A stretch of DNA of 64,000 nt, taken from the NCBI GenBank assembly GCA_964036045.1, contig OZ038378.1:140244001-140308000 (forward strand). The letters are read 5' to 3'. The notes beneath the pieces are model-generated. The model did not search any database and had not been told where the DNA came from. It was given only the letters and a program-made list of their open reading frames with translations. Shown here piece after piece: positions 1 through 64,000 of this stretch (within the stretch, counting starts at the first letter, position 1; each line of letters starts with the position of its first letter). The DNA is from Eutreptiella sp. 'Long Island Sound 2002'. Lineage: Eukaryota; Protista; Euglenida. The translations under genes were made by a program, and so were the position numbers.

Positions 1-321
1 CGTGAATTATTTTGCCACTTGGGAGGGGTGTACAGTCCCTCCGTGAATTGTTTAGCCACTTTTGAGGGCTATACAGTCCCTCCGTGAATTATTTAGCCAC
101 GTGGGAGGGGTGTGCAGTCCCTCCGTGAATGATTTAGCCACTTGGGAGGGGTTTGCAGTCCCTCTGTGAATTATTTAGCCACTTGGGAGGGGTGTACAAT
201 CCCTCCGTGAATTATTTAGCCACTTGGGAGGGGTGTACAGTCCCTCCGTGAATTATTTAGCCACTTGGGAGGGGTGTACAATCCCTCCGTGAATTATTTA
301 GCTACTTCGGAGGGGTGTACA
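1..321. repeat. 41-bp tandem minisatellite, ~8 copies (CCCTCCGTGAATTATTTAGCCACTTGGGAGGGGTGTACAGT)
   Basis: The CGTGAAT core recurs at 1, 42, 83, 124, 165, 206, 247 and 288, an exact 41-bp period. Confidence 0.95.
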
Positions 322-842
322 GGGGGGGGTACGCCACCTAAGTGGAATATTTATCCAGAGGGGGGGGGGTACACCACCTCAGTGGAATATCTATCCAGAG
401 GGGGGGGGCTACACCACCTCAGTGGAACATTTCTCCACAGGGGGGGGGCTGCACCACCTTAGTGGAATATTTATCTTGAGGGGGGGGGTACGCCACCTAA
501 GTTGAATATTTATCCAGAAGGGGGGGGGATACACCACCTCAGTGGAATATCGATCTAGAGGGGGGGGGGGCGTACATCACCTCAATGGAATATTTTCCCC
601 AGGGGGGGGGGGGGGTTACACCACCTCAGTGGAATATTTGTCCACAGGGGGGGGGGATACACCACCCAAGTGGAATATTTATCAAGAGGGGGGGGGGTAC
701 ACCACCTCAGTGGGATATCTATCGAGAGGGGGGGGGGTACACCACCTCGGTGAATAGCTATCCAGATGGGGGGGGGGATACCACCTCAGTGGAATATTTA
801 TCCAGAGGGGGGGGGTACACCACCTTAGTGGAATATTTTTCC
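322..842. repeat. ~40-44-bp tandem repeat, ~12 copies (TACACCACCTCAGTGGAATATTTATCCAGA + variable G-run)
   Basis: Direct inspection. Unit length varies with the poly-G tract. The ORFs called here are repeat artefacts. Confidence 0.93.
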
Positions 843-1429
843 CGGCCTCCCATTTTCCCCAATGCTCCATTTTTCCACCCTTTTTTTTTCTTTGGGGGGG
901 GCTGTTCCCCTATGCTGCATGGTCTCCCATTCTTCCCAACTTTCAATTTTCATGATGGTTTTTTTTGTGATGGGTCGCTGTGTTGGGGGGGGGGTGGCAG
1001 ACTTTTCCTTGTCCCTTTCTGAGAGGAAGGAATAAGGGAGGGGTCGGGTACCACACTTTTATAAGACTTTTGCTGAGATGTGTTCTATTTTATGTCCTTG
1101 ACACGAGATGCCAAATCAGACTTCAGACTTTAGACTTTATACACATAGCTGGTGCACACCAAGGCTCAGCGGCCACTACACGCAAAACCACCAAAGACTC
1201 CAAAACCGTCCGGTCACATTAACAGAGTCGTCCGGTCACATGAGGTGGCCGATTTACAGATCTTTGTGGTGTGGCTTCAGCTAGCAGTATGGCGTTCACA
1301 GGATTGCCTCATGTAGTACTTTTTGGGGTTTAGAAACCCCGCAATATGGCATGCCCCTTTGCGGCGGGGGCGTCCTGTTGGCCGAAAGCGGATGCGCAGG
1401 GCCAAAAGCCCCCCACGACTCTGTTCAGG

Positions 1430-1510
1430 AGGTCAATCCATTTCCCCAGGAACACCAATTGGGTAGACGGGTCCACGACACTCTTGAGACTCATGATAAA
1501 CCCCTCCTCC
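1430..1510 (-). pseudogene. Fragment of a DIRS/Ngaro-like reverse transcriptase (C-terminal palm/thumb motif)
   Basis: GFIMSLKSVVDPSTQLVFLGKWIDL matches the G-x-x-(I/V)-x-x-K-S-x-x-x-P-x-Q-x-x-x-F-L-G-x-x-I-D pattern of YR-retrotransposon RTs. Confidence 0.6.
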
Positions 1511-1949
1511 TCCGGCGCGTCCACTGCCCCCCCCCCCCCCCCCCTGTATGCCGTTTCAAGTACTGCCTGTCATGGTGTACTAGCAGAAAATCATCCGGGT
1601 AGTGCACCAACGGAATATCAATCCTATATAACTCTCTTACTCGCAAAGACATGCAACTTGGCACAACTAAGCAAGCTTCAACTCCGTTACCACTCTCACC
1701 ATCGGCTCTTTACCTTATGAGTGTATGTGAGCATGGTGTCTGCCCACCCCCACCAAAAAATAGGTTGAACTAGGCAGTCGAAATCACGAAAAAAACAACT
1801 GGAAAATGGTGCAGCGCACGACAAATAAAGGGAAGGCTAATAACTCCACGGGAAACGGGCAATATTCTGCAGGTTTGGGAAGCAGAAATCTAGTTCCCGC
1901 CAAGCTACATCTTGCCTATGAGCAGCCTGGAGAGCGTGTTTCCTAGAAG

Positions 1950-2215
1950 TCTGGTATGCACCCAGCTGCAGTTGCTGGCATGGGAGTACCGCGCTGTAGC
2001 GTTGGCGTCCAGGCTGGGGTATACGACTTTGACCTTAATTAGTGACTCTTAGGTGGCGATCGTCCAGCTGCTCAGGGTTTGGGCCAACAGCGTGTTGAGC
2101 GCCTACAAGAAGGTTTTGAGAGGGCTGGTGTGCACCCTGATGCTCTGGGGCCTCGTGCTCCGGGTCTTGTGGTTTCCCTCTGTTTTCCAGCCGGCTGACC
2201 CCCGCTTGCAGGCAC
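1950..2215 (+). pseudogene. Fragment of a DIRS/Ngaro-like RNase H
   Basis: One frame reads ...AWEYRAVALASRLGYTTLTLISDS*VAI...LRVLWFPSVFQPADP, with the DS and W-x-P-S-x-x-(N/Q)-P-A-D motifs and one internal stop. Confidence 0.55.
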
Positions 2216-2500
2216 ACAAAACAAAAGCCACCGCCTAGCGTGGTAACCAACGTGTGTCTTCCCTAGATAGTTGTACCCCGACCTAGACACGGGACACCCC
2301 GAAACTCTACCACCAAGACATATCGTACTGGCTGTTTATAAATGAGCCACGCCATTCTCTCGGCCCTCATCTTATCCCCCGTGAATCCACCCCGGAGCCT
2401 CGACCAGGGGCGCTTGCTCCGTGCCACAGCCTTTGGGGCCCTGCACACTTTTGCTTCTTACGCACCTGTTTGTTTGTAGAGCCCTGGCGAGAGAGAAGTA

Positions 2501-3063
2501 CACCTAGTCTGAGTTACATGTAATGTATTGAATTGTGCAGTGTGTTACCTCCCCCCTTGGCAAATCCCTGTTTTATGCTTAAAACAGTTGTTTGCCTTTC
2601 TATACCAGGCAGTTTTTGTCCGCCCACCCCTCCACCTGCGGGAAGGTTCCGGCTGAGGCTAGGGGGAAGGGGGATGTCTTGCGCCGGTATGGTGGAGCCT
2701 GCAGCTAGTTGTGTCGCTCCTACGAGATTCAGTGTGGTGGTTGGGTCGCAGGGGTTTCGGAGACTATGCCAGTGTATGCAACCCCTGCCCCCCATTCACT
2801 GGACGAGCAGGGTATTGCCAGTGTGTCTGACCGGCCCCCCACCCCCACCCACGGAGGGGCGGGACTGCCGCTACTTTGTTTGGCGTTCGCCTCACCCACC
2901 AGGGGGGGGGGGGGGCTCATTCTTACAATCGCCTACGGGCCTTGGTGTGTGTGTCCCTCATCACTGTTCACGTCCCGAGGGGCTGTACATTGCCTGTCAC
3001 ACCCAGTCTGAGTTACATGTAATGTATTGGCTTGTGCAGTGTGTTACCTCCCCCCATGGCAAA
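2501..3063. repeat. Pair of ~63-bp direct repeats ~500 bp apart (2501-2564 and 3000-3063)
   Basis: AGTCTGAGTTACATGTAATGTATTG..TTGTGCAGTGTGTTACCTCCCCCC..GGCAAA occurs twice. It contains the palindrome TTACATGTAA. Confidence 0.85.
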
Positions 3064-3096
3064 CGCGCACAGGATACATGCCTCTTTGGGAGCCAA

Positions 3097-3107
3097 TTGT
3101 TACTGTT

Positions 3108-3139
<32 letters not shown>

Positions 3140-3177
3140 ATTTGTTGTTGTATTTGTTGTTGTTGTTGTTGTTGTTG
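3097..3177. repeat. (GTT)n microsatellite
   Basis: Direct inspection. Confidence 0.95.
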
Positions 3178-3577
3178 CCGTTGGTGCTGCTGATGCTGGT
3201 GCTGCTTGGTGCTGCACCTGATGCTGATGCTGTTGGTGCTGCTGGCAGAGGTGCTAGTGCTGCTCCTTGGTCTCGGTGTTGGCTGTCTTCTTGGGCTCAT
3301 TTGCCAAGTCCAATCGGGGAGAAGGCTTGTGCATGTCGCTTGGGCCTTGCTGCTTTGGTGGTTGCCCCCGCACCCCCCCCCCCCCCCGACCCCACGCCTT
3401 GGCCTTTGCCCCATTGCGCTCTAGGCCGGCTTGCTACTACTAGCCCACTACCGCTCTGCAATCGGAAGGGGGCAGTGGGCACAGTACCTCTTGCGGCACA
3501 CAACCACACTGCGCAGGCGGTCTGACCTGCCGGAAGTGTGCGTCCAATTCAATCCAATCTACCACCATCAACAAGGA

Positions 3578-3672
3578 CAACAACCACAACCACAACCACA
3601 ACCACAACCACAACCACAACCACAACCACAACCACGACCACAACCACAACCACAACCACAACCACAACAACA
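3578..3672. repeat. (CAACCA)n hexanucleotide microsatellite
   Basis: Direct inspection. Confidence 0.95.
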
Positions 3673-3900
3673 CTAGTGGACCAATAGGCAGAGCTGTGAA
3701 CAGTCCGCTGTGCGCAGTTTTTGTTGGTGGATGGGGATCCATTTTGGAGAAATAGGGCATGGGTTTGTGGTGCTCTTGTGACAAGTGACCTTCCACCCCA
3801 CCAACACCTTGAAGCCATCCATGGCATGCTATCACATGCAAAATTTTCCGACAGAGTGGTGCTTGGTCTGCTGCTGACTGAGGTCCGTGCAAGCCAGAGC

Positions 3901-4006
<106 letters not shown>

Positions 4007-4599
4007 GCACTTGTGGACAATTTTCAAAAAACGGGCCTGCAACGATGTACCCCTAGGGATCAGCGCGAATAGAGCCCCGGCCAAATCCCGAGGTTGGTTA
4101 AACCAACGCGTCCTTACCATCCCAAAGAGAGGAAAAGAGGCCAGGTCGGTCCGCGACTGTGCACTCATAAAATGGCTCCGGGGCGACTTGCGCAACCTAA
4201 TCTCCCAACTATCCGTCCCATTGTATGTTGTAGGAACCTTGGTTATCCCTAACTTGTTACTACTACAACAATCGGCGATTCGCCGGGTCTGCAGAGAGAT
4301 GAATAGCTCCGTGGCGGGCCCGCATGGGAAAAAGAGGCTCGCATCATTTGCACCAATCCCCAGACCGTCCGCCGTATTTTTGACAGGGCAGCTCGTTAGC
4401 ATGATAAACAACCCAGCCGCCCCCCCCCGTGCACTTGCCACCAGGCCAGCGACATTCCAGGGACCCAAATTGTCATCGATGGCCACTTGGCCCTCATCCC
4501 CGTCGCCATCCCCTTCCCAGACCGACCTGTGGCCTGACCCTACGACCCCCTCTCCCTCCCCGGCAATAAGGTCCGAGAGCGCCTGCTCAAGGACATCTC

Positions 4600-5900
4600 C
4601 ACCATGGTTGCCCAAATCTTTGCTACCATTCCCCCCTTGCACCGCTTTTTACCCCCGTCCCCGTGGTCGGAAACACAGACCCGTCTGCACTACATCTCTA
4701 ATTATGCAACCCGGATCACAAAGCACTTCTACGTGCTCATTGTGGACAAAGGGATGGAGGTTCTCTGGGGCTTTTGCCTGGGTATGGGGGGTACTGGAAG
4801 AGTTCCTACAGGCAGAGGGATACATGGAATCACCCCTCACCCCACGTGCCACGACAGAAGCCATCCGCAATGACCTCCCGCGTAGGGGATGGGAAGCCAG
4901 CTCCGCCGGTCAACTCGCTATTCTATACCTCATCGGGAAGGCCAAGAGTATCTCCAAAGGGTCCCGACTCTAGCGCGGCATCATAGCCGTCCCCCAATCC
5001 TTCCCCCCCAAGAGATCCCTCAAAATTGCTGCCAAAGCCAACAGCACCTTCCTACGCCTACTAAGCAAGGAAATCCCATGCAGCTTCACAGCCCAAACCA
5101 CCAACGAACTGGCACCATGGTACCACTGGCTCGACACCATCGGTTGTACCTACATCAGCAAAATTGATTGTAAGGATCGGTTTAACAACGTGAAACCGTC
5201 GGACATCAAAGGCCATTTTTCGCAAGCGAGTGAGTGGCTCACGAAACGCAGAAGGTGGAGGATGGAAGAAACCACGTGGTCAGTTCACGAGGAGTGCAAG
5301 CGGCTTGACAGAGCGGGGTGCGAAACCGTTGAGTGGGAAATGAGCAACAACACATACATCGTTAGCGCAGGAAAACTATGGATTGTAGCCTCCACATACC
5401 CCAACTCCCCCGATACGGCCCTCATCCACATTGTAAGGGGTATCCTGCAACAAGCCCTGGGTTTGCGTGTCGTGTGCAAGTGTGCTACTACGGACTCCGA
5501 CGCCTGCTAATTTTTATGCCATAACAGATTCACACAGGCGGTGGGCCATTGCCTAGTACGAGGTCACGATGGCAGCAAGTCCGCCTACACCCACCCCAGC
5601 GCACTCGACCCCACGTGACCCCTCAAATTGGGCCCTCCCCTAATTTCCTCCCACCTCTCATACCCCTCCTACCTCCCCTACTTATTGATAGGCGTACTCA
5701 GCAATTGCCGACGGTGGTCATGGGCAGGGGAACTACTTACAGTCGCCGCCTCGATGCAGGTCGCCGTGCGATTAGGATACCCCCTGCGTGCAGTCCTCCG
5801 GGCGACACATTCCGCCGTAGTGAGAGGCCTGTCAACAGGGCCCCAAGATTTCAACAGCACAGTGCGGTTCATGTACTGCATCGGGCCCCTCCTCCCCATG
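4600..5900 (+). pseudogene. Decayed Penelope-like (PLE) reverse transcriptase fragment
   Basis: Reads FYVLIVDKG (frameshift) ...FLQAEGY...LYLIGKAKS...L*RGIIAVP...IDCKDRFNNV. The DKG, LY-x-x-x-K-x-K, R-x-I-I and D-x-x-x-x-F-x-N motifs fall in PLE-RT order. TAG at 4971-4973 is read through in frame to 5510. Confidence 0.5.
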
Positions 5901-6535
5901 CTGTGTTGATGTGTGATTACACGATGTCTTCAATGGTTAAAGAAATAGGCGATATGGAGGAGCAAAGAGTACAGTAGCCGGTCCCTCTCCATAGGCCTCC
6001 GCCCCAGCAGTATATCAGGGGCTTGGTGCTCCGATTTCACGGCACTACAGGAGCACGTCCGCCTCCTGGTGTGTCCCTCCCCTTTGACACAATGCGGTGC
6101 AACGCCTGAGTGAGCAATAGGGGACGTGCGACTCCAACACAGCCACCGTGTGTGTGTGAGCCAGCGGCTACGCTGGGCTCTTGTCTTGCCCCCTATTAGA
6201 TATGCACGCGAAGCAGCTAAGAGGTTCCCTAGGCATGTAAGGGCGGCTGTGTCGTCCAGACCCATTCTCTTCCCCTCCCAGGGCAGTGGTACACCATCAG
6301 GGTCCAGGATACATTGCTCGTGACTCCTAGTGGATGATTGCAAACATTCCCGTGCCTTGTCCCTCGTATCACTGCAGAAAGGCGCCTAGCCTTATGACTT
6401 CATGACAGCTTCAATGCTTTTGCTTTGCTTTGTTTGTTTGTTTGGAGTGCTCATTGGCTTGACGAGGTGTTCCTGGTGCCATTCGATCCGCAGTGCTCGT
6501 GCTAAGCAACAGTGGTCTTTCGTTTGGTTCTTGTA

Positions 6536-6538
<3 letters not shown>

Positions 6539-6604
<66 letters not shown>
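6539..6604. repeat. (GT)n microsatellite
   Basis: Direct inspection. Confidence 0.98.
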
Positions 6605-6605
<1 letters not shown>

Positions 6606-6941
6606 CCAAGGTGCTCGCTAAACGAGAGGGATGATTTGGCTGAACCCAAGTTTTAGTGAGCCCTGCACCAGTTGCTGCTGCATGTGTCCTGTCTGTGTGT
6701 TGTATGTGTTAGTGTCTGGTCCTGGCTTGTGCTGCAGTTTGCGTTGCAGGACCTGAAGACAGCTCTGATAGCAATGCTCCAAGTGTTGTACGGTAGCGCG
6801 TGTGTGTTTGAAGTTCCACCTGACAAGCACTGAACACGAAGGCTGCTTTCACCTAGTGCCTGTTTGTCATGTATATTGTGTATGTGGTTGTATGTGGTGT
6901 ACACTCTCCCTGTCCCCCCAGACCCGAATTCTTTACCTCAG

Positions 6942-7034
6942 GTGTACAATGCAGGGCGGTACGGGCTCGCCGATCTGGTGGAAAAGGCAGTGGAGCAGGA
7001 ACTGGGAGGTGTGCAGCAGGCCTGTGCTGGACAG
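6942..7034 (+). CDS. Candidate internal exon (93 nt, VYNAGRYGLADLVEKAVEQELGGVQQACAGQ), product unknown
   Basis: Pyrimidine-rich acceptor TTCTTTACCTCAG at 6929-6941, donor CAG|GTC at 7035, phase 0/0, protein-like composition. Confidence 0.3.
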
Positions 7035-9057
7035 GTCAAACTGTACAGGAGGAAACCCTGGACAGTCTAGGATGGGGTCCCTAATATATAGACCTGGCCC
7101 ACCCCCCACCTTCCGATGCACCGCTAGCAGACAGAACTGGCTATAACTAAGACATTGTTGACATGGAGCCAAGTCATGCCGATAGGGCTGGGAAGTCAAC
7201 CCCCCCCCCCCCGTTCCCTCCTCTTCAAGGAGGTCTGATCCACATGTCTTGCCGTGTGAGGTAGGTGGTGAAAGTAGGAACAGGTATGCCCTCACAATCT
7301 GTGAAATTGCGTATGCGCAATGGTACTGTCGAAACGGTTCCACACACGTAACGACATCATTACATATGCGTAGGAATATTGTTGTCATGTTGTCATAAAT
7401 GCTGTGGAAGCAAAGTGCAAGGATTTAGCCCTCTTCAGCCAAGGGGCTTCTAGAGAGTCTGTTTACCCTTGCACATACGTTGAACAGACACCGTGCAATC
7501 CTTGTAGACGCTTTTTAGAGATCACAGGTGTGCACACGGTTTGTACACACCATCTTCATACCCTTTTTCCTATGTGTGATCTGTAGACACTGTGCATTGT
7601 GACAGATTGCTAGCAACAGGATGTGTGTGGTCTGTGCACACTTGTTATATTTGGTGGACACTGTGCATGGTTTGTCGACACCATGCGCATCCTTGTCTGG
7701 TCATGTATATTCAGGAGACACAGTATGTGTGACTGGTCTCTAGTCTATCGATTGGGAACACCACCCACTGAATTGCCAACAGCACTATTTTGGCCCTTGA
7801 TGAAAACAGCATGCAGCCACCAGCAGAAATTAAAAACCCATACACAAAATGCTGTATGGTTTCAAAAATGGGTTGTGTTGCCCTCGTGACCTAACACTCA
7901 GAAGCAGAGAACACACAACCACGCGCCCGACAACCTATCCTATGTATCCTATGTACCTAACCCAACCGCGCCAACCACAACGAACGCACGCACATGACAC
8001 AAAACACGCAAACCGAGACCGCAAGCAACAACATAGGCGTGTGGGGCGAGAATGTGGACCACTGCACACACATGCCAGCAAAGAAACCAAGTAGCCGCGC
8101 ATTATGGTGTCGTGCAAGGCAAAGCCAAGCTACAAGGGCTGTAGGACGGGGCCCCACAAGTAAAACAGTATTTTTAGGTTTTTTTGGGTACAGGGTCTTT
8201 GCCATGGGCTTTTGTAAGAAGGATAACGTAACATGACGGGTTATTTTTTTAAGGTGGGTAGAGGGAAAACAATGGATGGCTAGGGCAAGACAGGAAGAAA
8301 CACACAGACACTAGCACAAAGGCAAGCAAACATGGGCCCAGGTGCCTCGGATGCCACCACACACACGCCGAAACCACCGCAACAAGACACGTGACACCAA
8401 ACCAACCCATCACCTACCACAAGAACCCCATGCCAAGTAGGAAAACACGAGAGCCCTGGACACTGGGGCACCAAACACGCCCACACATGGGCACGCTGCA
8501 CAACACATACACACCCAACACAGCGAGCAACACCATGGGCTGAGACAGATGGGGTGGCCCACCTAGTCCATCGGATCGCCAGCAACGGTGGGTGCCCACA
8601 ATAGAAGGTGCGACTCTAGGTAGCCTCATTTAGGAACCTTGGCAAATGTGGCTCGGAGCTGAGGAAGCAATCAGCGCCAAGCAGGGTGGTGCAGAGCCTA
8701 GGAGGAGGTCACCTATCAAACGAATTAACCCACGAGTCAAGCCACAAAGGTGCGGCAATGGAACTTTAGACAGCAGGAGCATCACGTCCTCGAGCCAAAG
8801 ACACTCCACACGGTTGGGCAGCCCCCAAAAGCTGTCCACCAAAGCCTGAAAAATGCGACCACTCGACACATTGCAAAATAGCTTAGTGCAATACAACGCA
8901 AGATAGTGCACCATAGGACAATTTAGCACAACATACATCACAGTACATAGCCAGTTGGCAGTGAACACAGCACATTGCGGCATAGCACAACGCTACGTAG
9001 CACAACAACACAGAGCAACGCACGACAACACAACACAACACGGCCTAATTGAACTTA

Positions 9058-9126
9058 TGGCCCCTGTGCGGGAGCGCACCGGGGCCTCATTCAATGAGGC
9101 CCCAATGCACTCCCGCGCAGGGGCCA
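9058..9126. repeat. 69-bp near-perfect palindrome (34-bp arms, 30/34 paired, 1-nt loop)
   Basis: Core GGGGCCTCATT-C-AATGAGGCCCC at 9081-9103. Pairing extends outward to TGGCCCCTG/CAGGGGCCA. Confidence 0.9.
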
Positions 9127-9629
9127 GGGGTTCAATGAGGCCCCAGTGCGCTTACGCACAGGGGCTCACAGGAGCCCCAGTGTCCCACCGCCCCTGGGCA
9201 ATGAGGCAGAGAGCACAAGGATGTCCTCCGAATGCAGCATGCCCTATGGACGCAGAATGCCCTGGCTCAGGCACAATACCCTGCCATAGCAGGGTGCCTT
9301 GCCACTGCAGGATTCCCTGCCAAAGCAGGAAAGCAGTAGAGGAAATGTGGCCCAGGGCGTGACGGCACGTGAGCCAAAGGGGGGGGGGGGGGGCACGGCG
9401 CGCAGGAAGCGCCACCAACGCTCCACGGTGAGGGCTAGACCCCCTTCTCTCGCCGCCCAAGACCCGCAACCGCCACCACAGGGTAGAGCGGCGGGGACCA
9501 GTGCATACCCCCGCTTTCCACCGTGTTAAACACATTTGCACACAATGTGCACGCGACACACACAGCCCTCCCGTTTATCAGTACCCGTGGCTAGACATCC
9601 CGGTCTTTGCCTTCTTGTAACAGCGCCTT

Positions 9630-10500
9630 CGGCACAACACAGCACGGCACAGAACAACACAACACACTACAACACAGTGCAGGACAACACAATGCAACGC
9701 AGCACCGCATAGTGTAGCACGACACACAACACAGCACACAACACTAGCACTGCACAGCACAACACAGCAAAACAGAGCACCACACAGCCAAGAACTGCAC
9801 AATGTGGCTATGCACAACACAATTTAGCGCAACAGAGCAGAGAACGGCACAAGCAACACACCACATTGCAACATAGCGCCACACATCGCGCCACGGCTTA
9901 ATGCAGCACACAGCACAACACGGCACGGCACAGCACAACACACGCAAGCACAGCAAAGCAGAGCACATCACACCATCCCCCAACCGCTTCTTAGAGACCC
10001 GCATGTTTAGTGGATATTAAAGAAACCATACAAAGGGGGGAGGAAACTCGGGCACGCAACCTATGGAAAGCTGAGGCAAGAAGATCCGAACCAAAGCAAA
10101 TGTAGGTGTGTTCCCATTCAACCTTCTGAAGACCACTGCACAAAGGGGTTGGGCACTTGTGCTCACCTTGCGGTCCTCCACTGCTCTGTGACGTGTTGTC
10201 TTGCCTTGCTCAGTGCTACGGTGTGCCGTGCTATGCTCTGCTGTGGTGCGGTGCTCTGTGTTGTGTTGTGCTTGTTGTCATGCTTTGTGTTGCGTTGTGC
10301 TGCGCTGCAATTTGCTGTGCTCCGGTACGCCACGGCATTGCATAAGACCACACCGCTTTGGTGTTTGCACTCTGTGTTGTGCTGTGATGTGCCATGTGGT
10401 TATGCCTCATGCCATGTTGCATGGTTCTCTACAATGTGCGGTGCCATGCTACCCTATGGTGCATTGTTGTTTGCCGTGCCCCCTTTTGTGTTGTGCTTCT
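9630..10500. repeat. Opposed degenerate pentamer tracts: (CACAR)n at ~9630-9970 and (YTGTG)n at ~10180-10500
   Basis: Low-complexity CA-rich and TG-rich blocks of complementary composition around a ~200-bp spacer. Confidence 0.8.
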
Positions 10501-10515
10501 TACCTCTGCTTTTGA

Positions 10516-10950
10516 GCCGTCTGTATATAGCAGAGGCTATTTGAGGAGAGTGTCGCTAGAGAGGCTGGGATTTTGGGGCCTTCTCTATGTAAGAGAGGGT
10601 GCTTGACGCCGATCCTGCCACCAAGCTTGGGGTTCTAGGGCCTTCCCTATGTTGCAGAAGCTGCTTGAGGCCCATCTTACTGGGGAGACTTGGATTTTGG
10701 TATCTTCTCTAGAGAGGAGAGGGCATTTAAGGATAGTGTGGCCAGTGATATGGGCATCTTGGGGCCTTTGTATATTGGAGAGGCTGTTTGAGGCCAATCT
10801 CGCTGGCAAAATTGGGATTTGTGGGCCGTCTCTATATCGGAGAGGCTAGTTGAGGACATTGTCGCCAAGGAGACAGGGTTTTCGGCGCCTTCTCTATATG
10901 AGAGAGGCTTTTTGAGGCTAGTCTCGCCGGCGAGACCTGGTTTTTGCTTC
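10516..10950. repeat. Diverged 62-bp tandem repeat, ~7 copies
   Basis: A TCTATATNNGAGAGG-like core recurs near 10521, 10583, 10645, 10707, 10769, 10831 and 10893. Confidence 0.8.
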
Positions 10951-11369
10951 TTATGCGACCATTGCTAGTATCACGTGGTAATGCCGGGTATCACCCAGCA
11001 ATGCCGGAATCACCCGGTACTGTGGGGTATCACCTGGTCATGCAGGGTAAAGTGGGCTTCGTTTCATATTGTAACCACCGAACGGCACTCCACTGTCAAG
11101 AAAGCTAAGGTACCCACTCCGCAGTTTGAACTGCAGTTTGGGCCCCCCACGCCTAGCCCCAAAAAATGCCGGCGCCCAAGAGCCTTCCCCCCGCCTAGCT
11201 AGCTAGATACAGGCGCCGTTACGTGCTCCGTTGTCAAGAAAGCACCGGTCAACATCAAGTTAACAAGAACGTTTTCAGTGGATGCATGGCACATCCTTCC
11301 CCATCCTCCTCCCCAGCACCCACCCCAAAAAACCTCATAGTGAAAAGTTCAAGAGCGGTGCACTGTAGC

Positions 11370-11810
11370 AGAGCACAGCACAACACAACACACCACACCA
11401 CCGCCCAGCACAATACAACACAGCACAGCACAGCACACAACACTGTACACAGCTCGGCATGGCACATCACAACACATAGCGCAGTATAAAGCACAACTCA
11501 CAACACAGGGAAGGGCAACATAGCACATCGCTCCGTAGCACAACACAGCACGGCACAGTGCAGCACGGCACGGCACAACGTGGTGCTGTGTTGTGCTGCG
11601 CTGTATGGTTGCTTGCAGTGCCGCCTTTTGTGCGTGCAGCGCTGCGTTGTAGTGCGCTGCGCTGTGCTGCGATGCGTTGTGCTGTGCTGTGCTATCATGT
11701 GTGCAGTGGTGTGATGTGCTGTGTTGTGTTGTGTTGTATTGTGTTGTGTGCCGTGTTGTGCTGTAGTGTGCTATGTTGTGTTTTGCGCTGTTTTGCGCAA
11801 CACCATGGAG
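11370..11810. repeat. Fold-back low-complexity tract: (CACAR)n switching abruptly to (YTGTG)n at ~11580
   Basis: Direct inspection. The strand switch lies at ...GGCACAACG|TGGTGCTGTG... Confidence 0.85.
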
Positions 11811-13999
11811 GCCATGATGTTGCACAAAGCATTTTGCCTACCATGATAAGTCCTATGCACCCCGTTTCGGTCAACATTTGTGTGGTCTTGCGCACGAGTG
11901 AGGGATGCCGTGGTGAGGCGTCCACCCCATTTTTGCCCCATACAATGGCGCTAGCGGTAGTTGAATAGAACAAATAGATTGGATCCCTCGTGAGTCATTG
12001 GGGCTCTTTCCTTGACCTGGGTACATAGTGAGTTAAGGGATGCCCTTGATCAAGGACTTTCACACACGCGGTGGCGCATGGCTTCTTGATGCCTCACTGC
12101 AGTCGGTACCAAATTATCGGCTACCAAAGTAATACAGTGCAGACAATTATTTTACCTTGGATAAAGGGCTCTCGTAGACAAGGGTTGTGTTTTGTGGTAT
12201 CACCCTTAAGCACTTGATTGCAGAGCAGTATGTGTACGGTTAGAGCGGGAGGGTCAGGTCAGTTTGCCGCATGTTTGCTGTCCCCCACACACAATACGTG
12301 CATGGGTGGACATCTGTGGAATTGAGGGCACTGGAAGAGGTCATCGCAGGTGTGGATATCCTTTCTGTCCGACTCTGAGTCCATAATGTCCACTCACTCT
12401 TTGTCAGCAACCTTGCTTGTGAGAAACATAAGCTCCTCTTGCGCTCCCATTGCATCCGTTGTCAACTTATTGAACGCATTTGATTATTTGTGTCCAAGTT
12501 GGATGATTGCCTGGGGGCTTGGCTTCTCCGGCAACACTTTTTGCTCAGCTCCGCACAGCCGGATGCATCACTTTCCACGGCGGGCCATAAAGGTACGAGG
12601 ACAGAAAATCTTGGAAGCTTTAGCTGCTTTTCTTCGGCGTCTCCGAGAGGGTAATGTCCCCGTTGCTGGTGGCCGACATGATCACCTAGTCCACCTTTTC
12701 TTCCTCTTCACAGTTTTGCAAACGGGCTAAGCGGAGAAATCTGTCAAATTGTAAAGCCCATTTATCCAGCTGCTTCGGGGTTGACGTACGTGGGGTAATG
12801 CTTGGTGCTTTTCCTCAAGAGCTCTCGTTACTCCCGTCTTCGCCATAGGCATCCCCCAGTGCCTCTTGCCATCACCGCTCCAGCCACCAGGACCTGGCAC
12901 GTTTGTATTTTGGTCCCCCTTGCTCCCCTCCTTTGTACTTCTCCGGATGTAAACCCAGTTGGTGTAATTCCAGCACCTCATAAGACAGGCTCCTTACTTT
13001 CTTCGGGTCCACTTTCTTCTAGCCACTTTCTTTCCCTTTTAGTAATCTCTTGAAAACCTCGGATGCTTCTAGTTTGGCGGTGTACATACTCGGACCGAAG
13101 TTTCCATTTTTTCGAAGGGAGTACAGCGGTTCCACAGGGCACGGCGTAGGTATTGCAGGTACAGACTTTAGGCTCCAGTGAGTGAAAGGTCGCTTTCTTG
13201 CGTACCCTATCAGTCATCATCGCAGCCATTTAAGCCCTCAGGGGTTCAATCTCTTCCAGTAGCTTGGAATTCTCAGCTTCAGCCAGCTCCAAAGCCATAG
13301 CCAGTCTTGATGGTAGAGGTTCGGGATAGGACATGTTAGATTCAAACATACTTGGAGATGATTTTTCTACTCTGGCAGGAACTTCGATGTCGATAAATGT
13401 CCCTTGATGAGCCACAGCGGTGGCTCCAACATAAGCCAGTGGCTGTCCGGCATTTATCGCGGCTTGCTCACTCTATGAAGGATCCATCTTTCTTCGGTCC
13501 AAACCGTTTCAAATCACACTAGATTCCTTTTCATCCTAGTAGATGCCCCCACTTTTGCCTTCTAATCTTACACTCACATAGGTTAGCGTGAATAGCAGTC
13601 AGCGTGTTGCAGTGTGGTTCACAAAACAAACCACATGAACAAAGAATGAAGCAAATGCAAGGCAAAATGTGGCTGCAAAGTGTGCAAAGTGTCCCTCCAC
13701 TACCAATGTGTTCTCCACTACACTTCACCATACAAAGACGCCACAACCCGCAATAACACCCGTCTCAATGTGATGCCAGTGGCTGTACTCGTGAAAGCTT
13801 GAGACGCCCCTCTTTTGGAGGTGGAGAATCCAGGTTTCAGGCTGATTTGAAACAGTGGGGGGTTAGGGGGAAGCCCAAAACTAGGGCGCTTTTTGCAAAA
13901 ATCTGCCCGTTGCTGTCTGTTTGGCCCTCATTAAGGGCAACCCATGCTTGCTACCACCCTTGCTCCAACGTGTTGTAAGTTCATCAAGAAATGAAGCGT

Positions 14000-16530
14000 G
14001 GTCACTTTATGCAGTTTGATGTGGTGAATTCCAAAATGTAGAAATTACGGCCTAATGAAACGACATTTTCGAGAAATCGTCCAAATATTGGCCCTTGGGT
14101 GTTTGCTCTACGGCTACAATTCAGAGTCAAACCGGTGCCACACACAGCCTGACGGTAGTAGATTGACAATTTCTCTTATATATCATGTCCTAGAGCCGTA
14201 CCACCTTCATTTTTGGACTCAGCACATCAAACTGCACAAAGTGACCACTCTTCACTTCTGGATGAAGTGGGAACATGTTGGAGCAATGCCCATGGGAAGT
14301 TTTGGAGCATGACGCAAGCACGCAGCTTGGCGGTAGAAAAACCCCGCAGACCTTGAAACGCCAAAAAGTTGGGCCCCGGATCTCAAAAATATGGCCTCTT
14401 GCCCCCCCCCCCCCCACCTTTCCGAAACGGCCTTTTCTTGGACATTTCAAAAAGGTGTAACCCCCCCCCCCCCCCCCACGGAACGGAGAAATCGGCCAAA
14501 AACTGGACAGCCTCCCATTTTGCCTCGGAATCCCCCCCCCCCCCAGTCAAACGCCCATATGTATCCTCTAATCTACACCCCTCTCCCCAACTGTAGGTGG
14601 CTGCACATTACGGCTCTGAGGTAACTGAGAAGAGTACAAATTGGTGCCTGTACATGTGGCGAAATGGGCTAAACTAGGTTAAAATGGGCTCCAAATGGGT
14701 GGTATTGTCCCATTTGAGCACCACAAATGGCCAACATGATTTTTGGAAAAACGCATTTTTGACCCATTTTTGACACATTTTTGTTCACAAAATGGCCCAG
14801 TTCCAAGGTTTTTTGGGACTTTAGAGGGGCCAAAATGGCTCAAAATGGGCTCAAAATGGGCTCGTTTTGCTTGTTTGTGCACCCCAAACAGTCCACGATC
14901 ACTTTTGGAGAAACGCGTTCTCGACCCACTTTTGACCCATTTTCCGCCCCAAAACACCCCATTTTCAAGGCACTTGGGGATTTTCCCCGGTCCAAAGCGC
15001 GTCACCACGGGCTCAAAACGGGCTAGAAACACTGGTTTGAGAATGCCAAGTGGTCCGGGAACAACTCCGGAAAAAATCCTTTTTTCGCCCCGGGGACCCT
15101 GGTGGACCCACCGTTGGCCCCCACCGTCTGCAGCTCGGGCTGCCCTCTAGCTCCACCAAGTGACCACTGGTACGCTGGAAGCGTCTCGTTGGGTTATTCT
15201 AAGGCTTGGAAACCACAAAAAGTGGGGGTTTGCGGGTGGACTAGGGGCCTTCAGATTTCGGATTTAAGCTACATAGTCGAAGATGTGGCCAGTTCTTGGT
15301 TTTTTGGTTGGTTGACACAAGCTGCGCACAATCTTGGCCATTTTTAGCCATTTTTTGACCGTTTCTGAGACATATTGTGGAGTTAGAGGGAAGCAAACCG
15401 CTCTTTGTCACAAGGAAGTCAAGGCGCACGTGAAGTGTAGCAACCGTTTCCCTTCGTTTGGCCATTTTTACCGAAATGTAGGGCTGTTTTGCACAAGAAA
15501 ATGGCCGTTTTTGGCCAACAGTGGCACAGATTGGGGAGGGCACTTGCCAACTTGGCGGCTATGCCCCGGGGCGCGACCGGTGAGTTGGGCGCTCAAATTT
15601 TGGATTTGGGAAGGCCATGCCTTAATGTGGGACATGGCTAGTGTGGAGTAGAGCTCAGAGCAATGCGACACACCAATAGCCAAAACAGAAAGGAGAAGTG
15701 TTGCTGCTTGTTATTGTTGTTGTTGCTTGTTGTTGTTAGCTAGATTTAAGGGGAGAGGGGTGTAGTAATATATCCATGTACCCAACTCTACGTGGCTCCC
15801 CGTGCGGCTCTAGAAGAAAGGCTATAAGAGAACCAAGCTCTTTCAAGCTCTTGTGACATTCGCATGGAACCCTGACATCTGAAATTGTTGAAATGGCTGA
15901 AAACCCACTTGGTGGATCATGCTTAGTGGCCCAATATGACTGTTGGCAAATGTGGTTTTGAGCAATTTTAGCCCTTGTTTTGGTCCCAAAATGGCCTGTT
16001 TGGAAAGTTTTTTGGGGGACAATTCGGGGGCTCAAAAGGCATCACCACACGCCACAAGCTCAATATATGCTCGCAAAAGTGCAGTTTTCAACCAACCCAT
16101 GTGGACCATATTTAGTGGAAACGGCGATTTCACGCCTCTCAAATGGGTTGTAGCTAGAGGCTGCACAACACGTCCTTTTGCATTCTAGCATTGGTATATT
16201 GTCATTCCATCCCCTACGGGGTACCACAGGGCCACGAAAGCCGCCATAAATTGTAATATCACTAATGACTGTCTATGTGCCCATCCCACTCTGCCTCACC
16301 AAACCTGATGGAGGTGACACCCAAACACACTTTTTTGTCTCAAAAATAAAAAAACTAACAGCTTTGTGATTTTCAACCCAAGAAGGGGCAGGAGATCAAT
16401 TTTTTGACCCCCCACCCCAGCCCCCAAAGCATGCTTTAAGGGGTGTCATCTAGGGGGTTCCTGACCAAAAACTCATTGAGGAATATTTTTATCGGACAAA
16501 ATGAGGATTTTACACCGGTTAAACCGCTTG
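14000..16530. mobile_element. Non-coding interspersed repeat with phased A/T tracts; its right end resembles the reverse complement of module A of the 18.7-25.5 kb repeat
   Basis: Recurrent AAAATGG/CCATTTT motifs. 16430-16530 (GACCAAAAACTCATTGAGG...GGACAAAATGAGGATTTTACA) matches 23135-23195. Confidence 0.45.
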
Positions 16531-16553
16531 ACCACTACACCTGCTGTTGATAG

Positions 16554-16741
16554 GTAGTCTCGCCGAAAAGCAGCACAACCTCAAGTCAACTTACGGCACT
16601 GAAGATGAAAAGTGGGAGGCGGAACTGATGCGAAAGAAGGCGATTGAGGCCGGCAAAGATGAGCTTTCCAAGAAGAAGGACACCCTGCGGCAGGAATTGA
16701 CGGATAAGTACATGGCCATACTCCAACGCATGCGCCCGGAG
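16554..16741 (+). CDS. Candidate internal exon encoding a K/E-rich coiled coil (SLAEKQHNLKSTYGTEDEKWEAELMRKKAIEAGKDELSKKKDTLRQELTDKYMAILQRMRPE)
   Basis: AG at 16552-16553, GAG|GTG at 16742, open helical-looking frame amid repeats. Confidence 0.35.
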
Positions 16742-18689
16742 GTGTACCGTGTGAAATGCGGACTGCATGCCCTCAAGTGTCTGGTGACAGACCCTGGTTG
16801 CCATGTTCATCTGCAAGGTTTGTATGCGCTGCACAATCATGTGGACATGGTGTTCTTCATCATGTGGGCAAGGCTAAGGCATCGGCATACCGGGAGCAGG
16901 GACCAACAAAATGCTGTGTTCATGCCATCATGGTTCCGCTCTTGCATACTGTAGCAACGTACTAAATGGTTTACCCACCACCCACCACGCAGGCCTTGCC
17001 TGAAGAAGAGGGAGGCTAAAGTGGTTCACACGCTAGGTGGCAAAAACAGTAACTGGTAATTGGGAAAAGTGGTTTGGGAACATATCAGGCGGTTGTAACA
17101 CGGTTGAAGAGTGGGTGGGGACTGAGGGAAGCGCCTGGGGCAGAACGACCCCTCAGTCAAGCAGAGGCTGACGCAGAAGCATGGGATGGCAATGAGGGGC
17201 ATAAGGTTTCGTTGCCCTGACCTGTGCCATACTGATGTTAGAGCTTATGGCCCAGGGGTACTGATGTCACAGTTTATGAACTCTCGCGCCGATAAAGAGT
17301 TGAGGGCAGACCTGGTGTGCCACTGTTGCTGCATGTCAAGTGGTTTATACGGCGTCTCTTGACAAGGGCCTCTTTGTATCATTGTACTGGCAACTCCGAA
17401 CGTGTGTCATGTGAAAATTTAGGTACTTGTAACCTCTACAGTAACACACCTGCAGGACACCCCTCCAGGACACATGGAAACGGCAAGGCATATGGAAACA
17501 TAGCCTCGGCCCCCGGACCATTGTTGTAACAGGGCACCAAAGCGCAGCCCTGGGGGAGTTTCCGAGGTTCTGCAAGTCCCCCGCCCTCCACACACACAAG
17601 GGACTAGGTGGCCCATGCACCACAGTGCCAAGCCACAAGGTTCGTAGGGGAGTGGATGCCATGTCCGCACTCTACTGCACTTGTGAGCAGAAGGACACAT
17701 CCTTAGCCCCCCTGCCGATTCTCCCCCCCCACAAATGACCTCAACCAACAAGTAGGTCAGACCAAGACGTGACATTGGCCAGCCGTCGTACTCCATGCAT
17801 GGGGGGTAAAAAGTCACCTCACAGATTGTGAGATCCACACCAGGCGGGCCCGCTTTCATGGCCAGGCCCACATGCCTCCCCGCCCCTTTTTGGGCCCATT
17901 GATTGTGGTAGCCCAAGGGGTGAATTGTGGGTTTGTCCCCAGAAAAACCCAACAAAAGTATCCCGCAATCAGTCTTTGCCCCCCCGCCCCCCCTCCAGGC
18001 CTGCCCAATTGAAACCCACTTTACGTTGCCCTAAAGAGTACATATGCGGTTTGTATTCAGCGCAATGGTTCAAGTTTTGGAGAGGAGTATGTCCACACTG
18101 TTCAACCCCAAACGGTAGCAAAATGTATTTTGGTAGGTGAAAGTGTGGCAATGGTCTCTCTGCCCTCAAGTGCTGCTTCCACCCCCCAAGAGGTCCAGTC
18201 CACTACTTGCCACCACCACCCTACCAACCTACATCTCATGCGGGAATTGTAACACGTTCTTGGCACACCGAAAGGGTTGAAAAAGTGCAGTTGCATGCTG
18301 CACCCAAGGCCAACAGCTTGATGTAATATGTGTTAATTATATGCTTATTTTGCTCGTTTCCGCTTCCAAACATCGGTCTGCAGGCTGTTCTTTGGACGAA
18401 AAGCGACATTTTTGCTGTGATATGATCTGTTTTTTTGCATGGTGTGCTTTGTCGTACAAAGTACTGTTTTATTCTTTAGTCTTGACTTTGAGGTTCACTC
18501 CTTTGTGTTTTGCTTGCTTCTCAACACACTTCTCACAATAGGTGTACAAACGTGTTGAATGAAACGTATGTGTTTCTTTGGCCCTCAGCTTTTTGTATTC
18601 ATACGGTGTAAGACAATACGGTTCAACAACGGTGCATGAAAACAATCAGATTTTTGGTATGTTCTCGAATGTTTTCAAAACGGCCCCCA

Positions 18690-21600
18690 GGCAACTAATT
18701 GCCGAGATCCCCCCCCAAACGGATTCTTTTTTGAGGGGTTGGAATCACCTCGAAGAGAGGTTGTTAGATCAAGCGCAGGCGCGAGCGTCGTATACCCCCC
18801 TTTTTTGGGGTCGTTCGCGTAGCATACCCCAATGTATGGTTTCTAACGTTTAACCCCCTGTAAAATCATCATTTTAGGACCAAAAATGATCCCCCAATGA
18901 TTTTTTGGATTTTGACCCCCGCCCCCCCCCCCCCCCCCGCACCGGGGTACCCTTTTTTGAGGGGGGGGTGGGTGGGGGGGTGGGGGGGGGCAAAACTTCT
19001 TTGCGTATTGTGGCCGCTGTGTGTGTATTTGGACTGGGTCCTGAAGAACTTTCTTCTTGTATATGGACCCCCTAACCCACGGCGGGGGTCCCAGGTCCCA
19101 ACTCCAGGTACCCCCAGTCGCCCCCCCCCCCATATGGCCCCTTGCCGGTGAGGACTTAGCCGTTTTCACGCCGGATAGGCTGTTTAGTGACACCTGCAAG
19201 ATTTCCAAAATTCGACTTTTTCGGAAACCCTTCTGTCGCCCCTGGGATGGGTTTGGGTGATGATTTAGTGACAATACGAGTACTTGAGCACCCATGGGGG
19301 ACCTAAATAGTGGCCGCCAAGCCCATATAGCCCGAGCCATGGGCCCCCAAAAGCCCCGAAATTGCCGTTGTGTAAGGTGTTTAGTGACACCTGCAAGATT
19401 TCCGAAATTCGCCTTTTTCCGAAACCTTCTGTCGCCCCTGGGATGGGTTGGGTGATGATTTAGTGATATTACGGGGACCCACGTAGTGGCCGCCAAGCCC
19501 ATATAGCCCGCGCCATGGGCCCCCCAAAAGCTTCAAAATTGCTGTTTGTTGGTGGTTCAATGGCCTTTGGTGTGTGCACAAACTCCTTTAGCAGTTTTCC
19601 ACCCTCTACAGGTCAAAAATGGAAATCACCTCGCAGAGGTTGTTAGATCAAAGCCAGGCAGGCGTATATAGGGGAAAATGCCACATACCCCCCCATTTTG
19701 GCCTTTTTGGGCCTATTCGCGTACCCTACCCCAAGGGGTTGAATTGTTAGTTTAACCCCTGTAAAATCATTATTTTGTCCAAGAAGCGCATCCCCCAATG
19801 AGTTTTTGGTCCGGACCCCCCTAGACCCCCCCACTTGAAACCCACTTTTTTGAGGTTTTCAAGGAGGGGGGGGGGTGGGGGTGGGGGGGGGTGGGGGGGG
19901 AATCAAAAAATGACCCCCCCTTTTTTTGGGTCGCAAATCATGAATCTTTTGGTTTTTTTCGATTTTGAGCCGAAAAAGTGTTTCCGGGTCCCGACTCCAT
20001 TGGGTTTGTATGGGGCGGAGTGGGACGAGCGCTTATGCAGTTTATGCACTTTTTAGCCATTTTTGCTATGTTGGGGGTTTTGGCAAACCCGATGACCCCG
20101 TGGTACCCACTCTGAGGGGTGTGAGTAGGGATGTTGTGACAGTATATGCCTACTAGGATACGGAAGGACGTTTTTTGCAGTCTCTAGCTTTGCTTAGGGC
20201 CGTTCACAACCCGTGCCAAAGACGCGAAATGACTGTTTCCACCAATAATGGCCTCGTGAATGGGCCGGGACACAACCTGCTTATGCAGTTTTCACGTTGG
20301 ACAGCTCAAAAATCGAAGTTTTCGAAACTTGTTTTTTTGATATCGTGACAACCCAAAATGATCATCCAAGTATGTAAAGCATGTTTTAGGCTGCATTTGC
20401 GTGTTTTTCACCCTATTTGGGTATTGGGTTGGGGGGGGGGGTCCTCCCAAGGATTGGTACACACAACCTGCTTATGCAGTTTGTCACCCTGGGCAGCTCA
20501 AAAATCGCAGTTTTCGAAACTTGTTTTTTTGATATTGTGATCACCTAAAATGACCATCCAAGGTATGTAAAGCATGTTTTAGGCCTGTATTTACGTGTTT
20601 TTCACCCTATTTGGGTATTGGGTTGGCGGGGGTGGGGTCTCCCAAGGGATTGGTACACAACCTGCTTATGCAGTTTGTCACCCTGGGCAGCTCAAAAATC
20701 GAAGTTTTCGAAACTTGTTTTTTTGATATTGTGATCACCTAAAATGACCATCCAAGGTATGTAAAGCATGTTTTAGGCCGTATTTACGTGTTTTTCACCC
20801 TATTTGGGTATTGGGTTGGCGGGGGGTGGGGGTCTCCCAAAGGGATTGGTACACAACCTGCTTATGCAGGTTTTCACTTGGATAGCTCAAAAATCGAAGT
20901 TTTTGAAACTTGTTTTTTTGATATTGTGATCACCTAAAATGACCATCCAAGGTATGTAAAGCATGTTTTAGGCCGTATTTACATGTTTTTCACCCAATTT
21001 TGGGTATTTGGGTATTACCTCCGGGGGGGGGGGGTCTCCCAAGGGATTGGTACACAACCTGCTTGTGCAGTTTTCAACCTAGACAGCTCAAAAATCGAAG
21101 TTTTGGAAACTTGTTTTTTTGATGTGGTCATCACCCAAAATGACCATCCAAGGTATGTAAAGCATGTTTTAGGCCGTATTTGGGTGTTTTTCACCCTATT
21201 TGGGTATTGGGTTAGGGGGGGGGGTCTCCCAAGGGATTGGTACACAACCTGCTTATGCAGTTTTTCACCTTGGATAGCTCAAAAATCGAAGTTTTCGAAA
21301 CTTGTTTTTTTGATACCGTGATCACTAAAATGACCATCCAAGGTATGTAAAGCATGTTTTAGCCGTATTTATGTAGTTTCCACCCTATTTTGGGTACGTG
21401 TTGCTCGCTGTAGATTCTCTGCGAGGTGGACTTGCCGAAGGCAATAGAATTTTGCAAAACATTTTTTTTTATATTGTGACCACTTACAATGATGAAATAT
21501 GCTATGTAAAGCATGTTGTAGCCCCTCTTTATGTGTTTTTCACCCTATTTGGGTGTTGGGGGGGGTCTCCCAAGAGGTATCGGGCACAACCTGCTTGTGC

Positions 21601-24600
21601 AGTTTTCCCGCCTTAGCAACTCAAAAATGGAAATCACCTCGCAGAGGTTGTTAGATCAAAGCCAGGCAGGCGTATATAGGGGAAAACGCCACATACCCCC
21701 CCATTTTGGCATTTTTGGGCCTATTCGCGTACCCTACCCCAAGGGGTTGAATAGTTAGTTTAACCCCTTGTAAAATCATTATTTTGTCCAATAAACGCAT
21801 CCCCAATGAGTTTTGGTCCCGGAGCCCCCCAGACCCCCCCACTNNNNNNNNNNNNNNNNNNNNNNNNNNNNNNNNNNNNNNNNNNNNNNNNNNNNNNNNN
21901 NNNNNNNNNNNNNNNNNNNNNNNNNNNNNNNNNNNNNNNNNNNNNNNNNNNNNNNNNNNNNNNNNNNNNNNNNNNNNNNNNNNNNNNNNNNNNNNNNNNN
22001 NNNNNNNNNNNNNNNNNNNNNNNNNNNNNNNNNNNNNNNNNNNCATTTTTGAGCTGTACGGGGTGAAAAACTGCATAAGCAGGTTGTGTACCAATCCCTT
22101 GGGAGACCCCCCCCCCCCCTGGACCTAATACCCAAATAGGGTGAAAAACACGTAAATACGGCCTAAAACATGCTTTCCATAGCTTGGATGGTCATTTTGG
22201 GTGGTCACAATATCAGAAAAATATGTTTCGAAAACTACCATTTTTGAGCTGTCCAAGGTGAAAAACTGCATAAGCAGGTGTGCACCCGTCCCTTGGGAGA
22301 CCCCCCCCCCCCCGACCTAACACCCAAAAAGGGTGAACAACACGTAAATACGGCCTAAAACATGCTTTACATAGCTTGGATGGTCATTTTAGGTGATCAC
22401 AATATCAAAAAAACAAGTTTCGAAAACTTCGATTTTTGAGCTGTCCAAGGTGAAAAACTGCATAAGCAGGTTGTGTACCAATCCCTTGGGAGCCCCCCCC
22501 CCCACCCCTCCCCCCCGGACCTAATACCCAAATAGGGGTGAAAAACATGTAAATACGGCCTAAAACATGCTTTACATACCTTGGATGGTCATTTTAGGTG
22601 GTCACAATATCAAACAAACAAGTTTCGAAAACTTCGATTTTTGAGCTGCCCAGGGTGAAAAACTGCATAAGCAGGTTGTGTACTGGCCCATTCACTAGGC
22701 CATTATTGGTGGAAACAGTCATTTCGCGTCTTTGGCACGGGTTGTGGACGGCCCCAGGCAAGGCTAGAGACTGCAAAAAAGTCCTTCCGTATCCTAGTAG
22801 GCATATACTGTCACAATATCCCCACTTGCACCCCTCAGAGTAGGTACCACGGGGTCACGAGGTCGACGAACATAGCAAAAATGGCTGAAAAGTGCATAAA
22901 CTGCATAAGCGCTCGTCCCACTCCGCCCCATACAAACCCCATAGAGTCGGGACCCGGAAAAACTTTTTCGGCTCAAAATCGAAAAAAACCAAAAGATTCA
23001 TGATTTTCGACCCAAAAAAAGGGGGGGTCATTTTTTGACCCCCCCCCCCCCCCACCCCCCCCCTCCCCCCCCCCCCCCCCTCCCTCAAAACCTGAAAAAA
23101 GTGGGTTTCAAGTGGGGCGGGTCTGGGGGGGTCCGGACCAAAAACTCATTGGGGGATGCGATTATTGGACAAAATAATGATTTTACAAGGGGTTAAACTA
23201 ACAATTCAACCCCTTGGGGTAGGGTACGCGAATAGCCCCAAAATGGCCAAAATGGGGGGGTATGTGGCGTTTTCCCCATATATACGCCTGCCTTGCTTTG
23301 ATCTAACAACCTCTGCGAGGTGACTTTTTTTTTTTGATATTCTGATCACCTAAAATGGCCATCCAAGGTATGTAAAGCATGTTTTAGGCCGTATTTACAT
23401 GTTTTTCACCCAATCACCTCGCAGAGGTTGTTAGATCAAAGCCAGGCAGGCGTATATAGGGGAAAACGCCACATACCCCCCTTTTTGGGGCTATTCGCGT
23501 ACCCTACCCCAAGGGGTTGAATTGTTAGTTTAACCCCTTGTAAAATCATTATTTTGTCCAATAAACGCATCCCCCAATGAGTTTTTTGTTCCGGACCCCC
23601 CAGACCCCCCCCAATTGAAACCCACTTTTTGGGCGGGGGTGGGGGTGGGGGTGGGGGGGTGGGGGGGGGGGGGTCAAAAATGTCGAAAAAATGACCCCCC
23701 CTTTTTTTGGGTCGAAAATCATGAATCTTTTGGTTTTTTTCGATTTTGAGCCGAAAAAGTGTTTCCGGGTCCCGACTCCATAGGGTTTGTATGGGGCGGA
23801 GTGGGACGAGCGCTTATGCAGTTTATGCACTTTTCAGCCATTTTTGCTATGTTGGCGGTTTTGGCGACCACGGTGACCCTGTGGTACCTACTCTGAGGGG
23901 TGCTAGTGGGGATGTTGTGACAATATATGCCTACTAGGACTACTACGACTACTACTACTTTTGTGGTCTCTAGCCTTGCTTAGGGCCATTCACAACCCGT
24001 GCCAAAGACGCGAAATGACTGTTTCCACCAATAATGGCCTAGTGAATGGGCCGGTACACAACCTGCTTATGCAGTTTTTCACGCTGGCCAGCTCAAAAAT
24101 CGAAGGTTTTGATACTTACTTATTTCTCTGATATTGTAACCACCTAAAATGACCATCCAAGGTATGTAAAGCATGTTTTAGGCCGCATTTACGTGTTTTT
24201 CACCCTATTTGGGTATTAGGTCCGGGGGGGGGGGGTCTCCCAAGGGATGGGTACACAACCTGCTTGTGCAGTTTTTCACCCCGGGCAGCTCAAAAATCGA
24301 AGTTTTGGAAACTTGTTTTTTTGATATTGTGATCACCTAAAATGACCATCCAAGGTATGTAAAGCAAGTTTTAGGCCGTATTTACATGTTTCTCACCCTA
24401 TTTGGGTATTTGGTCGGGGGGGGGGGGGGGGGGCTCCCAAGGGATTGGACTTTTCAGCCATTTTTGCTATGTTGGCGGTTTTGGCGACCTCGTTGACCCC
24501 GTGGTACCCACTTTGAGGGGTGTGAGTGGGGATATTGTGACAGTATATGCCTACTAGGATACGGAAGGACGTTTTTTGCAGTCTCTAGCTTTGCCTAGGG

Positions 24601-25470
24601 CCGTTCACAACGCGTGCCAAAGACGCGAAATGGCTGTTTCCACCAATAATGACCTAGTGAATGGGCCGGTACACAACCTGCTTATGCAGTTTTTCACCTA
24701 GGGCAGCTCAAAAATCGAAGTTTTCGAACTTTGTTTTTTTGACATTGTGACCACTCAAAATGATCATCCAAGCTAGTTATGCATGTTTTAGGCCGTGTTT
24801 ACATGTTCTTCACCCTATTTGGGTATTGGCCGCATGGGGGGGGGGGGGGGGGGGGCTCCCAAGAGATTGGTACACAACCTGCTTAGGCCGTTTTTCACCC
24901 TAGGCGGCTCAAAAATCGAAGTTTTTGAAACTTGTTTTTTTGATGTTCTCACCACCTAAAATGACCATCCAAGGTATGTAAAGCATATTTTAGGCCGTAT
25001 TTGGGTGTTTTTCATCCTATTTGGGTATTAGGTCGGGGGGGGGGGGGCGGGGAGGGATGGGTACACAACGGTTTCATGCAGTTTTTCACCGTAAGCAGCT
25101 CAAAAATCTAAGTTTTTGTAACCTGTTTTTTGGATATTGTGACCACTTGAAATCACCATTTAAGGTATGTAAAGCATGTTTTAGGCTGTATTTACATGTT
25201 TTTGACCCCATCTTGTTATTGGCCAAACGGGGGGTTCTCCAAGGGATTGGTACACAACCTGCTAATGCAGTTTTTCACCCTGGGCAGCCCAAAAATGTAA
25301 GTTTTCGAAATCTGTTTTTATGATATTGTGACCACTTAAAATGACCATTTAAGGTATGTAAAGCATGTTTAGGCTGTATTTATGTGGTTTTCACCATAGT
25401 TTGGTATTAGGTCGCGGGGGGGGGGGGGGGGGGCTCGCAGGGAATGGTACACAACCTGCTTATTCAAAAA
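18690..25470. repeat. Composite macro-repeat: module A (~210 bp) + module B (~450 bp) + arrays of a ~190-200-bp satellite monomer, in both orientations
   Basis: Module A (AATCACCTCGCAGAGGTTGTTAGATCAAAGCC...) at 19623, 21631 and 23412 (+) and at 23110-23323 (-). Monomer start TGGTACACAACCTGC at 20455, 20651, 20847, 21048 and 21238. Confidence 0.92.
21844..22043. other. Assembly gap (200 N)
   Basis: Run of N characters. Confidence 1.
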
Positions 25471-25598
25471 TCGACCTTGTTAAATGCAATCGTCATCCTG
25501 CGGACAAGGGGCCCCTGGCGCGGGATGGACTCCCACACGCCTTGTGTGGCCCCTTGAGATGGACTCTGAATTGGCAAATCATGACTACACACTTCTTC

Positions 25599-26168
25599 TT
25601 TGTGGCCCCTCCAGGCAATGGCCGGGCACCTCTCTTCATATAGGGGTGGGTGGGGTCTTAGGTCACCCACCGGGGGCATTTACGCATTGTGGGAACCGGC
25701 TTGGATCTCCGTTGTGTGAACCGCCTTGGATCTCCATTGCGTAATGCGTTTCGGGAACTAGTTTGGATCTCCGTTGTGGGAACCGGCTTGGATCTCCGTT
25801 GTGTGAACCGCCTTGGATCTCCATTGCGTAATGCGTTTCGGGAACTAGTTTGGATCTCCGTTGTGGGAACCGGCTTGGATCTCGGTTGTGGGAACCTGCT
25901 TGGATCCTGATTGTATAAACAAGCTTGCATCTCCACTCCCACTACTCCCTTCTTTCGTGTTTGCCGTCGTCTTGCATACTTTGTGGCCCCTCCAGGCAAT
26001 GGCCGGGCACCTCTCTTCATATAGGGGTGGGTGGGGTCTTAGGTCACCCACCGGGGGCATTTACGCATTGTGGGAACCGGCTTGAATCTCCGTTGTGTGA
26101 ACCGCCTTGGATCTCCATTGCGTAATGCGTTTCAGGGACTAGTTTGGATCTCCGTTGTGGGAACCAGC
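25599..26168. repeat. ~190-bp segment duplicated at 381-bp offset, flanking the start of the 25-bp array
   Basis: GCCGGGCACCTCTCTTCATATAGGGGTGGG... at 25621 and 26002. Confidence 0.9.
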
Positions 26169-27950
26169 TTGGATCTCCGTTGTGTGAACCAGCTTGGATC
26201 TCTGTTGTGTGAACCGGTGTGGATCTCCATTGTGTGAACCAGCTTGGATCTCCGTTGTGTGAACCGGCTTGGATCTCCGTTGTGTGAACCAGCTTGGATC
26301 TCCGTTGTGTGAACCAGCTTGGATCTCCATTGTGTGAACCCGCTTGGATCTCCATTGTGTGAACCAGCTTGGATCTCCGTTTTGTGAACCGGCTTGGATC
26401 TCCGTTGTGTGAACCAGCTTGGATCTCCGTTGTGTGAACCGGCTTGGATCTCCATTGTGTGAACCAGCTTGGATCTCCGTTTTGTGAACCAGCTTGGATC
26501 TCCGTTGTGTGAACCAGCTTGGATCTCCGTTGTGTGAACCGGCTTGGATCTCCATTGTGTGAACCAGCTTGGATCTCCGTTTTGTGAACCAGCTTGGATC
26601 TCCGTTGTGTGAACCAGCTTGGATCTCCGTTGTGTGAACCGGCTTGGATCTCCATTGTGTGAACCAGCTTGGATCTCCGTTTTGTGAACCGGCTTGGATC
26701 TCCGTTGTGTGAACCAGCTTGGATCTCCGTTGTGTGAACCGGTTTGGATCTCCATTGTGTGAACCGGCTTGGATCTCCATGGTGTGAACCGGCTTGGATC
26801 TCCATTGTGTGAACCAGCTTGGATCTCCGTTTTGTGAACCAGCTTGGATCTCCGTTGTGTGAACCAGCTTGGATCTCCGTTGTGTGAACCGGCTTGGATC
26901 TCCATTGTGTGAACCAGCTTGGATCTCCGTTTTGTGAACCGGCTTGGATCTCCGTTTTGTGAACCAGCTTGGATCTCCGTTGTGTGAACCAGCTTGGATC
27001 TCCATTGTGTGAACCAGCTTGGATCTCCGTTTTGTGAACCAGCTTGGATCTCCATTGTGTGAACCGGCTTGGATCTCCGTTGTGTGAACCAGCTTGGACA
27101 TCCATTGTGTGAACCGGCTTGGATCTCCATTGTGTGAACCGGCTCGGATATCCATTGTGTGAACCGGCTTGGATCTCCATGGTGTGAACCAGCTTGGATC
27201 TCCATTGTGTGAACCGGCTTGGATCTCCATTGTGTGAACCAGCTTGGATCTCCGTTGTGTGAACCAGCTTGGATCTCCATTGTGTGAACCGGCTTGGATC
27301 TCCATTGTGTGAACCGGCTTGGATATCCATTGTGTGAACCAGCTTGGATCTCCGTTGTGTGAACTAGCTTGGATCTCCATTGTGTGAACCGGCTTGGATC
27401 TCCATGGTGTGAACCAGCTTGGATCTCCGTTGTGTGAACCAGCTTGGATCTCCATGGTGTGAACCAGCTTGGATCTCCATTGTGTGAACCGGCTTGGATC
27501 TCCATTGTGTGAACCAGCTTGGATCTCCGTTGTGTGAACCGGCTTGGATCTCCATTGTGTGAACCAGCTTGGATCTCCGTTTTGTGAACCGGCTTGGATC
27601 TTCGTTGTGTGAACCAGCTTGGATCTCCGTTTTGTGAACCAGCTTGGATCTCCGTTGTGTGAACCGGCTTGGATCTCCATTGTGTGAACCGGCTTGGATC
27701 TCCATTGTGTGAACCAGCTTGGATCTCCATTGTGTGAACCGGCTTGGATCTCCATGGTGTGAACCAGCTTGGATCTCCGTTGTGTGAACCAGCTGCGATC
27801 TCCATTGTGTGAACCGGCTTGGATCTCCATTGTGTGAACCAGTTTGGATCTCCGTTGTGTGAACCGGCTTGGATCTCCTTTGTGTGAACCAGCTTGGATC
27901 TCCGTTGTATGAACCAGCTTGGATCTCCGTTGTGTGAACCAGCTTGGTGT
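26130..27950. repeat. 25-bp minisatellite, ~73 copies (TTGGATCTCCRTTKTGTGAACCRGC); a few seed copies from ~25690
   Basis: Direct inspection. The three long minus-strand ORFs (428, 618 and 605 aa) repeat every 25 aa, equal to three monomers. Confidence 0.98.
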
Positions 27951-28029
27951 GAACACTTGTGGCTATATGGCAATGTCCTGAGATCCACATTGCGAAGCTC
28001 GCACCACCATTCGAGCTAACCCTCTGTCA

Positions 28030-28148
28030 TCCCTAATAAGAACACTCTTTTTTGTCGCATATCATGGATATGCATATTTCACTAGGTTGCGTGCCATGAG
28101 GCCTTTTTTATTTTGTTAACTACACCATCAAAGTGTTCTCATTAGGGA
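28030..28148. mobile_element. Possible 119-bp MITE with 17-bp terminal inverted repeats
   Basis: TCCCTAATAAGAACACT (28030-28046) versus AGTGTTCTCATTAGGGA (28132-28148), 16/17 complementary. No clear target-site duplication. Confidence 0.5.
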
Positions 28149-28199
28149 CCGGTGCAAAATTATGAAGGTTAACCTCGTAGGCCGGATACCCAACTGTGG

Positions 28200-28660
28200 G
28201 GACGAGGCCCTTCACCTATGACCCCATGTGTATTGCGCGTGGAGGATTTATATTACCTATTGTACCTATAAGATACTAAACTAGGAGGACGAGGCCCTTC
28301 ACCTATGACCCCATGTGTACTACGCGTGGAGGCTTTATATTACCTATTGTACCTATAAGACCCATATCACCCATAGGCTCTATAGCACCTATGCAACGTG
28401 TGGGACTCATATGACCAAAACAACCTATGGCACCAATGACACCCACCCACCTATATGACATGTAGCACCTAAAAACCTACGGGACCTATTAAACCTATAG
28501 GAGATGTAGGACATACAGGACATACACAACCTATCACAAGTACCGGGCCTATTACACCTATAGCACCTACAGCACCAACAGGGCCTATGGCATTTACATA
28601 ACTTATAAGAGCTATAACACCTCTACCTCCTATTTACGATATAAGACCTATAGGACACAT
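28200..28660. repeat. ~72-bp tandem duplication (87-bp offset) followed by an ACCTAT-rich cryptic repeat
   Basis: GACGAGGCCCTTCACCTATGACCCCATGTGTA at 28201 and 28288. Confidence 0.8.
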
Positions 28661-28989
28661 AAGACCTCAATATGTAGATGACATGGGGTATAACTTTGAA
28701 CTTCATTCCCCTTTGCTGTTTGATGAGTTTGAGTGCTTGCCGTATGTGATCACTGCACCCAATAGGTAGACCCAAATAATCCCAAAGGCATTCCAAAGAA
28801 GGTTGCATGATATTTACCTTAAATTAACGTGTGTTCCCCCACCCTTCGCTCATCGTTCATTGCTCGAGAATGTTTATCATGCATTGTGTCTTTTGTTCTT
28901 TCAGGATCTTTGTCTTAGGGTGCTCTTGCACTTTTCTGTCAACTTTGCCTTGATCTTCGATTGACCGACTACCATCCAGTCCATAAAGA

Positions 28990-30726
28990 ATGACAGCGCA
29001 TTATGGATCAGTTTGGATGAACAACAGCTGCTTTGCGGCATCCAGTCTCCAATTCCTTGGCACAATCCCACTTTTTGTTGATTCCGTGAGCAGTGACTTG
29101 GAATCCAATATGACAGACTCTCAAATCCGTCTTGCAGTGGAACACCTTTTGATTGCTTTGATGGAATGTGGTAATGGAGAACTGCCACCCAAATCGCCAT
29201 ACACGTTTGGTAATAATGATGATTGTCACCAACAATTGCGAATTCATGTTGCCCATGCTGCGGAGTACTTAGTTCATTTCCATCCAACACACAACCGGCA
29301 ACAAGATGTGCATGAATTTCTGGGCTTGCTATTCGCGTGGATTTGGAACCTTGTATTACCATTGCAAAGTGCAGACGTTCGCACTGAAGCAGAGGCGTCG
29401 ACTCTTGAATTCCCCCTTGTACCACAAGCAATGTCCAAAGTAGGCAGCCAAGTTTTACATTCCATTTCATGCTCAAATTGTCAATATGGCAATTTACAAG
29501 TATGCATCGATATTTCTTCTTGGACGGTCGGTGTAAGTAATACACAAGGTTTACAAGGTGCTATGCAAAGTTTATTTGCCTCACAAAGTAATGTTGGAAA
29601 TTGTACGGCTTGTTCGGGAATGGCTTGCTTGAAGCGTCGAAAGCAACTGATAACGGCATCGCAATATATCATGATACATTTGTCCTTGTTCACTTTCAAT
29701 GCAGCTACTCAACAACCTTCAAAGCTACAATGTTTTTATGGGTGCCCATCACATTTTACTATTGAAGATTGTTTCGTAGGCTCACCAAATAAAGTGTTGC
29801 ATTTGCAGTTGATGAGTATCATCTTACACCGCGGTAGCTCTACCTTGTCGGGTCATTATGTGTGCTTGACTCAACGGAAAGGTTTGTGGTACGCCTGTGA
29901 CGATGAAGGTGTCACACTTGTTGAGGCGCCCAATCAATGGCTTCTGAACAATGACGACTTCACACCATACATGTATATGTTCAAAACCACAATTCAAGAT
30001 TTGAACAATGCCCATCCAAGTGACAAAGGTATGACTGCACTTGAGCAAATGTCCAACAAGGATTGTGAATCGGTACATGATTGCACATTCAGTGCAACTG
30101 AGCACATGTCCAACATGTTCAGTGATAATTGCACTGGTCAAGAAAGCCGACATGGGGATGATGAGTCAATGCATGACTGCGCAATGAGTGCGGCTGACCA
30201 CTTGTCTGATGAATCCAATGACACTTGCAATGATCAAGATGATACTTGTTCCAGCAAGTCGCATTGCACAACAACCACATCCAATGACTCAAATGAAAGT
30301 GGAGATACACAAATGTCTGTGCCCAATACTAGGCCGGGGTCACTAGCTAATGCGGATCAAACATCCGACTTTCAATTCACCACTATGCTAGCAACTCTTC
30401 CTTCATCGCTATCACCATCCCCACTGGCTAAAGTGGAATGCTTCATTGACGTTTTATCTGCCGAATCGTCGCCATTTCCCACAATACCATGGGCTTTCCA
30501 AAATTGTTTGGATGAATTGAAATCAAACGGAATTGTTCTACCACAAAAGCATTGTGCTTTTCGTGGTTGCACGTGGCAAGGAGATGACGAAGCTAGCTTA
30601 ATCGAGCATGTGACGGGTCAGCCCCAGACTCGCATACCGACGCTACTTATCGTTTTCTGTGTGCATGTGCTTTTGCTTGTTGGCAGATGTGAGTTTAGAC
30701 CAAAGTTTATTTGCCTCAGAAAGTAA
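28990..30726 (+). CDS. Ubiquitin-specific protease (peptidase C19/UCH family) domain + acidic linker + truncated C2H2 finger, 578 aa
   Basis: Cys box NNSCFAASSLQFL (Cys at 29029), QQDVHEFL (29299), internal CxxC pairs (CSNC, CTAC), His box ILHRGSSTLSGHYVC (His at 29854), WYACDDEGV (29899) and TPYMYMF. Confidence 0.88.
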   Translation: MTAHYGSVWMNNSCFAASSLQFLGTIPLFVDSVSSDLESNMTDSQIRLAVEHLLIALMECGNGELPPKSPYTFGNNDDCHQQLRIHVAHAAEYLVHFHPTHNRQQDVHEFLGLLFAWIWNLVLPLQSADVRTEAEASTLEFPLVPQAMSKVGSQVLHSISCSNCQYGNLQVCIDISSWTVGVSNTQGLQGAMQSLFASQSNVGNCTACSGMACLKRRKQLITASQYIMIHLSLFTFNAATQQPSKLQCFYGCPSHFTIEDCFVGSPNKVLHLQLMSIILHRGSSTLSGHYVCLTQRKGLWYACDDEGVTLVEAPNQWLLNNDDFTPYMYMFKTTIQDLNNAHPSDKGMTALEQMSNKDCESVHDCTFSATEHMSNMFSDNCTGQESRHGDDESMHDCAMSAADHLSDESNDTCNDQDDTCSSKSHCTTTTSNDSNESGDTQMSVPNTRPGSLANADQTSDFQFTTMLATLPSSLSPSPLAKVECFIDVLSAESSPFPTIPWAFQNCLDELKSNGIVLPQKHCAFRGCTWQGDDEASLIEHVTGQPQTRIPTLLIVFCVHVLLLVGRCEFRPKFICLRK

Positions 30727-31752
30727 TGTTGGAAATTGTACGGCTTGTTCGGGAATGGCTTGCTTGAAGCGTCGAAAGCAACTGATAACGGCATCGCAAT
30801 ATATCATGATACATTTGTCCTTGTTCACTTTCAATGCAGCTACTCAACAACCTTCAAAGCTACAATGTTTTTATGGGTGCCCATCACATTTTACTATTGA
30901 AGATTGTTTCGTAGGCTCACCACATAAAGTGTTGCATTTGCAGTTGATGAGTATCATCTTACACCGCGGTAGCTCTACCTTGTCGGGTCATTATGTGTGC
31001 TTGACTCAACGGAAAGGTTTGTGGTACGCCTGTGACGATGAAGGTGTCACACTTGTTGAGGCGCCCAATCAATGGCTTCTGAACAATGACGACTTCACAC
31101 CATACATGTATATGTTCAAAACCACAATTCAAGATTTGAACAATGCCCATCCAAGTGACAAAGGTATGACTGCACTTGAGCAAATGTCCAACAAGGATTG
31201 TGAATCGGTACATGATTGCACATTCAGTGCAACTGAGCACATGTCCAACATGTTCAGTGATAATTGCACTGGTCAAGAAAGCCGACATGGGGATGATGAG
31301 TCAATGCATGACTGCGCAATGAGTGCGGCTGACCACTTGTCTGATGAATCCAATGACACTTGCAATGATCAAGATGATACTTGTTCCAGCAAGTCGCATT
31401 GCACAACAACCACATCCAATGACTCAAATGAAAGTGGAGATACACAAATGTCTGTGCCCAATACTAGGCCGGGGTCACTAGCTAATGCGGATCAAACATC
31501 CGACTTTCAATTCACCACTATGCTAGCAACTCTTCCTTCATCGCTATCACCATCCCCACTGGCTAAAGTGGAATGCTTCATTGACGTTTTATCTGCCTAA
31601 TTGTCGCCATTTCCCACAATACCATGGGCTTTCCAAAATTGTTTGGATGAATTGAAATCAAACGGAATTGTTCTACCACAAAAGCATTGTGCTTTTCGTG
31701 GTTGCACGTGGCAAGGAGATGACGAAGCTAGCTTAATCGAGCATGTGACGGG
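29566..31752 (+). repeat. Internal near-identical duplication: 29566-30617 repeated at 30701-31752 (offset 1,135 bp, 83-bp spacer)
   Basis: CAAAGTTTATTTGCCTCA at 29566 and 30701; GCATGTGACGGG at 30606 and 31741. A few substitutions differ (CAA/GAA, AAT/CAT, GAA/TAA, TCG/TTG). Confidence 0.95.
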
Positions 31753-32263
31753 CCACCACAAAGCATCTTTTGCCCACGTTGACGAATTATCACATGCTTG
31801 TATCACGATGCAAGATGCATACCATTTGTACCAAGAAGCCATTGCCCACATTGAACGTCAGCGCATGCCCTTGGTTGGTTTTGCAATTGACCGTCGCATT
31901 ACTGTTTCATTCGCGTGGCGCTACCGAGATGAAAACATTATGTCACTCGTATGCAGCATTTGAGCACAAATTCATAGTGTGGATTTTGAATGTCATGGAA
32001 GGCCACCAATTCAATGCCATTCCCCATTGGACTCCAACAATGGAGGATCCTTTTTTGGGATGTGCAAAGAAGACACCGAGAGATTACTTGGTCTCACCAC
32101 ATATTTCAATGCCTACGGAACCAAAGACAGTGGCATGAGACAACAAGTACAAACCAAATGGTGCCTGAATGTTCCTTTCACAAATTGAATTATTCAAGTC
32201 CTATGTTGTCCCGAAGATCGTCGTTGTGTTGCATGTCCTCGTAATGCATGTGGCATACACGAC
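30659..32263 (+). pseudogene. In-frame 5' extension of the RepHel ORF (duplicated USP C-half, C2H2 finger, Cys-rich LCCPED region), interrupted by TAA 31598, TGA 31961 and TGA 32186
   Basis: ORFs 30659, 31601, 31979 and 32264 share one frame. Canonical C-x4-C-x12-H-x3-H finger CAFRGC...EHVTGH at 31688-31756. Confidence 0.85.
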
Positions 32264-35200
32264 ATGAATTGCCCCTTGTGTCCAAAATGTGAATTGCCAA
32301 TATGTGCATCTTGCTCCGATGAATTATCCCGACCACGCCCAAAAATGCCTCCATTTGCTTTGGCAAATGAAATGTGGATAGGGTACATTAATGAGTACAT
32401 CTATGAGCACCAAGTTACATACATTGAATTGTTGTGTGCCAGTCCAGTGAACACTGCAATGTTGAGCTTGACATTACAAAGGTTCAATGACCGAGTAAGT
32501 GGCTCAAGTTTAGCTCATTTGTCAAACGCACGCCTTGGCGCAAAGGGAAATGTCACTTGTTTTTCTCTGCCATGGGAGGAAGTCCACCAAATATTTTCCC
32601 AAAATGGTGGAAGGAATCATTTACCCAGATTAGGTGAGGATTTGGCTGGCCTCGTGCAAGTGGTTGTCGAAAGTCACACTCAGGATGACACGCAATTAGT
32701 TGTACAGCACGGGCGCGTGCGTCGTGCTGTGGTCGTACAGTTGATAGCATGTATGATTGAGCGCAACCACCCCGCGTACGTGGGTATAAACATGGTTGAT
32801 GTTGAACAACGATCAACACTCCTTCCGGTTGATGGCATCCCTCCCGAGATCATACGGGTCATAGTGCCTCACAAGAATGGCCCTGACCTTCATGACGGAA
32901 AGGCCGCGTTACCTCACGAGCACGGACGCTCCATTGATGGCAACATATTTCTGTCCCATGTCAACGGCGTGCAATTGGATAGATACTCCAATTCCGCCGT
33001 TGACATCAATGAACAACGTATACATCGTATCCAATCCGTTGAAGAAGCCTTGAAGTTCCCTACCGCGAAAGATGACATGTCATCAGACGAGGATGAAGTG
33101 GAAAGCATAAGTTCTAGTCCTCCAAACCTTTCTTCGCATATAAGTGCCATGTCGGGGCAAGAATATGAAATGCAAAGTGTGGATTCCACGAAGACACATG
33201 TTTCTACACAAAGAAGCCAAGGTGGGGACAAACCAACTAACACCACTGGTGATGAGCCAGTTGATAGTGAGAAACTACAAGATAGCATTGATTCTTTTTG
33301 CATTCGAACAGGAACCACCATGCAAGACCAACTACACCCAAGCTTCATAATAATTGCGTTTGCGTTCTTATTTGATTTTGGTGTTGGTAGCCCCGATTTA
33401 CGCAATCGTTCGCAATGGAGACGTGACTCCAATGCACCTCGAGTTGACTTCCCACAATTCGCGGCAGCTTTAGTGCGTCGTATTGAGGGTCAATTTAGGA
33501 GGGATTGGATTTTTGTGTTTGCAGCGTGGAACTTGATTTTCCGATCCGTGATTAATCTTTCTCGATACATCTTCAAAGGAAGGCTTTGTGATGGTACTAC
33601 TTTGGCGTCCGAGCAAATTACAGCAGAACAGTATTGCAATGCAAGCAAAGCAATAACAGCAAGTTTGACCGGAAGCTACCTCACCAAAGATGGCTCTCTT
33701 CGCCAAGTAAACGGTGACTTGTCAAAAGTTCCCTTTGTGCCAAATTTACCCCCCCTAGCTAGAGACATCTTACAAAATGTACAAAATGTTTCTACGCGCA
33801 TAGAAGGCACACATGAGGTGCGCCGCTTGATGCGACATGAAATCCAAGCCTTCCGTGTTTTTTATGGAGCCCCTCTCATTGTCACATTTTCTCCCAATGA
33901 GAGACACAACACGCTCATGCTTCGCCTATCAAGGACAAGCCAAAATGATCCGGTTTGCATAGCTCAACCATGGTTGAGACAATGGGGAGGGCATGCACAT
34001 CCATCTCTGGAATTACCAGTTGACTCATTGATTTCGGCTTTGCCATCATATGAACAACGCAGGCTCATGCTCTCCCAAGACCCCCTGGCTTGCATGTCCG
34101 CATTTCGCATTATAGTGCGTTTGGCAATGTCCACCATCTTTGGTGTTCGTGTGTGTCTTTGTTGTCCACGGTGCAACTCTCCGATGGGAAAATCGGCATG
34201 CCAAAACATCTTTGGTTCGGTTGCTTCTAGCGAAGGTGGATTCATTGGAAGGTTAGATGCTTGTTTAGGGAGCATTGAGAACCAAAAAGAAGGGGTTCTA
34301 CACATTCACTGGTTGTTATGGCCCCAATGTTTGAGTCAATTCTCCTCAATACACGACATCTCTTTGTTAATCAAAAAAGAAGGCGACAAGTTAGTAAAAC
34401 AATACACTGCTTACAAAAGTTACGTTTGTCAGGAGGTATATCATGATTTATGTGGTTTTCACATGCGCAGGAAAATACTAGAAGATGATTGGCCGGAATA
34501 TGACTCGACATTCTCCTTCCTTTTCCGCTCTCCTTTATGCTCGTTGGTTACGGATACAGCATCGGATGATATGGCTATGGTGCATTTATGGAACGTTCAC
34601 TATTGCAAGGAAGTCCAAACAAATTTGGAACATTGGAACCACCATATCCATCCATTGGCTAACACTGATGACCCAGAGGCTCGTCGACTTTTGGCAGGGT
34701 GTGTCGGTAAAGGTGAACCAAATGTTTGCCAGCATCGCTTTCCCCGTGACAAGGAGCTCGTGCCCGAAGCTTCCATATTGTGCTACGGACTCGCTTGTCA
34801 ATTTGGGTTGAAGGTTACGGGTCAACGTAATGCATTAGGGTCATTGCATGGGCCGCGAAACTGTAGTTGGCTCAATGGCACACATCCACTCCTAACCTCT
34901 TTTCTCCGTTGTAATAGTGATGTTCAAGTCCTCTATCGCTTGCCCATTTGTCCAGAAACCCATTCCAAATTTTGCACGACTCCAGATACATGTTTGAACG
35001 AACTGGCAACAAGCAACACTACAATTGAAATTGCTCTTCAATTGGCACAAGACAGTGCCATTGGGTATTTCTCTGATTATGTTGCAAAAGGAACTCCTAT
35101 TGCAACAAAGGAGATTACTAGATGGTTGCGTGGGCATGACAATTTATCCAATGACCTTCAAAAAACAAAACGTCCCAATAGCATACAATACATTGCAAGA

Positions 35201-38200
35201 CGTCATACGCAACGTTTCTTGAGCGACATGTTAGCCCGGGGCACCGCACGTGGAGCTGTTGATGTTGTGAACTTGATGTGCAATCGTCGTCAAGATGATG
35301 TGACCGCCGCGGAGTGTGTGAAGACAGCAATAACAACCACTTTTGCCGGGAACAAATTTGTTTCATTGTTAGAACGCAAAAATCGAAATCGCCCAACAAA
35401 AAGAATTGCAGATAAAGTTGTTTTCCGGGTCTCGCGCACAGGTAAAGCTGCTTCACTACAAGCTGTTCTGGATTTGGCAATGATGTACGGCTATCGTGGG
35501 AAGGACCCACGGGTACATTGGCTAAGCCCTTATGAGTTCGTGTCTCGTTGGAGACTAGTTCCTGTGTCTTTTCCTATCAACCCAAGACTAGCGGATGGTG
35601 ATCCAAAGTACCATGCTGATCTCACGTCGGAAGGGCGTGCATACATTTGTACGCAAAAGCTCGAAGGCGAAGGTCATGAATTTCATCCGGGTAAACATTT
35701 CCGAATCCGTAACGCGGGTGGCACTACTTGGATTCCCTTTCCAGATCTACCCCCTCTAGAAAAAGTTAGACATCTTTGGGTTATGGAGTACAACCCACGC
35801 CCCTTCGTGCCCATGTGGATAGGGTCTCCTATGGCACGCAACAATGATCCAGAGCAAACCGCCAAAGTGTGTTCAGCGTATTTCCGTCCATATTGCTTGC
35901 ATCAAGATTCGGCCTCGCAACATGTACCTTATGTTGATGCCCTGAGTGATCCAAAACACGCTTTCCATAGCTCTTGGAAGGCGTATGTTTCTGGGAACAT
36001 ACTGACTCTGCACATGAAAAGAGTCATCCAACAATTTCTGTGTGTTTCTCGTGTACGTTGCAAGGATGATATACTAGACTGTGCTGAAGCAAAGGCGATA
36101 CCACCTTTGAAACTAGATCACACACAATTAGACACGGCACTAAACACAAAAACGGCAAAGAAAGGTGCCAATGAGTCGAAGGACAAACAAATTTCCTCGG
36201 ACTCCGTAACAGGTATTAAACTCGCCCACGAAGCATGGCGTGCCACGAATTTGCCCAACATCAACTTTGAATCTAACGGCCCCGCACCAGTATACTCAAA
36301 CCTTCGCAAGTTGCTACAATCTGCACGCAACACTGCACGTGCGGAGCCCACCACCTCAAAGGGATTCCCTACCAAAACTAATTTAGAGCCAACTGTTGAC
36401 CCCATACCCTCAATATCCCTTTCTAAGGTGGATGCTGCACTAGCAATTTGCATTCCACAATTGAATAAGGGTCAACAAATCTTCCTACAAATAGTTGCTA
36501 ACCGTGTTAAAGAGGAAGTCACTGACGACATCAACGGAATGCATGGTAGTAGTGAGCCTCTGCGTTGGATGCTTCATGGTGGCCCAGGCACAGGGAAGTC
36601 CAAAGCGCTGGGTATAGTAGTTCAATTCTTTGAATTGCTTGGTTATGTCAAAGACAAGCATTTTGAGATTGGGGCTTTTCAAGGGAAGATGGCACGCTTG
36701 ATTGGTGGTTCCACTCTCCATCAACTTGGTGCCATGAACCTTTTTGGGAACGATGCCTCGAAAGAAAAATCAACTTTCCTATTTCTACGCCATTGCACTC
36801 TACGGTGGATCATTATTGACGAAATTAGTATGGTAAGTCCTCGCCTTCTAGCAAAATTTGAGGAACGACTCCGCACACACACCCAAAAGGCGGGAACATA
36901 CAAATGTGACCCGGATGGGACAATACGTCCTTTTGGGGGGTTCAACATCATTCTTTGTGGTGATTTTTGGCAAATACCACCTCCAGGGGAGGACTTCTCT
37001 CTCATGTCAGTACCACCGTCCATGACAGTTGAGCCCACAAAGAAGAACCCTGATGCCCTAACATCCCACGGACTAAATCTGTTATGGGGCAACGCATCCC
37101 AAGGTATTCAAGCAATGACGGAATTAACGGAAAACATGCGCTTTCAAGGAGACCCTCGTTTCCAAGCTGCCTTGGAAGAGTGCCGTCATGGTAAACTACG
37201 TAATGAGACATACGAATGGCTCATGCAATTCGTTCTTTGTGGGCCTCATGATCCCCGCTTGACGACCGACCATTTTTCTAGTGCAAAAATGATTGTCGCT
37301 ACAAACGACCTAAAATACGCAATCAACAAGCAACGCGCCATTCTTTACGCTTCTTCAAATAAAAAACACCTGACTTGGTGTCCTGCATTTGATCGACCAA
37401 CCACAGACAACATCACCAAAACGGATGCGGACACCCGTGTACGTTGGTTGCAATACCATGATCGTTGGACTGCAAACTTATATGCCATGTTACCTCTCGT
37501 ACAAGGATTGCCAATTGCATTAACCGAACACATTGACCGCTCTATCCAAAAGACTTTGTTACGTGGGACGGAAGCCTTTCTTGATAGTTGGATTCTAGAC
37601 GCACGTGAGAACTCCGTGCCAGAGAAAGGCGGTGTACGTATTCTACATTATGTACCCGTCGTGCTTTTCATTGAAGTACCGGATGCCAATTGGATAGTCC
37701 CGGGCTTAACGAGACCCGGCCTTTACCCGATTGTTCCCACTTCAAAGATATGGTACCTAGATAAGAACAAGAAGAACCCCGTTTTAAGTGTTAGCCGCCG
37801 TCAGTTTCCTATCGGTCCTGCATTTGGCATTACCAGCCATAGTTCGCAAGGTCAAACCTTGAATGCTGCCATTATAGACTTGGTAGCAGATGACCCTATT
37901 TTGTGCTATGTTGCACTTAGTCGGGTTCGATGCTCTTCGGATTTGCTCATCTATCGTCATTTTCCTAAGGAAATCTTCCAACGTGGTGACCCGCTTGGTC
38001 CTACATTCCTTCTAAAGAGACTCCGTGAAAAAACTTTGACCTACATCACCACGAGGCATCTTATTTCAATGCAAGTTGCTGCAACTTGTGTGCAGTGTGG
38101 TTGCCAAGACTACCATCATATTGCATCATCCGATCTACCTAATCCCCCACCTTTCACTTGTGATGATTGTGCACATGATGTCACAAAAATGAAGTTTTGC

Positions 38201-40243
38201 AACATATGTGGACTCCCCAAGCCAATGCCAAGCTTTTCTCCTTCCCAGTGGCAAATGCCTTTTGAAGAGCGCCGTTGCAAACAATGTTACAAACAAGTGG
38301 CAAACAAGGTCATTTGCCCTTCTTGCCAACAACAACGCATGGTATCCGAAATTAGTGCAAGAGGTACATGCAACCGATGTACCAAGGTCACTTGCCCTTC
38401 TTGCCAACAAGAGCGCATGGAATCAGAAATCACAGCAAGAGGTACATGCAAACGATGCACCAAGGTCACTTGCCCTTCTTGCCAACAAGAACGCATGGCA
38501 TCAGAAATGAGCGCAAGAGGTACATGCAACCGATGTACCAAGGTCACTTGCCCTTCTTGCCAACAAGAGCGCATGGAATCAGAAATCACAGCAAGAGGTA
38601 CATGCAAACGATGCACCAAGGTCACTTGCCCTTCTTGCCAACAAGAACGCATGGCATCAGAAATGAGCGCAAGAGGTACATGCAACCGATGTACCAAGGT
38701 CACTTGCCCTTCCTGCCAACAAGAGCGCATGGCATCCGAAATTAGTTCAAGAGGTACATGCAACCGATGTACCAAGGTCACGTGCCCTTCTTGCCAACAA
38801 GAGCGCATGGAATCAGAAATGACGGCAAGAGGTACATGCAAACGATGCACCAAGGTCACTTGCCTTTCTTGCCAACAAGAACGCATGGCATCAGAAATGA
38901 GTGCAAGGGGTACATGCAACCGATGTACCAAGGTCACTTGCCCTTCTTGCCAACAACAACGCATGGAATCAGAAATTAGTGCAAGAGGTACATGCAACCG
39001 ATGTACCAAGGTCACTTGCCCTTCTTGCCAACAAGAGCGCATGGCATCCGAAATTAGTTCAAAAGGTACATGCAAGCGATGCACCAAGGTCACTTGTTCT
39101 TCTTGCCAACAAGAGCGCATGGCATCCGAAATGAGTGCAAAAGGTACATGCAACCGATGTACCAAAGTCACTTGTCCTTCTTGCCAACATGAGTGCATGG
39201 CATCACAAATTACTGCAAAAGGGACATGCCAGCAATGCACCAAAGTCACTTGCCCTTCTTGCCAGCAAGAGCGTGTGCACTCCGAATTTGGTAAACATGC
39301 AACGTGCCAACGTTGTAGAACTATCTGCTGCCCATGTTGCAACCTTGAAAGAATGCCTTGTGAATTCAATGCTGGAGGTGCTGACCAAAGATGTGTGCAT
39401 TGTCAAGCCGCGGGACTACAATGCGCCTCGTGCAATGAATTAAAGCCAAAAATATCCTTTACCGCTACCCAAATAGCATTAGGCAGCAACAGAAGATGCA
39501 TACATTGCTCACAAAAACAAAAGAAGCCCACCAAACGTTCATTGCAAGATGCACTACAATGCTTCTCTTGTGGTATTCAGCAGTTGCGTGCAGACTTTAC
39601 AAAGAGCCAATGGAAACTTGGTACCAAAAAGCGTTGTTCTTCGTGTGTTGCTTCAAAAAGTTTCAATCAACTTGACAAACATGAGAAAGGCAAGGAGCAA
39701 TCGTCACACAAAGGTCTCAACGAAAAGCAAACAACCAACATTCGACCACAGGCCATCACTAGTGATGATGAAGAATATGCATTACCCCCGAGAAAAAAGA
39801 GGCATGCTATTCACCAAGAGGAGTCAACTGGTCATCAACCCAAAATTTTCACCAATGACGATGAAGAGCATGTATCACATACAAAGCGAGTTAAGAAGAA
39901 CCAGGCCAAAAAACGGCCTCATGACGATCTACAACCTAAATCTCCCCACAAGCGCAAACCACAAAAAAACCAAGACACCGCATCATCATCCAACATGACC
40001 AAAGCACAATGCCTGCTTGATCTCCCCATTGCTTCATATCCGGCAATGTATGAATATTTGGACAAAAACAATTTTGAAGTTGGCATGCAATTGCTTGGGG
40101 CTACAAACAAAGCTAACATCCGCAAGCAATATCTTCACCTATCAGTAAAGCTTCACCCGGACAAAGATCAAACGAACGTTCATGCCACCGAATGATTTGC
40201 ATTACTTCTTAGGACATATGAGATGTTGCAAAAAATGCCATAA
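32264..40243 (+). CDS. Helitron Rep/helicase: DUF6570-like + HUH-Y2 Rep + PIF1-type helicase + Stc1-like C4 fingers + 13 CxxC repeats + C-terminal J-domain (TGA at 40193-40195 falls inside the J-domain; natural stop TAA 40241-40243)
   Basis: PPFALANEMWIG; AFLFDFGVG; IEGTHEVR...GAPLIVTFSP; IENQKEGVLHIHW; LNGTHPLL..LRCNSDV; YFSDYVAK; GGPGTGKS (36578); IIIDEISMV (36818); FGGFNIILCGDFWQIPP; AFGITSHSSQGQTL; YVALSRV; IRKQYLHLSVKLHPDK...E*FALLLRTYEML. Confidence 0.92.
38306..39319 (+). repeat. Coding 78-bp tandem repeat, 13 units (KVTCPSCQQERMxSEx(S/T)ARGTC(N/K)RCT)
   Basis: AAGGTCA at 38306, 38384, 38462 and onward; translation in the ORF track. Confidence 0.97.
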
Positions 40244-40306
40244 TGCTGCACACTATTAGGCACATCCAAAGTAGTAATGGTGTGCATGCCAGTAGTCAAC
40301 CACAAT

Positions 40307-40398
40307 GTCATGCATGACGCATGTAAGATGTGCGTCACCTGAGGTGACCGGACTCAAGTGGGATCCATGACTTGAGCTTCGCAACCGGTGGCGCCGGT
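40307..40398 (+). terminator. Cluster of four palindromes/hairpins; candidate Helitron 3' terminal signal
   Basis: GTCATGCATGAC (40307-40318), GTCACCT-G-AGGTGAC (40334-40348), CTCAAGT-10nt-ACTTGAG (40353-40376), ACCGG-5nt-CCGGT (40384-40398). Confidence 0.5.
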
Positions 40399-40559
40399 AG
40401 CAATATGGTCATTGGTTTCGCTTGCCGAAGGCCGAAGGGTGATTCCCATTTTGCTTTTGCAAGTCTACCCTTAAAACTCTTTTTGCATATGCATCAACAG
40501 CATTATGATGTAAGCCTAGCAACATCGGCTAGCAAGCGGCGGGCAAATCAAAAGAGCTT

Positions 40560-40560
<1 letters not shown>

Positions 40561-40617
<57 letters not shown>
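40561..40617. repeat. (GT)n microsatellite at the right flank of the Helitron
   Basis: Direct inspection. Confidence 0.98.
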
Positions 40618-40618
<1 letters not shown>

Positions 40619-40639
40619 TATTGTGGCAATGTGGTACAC

Positions 40640-40890
40640 CACCTCCATCAACAACCAGAACCCGGTGCTGTGGGGATTTTGGACAATGTCTAGTCCTGTT
40701 AATCGGATTTTGGCGACCACCTCCACCATCAACCAAGATCCGACGTTGTGGGGATTTTGGATCATGTCTAATCCTGGTAGTCGGTTTCTTGACCTCTTGA
40801 ACACGGTCTACATACAAGCAATACCGACGCTTTGGGGATTTTGCATCATGTCACGTCCTGTTAGTCGTGTGCTTGTAATCCTCTATACAA
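40640..40890. repeat. Three diverged 78-84-bp tandem units (TGGGGATTTTG core)
   Basis: Core at 40671, 40749 and 40833. Confidence 0.75.
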
Positions 40891-41279
40891 CAACGCCGCA
40901 ACCAAATACACCCACCAGCTACTTACTTGCCTGCCGCTTCCGGAGATTGGTAGGGCTACTGGCGAGGACACTCCGGGGCTTTCCAAATCAAAGCCAAATC
41001 AAAAGTCCGGCCATTCGGCCCCCGCAAGTCGGGAACGACGGCAAGGCGGGGCCTCCAGGGTACGTCGGAAAGACCGCCACTAAACCCCTCTATTCTTGGT
41101 TCTCCAAGTACATTTTGTGTTGAGTAATTTACCATCACCCTACAACCCGAATTGGAATGAGACCAATTTTTTTTAAGATGCTCATAATAAAGCAAGGCAA
41201 GTTTCTGTGAATTTGGGCAATTTAATTTTCATAGCGAGATCCCCATCAACAGCTCATCACTCAAGTGTGCATTGCTCAT

Positions 41280-42400
41280 GGCAGTTCTCTGCGAGGTGGA
41301 CATGCCGAGAGCAATAGAATTTTGGGTATTAGGGTATTACCTCCGGGGGGGGGCGGGGGGGGTCTCCCAAGGGATTGGTACACAACCTGCTTATGCAGTT
41401 TTTCACTCTGGACAGCTCAAAAATCGAAGTTTTCGAAACTTGTTTTTTTTTGATGTTGTCATCACCTAAAATGACCATCCAAGGTATGTAAAGCATGTTT
41501 TAGGCCGTATTTACGTGTTTTTCACCCTATTTGGGTATTGGGTTAGGGGGGGGGGGTCTCCCAAGGGATTGGTACACAACCTGCTTATGCAGTTTTTCAC
41601 CTTGGACAGCTCAAAAATCGAAGTTTTGGAATTTTTTTTTTTTGATATTGTCATCACCCAAAATGACCATTCAAGCAATGTAAAGCATGTTTTAGGCTGT
41701 ATTTACGTGTTTGTAACCTTATTCGGGTATTGGGTGGGGGGGGGTCTCCTAGGGGATTGGTACACAACCTGCTTGTGCAGCTTTTCACCGTGGAGAGCTC
41801 AAAAATCGAAGTTTTCGAAACTTGTTTTTTTGATACCGTGATCACCTAAAATGACCATCCAAGGTATGTAAAGCATGTTTTAGGCCGTATTTATGTAGTT
41901 TCCACCCTATTTTGGGTACGTGTTGCTCGGTGTAGATTCTCTGCGAGGTGGACTTGCCGAAGGCAATAGAATTTCGGAAACTGATTTTTTTGATACTTTG
42001 ACCATCCAAAAAGATCAAATATCCTATGTAAAGCATGTTGTAGCCCCTCTTTATGTGTTTTTCACCCTATTTGGGTGTGGGGGGGGGGGGGGGGCTCCCA
42101 AGGGGTATAGGGCACAACCTGCTTGTGCAGTTTTCCCGCCACAGCAACCCAAAAATGTAAATTTCCGAAACTGATTTTTTTGATACTTTGACCATCCAAA
42201 AAGATCAAATATCCTATGTAAAGCATGTTTTAGCCCCTCGTTATGTGTTTTTCACCCTGTTTGGGTGTTGGGGGGGGGGGGGGGGCTCCCAAGGGGTCTA
42301 GGGCACAACCTGCTTGTGCAGTTTTCCCGCCTCAGCAGCTCACAAAAGGTTGTTCCTCTCCCCTCTTCGAGGTGCCTTGCCGAAGGCAATAGAGTTTGTG
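41280..42400. repeat. Second array of the ~190-200-bp satellite (same family as 20.3-25.5 kb), ~5-6 monomers
   Basis: Shares the GGTACACAACCTGCTTATGCAG...AAATGACCATCCAAGGTATGTAAAGCATG monomer and the CTCTGCGAGGTGGAC junction module. Confidence 0.93.
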
Positions 42401-43329
42401 CTTTAAAAAGCCCAGTTTGCAGCAGCCATTTTTCAAAATCATCAATATCAATTTTGCAGAGCCGCTTAAGAGCAACAGCTCGCCGAGGGGCAAGTGGTAC
42501 GTGGTGTGGTTGATGCCCACAACTACGAATTGGTGGTTTATAAAGAACTCAAGGTTGGGCACAACGCCCCCGCCTAGTCCCATTCCTAATAAATTGTTGG
42601 TGTTTGAAGGTCCAAACCCAAGGCGTGCAATCGTTGAGTCCGGTAGTTGCATGCTACTGGGAGTTCTCACGGGCGATGGGTGGGGCCAACCAAATGGCCC
42701 TACAACTCCGCCTCATAACGTGGCACATGAGGTGGGCTAGCACAGTCTTCATGTTGCGCTACGCGCCTGCCAACACCTTAGCGGCATGCAAGGCTCTCGG
42801 CCTCGTGGACCCTGCGGCCACCATGTGTGAGCTGCAATTGGACATCATCCGGCGCCCCTATTTCGGGGGCCAAAGTGTTGTGCATTGACCATGTCGTCAC
42901 AAGTGGTGCACGCCCTAGTGAATGTTGCCGGGAAGCAGCTACGTACCCAATGCCGAACGACGATAACAGCGTACATGTGCAAGGCGTGTGGCGGACCCTT
43001 TCACATGAAGTGTTTGAACCTGACCCCCAACGTGCAAGCCATGGAGGACGGGAACAAGACCGTGATGGTGGACATGGATTGGACGAGACGATAATGGAGG
43101 CTAAGCCTCTACCGTCCCTATGCATGGGGCCGGCGCTCCCCCAACACCCACCCCTACCCCCCACAAAAACCTTTTGAGTGACATGTCTTGTTTGTTGTGC
43201 ATGTCCCGGGTGTTGTGCAGCACTAGCTGTGGAATGGCTCCATTTCATGAGCACTCATTTCGGGGTCAGTTGTGTAGAATACACAGGACACTGAGGACGC
43301 ATGGTTCCATTTGCCCCCGAACGCACTAT

Positions 43330-45050
43330 GTCTTGCACGTGGCCGTGGCAAAAAGAATAGGCTTTTCAGCCGCGGGAACATTGGAGCAAGAGAGGGTGTT
43401 CATGGAAATGATATTTGATCACGTCTTGAAGGAAGAACTTGACTCTCTTTGGGCCCAATTTCCCTTCTTTTCTTCATGCTCTTCGCCCGATTTGACCCTG
43501 GGCGGAAGCATATATTTGTGCCGAAAAGGGGTGTGGACCCTTCAAAATCCCCGGAAATGGAAATTTTCCACGCTTCATATCAAGTGCCAGGCCAAAACCC
43601 GAGAGGGGTTTACCTACCAAATGTTGCCGTGACACGTTTTTTCGTTAGAAATAAAAAAAATCAGAGGGACCTTTGGCTGCTAGCACGTCTCTAAGGTCCC
43701 TAGCCTCCGCCGGCGAGTGCAGGCGGTCGGCACATTGGTGACCCCGATGACCCTACATGGTGTCGCCATCGCCCTACTCTCTGAACAGGAGCCGGGTGGC
43801 CCCAGAACCATGGTGCGTATTGTTGCCAGCAATGGAATTGCCCACCGTGCACGCCCCACGCAGTCAACAATGCCACCAAGAGGCCTCCACCGTGGTGTTG
43901 TACATGGCTGCCAAGGGATGGCTAGCATACACCATCGAATCCTCTTCCTCATTTTTGGGCAGGGCCATCTCCTTCGGGCAGTGGAAACGGGTTACCATTG
44001 GCAAGACCCGAGTCACGAACACATGGTAAGTCTTGCCCAGAGCATGGCTAGGGAGACAGCAAGCACCAGTTTGTGGCATGTCCCCGGTTTGAATGGCTGT
44101 TGCATTGCACCAAGGGTACAGAAGCGGGGAGGGTGCTTGTTGGTCAATCATAAATGTTGTCTCCATTGATCACGTCCGCCTTTCGGCGACAAATAGGAAC
44201 CAAGACATGGGTCGACCTCGTGGCCACATGGTGCAAGCTCAAGGACGCAAGCCCGGATGAGAAGATGCATGCGTTGGCGGGGCATGTCATGGAGGCCGGT
44301 TACGTGAGAAGGGTATGCCACCCATCTAAGGGCAATTACGAGGTTGGCGCGAGAGGATGGGGCATTGGGTGCCAAAGAGCTCCTGGAGGACATCATCTCT
44401 CTGTATTGAAGGCGCATGAACAGCACCAATGTTCCAGGTGCCACTAGGTTGCAGCCACTGCAATTCTTTGACCATCTATACGGTGATGGCTTACACCAGA
44501 AACTTTGGCGCATGGCGAAGTTCACCTTGGATCACGATGCCAAAGATCGCCGATCCTTCGGTGGATTGGAGACGGTACACCTCTTCTCAATGTTGTACAG
44601 GATTAGGGTCTAGTGGAAGTTGTACGTTTTGGCGTTGCTCTCATTCGTGGCCGTCCTCAAGGTGGCGCAAACCGTATCTGTCCGTAGATGGGGTTTGGGG
44701 GACGGCTCATTCACTTTCGGGGGCGTCAAAAATAGTTGGTGCCCCTTCGGGAGAGACGTGGGCCTATACTCGTTGGCATGGGCCATGTGGCTCAAGTAGT
44801 ACAGGAGCATCGGTGAGCGCGGATCTGCACTACTTTGTGCACAAGGAACTTCCTAGCTTGAGGACCGCATCACAAAGGTGGTGTTGGGGACGGAGTACGA
44901 AGCACACTACTTGCACTTCTAGGGGAGGGGGGGGGGGGGGGGGGCATTGTTACTGAAGTGGCTTGGCGTGCCGATCGACGACATCGGCCAATGCTGGGGC
45001 CGTTGGGGTTCCAAGTGCGTGGCCGCCGTGTACATGCCCCGCGACCTTGA
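43330..45050 (+). mobile_element. Decayed tyrosine-recombinase retrotransposon (RT - RNase H - YR order; DIRS/Ngaro-like)
   Basis: RT-like MIFDHVL...FTYQM (43400-43625); RNase H-like segment ending INVVSIDHVR (~44150); YR-like LFSMLYRIRV (~44590) and LGVPIDDIGQCWGRWGSKCVAAVY (44962-45033). Multiple frameshifts. Confidence 0.55.
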
Positions 45051-48000
45051 TCTTCACAGAGGAGTGCACACCGCCCTAGCCTTTCGGACACAAGGGACCG
45101 CGCCACAAGCATGCCACATACATGTGGCCTCCGTCAATCAGTGATTTCTTCACCTAAGATGAGCCCAGCAGAACGAAGCAACATCACCGGTGAGCAACAA
45201 GAGCACAGGTTGACCCGAAGGTTGGTGGTATTTTTATGCAGACTAGAAAAGGACGGAAGTCCACTCCGTGAAAGGGAAAGCTTGCCACCAAGGGAATTTT
45301 GCCTAACAGAGATGGAAAAGATGTGGTGCTGGTTGTGGATTAATGGAGAATTGGATGCTTCGATTGATAGTGTGGTCCCACTAGTCTTGAGACAGGCACT
45401 CACACGGAATTTGGTTGAGTCCTGTATGTCGTTGTTTTATGTTCAGGGTTGGGTGGCTGGGTGCGACTTGGGTCGGTCCGACTTTTGGAATTTTTTCTTT
45501 CTGCAATGTGTTTTTTTTTTTGCAAATGTTTGATTATGCTTCTTTCATGACAACACTAGCCCCAAGGTTTTGCTAGTGGGCTTAGATTTTGATATTTCAT
45601 TCGGGGTCGGGGTCCTATTGGGTCCATACAAATACCGTTGCATATTTGGGGGTCCCTTGTCCCCTATTCTTTTGAGGACATGGCGTGCTGGCCACACAGT
45701 GTTTGTGAGCGACCCCAATTAGGGCCCGATGGGTCTTTTTTTCTGGTACAAAAGGACCGGCAAAAAGCAAGTTTTACAGTCAACCTCTTGGCTTAGGCCA
45801 TACGTCACCACCCCCAAGATGACCATGTCTTTGGTGGAGGTGGCGGCCATCCTTCTCATAGTGCAATGTCCCTCTCATTGTAGTTTTTGCCTCCCCGGTC
45901 TAACGGATCCATTGATAGTGTCGTTTCGGTGCTTTTGGAGCTTCTTTCGCCGAAAAAGCGGCCAGGGTGTTTGGGGTGAGTAGCCTGTCATATCGATATC
46001 CATGCTTGTTTTTGGAGTCTAACTCTATGGGTTCGCTACCACCAGATTTTTTTGGTTTCGAGCATTGCCCTTTGGTTGGGCTTGCAGCCAAATTATTTGT
46101 TGGGACGGCTGGCCGTCACAAATGCTATAGTTTAGATTTAATACGACGACATTCTTGTCATCGGTTTCACCGGCTGACGGTGGCTAACACGGTGGGTCGG
46201 GTTTTAATTGAGCCCCAAGCGCACATGGTTGCCTATTTTCCACTTAGACTAGATGGGTAGATGGGTAGATGGGTAGATGGGTTTAGCTGAGGGCTCCATT
46301 AGTGGGTTGCCAATGAAGTAGGCCGCTTTGCTGGTCAGATGGTTATTTTTCGCTGCGAGTTTTGCCTTCGTAAGGATTTGTTGGTTGTATTATATGGCAA
46401 GTGCGCCCTCGCCGGGGAGTCCTACTTTCCCTTGTGCCGGCTAGGGTCCATATTCTTTGGACACCACAACTAATGGGGTTTACCCCACTACGATTGCAGC
46501 ACTCACTCGTTGTGCCCATTGTCCTCGTTGCGCACAAGTGGACGGTTCTAGTTTTGTGCCAGCCCCCTCGCCGGTGGTCCCATTCCGTATTTTTCGACGC
46601 CGGTGACAGACCCAGTTGGAAAACGGGGTTGTGAAACCTTAGAGCCGGGGGCACGACAAAAGTGGCCCCTAGGAATTTTGCCATCATCATTTGATTTAGT
46701 TGCTTTCCCTAGAATTCGCTTTAAACTTTATTCAGTCAACATGGTGGCCCATTGCGGCTGTAGTGGGCAATAATTTATTGGTTTTGCATATGTTTTCGAA
46801 CGTGAAAGCTAGTGTCGGTCTTGCGCACCAAAATAGGATTTTAGGTGCCTAGTGTATGCTTAGTTTGTGCACCGTTGCACCTTGTGCATCTCGTGGGTGC
46901 AAAGTGAATTATATCCGGCGGACCCAGGGAGCCGGATTAGTTCTGAATTCCACGGCGATGAAGCCTTTGTAGAGCTCGCATCTTTCTATGTTGTTTCGAC
47001 GAATTTCGGGCAACTCTAACTTGTGGCCATAACTCGTGTGGACCCTTGGATTGCCAAGGGTCAAAATTGTTCGGTTGTCTGAACGTAATGCCGCTGAGCG
47101 TTGACAAGCCACAACCTTTCCAATGGCATGAATCCATTGCCGAGAGCTAGTTTGGCGGTCGTTGGTGGTGCTTGTTGCATGGCTAGCATGTGTGTTTGTG
47201 GTTTTTCTACGCCACTGCCCGTGGAGCTTTTCGTCTTCGTGTAGGAGCCTTCGGGCCCCAAGCGCTTTCCTTCGGGTTTGCACGTGGCAGTTGCACTATT
47301 TTACGTCCCGCATGCAGATTCGGTGTTTGCATGCATTGAAAACCCATTAGGACTGCAGTCATGTGTTTGTTTGTGCTTTGTGCTTGTGTATGCTCCGCAT
47401 AATTGGAGTTTGATGCACTCAAACTAAAGTTTTGCTGTGTGTGCATGCTTATGCGTTTTTAGTGTGCTTTCTTTTTTTTGCGTAAAGTCTGTTGGCCCAC
47501 CAACTCACAGATATGTCGGGTGTTTCTACATCGGCGGTTTACGATACACCGACCCATCAAGTATGCAGTGACGTGTTCGTTTGTGTTTTGTGCTTGTGTA
47601 TGCTCCACAACACTAGGTTCCTCACATGCTTGTTTGGGGGCTTCGTTGGAAGGAGGTCAATTGGGAGGCTTCTTGGAACAACATGAGTGGGACAATGTGC
47701 CGCACAAGGATTCCCCTCTAACATTGTTGGTTGGTGCCATTTGCATTGTTTCTTTGACAAAAGGCATGTGTGGGATTCCCTAACTAAATTTGTTGTGTTT
47801 GGACAACTCTTTGGCTACGGAGGTGTATGTTTCTTTGATAGTTGATGACGTGCATTTAGCCTTCATCTCAATTTAGATGTTTGTTTTGGGCCACACCCAT
47901 GCAATCAATCGGTGCGCCAAATGACTTGAAGGAATTCCTAGCGTAATCCTGCGGTGTAGCACCCAGGATTTCCTTCATGGGTGCAATGCAACGAACTTAA

Positions 48001-48199
48001 GCTAGGAATGGACAAATTAATTCTCGGTGTATTTTGCGGACATTTCAAGTGGAAGGCTTGGTGGCTTATGGCGCGGAGCGTTTCCAAGGGCCGGGTGTGT
48101 ATCCTGGGACTCATCAATAGCTGGCAACTCACCACATCCTATGGGTCCCACTATGACCACCCCGGTTTTGGGTGGTGGCAGGGTTTTTCATTGAAACGT

Positions 48200-48670
48200 G
48201 GTACGTTAAATCACGTTAAATCACGTTTTACCACGTTTTGAGCCGACTTGCCAAATCACGTTAAACCACGTTAAATCACGTTAAATCACTTTTCATTCTG
48301 CCCCAACCAGGGGGGGCGGCCATGTTTTTCAATGGGGATGTGGAGCAGCGCTTCACTAAGGACTGATGTATTTAGGTTGTTTCTCGCATCCAATATCTCA
48401 TCTGTACTGTTCCTGTAGCATTCAAATGTGTGAAGAAATTTTGGTGGACTGAGAATTGTCTCCTACAAACCTGTCCAGTGCATTGCCCTGTGTTACATGC
48501 TCCCAAGGACAGGGCTCATGAATGAGATTGGTGTACATGGGTTTACCATGTTCAGAATCCACATAGCAGCATGGAATTGCAACCCAGAAATCACGTTAAA
48601 AATCACGTTAAATCACGTTAAATCACGTTAAATCACGTTAAATCACGTTTCATCCGGGGCAGCCCAATCA
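48200..48670. repeat. Two co-oriented clusters of a 10-bp AATCACGTTA repeat (48203-48290 and 48589-48650)
   Basis: Direct inspection. Both clusters end in ...TTTCAT. Confidence 0.9.
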
Positions 48671-50237
48671 CGTTTCTATGAAAAACCCTGGTGGTGGCGC
48701 GGCCCTCTGCCAACGTCTCAAGAAATGCAAGCTACTAGCTAGGGCAGAGCCTGCTCGCAAGGGGCCAATCCCCATACCTGTTGGTGGCCAAGGTTCGTTT
48801 GTAAGGGCGTTGTTGTCCTGATAAGGTATCCACCTCAGAGTTAGAGCGAGAGGTCTATGGACTAAACTTCGCGAATGCAAATCCGTTGTACACCATTTGG
48901 TAAGATAGTTGCCACATTTGCAATTTTGATATGGGGCGCAGCAGTGAGGAAGTTTGGTGCCGTTTGTTACCATAATGGACGACTCCTTTCTTTGCTGCAC
49001 CGTGTAACAGACACTCCCCCCCCCCCCCCCCCGCCGTGTCCGACGAACTGCTTGTCCAACGAACACTTGGTGTTCAGACTGTAATAATTTGATACCCAAA
49101 TTATTTAGGTCCCGAGTTTCAGAGTACATGATTTAGTCTGGACGGTTGGGGAAATGAGGGGATGTTGTGGTGTGTTTTGCAATGATGTTTGTAAAATTTG
49201 TACAATAGGATGTAAGGTACTGGCACCCCTCAATTATAGGACCTCTATTGCCCATCGTTACTGATTCGCTACTCACATTTCTTCGCGCGCGCGCCGAATG
49301 GCTTGTCCAACAAACACTGGGTGTTTGGGGGAGCACTTGACTGGTGCGCGCGCGGCGTGGAGATTTGGCCCCCTATCCCAACCAAGCAACCTTGCTTACC
49401 ACCAAGGGGTTTTCTCTCTATAGGGGCCGTTTTAGGAGGGGGAGGAGCCTAGGCCGTTCCAGGAAATCACGCGGCAAAAGGAGGGTGCGGTGGGATAGCT
49501 CGGCAAATACTGCACCAACAACCATAGCACAAACATCATACAGATCTTACCATCCCAATGTAGCTCGTAAAGTGCTCAGAAGTGGTGCATTGCGTGAAAA
49601 GGCTTGCGATGAATTTCAGAACAAACATCTCAAAGGTGCTTATTGTAGAAACCTTTGTTACAGATTGCTCGACCTTTGTTATGACTTGATGTATCACTGC
49701 AGCTCATACCAAACATCTAGTTCGCTGGTATCATTACCAGACACCCATAAAGTAAATTGGCATGTATAGCATTTATCTTGCGGACCGGGCTGTTTTTGGA
49801 GGGGAGGCCACTTGGGAAATTGTTTCTCTTTTCTCACCTTCATTCCACATGGCTTTGTTGTGCTGTGTTTCTATTGTCATATTTTGGGCACTTGTTTGGG
49901 TATTGGTGCCTTATCCTGACAACACCTTGCCTGGAAGGGGTACCTGCTGCACTTGTTCTGATGGTGGAGGCCAACTTTGACTCATCTGACTCAGGGAGCG
50001 GGGGGTTGCTCTTGGAAAAAGTGGGATGATCATGGGAAAGCAATCCCCCCACCCCCAGCCCCCCCAATGCCGACTCCACCCTACCCAAACAGCCTCTAAG
50101 GGACACTCCCTACTGATGATGCACCTTTGCCTCGAGTGCCTCAGCAGCCTCCAGTGAAACTCCCCCAACACTGGCCGGACTTCTTTTATCATCCAACCAT
50201 CAGCCTTTATGTACCCACCCACTTTGGCCCCTCACAG

Positions 50238-50425
50238 GATTCCTATCCAAACTGGTGGAGACCATCCTGCCGCTGCTGAACAGCCAGCTCCACGAAGTAA
50301 TTTCTTTGGGGCGAAATGTCTTGGAGCGCCTCCTTTCAATCTCAGACCTTGCTCCTTTATCCCTCAAGCTCTCCACTCTCATCACGAGACTGGTGGCTGA
50401 CAAGCACGATGACTCCCGCACAGAG
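50238..50425 (+). CDS. Candidate internal exon, Leu-rich helical (FLSKLVETILPLLNSQLHEVISLGRNVLERLLSISDLAPLSLKLSTLITRLVADKHDDSRTE)
   Basis: Acceptor CCCCTCACAG at 50228-50237, donor GAG|GTG at 50426, amphipathic-helix-like frame. Confidence 0.4.
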
Positions 50426-50469
50426 GTGCCTGACCCATTCCAAGACACTTCAACCATTGCATATCGCAT

Positions 50470-50670
50470 GCGCTAAACCGTACTGTGCTGTGCTGTCGTT
50501 TGCTATCCTGTACTGTATGCTGTGCTTCAGTGTCTGATGCTGTCCTGTTTTGCGTTGTGCTGAGCACGTACTGTTACTGTACTGTACTGTACCGTACTGC
50601 ACTGCACTGCACTGCACTGTACTGTACTACTGCACTGCACTGTACTGTGCTGTGCTGTCCTGTACTGTGC
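50470..50670. repeat. (CTGTA/CTGCA/CTGTG)n pentamer low-complexity tract
   Basis: Direct inspection. Confidence 0.9.
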
Positions 50671-53316
50671 AGGCCTCGTTTATCAGATTTAAGTTGCAAA
50701 GGGGGGAGGGGGATCAGGGTGGGTGCGTCTTCAGCCGGGTGGGTGGGTCTGAGGCTCTGGACCCCCCCCCCCTCTCAGAATTATTCCGAGGGTTTCCTGG
50801 GTTGGGCTCCTGCCACACCTTCTTTCTTTGTTTTCAAGAGCCTTGTCTGGTTGTGTGCTGTTGCCCCTTTTCGCTTTGTCCTTGTGCAGGCACCATGCAG
50901 CACTCACTGCACACAGCACTCAGTGATTAGTGCTTGCTGCGGGGTAGCAACTGCCTGGCAATGGCCTGAGGAACACCCCGGTAGCACGCTCTACCCCGGT
51001 ACCGTCTCCCCGCTGGGGGGGGGGGGGGATGGTCGCCAAATGACGGTCCCAACCCCAGGGGGGTAGGAGATTGCATGGGCATTTCAAGGCAAACTGTGGT
51101 ACCCTCCACTGATGCAAGCAAACAGAACGCAGGTGAAGCAACTTTTGCATTGATGCTCTTCCAATGGCAGAACACACCAGGAGTTTTCAGAGGCCAAAAT
51201 TCTGCACCCTGCAGCCCCTACTGGTGCACCATGAATTTTCGCCGCAAGACATATTGCCTAGCAAAACAGTGAAGTGACCCCGAGGGGGGGGGGGGGGTGA
51301 TTGCAAGGGGGGGGGGTTTGCAAGGGGGGGGGGGGTACAAGTCACCCCACTGATTCGTGTTTCGCTTGTCTCAATTGATCCAAGGGGGTGGGTCCCTTGC
51401 TGTGTCTTAGTTGAAGCTCCAATCATGTGAGTGAACGTACTCCACCCGCCCCTTTTCCGCTCTGTTTGCGACGGTGTGGGGGCCCATCAGGCCCCCACAC
51501 TGCACCAAGGGGGTACTGGCCCCAACAATGAAGCCAATACCCAGATCCCAGTAAATCATTGGCTCCGTTTGCCCTATGCCCGTGTGCTCGCAAGTGGCAA
51601 ATGACCGGTGCCCTCGTTCGGTACCATTGGCACCGTGCTGAGCGAGCATGATCCCCTCAGTGGGTGTGCCTGGCCCCGTGCATAAAGCACGGACCTCCGT
51701 GGGGAGTTCAGTTGCTTTTTGCTTAATCGCATCTGCATCTGCATTTATGTGCGCGTCTGTGTGGTTGTGCCCGCATCTTCCCTTGCACAACCCACTGCTC
51801 TGCACCCTCATTTCTTCTTGAAGGGTGGTCTTGGCCTTCATTTCCCCACCATTTTTTTTAAGGTTTTGTTAAAGACTGCCCTGATAGACTGCCACAGTTC
51901 CTTCCAACTGCTGTCAGTTGCCCTCCAACCGCCGTTGGTAACCCTCCACTTCCTGGTGCGAGGTGTGCTTTACCAGCATCAGTGCAGCTTATTGGCATTC
52001 CCTCCCTTTTTATGTTCACAAGGCCCTCGACATGTTCTGATGCGTTCTTCAGGAAGACGACGATGGCCTTTTGACAGACCGTACAATGCCGCAGTTGCGG
52101 CTGGCGTGCCAGGCCGGTGCCCTCTCAGCGGCCTCCTTCTCCCTCATGTTCCCGATTCTCAAGGCGGTACTCACTAAAGAGAAGCTGGTGCCTCCCAAAC
52201 GGGTATGTGTTGGGTTTCTAATGGCCGGGGTTGTGGGTGATGTGTTTCTGTGCCTGGGATCCATTCTGCAGACGTTTTTTCGTGTCTCTTGGGACATTGA
52301 TCATGCCTCCTTCTATTTTTGCCGGTTGTGGCGCAGTGGGGGCTGTTGGTAAGCCAAAACGGGCTCAAAGCAGGCCCAAAAAGATTGGGTTAACCATCAC
52401 GAGTGGTCTGCGAACAGCGACGGAAGAAACCGCTGTCTTCCGCTGTCTTCCTGGAACCAACGGCACACTGGTGCACTGTGCGCTCGTCTGTTTGGGCCAT
52501 TCCTAGGGATGGATACCAGGGGGGGGCTGTGGGTGGACTAGTGCCCTGGGAATCAGATCTGGAGCCATGCAGCCCAATAAATAGCCCAATCTTGGCTTGA
52601 GGCAAGTGGTGCAAAAAGTGGAGATTTGATTCCTTTTCGGCACGTTTTGGGCACGTGGTTTTAGTCAATTAGAACACATTTGCAGACATGTTTTGTGCTG
52701 AAGAAAACCTGAAGAAAATCAGATTTCGTGTGGGGCAAACAGATAATACTGATATGCAGACGTCATAACACCACAAATCACATCCGCCCATGTGATCTAG
52801 ACTGAAGAACAGGGTCCCTAAGGAAAATTGACCTACACAATCAGCATGTGTCTGCAAGCCACTTCTTTCCTTCGGCCTCTTGTTGCAAAGTGCAGTCTGG
52901 GCTAGAGACTTTCCTCCCTTGATTGTTGTGTACGTAAATCTTCCACAATGCTGTGAGTGCTGGCATTTCCCTTGCGCTCCCCAATGGCTCCAGGCCGCTT
53001 TCTGTAGGGAAAGCCCGGTGCGCATCCAGCTGCGTTTTATCATCCTGGTGCGCATCCTGGGCTCTTTCATATGCTGTCTACACGTGATCTCTTCCACAAC
53101 TGCTCCTGCCACTGCCTGCAATGACTGTGTCATTGATCCCAGTACTCTCTGGAAGTCTGTAACACGCCAGTCCAGGACATCACCTTTCAGTTGAGTTTTT
53201 CTTTTGCAAAAGATTGTACTTGGAAAGTCCTTTGAGCATATCTCAATGCAGATCCCAAAGCAGGCCTGCGCAAAGCACAACAGGGTTCAGGCCACATTGG
53301 TGAATTCGGGCAGTCC

Positions 53317-53491
53317 TTAATTGGGCTTCAAGAAGGCTGTCATGGACAATTGTGTGGGTGCTGCTTTTGGTTTTGGTTTGGCAGCCACAGGAGGAGCAGC
53401 GGGCTGAGCAATGGCCTCATCCTCATCTCTGGCAGCCAAAACATCGTTATACCAAAAGGAGGGGTCATCAACATTCCAATCTGCCAGATTT
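53317..53491 (-). CDS. Candidate terminal exon ending in a PIP-box-like motif (...AAKPKPKAAPTQLSMTAFLKPN*)
   Basis: Acceptor TTTGTTTGCAG (AG at 53493-53492). QLSMTAFL fits Q-x-x-(L/I/M)-x-x-F-(F/L) at the extreme C-terminus. Confidence 0.4.
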
Positions 53492-54967
53492 CTGCAAACA
53501 AAGAGCGCCGGGAACACTGCACATGGGGGTCTCACAAATAAGAACACGCGAAAAATAAGAACACGCAAACAAATAAGAACACGCGCATGTTCTTGTAGGG
53601 GGGGGGGGGGGCTTTAGAACGCGTAGAATGTCTCTAGAGGCACACACAAAGGCAACAAAGAACAATGCTCAAAACACCGAGCACACGTGGGCTGCATAGC
53701 ACCAAGGCAAGGGCGTAGGCAGGAGGCAATTGTGCTTCTGTCATTGGAATGCAGACACTTCCCATCCATTTCGAACTGTTGCAAGTGTGTGGCGGGATAC
53801 AGGGGTGCAGGCATGGCAACTACACGAGAAAAGACAAAAAACAATGCTGGGTGATGGGTGTGAAGAAATTAGGGCCCGGGGGACGCATAGAACGCGTAGA
53901 TCGTTTCCCGAGGCAGACTCAGAGGCACCAAACCGAAACACGCAGAACGTGCAACACACGCAGCATGTGTAGCACCAAGACGGAGGCAGAGGCGGGAGGC
54001 AATTGTGATTCTCTCCTCGAAAATGGCTGAATTGTGCCAAACAGATAGTTCCATCGCGTCGGGCACCCTCGAAAACCCCCCGGAAGCACAAAACAGTATT
54101 GAAAGCAAAAACGCGAGAATTTTTCGTTTTGCGCGCTCTACGCGTGGTAGCCAAAGGATTATGGTGGCACTGGACCTCAGCAAGACATGCATGGGACTAC
54201 GCTATCCCCAGCCCTGACTGGGAATTCATGCCAACCCTTGCACTGTGGCCTCACCTGGGATCTACAGCCCCGGATTTCAAACAGCTGGCAGCATGCCAAC
54301 TGTGGCCGCAAGGGGCGCTTGGGACACGCCGGGGGCGGGCACTGAAACTGCCACTAATGTCCTCGTTGACATCTCCGGCGATGATGCCTCAACAGACGAA
54401 GACGGGGACAATGCACCACAACCCATGGAACTCTCTGGCCCGCCTAGTGGAGAGACCAACCGACCCGGAGCCCAACGACCTTCGACTCCTCGTATGACAA
54501 GCGGCCCCAGGAGCGGAACGGCACATCCGCGTTCGTGTCCGCATACCGCGCCGGCCCCGAGCCCCGCACCCAAGTAAGCAACGTATGCTAGATCCGCGCG
54601 GACAAGTGCCATTACGCCGATTGCGGCGCAAGAGTCACCATAGCGTGGCAGCACTCTCGGCTTCCAATTACGGTGAAGCTCGCATCGTGCGCGGGGCCTC
54701 CTTGACATGTGGTGGGTTGAAAATATGCACATGGCGTTGGAGGACTCGTGGAACTTGGAAGCCGCAATGCGTGACACCCAACTGCTGGTCCTTACCGTTC
54801 ACCGGACGAGGCGTCCGGTCGGGAGCTCTTGGGAACTCCTGCAGTCGCGGTGGAAATGCCTGCAAGGGGATTTGGCCCGGCTAGGGCGGTCATGGTCCCC
54901 CCCACGCTTTGGGCGAAGTGGGGCGGGCCCCATGTTCTTTCAGGCGGGGGCCATGGCACTAGAATAG

Positions 54968-56200
54968 CCCCCCAAGGTGGAGGCGCTCATGCGCTCATTG
55001 GAGGTGCTAGGCAAGGTGCGCCGCACGGGGGAACCCGTAAATGCACAGGTATTTGTAAAATGGCAGTCGTTTGGGAAGTGTGCCATGATTATAGACATGT
55101 GCGACTTCATTGTTTCTGGGGCATACAAGGCCTGCCCATTCCGCCTTCCCACGCTTCAAAAGCTCGCAGCCCTTCTCCGCTCACTCCCACGAGGAGCCTA
55201 CGTGGTTGCCATAGACGTTGCGAACTGCTGCTGGTCGGTCAGCCCATGAGGAGAACTGTCAGAGGCGGTTCGTGTTGCCACATGCACGGGAACATACCGA
55301 TTTTCCGCTCCCCGTTTGGCTGGCACCAGCCCTCATGCCTAGTAGTACACCCCGTGGCACACTTCCTTGGGGACCACGGCACCCACGTCGAGGTGGTATA
55401 GTACCCGGACGACGTTGTAGTCGTCAGGCGCTCAACAAATGCTGACCGACAAACCACTGGGTCGAAGGTTGCACACCTCGAGAAAGCGGGGTTCCTAATT
55501 GGCCGAAAATCGCTCCTTGAGCCAACACAATCTGTAGGTTGGGTGGGGAATGACCTGCACAATGCACGTGCTGCGCACCGGCCAGCGGCCTTGGTTGGTG
55601 TGGTCGCAAGGTCAGTGCGGCGGGGAATTAAACCCTATGGTTGGGAGGCCCTCCAACACCTGCTGGGACTCCGTGGTTGGCTGGCTCACCCTGGCCTCAA
55701 CCCGGGGTGCTTCCTATTTGGGGCCAGGGCCTAGGTGCTCCGGAGGCCGCGAGCTCGCACCACATCAATTGCGGTGGCATGAGGGGTGCTCGAAGCGCTT
55801 GCCGCGTCCGGCAGGGGGTGGAAGCCCCCACCAGTTGGCGGGACGGAGCGCAGGGTGTTCACGGATGAGGCCGCATCACCCCACTGCCTTGCTATGCAGG
55901 CTTGTGGAGACACCGTGGGGCCCGCATTCACAAGTGCCCCCGATGGCTGAAAACCCAATAAGCAGCAAACCTTTGTGGGGTGTTGTGCGCTCTGGACGAA
56001 GCGCGCTAGAACGCACATGCCGATCCCGATTTGGTGGTGGACAACACGGCGGCAATTGCACACATCCTCCAAGGGAGGGCGTGTGTGGCCCTACCCCCCT
56101 GGAATCACATCCTGTGATGCCTGGCTCACATACTGCGTGTGCGCCTGCCGAGAGGGTAATGCCCCCCTCCCCCCCGTGCATGCACCCCGAGGTACACTCT
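54968..56200 (+). mobile_element. Decayed DIRS/Ngaro-like pol (RT + RNase H)
   Basis: VFVKWQS..KCAMIIDM; PFRLPTL; IDVANC.WSV; PFGW; YPDD (55402-55413); GFLIGRKSLLEPTQSVGWVG; RVFTD; VDNTAAIA (56037-56060). Stops and frameshifts are present. Confidence 0.75.
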
Positions 56201-56400
56201 AGAATACCCAATTTTGTTGCAGTCTAGAACGGCTAGAACGGCTAGAACTAAATAAAGTGGGGGTCACCCTAACCCGTGGGAGTAAAGGGTTGGTGATATG
56301 AAGGCTACAACTCGGGCCCCCCTAACTGTACTAGGGGGCCCACGTTTTGTTTTTCCTAATTTCACGGTTTAGCCATCAAATTGGTCAGGGAAAAAATGGT

Positions 56401-56490
56401 GTTCTAGCGACGTTCTAGCGACGTTCAAGCGAGAGCCACTAGCATGCGCTAGAACGTCGCTAGAACACTTCGCTAGAAGATTGCTGGAAC
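56401..56490. repeat. Palindromic cassette copy 1 (perfect 20-bp inverted repeat)
   Basis: GTTCTAGCGACGTTCTAGCG (56401-56420) and CGCTAGAACGTCGCTAGAAC (56447-56466). Related GCTAGAAC repeats at 56223-56248. Confidence 0.9.
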
Positions 56491-58801
56491 GATTCCATTG
56501 AATGCTCCGCCACCCCTCAAAGAGAAGCTGTGCCGTCTATCATGGCAAGCGTTGGCCGATCATAGGGTCCTGATGCTAGAACCGACTTAGAGAGCGCCCC
56601 CCCCCCTCCGGTTAGCCCGGTTAGCCCCTCACCCCATAAGTCACTTTTAGGGCTGCCGGGAGCAAGGATGCGCCCCGGCAAGCCCCCACCACATAGGAGG
56701 GTTGACCTGCGTGTCGCGACTCGCGAAAGGGGGGCTAGGGAGCTTGGGGCTAATTGGGCCACTCAGGCTAGCCCACCACTGAGTGACCCGGCGCCGGCCC
56801 ACCCAGTGACCCCTTTGTCACCCCCCGTGTCCCCTTTGTCACCCCCCTCCTCACCCCTCTTGCCACCCCCCTTGTCAACCCCGTCCCCCTTGTCGTTGTC
56901 CTCATCACCACTGCCCCCCTCATCATCCGCTTTGTCCCAATCGCTGTCCTCCATCGCCTCCTGGAGGTACATCTTCGCCTCCTCCCGCGCGGCCAAAAGG
57001 AGGGACCCCGGCACCCGGAAGGTGCGCCCCTCCTTCCCTGTCTTCCTCTTTTTCCCCTTCTTCCCCTTCTTCCCCCCTTGCCATGGAGCCTTCGGAAATC
57101 ACACACCACTCCTCGGGCTCCCGCTCTTCATCCCTATCCGCCAGCACTGTCACCTAGTTGGCGGTCCCCCCATTGCCCCCCTCTCGCTAAGGGACGTACC
57201 AAGTGTTCCCCACAAGAGACACGTTCGCGTAGGGGTCACGGGCGCCGCTCGCCAAGGGGGGGGGGGGGGGGTTGGGTTGGGTTGGGCTGGCGGCCTCATG
57301 CAGGAGCAGGCCCTCGGGTGTGGGCTTCCTTCCCTGCCCCACCACGAGGCTGAACAACCTGACTGTTCGGTTCCAAGGCCGAGCGGACTATCGACAGCCA
57401 CCACACCCCACCGAAGCGCAGGTGGGCGGAAGATACCGTCGTCCTGTGTGTAGGCGCGCGCGCGGGCAGGGGTGTGGGCGGGGGCTGGGCCTTGCGTGTG
57501 GGGGGCAAGTGTGGCCTGGTGCTCCAGGCCCGGTGGGGCAGGCCATGGGAGCCTGACGCTGAGCCCACCGGGGAGTAGTGGGCCAGGGCATCGCATCCTC
57601 TTGGTCATAGAGACACGCTGCCCGCCCGTTCCACGACTGCGTACGCACGGGGACGGGTGTGCGCCGGGCACGACTGGGGGGGACCCGCGCTCCTTGACTG
57701 TCTGTTGGCACAGGTGGCGCTGCTGTACTAGCTGGGTCCCGCACTCCCACGGCCTGGGGCGCTGGTGGCAGGTGGAGGGGTCCCAGGGCGCGCTGAGCGC
57801 TTCCTTGCCTTGGGACCTTCCCGGGAAGGTTCCCGGGTGCGGCGCTGCTGCCCTGTTAGTCCTAGGGGCCCGTAGGGCACACCACCGGACTCGCCCCTCC
57901 AAGGGAAGGGGGAGTGGGGGGCAGGGGTCGGCACGTGGCTGTCTGGCCTCCAGGGGTCGCCCACAAATGCACTGCAGTGCACGGGGCTGTGCTGGCCTAG
58001 GCGTCTGTGATGAGGTTGGAGGGGCGTGTGCACACCTGGAGGTTCCCTGTGCAAGCCGCCCTAGGGATGCCCACAGCGGTCAAGCCGTGAGCCCTTCACA
58101 GCCTCCACTTTTCAGGCCCTGAGGGCGCCGACTCCGTGCATCCCTCCCGTCGGGGGCGCAGGCTGGGGGGGTTGAGTGGTGGTTGGGTATACCTGTCCGT
58201 TCGTTGGCCCATGGTGTTCACTTGTTTGGGAGAGGAGGACCACCTGCTGGGTTACCATGCGGGTCTCAGATCCCGACATACTCGTCATTCACCGTCGGCT
58301 TCTTGTCCGCGAGGGGAGGGACCTCGTTCACCATGTGCCAGCTTGCAGTGAGGTTGCGAGGGCATGCTAAAAGGGGGGGGGTTCTGCTTTTGGTCCCGCC
58401 CAATTTCTGCTGGGGGGGGGGGGGGGGGGGGCAGCAAAAAGTCTGCTCGCCAGTTTCCTGGTCCCCAAGGGGAACCAGCCCACGGCCTGCACCCTCGCTT
58501 TGTGGTGGCTGAAATTCGGGCCGACAGGGCCAAGGGGGGGGGGGCTGGGGTTTTGGGGCGGGTTTGGCCTTTGGCTTGGGTTTGGGTTTGGGCTTGGAGG
58601 CCTTCCGGGGGTGGGTGTCCTTGGGGGTGACCTCTTTGCTCTCATTCTCAGAAAATTTTTACCTTGCTTGTTCTTGGGGGTTGGGGGGGGGGGGGGGGGT
58701 TGCTGCTTGCCTTTGAGGGGGGCGGGGTCTTCCCTGCTGCCATCACACCACTCCACCCGGACTCTAGCCCGGAGGCTCACCACCTGTGACAACAAACAAC
58801 G

Positions 58802-58935
58802 AAGAAAGCGTTCCAGCCACGTTGTAGCAAATTGTTTCAACGATGTTCTAGCGAAATGCTAGTGGCGACGGTGTCGATTTGGCGAGATCAACGCTAGAAC
58901 GCTTCGCCATATCAACACATCAACGCTAGAACAAA
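58802..58935. repeat. Palindromic cassette copy 2 (diverged)
   Basis: GTTCCAGC and GTTCTAGCG on the left; CGCTAGAAC twice on the right. Confidence 0.75.
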
Positions 58936-60178
58936 GCAACCATAGCGTCCCCTGCATGTCGAAGGTGGGTTGGACCGCCCCCGGAGCATTAGGGAAACTG
59001 TCACGGGGGGTCAGGGGGTGCAATGCCTCCTCGGTGGAGGCGATTGCGAGCGGGGGGGGGGGGGGGGGCTTGGAGGGGGAGGCCATCCCGTGGATCAATC
59101 CCCCATAGGCCCCCCGGTTGGAGGCGGCCGCGTCGAACCTCCCAAACCCCATTACCTCCGACCACGTGGGCACCCAAGCCCATGTCCGCCCCTCTGCCCC
59201 CGCGCCCCCAGGCCCAACGCCCCCAACTAATGGTAGAGAAAGCGGGAGTGGGGGGCGCCAGCCTTCTTCACTTGAGGGCTGAAGACGTTACACTGCGCAA
59301 GCTTAAACGTCTTCACCCCCGCCAAGAAGGCCGCTCCACGGTCCACTTCCAACCCCCCCCCCCCCCCCCCAAGCAACCGGTGGTGCACCCGCTACAACAC
59401 AAACCACAGAGTGCAAATTGGACTCTCTAGGGGGGGGAGGAGGGGGGTGCCCAGCCCATGGATGCCCTGGAGGACGGCGGGGTCCTAGGACACGTCCGTG
59501 ATGGCCCCCGCATCCGGTGCCCCAAAAAGTCCTGCAGCCCGTCCGTCACCGCAGTCTTGGCCTTCCCCTCCCCCCCCCCTTCTTCTCCCCCAGCTCCTCC
59601 ACCTCTACCAGGAGAGGGAGGACAAGGCGGAGGACCAAAAGGAACAGGGGGAGACGGAGCGGGTCACATGAGTGGAGACAGCAGTGGAGAAGGCAAAGCA
59701 AAAGGGGGAGAAGAACAAGGATGTGGCCGACTTGCAAAGGGAGGTCGGGAGGTTGGAGAAGTGTGCGGCGGACTTGAAGAAGGGGGGACCGGAGGTGAAG
59801 GAGGAGCACCTTCCTTTCCTCCTTAGCCCTTGCCCCGCTCTGGGCCCGTAAGGTCCCGGAGAGCCGGTGGAGCTCGGACTCTTAGTCCGTGAGGTCCGCC
59901 TGCTTGATGCGGGACCCTCACCCCGGCTCGTCTCCCCAACTCCACCACCCTCCACCTCCTCCGACTTCAGCGCCGCCGAGCCCTACTTGCAAGCGACGCA
60001 AGGGCAAGGGTGTTGCAATGGAGGTTGAGGAAGCGGGGCTTGTGGTTGCAACTTGGCGGGGCTAGCGTCGTGGGGTGGTGAGAGCTCGGGTTGTTGGAGT
60101 TGTTGGGGCTGGGGCTGCTATTGGGCCAACAGGACTAGCAGCCGTGTCGTCTGCATTTCCTGGAGCGCACACACACTA

Positions 60179-60297
60179 CGCGTTCTAGCGGTGTTCTAGG
60201 CCACTATTCTAGCGGCGTTCTAGCGAACTTCTAGTGACCGATTCCGCTTGCTAGATCAACGCTGGAACGCTCGGTTAGATCATCGCTAGAGCACGCA
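60179..60297. repeat. Palindromic cassette copy 3
   Basis: (G)TTCTAGCG three times on the left; CGCTGGAAC and CGCTAGAG on the right. Confidence 0.8.
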
Positions 60298-61195
60298 AAA
60301 TACCTGCCGCAGCAGATGGTTGAGCAAGGCGGGGCCGAATTGGGCCATCGAAAAGAACAGATGTGTGAGCGCCAAGGGAAGACCGCTTGTGTTTTCCACC
60401 CCTCCTCACCTCCATGGGATCTCTCCCTGAGCATGGAACCCTTGTGCACACCCATGGACAATTCAAGACACATCGAAGTATGCGAAAAGCTAGGTCGTGC
60501 GCTTTTTCGGGACATTGGCCTCCTTGTGGATAGCAGACCACTTGCGCCCCGACACCTCGTCAACCGCATCCCCGTGAAACGACCCCCCCCCCCTTCCCGC
60601 CGATTGCTATGCTCTTTGTGCCCATGTTTCAAAAAACGGTTAATGCTCTCCAAAATGTCCCACAGAACATGGCCAACCCAAATGGCCAAATGTTTTGCAA
60701 CATGGCATCCACTTCGCACTGACCCTTGGTGCGCGTTTGAAACCCAATGTTGTTCCGGCCAAATTGTTCCAGTGTTCTAGGCTTTTTGGCCGGAACAAAA
60801 AAAGTTCAAAATTTATTTGCCCCCCAACCAAGCCTACCCGTACATGGTGGCAAAATATGTTGTTTGCTAGCCTTGGGGGTCCCCGCTGGTATGCTTATAT
60901 TTGTTGCCCGACGCGTTGCCACGTGAAAAAAACTTGTTTTCAAAAACAGTTTTGGTTAGAACAGCATTGGAACACCGCTGGAACAAGTTATTGGAAGCTC
61001 GCCGGAACAAGCAATCTACAATAAGAGCAAAGCACAAGGAAGGGTAAAATGGTAACATACATTGTTGTGTAAGGTGCCCCCGGGGGCCCATCGGGTTAGT
61101 CTCTTTGTCTCACCTAAAAGTCCTGCGTGGTCGGGGGCCCGGCGGGCGCCCCCGAACTCTTGTCACCCGCCCCACTATCCCCCCCATCTCCCTCA

Positions 61196-61352
61196 CCGAC
61201 CACCACCCCTTCACCCACCACCCCTTCACCCTCCACCCCTTCACCCACCACCCCTTCACCCTCCACCCCTTCACCCTCCACCCCTTCTCCCACCACCCCT
61301 TCACCCTCCACCCCTTCCACCTCCATCCTTTCCCCCTCCACCCCTTCAACCT
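61196..61352. repeat. 15-bp tandem repeat (CCACCCCTTCACCCW), ~10 copies; reads GEGV(E/V) on the minus strand
   Basis: Direct inspection. Confidence 0.9.
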
Positions 61353-62384
61353 CTTCCCCGACGCCCCCATCCCGGTTAGCCCCGGTAGCACCCAAACCTG
61401 CCCCCGGTCCATCCCCTTCGTCTCCCCCGTCCCCGTCCCCGTCGTTGCTCTCGTCCCCCTCCTCGTCCGCGTCCGCGTCGTCCTCCTTGTCCTCCTCCTC
61501 GGCCGCCATCATCTTGGCGAGGAACTTCTTCGCCTGCGTCTTGGTTTTCCAAACCGACGCTCTCGGGATGGCGAAGACTTCGGGGTCTTTGGGGAAGGAG
61601 ATCCACGTCTCTCCAACCCCGGGGGGGCCACCCGCGGCAAGGGCCTCTTTGCCTTGCTCGATCCCCCGCTGCCCATTGTCCCGAAAAACTACATACACTT
61701 GCTCCCCCGCTTTGTATTTGCACCCCCCCCCCTCTTGCCTTTGGCTTGGCCTTTGACTTGGGTTGGGGGGGCGCGGCTCTCTTGGGAGCCTTGCGAGGGG
61801 GTTTGGTGGGCTCCTTGGCCGGGGGGCGGGGCTGGGGCTCCTCGAACGCCGAGGAGTCGCTGGTGGACCCCGAGGAGGAGTCCGTTGAGGAGTCGCTGGA
61901 CGACTCCTCGCTGGAGGACTCCCCCGGGGGCCTCTTCCTTTTTTTGGGGGGGTGGTTTGGGGGCGCTTTTGGGTTCCCGCTTGGGGGGGCGTTGGGGTTT
62001 GGGTTTGGGTTTGGGTGCTGTTTGGGGGGCTGGGCGGGGGTTCCGGGGTTGGGGTTGCACGGGCGGTGCACACGCGGGCGGGCGGGGGGGCGGGGGCTCT
62101 GCGGCCACTTGTTGGCAGTGCGGCGGCGCTGGGGACAGGTCGCCAATGCTGCCCCGCCCTTCGATGCGCGTCGCGAGAACGCTGCCGCGGGCTGCCACGT
62201 AGTCCATCATGGCCGTGAGGAACTCCAGCACGGCGACGGGCTGCAAGTGCAACTGCTGAAGCAACGTACCCAAATAGATGGGCCGGGGATCGCTTCCTGG
62301 CCAACGAAGGATCACCCGAACGGCGCGCGGGTGCGAAGGGTTGATCTGGATGTCCTCCACCTACATGGAGGATAGCCAGGATGA

Positions 62385-62502
62385 GTGTTCCAGCGACGTT
62401 CCAATAAGCTGTTCCGGCGACGTTCAAAAGACTTTTCAAACTTTTTTTGGTGACAGATTGGAACGTCGCCAGAACAAGCTGTTTGGAACGTCGCCGGAAC
62501 AA
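62385..62502. repeat. Palindromic cassette copy 5, inside predicted intron 62574-62361
   Basis: GTTCCAGCGACGTTCC and GTTCCGGCGACGTTC on the left; GGAACGTCGCCAGAAC and GGAACGTCGCCGGAAC on the right. Confidence 0.9.
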
Positions 62503-63812
62503 TGCACCGGCACGCCAACCATGTGCATTTTTGGGCCCTATTGGCCATGTGGACATGCTTGCGGGGGGGCATACCCGCACGCGCGTGTCCACGTTCTCCT
62601 TGATCGCCGCCAACGCTTGCCGCAATTGCGAGGTCGGCGTGCGCTCACGTTCCGCTAGCACTGCCCGAACGGCAGATTATTGGTGCCGCTGCGCGTCGTC
62701 CTCACACTTGACGCGTAGGGCACTAGGCCGCGACAGCGTTTGGCCAACGACGAAGCCATGGTATTTGCCTTCGTCCTCGACCACATAGATGCCGTCGCGG
62801 AGGATTCGGGTCCAATTGGCCCGAAAGAGGACGGTGTCCTTGCGGGGCGTCGCCCTCACCTCGCCAAGGCCGTGGTCGGCCCAACGCTCAAAAATGAGGT
62901 GCCAATGGCAACTCCCCGCACTGACATAGCCCGCGGTTAGAAATTTGCCCCCCTGCGCCTTGCTGGGGAGCCAGTCGTTGGGGAGGTGTGCCGTGCGCCA
63001 TGTCCCCGGCCTGGTCACCCAGGACACCGGGACCCCCCCCCCCGGCGCAGACCCCTCCTCCCGGCGGCAGCGGCAATCGCGCTGCTCCTTGCAGTGCAGT
63101 TGCTTGTGCAGGAAGCGCTGCAGTAGCCAACGGAGCGTGTAAATGGTGGGGTGGGGGGCTCGTAGGACACAGGCATCCAGGGGGGGGGGGGGGGTTGGGG
63201 CCTACCATCTCCCTTGTCCAAGGAAAATTGGCAGCTTTTGCTGCCAAGGATGAGCCAACTCGGTTGCGCATCCAATCCGTAATGCGCAAGACGCCGCCGG
63301 CGTCATCCCCCTCCCCCCCCCCCCCCTCTTCTTCCTCTCTCTTAACCCCCGGGTTAGCCCTCCGCTCTTCATCCTTCTCATCCACCACCACCTCACCCGG
63401 AGGCCTTTAACATTGCCCCTCGCCTCTTGCAGCTCCCCCAAAACCACGGCCTGCTCCCGAACCCCCCCCCCCCCCCCTTACTCATTGAGCTCCCAGTGGA
63501 GGGCTCGGGCAACTGGGGGCGATGCGCTTGGAGAGGTGCGACTGGCGCGGCCCCTTGTGGGGCAGGCCGTGGCGGCTCCAGTGGCCGGTGAGCGGGGGTT
63601 GCCCACGGAGGATGCGTGGGAGCGCCCTGAGGTGGGGGAGGGGCTGGCGAAGCCAGCGCAGAGCTGCTGCGTGGCTCGGAGCGCGTGGCCCCCTGTGCCC
63701 CCAGTGGGGCTGGCGGGGGTGGTGCAGCCAGTGCTGCCCCCAGGGCCTCGGTCTCGGTCATCCCGTCCTGCAGACAAGGATGCACGAGAGAGGCCAACCC
63801 TACCCAGACACC

Positions 63813-63927
63813 TTGTTCTGGCGACGTTCCAACAACCTGTTCCGGCGACGTTCTGGCGACTTTCCAGTGGCCGCTGGAACGTCGCCAGAACGTCGCCAGA
63901 ACAGGTTGGTCGAACGTCGCCGGAACA
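63813..63927. repeat. Palindromic cassette copy 6
   Basis: GTTCTGGCGACGTTCC...GTTCCGGCGACGTTCTGGCGAC on the left; GTCGCCAGAACGTCGCCAGAAC...GAACGTCGCCGGAAC on the right. Confidence 0.9.
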
Positions 63928-64000
63928 GTGGAAAATAGACACAGTTCCGCGCGCGCACAGGGCGCACTGCGTGCACTACGGCCCCGTGGGGGCGGGGGGG

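Follow-up and report, generated by a model that had tools for sequence, protein, structure and literature searches.

Few clues show what rolling-circle transposons require of their hosts. Accessory domains are one such clue, and deubiquitinases (OTU, VTD and UCH) have become a recurrent theme among these domains. In the main text of the HELIANO study, UCH, DUF6570 and even HSP20 are described as stably carried by Helitrons of the HLE2 clade, for which DUF6570 upstream of Rep is proposed as a marker (Nucleic Acids Res 2024, PMC11417382). There, UCH is enriched in subgroups c and d, whose members are mostly from lungfish and axolotl, and its ORF is separate from that of the Rep-helicase protein (RepHel). 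The same main text names about 19/20 captured domains and nowhere mentions DnaJ, its supplementary table apart (PMC11417382). In Helentrons, VTD domains cleave K48- and K63-linked ubiquitin, and they have been proposed to protect proteins needed for transposition (Nat Commun 2022, PMC9741609).

Here, we describe an element in a stretch of 64,000 nucleotides of Eutreptiella DNA (the window). Its host is a photosynthetic protist. The reading that we prefer, to which we give a probability of about 80% as a whole, disabling lesions and proposed mechanism included, is that positions 28990-40243 are a degenerate copy of an autonomous Helitron-like element of the HLE2 clade, and that the active form of the family, as reconstructed by consensus, would have encoded a single transposase of 3,372 amino acids. 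From the N-terminus to the C-terminus, the order is USP, acidic linker, C2H2-like finger, DUF6570, HUH/two-tyrosine Rep, PIF1, Stc1-like Cys4 fingers with a variable 26-aa array, basic NLS-like linker and J-domain. The features are listed in Table 1, together with their collinearity with three further copies (L001, L005 and L010).

Table 1. Coordinates of the element and its flanks in the window
Feature	Position	Strand	Basis or details
25-nt tandem array, about 90 units, 5' region of element	25687-27947	+	TRF and repeat search
Unique 5' leader ahead of start codon	27948-28989	+	Collinear with L001, L005 and L010; 2 x 87-nt repeat at 28185-28358
Predicted USP/C19 deubiquitinase domain	29017-29979	+	Pfam UCH E 3.7e-20, 73.1 bits vs cut-off 23.9
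Acidic, Ser/Thr-rich linker	29980-30429	+	25 D+E vs 6 K+R in 150 aa
C2H2-like finger, C-x4-C-x12-H-x3-H	30550-30617	+	Sequence; last His past duplication junction, at 31753 onward
Private lesion, 1,135 nt	30618-31752	+	83-nt filler (30618-30700), then second copy of 29566-30617 (30701-31752)
Frame continuation with two private TGA (31961-31963, 32186-32188)	31753-32188	+	Joined-frame reading; other copies differ
DUF6570 (PF20209), Cys-rich stretch before it	32336-32794	+	Pfam E 2.6e-13
Rep (HUH) nuclease	33473-35092	+	Pfam Helitron_like_N E 3.1e-11
PIF1-type SF1B helicase	36518-38068	+	Pfam PIF1 E 1.5e-9; PDB PIF1 matches E 1.4e-11
Zinc-finger block	38087-39646	+	Stc1-like finger 38192-38290; 13-unit array 38305-39273; three more Cys4 fingers 39329-39646
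Basic linker, NLS-like clusters PPRKKRHA, KRVKKNQAKKRP, PHKRKPQK	39647-40036	+	Residue composition; putative NLS role
J-domain, helices I-III, HPD 40154-40162	40037-40243	+	Pfam DnaJ; cut by TGA 40193-40195; family stop 40241-40243
3' non-coding region	40244-41325	+	Ends in candidate terminal motif ...GCCGAGAGCAATAGAATTT (41285-41325)
About 190-nt satellite joined to 3' end	41327-42349	+	Also upstream at 19624-25466

An internal duplication had been predicted, and an offset-identity scan places the repeat exactly there (offset 1135, 4 mismatches). The filler within the lesion is part of a higher-copy repeat, with a depth of 150-200 versus about 40 and loose ends on both sides. When 28990-30617 is joined to 31753-40243, the resulting 10,119 nt keep one reading frame throughout, up to a terminal stop at 40241-40243. 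The original prediction of one 10,119-nt frame of ~3,372 aa was therefore right about continuity; however, the frame is not open, as it contains three in-frame TGA codons that the prediction did not mention, the third of them (40193-40195) lying inside the J-domain, 8 codons past HPD. The longest truly open stretch of the window copy is 32264-40195 (2,643 aa), and its standing as an intact coding unit is lost to the duplication and the three stops. Two kinds of change would thus have put this copy out of action: the 1,135-nt tandem duplication with its filler DNA, and three point mutations that created TGA codons.

The three further copies come from one public assembly and are free of the duplication. 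They are collinear with the window from USP through J, have sense codons at its three stops, and differ from it and from each other in contigs or flanks, as multiple dispersed copies do. At the two upstream TGA sites, the other copies read TGT and GGA/GGT, respectively. Among the contigs listed, all those of two DNA-type runs (X1 and X2) have T at 31963 and G at 32186; in metatranscriptome libraries, every contig listed has T at 31963 (X12) or G at 32186 (X13), this RNA evidence consisting of short contigs in which DNA carry-over is possible. Position 40193 is C (CGA) in every other contig listed, including those of X12 and X13. By majority, the four copies give a consensus of 10,119 nt that is open for 3,372 codons, with a single stop at codon 3373; each lesion is private to one copy among the four, and no intact copy was found among those examined. 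At an identity of at least 90%, 84 RepHel fragments of one assembly fall into a single cluster.

The consensus also bears on the alternative that USP and J are separate genes on the element, with messages of their own or joined by splicing, and not parts of one polyprotein. Gene callers divide every copy into UCH, RepHel and DnaJ ORFs, and the vertebrate HLE2 elements in the HELIANO main text have UCH in ORFs apart from RepHel (PMC11417382). But the ORF splits stem from lesions private to each copy, no stop separates USP, RepHel and J in the uninterrupted four-copy consensus, and the linkers are in frame in all copies, with indels there being multiples of 3 or lying in homopolymers; we consider separate genes unlikely. 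The single polyprotein agrees with the original prediction of a giant RepHel protein that has USP at its N-terminus, J at its C-terminus and a zinc-finger array, in which the four collinear copies concur, and the expectation that other copies would carry USP and J in frame with RepHel is upheld by the one open frame of the consensus.

As for the individual domains, the N-terminal one is a predicted USP/peptidase C19 deubiquitinase. It contains a Cys box (NNSCFAASSLQ, 29020-29052), a His box (SGHYVC, 29848-29871) and WYACDDEGV (29887-29913), with predicted catalytic residues in NNSC (aa 11-14), GHY (aa 288-290) and CDD (aa 303-305). The PDB matches of this region are USP46, USP12, USP5, USP36 and the ubiquitin carboxyl-terminal hydrolase 6tbm, to which the His box aligns. 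The C2H2 finger that had been predicted is present as a pattern in the sequence, though its profile match (Zap1_zf2, E 0.019) is weak.

The Rep domain has motif I (LIVTFSP, 33875-33907), the HUH motif (LHIH, 34298-34321) and the two-tyrosine motif (GYFSDYVAKG, 35063-35092); these motifs are kept in 12 close homologues, and the most distant one, P0023, is without the first Tyr. The helicase has Walker A (GGPGTGKS, 36578-36601) and Walker B (IIIDEISMV, 36809-36835), and it lies C-terminal to Rep within a single ORF (32264-40195), as in a RepHel transposase. Pfam recovers UCH, DUF6570, Helitron_like_N and PIF1, in agreement with the USP, DUF6570-like, HUH/Y2 Rep and PIF1 domains first read from the sequence. 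In a PDB sequence search at E 0.001, no Helitron transposase was matched (e.g., the HLE1 element Helraiser). We assign the element to HLE2 because DUF6570 is present and an AP-endonuclease domain is absent, an assignment by marker domain and not by tree. No Pfam match to an AP endonuclease (Exo_endo_phos) was found in any piece, and the C-terminus consists of zinc fingers and the J-domain instead. A strict-sense Helentron (HLE2 subgroup b), which is defined by a C-terminal AP endonuclease, was considered and rejected.

Between the helicase and the basic linker, the predicted 13 CxxC repeats were confirmed: the array consists of 13 units of 78 nt, and the 26 aa that each unit encodes include two CxxC pairs. 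The number of units differs among copies by multiples of 78 nt. The Stc1 model (PF12898) scores 18.5-18.7 bits in the window protein, against a Pfam cut-off of 24.8, while phmmer relatives of this region (E 1e-12 to 1e-6) pass PF12898 at 29-70 bits; the fingers are therefore best called Stc1-like, a designation that the original prediction had reached and that holds through these relatives and not through the window protein itself. Its further suggestion of a role in chromatin silencing has no support beyond this sub-threshold resemblance to Stc1. A stretch of 130 aa overlapping the basic linker (nt 39599-39988) contains 29 K+R.

In the PDB, the J-domain matches DNAJA3 and DnaJ. The Pfam DnaJ score of the window copy is 18.1 bits, below the cut-off of 27.8, because of the TGA at 40193; L001, in which the J-domain is intact and reads LHPDKD, reaches 34.4 bits, and only copies with an intact J-domain are above the threshold. 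The prediction of a J-domain (PF00226) is thus sustained by HPD and by L001, but not by the score of the window copy. The Pfam match spans model positions 13-54 of 63, and the domain appears to be without helix IV, as the protein stops just past helix III (...YEMLQKM(P/L)*).

Between copies, dN/dS is 0.31-0.36 overall, 0.27-0.43 for USP and 0.07-0.19 for J, the last from few substitutions (3-6.5 non-synonymous vs 4-11.5 synonymous). In the acidic linker it is about 1-2.3, and the linker is therefore unconstrained. The low values over the whole protein, USP and J indicate that the add-ons were selected parts of the transposase and not a chance fusion; given also the four collinear copies and the open consensus, a local accident does not explain how USP, RepHel and J came to be joined. 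Passive capture of host gene fragments with no function for the element, as is often the case in plant Helitrons, has in its favor that Helitrons are well known to capture gene fragments, as the HELIANO main text states (PMC11417382), and that USP and J are both missing from relatives at 35% identity (P0004 and P0006). However, both domains appear complete, with the USP Cys and His boxes and the J HPD retained, their dN/dS is well below 1, and their positions are held in families that are 48-57% identical, which makes passive capture very improbable.

In the same assembly, some sister families have USP but not J, and in others J is present and USP was not found. In a family 48-52% identical (L003 and L006), USP is N-terminal and collinear; in one 57% identical (L007), J is at the C-terminal end. 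A very distant HLE2 element with J (L011) has a helicase 29% identical and a J-domain 47% identical. We tentatively propose, with rather less than even confidence, that Helitrons of this host have repeatedly gained an Hsp70-recruiting J-domain at the C-terminal end of RepHel, with some families also gaining USP at the N-terminal end, and that the modules move between families, as the difference in identity between helicases and J-domains would suggest. In that case, recruiting chaperones in cis would be integral to how rolling-circle transposition works in this host, convergent with the J, origin-binding and helicase design of polyomavirus large T antigen. The sister lineages are natural controls for the contribution of each module.

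In the flanks, the 25-nt array is at the same place in L001 and L005 and has only about 2 units in L010, in which 28506-28825 of the 5' leader is inverted. Unique homology with L001 and L005 stops at 41322, and a candidate 3' end, ...GGCAATAGAATT, is at 41310-41321 with a short stem upstream. At a second copy of this motif (41962-41973), many contigs diverge to unrelated sequence immediately past it. An inverted copy of the motif was looked for and not found, and the 3' non-coding region has no conserved second ORF. Read depth over the satellite at the 3' end exceeds that over the Helitron body by a factor of 100-1000. A host gene domesticated from a Helitron would likewise be expected to show purifying selection on its RepHel-derived ORF, but numerous copies occupy different loci and carry disabling lesions of their own, they have repeat-rich ends and the 3' boundary motif in common, and the window copy itself is dead; domestication is thus the least probable of the alternatives, and we can scarcely credit it.

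In the mobile element that we favor, RepHel would nick DNA and unwind the element for rolling-circle transposition, and the basic linker may carry the protein into the nucleus. The roles of USP, the fingers and J are taken from what is known of their families. USP may deubiquitinate the transposase, or its partners in replication or repair, leading to less degradation or altered signalling, as has been suggested for Helentron deubiquitinases of the VTD and OTU types (PMC9741609). The HPD loop of the J-domain would dock host Hsp70 and trigger ATP hydrolysis. Once engaged, the chaperone might fold the 370-kDa protein, or it might remodel Rep-helicase-DNA complexes and release them. Similar reasoning holds for polyomavirus large T antigen with its J-domain, and for lambda P-DnaB and plasmid RepA as targets of DnaJ/DnaK. 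The J-domain thus predicts that Hsp70 is a cofactor of Helitron transposition; in this, Helitrons would resemble the replication initiators of viruses and plasmids, which depend on chaperones.

Our search of the searchable literature turned up neither a Rep-helicase transposase with a J-domain nor the full set of USP, Stc1-like fingers and J. The combination had been predicted to be undescribed, and for J and the full set this stands; for deubiquitinases it does not, as UCH in HLE2 elements (main text of PMC11417382) and active Helitron deubiquitinases of other classes (PMC9741609) have been published. The HLE2 elements in that main text share with this one DUF6570, Helitron_like_N and PIF1, with UCH at a conserved position relative to RepHel (PMC11417382), whereas in the present family, carried by a protist, USP forms the N-terminal part of the transposase in the same frame and is under selection. 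Helentrons with VTD or OTU likewise have a deubiquitinase in the same ORF as the rolling-circle transposase (PMC9741609); here it is of the USP/C19 class, predicted from sequence, and there is no AP endonuclease. The Cys4 fingers flanking the array have significant relatives that are genuine members of the Stc1 domain family (PF12898, a tandem zinc-finger domain), but the window protein is sub-threshold, the Stc1 model is without the 13-unit 26-aa array, and the RNAi-heterochromatin role of fission-yeast Stc1 has no link to the Helitron fingers. Polyomavirus large T antigen combines in one protein a J-domain with HPD, which recruits Hsc70, an origin-binding domain of the Rep/HUH fold, and a replicative helicase. 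Its J-domain, in contrast, is N-terminal, its helicase is SF3 and not PIF1/SF1B, and its origin-binding domain does not cut DNA. As there is no homology beyond the J-domain, the likeness to large T antigen is an analogy of design and not membership.

The Helitron copy in the window is a real but dead member of a Helitron family whose unusual transposase was once under selection. An offset scan showed that 30701-31752 is a second copy of 29566-30617, with 4 mismatches, and that 83 nt of unrelated filler (30618-30700) lie between the two. When this internal duplication is removed (28990-30617 joined to 31753-40243), a single reading frame is kept over 10,119 nt, as the original prediction had it, but the frame is not open: it is interrupted by TGA at 31961, 32186 and 40193, which had gone unmentioned, and reaches its terminal TAA at 40241-40243. 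The TGA at 40193 cuts the J-domain 8 codons past HPD. Splicing out a 70-nt GT-AG intron within the filler, proposed earlier as a way to restore the frame, yields no open gene: a TAA of the second copy's own lies at 31598-31600. The filler is part of another repeat, with a depth of 150-200 vs about 40 around it, and contigs there continue into unlike sequence on both sides.

Coordinates and supporting details of features in the window
Feature	Position	Strand or orientation	Details
ORF, 578 aa	28990-30726	+	ORF listing of window
ORF, 2,643 aa	32264-40195	+	ORF listing of window
UCH/USP	aa 10-330 of first ORF	+	Pfam E 3.7e-20
DUF6570	long ORF	+	Pfam E 2.6e-13
Helitron_like_N	long ORF	+	Pfam E 3.1e-11
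PIF1	long ORF	+	Pfam E 1.5e-9
DnaJ, truncated	long ORF	+	Pfam E 0.003, below cut-off
25-nt tandem array, ~90 units	25687-27947		element 5' region
Satellite, ~190 nt, poly-G tract	41327-42349 and 19624-25466	both	block ends GGCAATAGAATT

Among the predicted domains, UCH (the ubiquitin-specific protease, USP), DUF6570, Helitron_like_N as well as PIF1 gave matches to Pfam profiles. DnaJ misses its cut-off in the window, where the stop truncates it, but passes in L001, another copy of the family, whose intact J-domain scores 34.4 bits (E 2.3e-8) and is also matched by solved J-domains. The USP possesses the Cys box NNSC, the His box GHY and CDD, and is similar to the solved structures of USP46, USP12, USP5 and USP36. 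The 12 closer homologues share the Rep's motif I, its HUH motif (LHIH) and its two-tyrosine motif (GYFSDYVAKG); the first Tyr of the latter motif is missing in the distant homologue P0023, from a metagenomic Helitron. Walker A and Walker B were found in the helicase, which solved PIF1 helicases match. The C-terminal block runs from one finger through 13 tandem 78-nt units, each coding for two CxxC pairs, to three further Cys4 fingers, and a basic linker with NLS-like clusters directly precedes the J-domain. The Stc1 profile (PF12898) is sub-threshold in the window protein (18.5-18.7 bits vs a cut-off of 24.8), but an exhaustive search with the tail gave finger-region relatives at E 1e-12 to 1e-6; judged by sequence, "Stc1-like" is a fair label, because all six of the relatives scanned are true Stc1-domain proteins.

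The RepHel search match with 94% identity represents an 84-member cluster from one public assembly. Three further copies in that assembly (L001, L005 and L010) are 90-99% identical to the window in alignments that run from 5' leader to 3' region. The 1,135-nt duplication is absent from all of them, and each has the order USP, C2H2, DUF6570, Rep, helicase, fingers and J. At the three stops of the window their codons are TGT, GGT/GGA and CGA. The sense base is likewise present in every contig listed from two estuary metatranscriptome libraries, at 31963 (X12), 32186 (X13) and 40193 (both), and, at the same three positions, in every contig listed from two runs labelled as the organism's. The metatranscriptome contigs over the ORF are of low depth, and their satellite-to-body depth ratio resembles that of one DNA run. 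Private lesions occur in every copy examined. Several frameshifts of L001 and L005 coincide with homopolymers and may reflect errors of long-read sequencing; L005 would then be close to intact, apart from one stop in its repeat array. Single-base frameshifts of these two copies lie at joined-frame positions 201, 1932 and 9838 (CCC/AAA, T6 and A7). The majority consensus of four copies, assessed by stop and indel counts, is 10,119 nt long and reads through 3,372 codons as a single open frame, and none of the lesions is common to two copies. A 320-bp leader segment of the window (28506-28825) is inverted with respect to L010:9487-9808, the copies being otherwise 97-99% identical.

Pairwise dN/dS between copies (Nei-Gojobori) is 0.31-0.36 for the whole frame, with 0.27-0.43 in the USP, 0.19-0.39 in the Rep, 0.25-0.27 in the helicase, 0.22-0.24 in the finger block and, from small counts, 0.07-0.19 in the J-domain; the acidic linker gives about 1-2.3. 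Much of the divergence between copies therefore accrued while the whole protein, USP and J-domain included, was constrained by purifying selection. Purifying selection across the protein rules out that USP and J were joined to RepHel by a chance local fusion, and it argues against their being passive cargo.

Related Helitron loci of the same assembly carry the two modules in other arrangements. The L003/L006 family, 48-52% identical, has an N-terminal USP collinear with RepHel and a similar CxxC array, and terminates without a J-domain. In L003, 6.8 kb of foreign DNA (L003:1481-8279), probably a nested insertion, lies between the DUF6570 part and the Rep. From a family about 57% identical comes L007, a fragment truncated at its 5' end, in which array, fingers, linker and J are present; it is a dead copy, and its HPD has decayed to QPN. 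The very distant L011, in which an element of HLE2 type (the Helitron2/Helentron clade) spans L011:2778-10279, has weak DUF6570 and Helitron_like_N matches and a strong PIF1, with a DnaJ ORF (38.6 bits) behind them; identity to the window's counterpart is 29% for the helicase and 47% for the J-domain, and no USP was found among the ORFs tested. Among named relatives of RepHel, Symbiodinium "pfh1" proteins come closest (31-35%). Relatives at about 35%, drawn from Symbiodinium and marine metagenomes, have long N-termini with neither USP nor J. Since USP and J are present in differing combinations across sister families, the sequences indicate that they are modular additions recurring in this host's Helitrons.

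As to where these modules came from, the USP search recovered same-family copies and no other source. By language-model features, the Atlas clusters nearest to the USP (window 28990-30000) consist of compact giant-virus proteins (Nucleocytoviricota) made up of a USP only; this likeness, supported by no alignment, gives a giant-virus origin the standing of no more than a lead. In the metagenomic Helitrons P0023 and P0026 the USP lies C-terminal to RepHel, and BLASTP of the P0023 USP against that of the window showed no similarity beyond a faint His-box match; the two USPs were thus probably acquired independently. Exhaustive searching with the 332-aa tail brought up fragments of the family, proteins with an Stc1 domain and a few J-proteins, and nothing else; a search for shared architecture found no long protein with the same C-terminal fingers, linker and J, and no transposon context was found at the locus of the J-protein P0073.

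The copies share unique homology as far as 41322, right behind the motif ...GCCGAGAGCAATAGAATTT. The satellite blocks are closed by the Helitron 3'-end motif at 41962-41973, 42385-42396 and 21440-21451. Dozens of contigs leave into unrelated sequence at 41974, a divergence that looks like a transposon terminus. With a depth 100-1000x that of the Helitron body in public runs, the satellite may be a non-autonomous Helitron derivative in tandem array. Near the 5' region, the 3' motif has no inverted counterpart of the kind that terminal inverted repeats of HLE2 type would require. The 25-nt array is common to the window, L001 and L005 and comprises only about 2 units in L010; in L005 it is organised into higher-order units that measure about 268 nt; as its unit number differs between copies, it expands and contracts. 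No ORF in the 1.08-kb 3' region stays in frame between copies, Rfam gave no match in the window, and an approximate euglenid spliced-leader query gave no meaningful match. At 54000-64000, GC is 59-65% vs about 45% in the Helitron, and the many overlapping ORFs on both strands are presumably host genes.

In the mechanism we propose, RepHel would perform rolling-circle transposition, the USP would probably deubiquitinate the transposase or its partners, and the J-domain would probably recruit host Hsp70, which could fold the giant protein or remodel Rep-helicase-DNA complexes. The J-domain may thus be likened to that of polyomavirus large T antigen and to the action of DnaJ/DnaK on lambda P-DnaB and plasmid RepA. 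The chromatin-silencing role also suggested in the original prediction came solely from the name of the Stc1 domain.

Strictly speaking, the window element is no Helentron, because its protein has no AP endonuclease. That its domain combination is undescribed, as had been supposed, holds in part: a deubiquitinase on a Helitron is already known, but no report of a J-domain on RepHel, or of the complete domain set, was found in the searchable literature, where full-text co-occurrences of Helitron or Helentron with DnaJ or J-domain were incidental. Deubiquitinase activity has been shown for the VTD domains of Helentrons, and their OTU domains were noted as untested (PMC9741609). The HELIANO study defined the HLE2 clade, naming DUF6570 as a marker, and counted UCH and HSP20 with the 20 domains that Helitron-like elements stably carry; its main text, which names about 19 of the 20, makes no mention of DnaJ (PMC11417382). 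UCH is placed there in subgroups c and d of HLE2, chiefly from lungfish and axolotl, in an ORF separate from RepHel (PMC11417382), whereas in the window family, a protist HLE2 element, the USP is in frame with RepHel, which is new.
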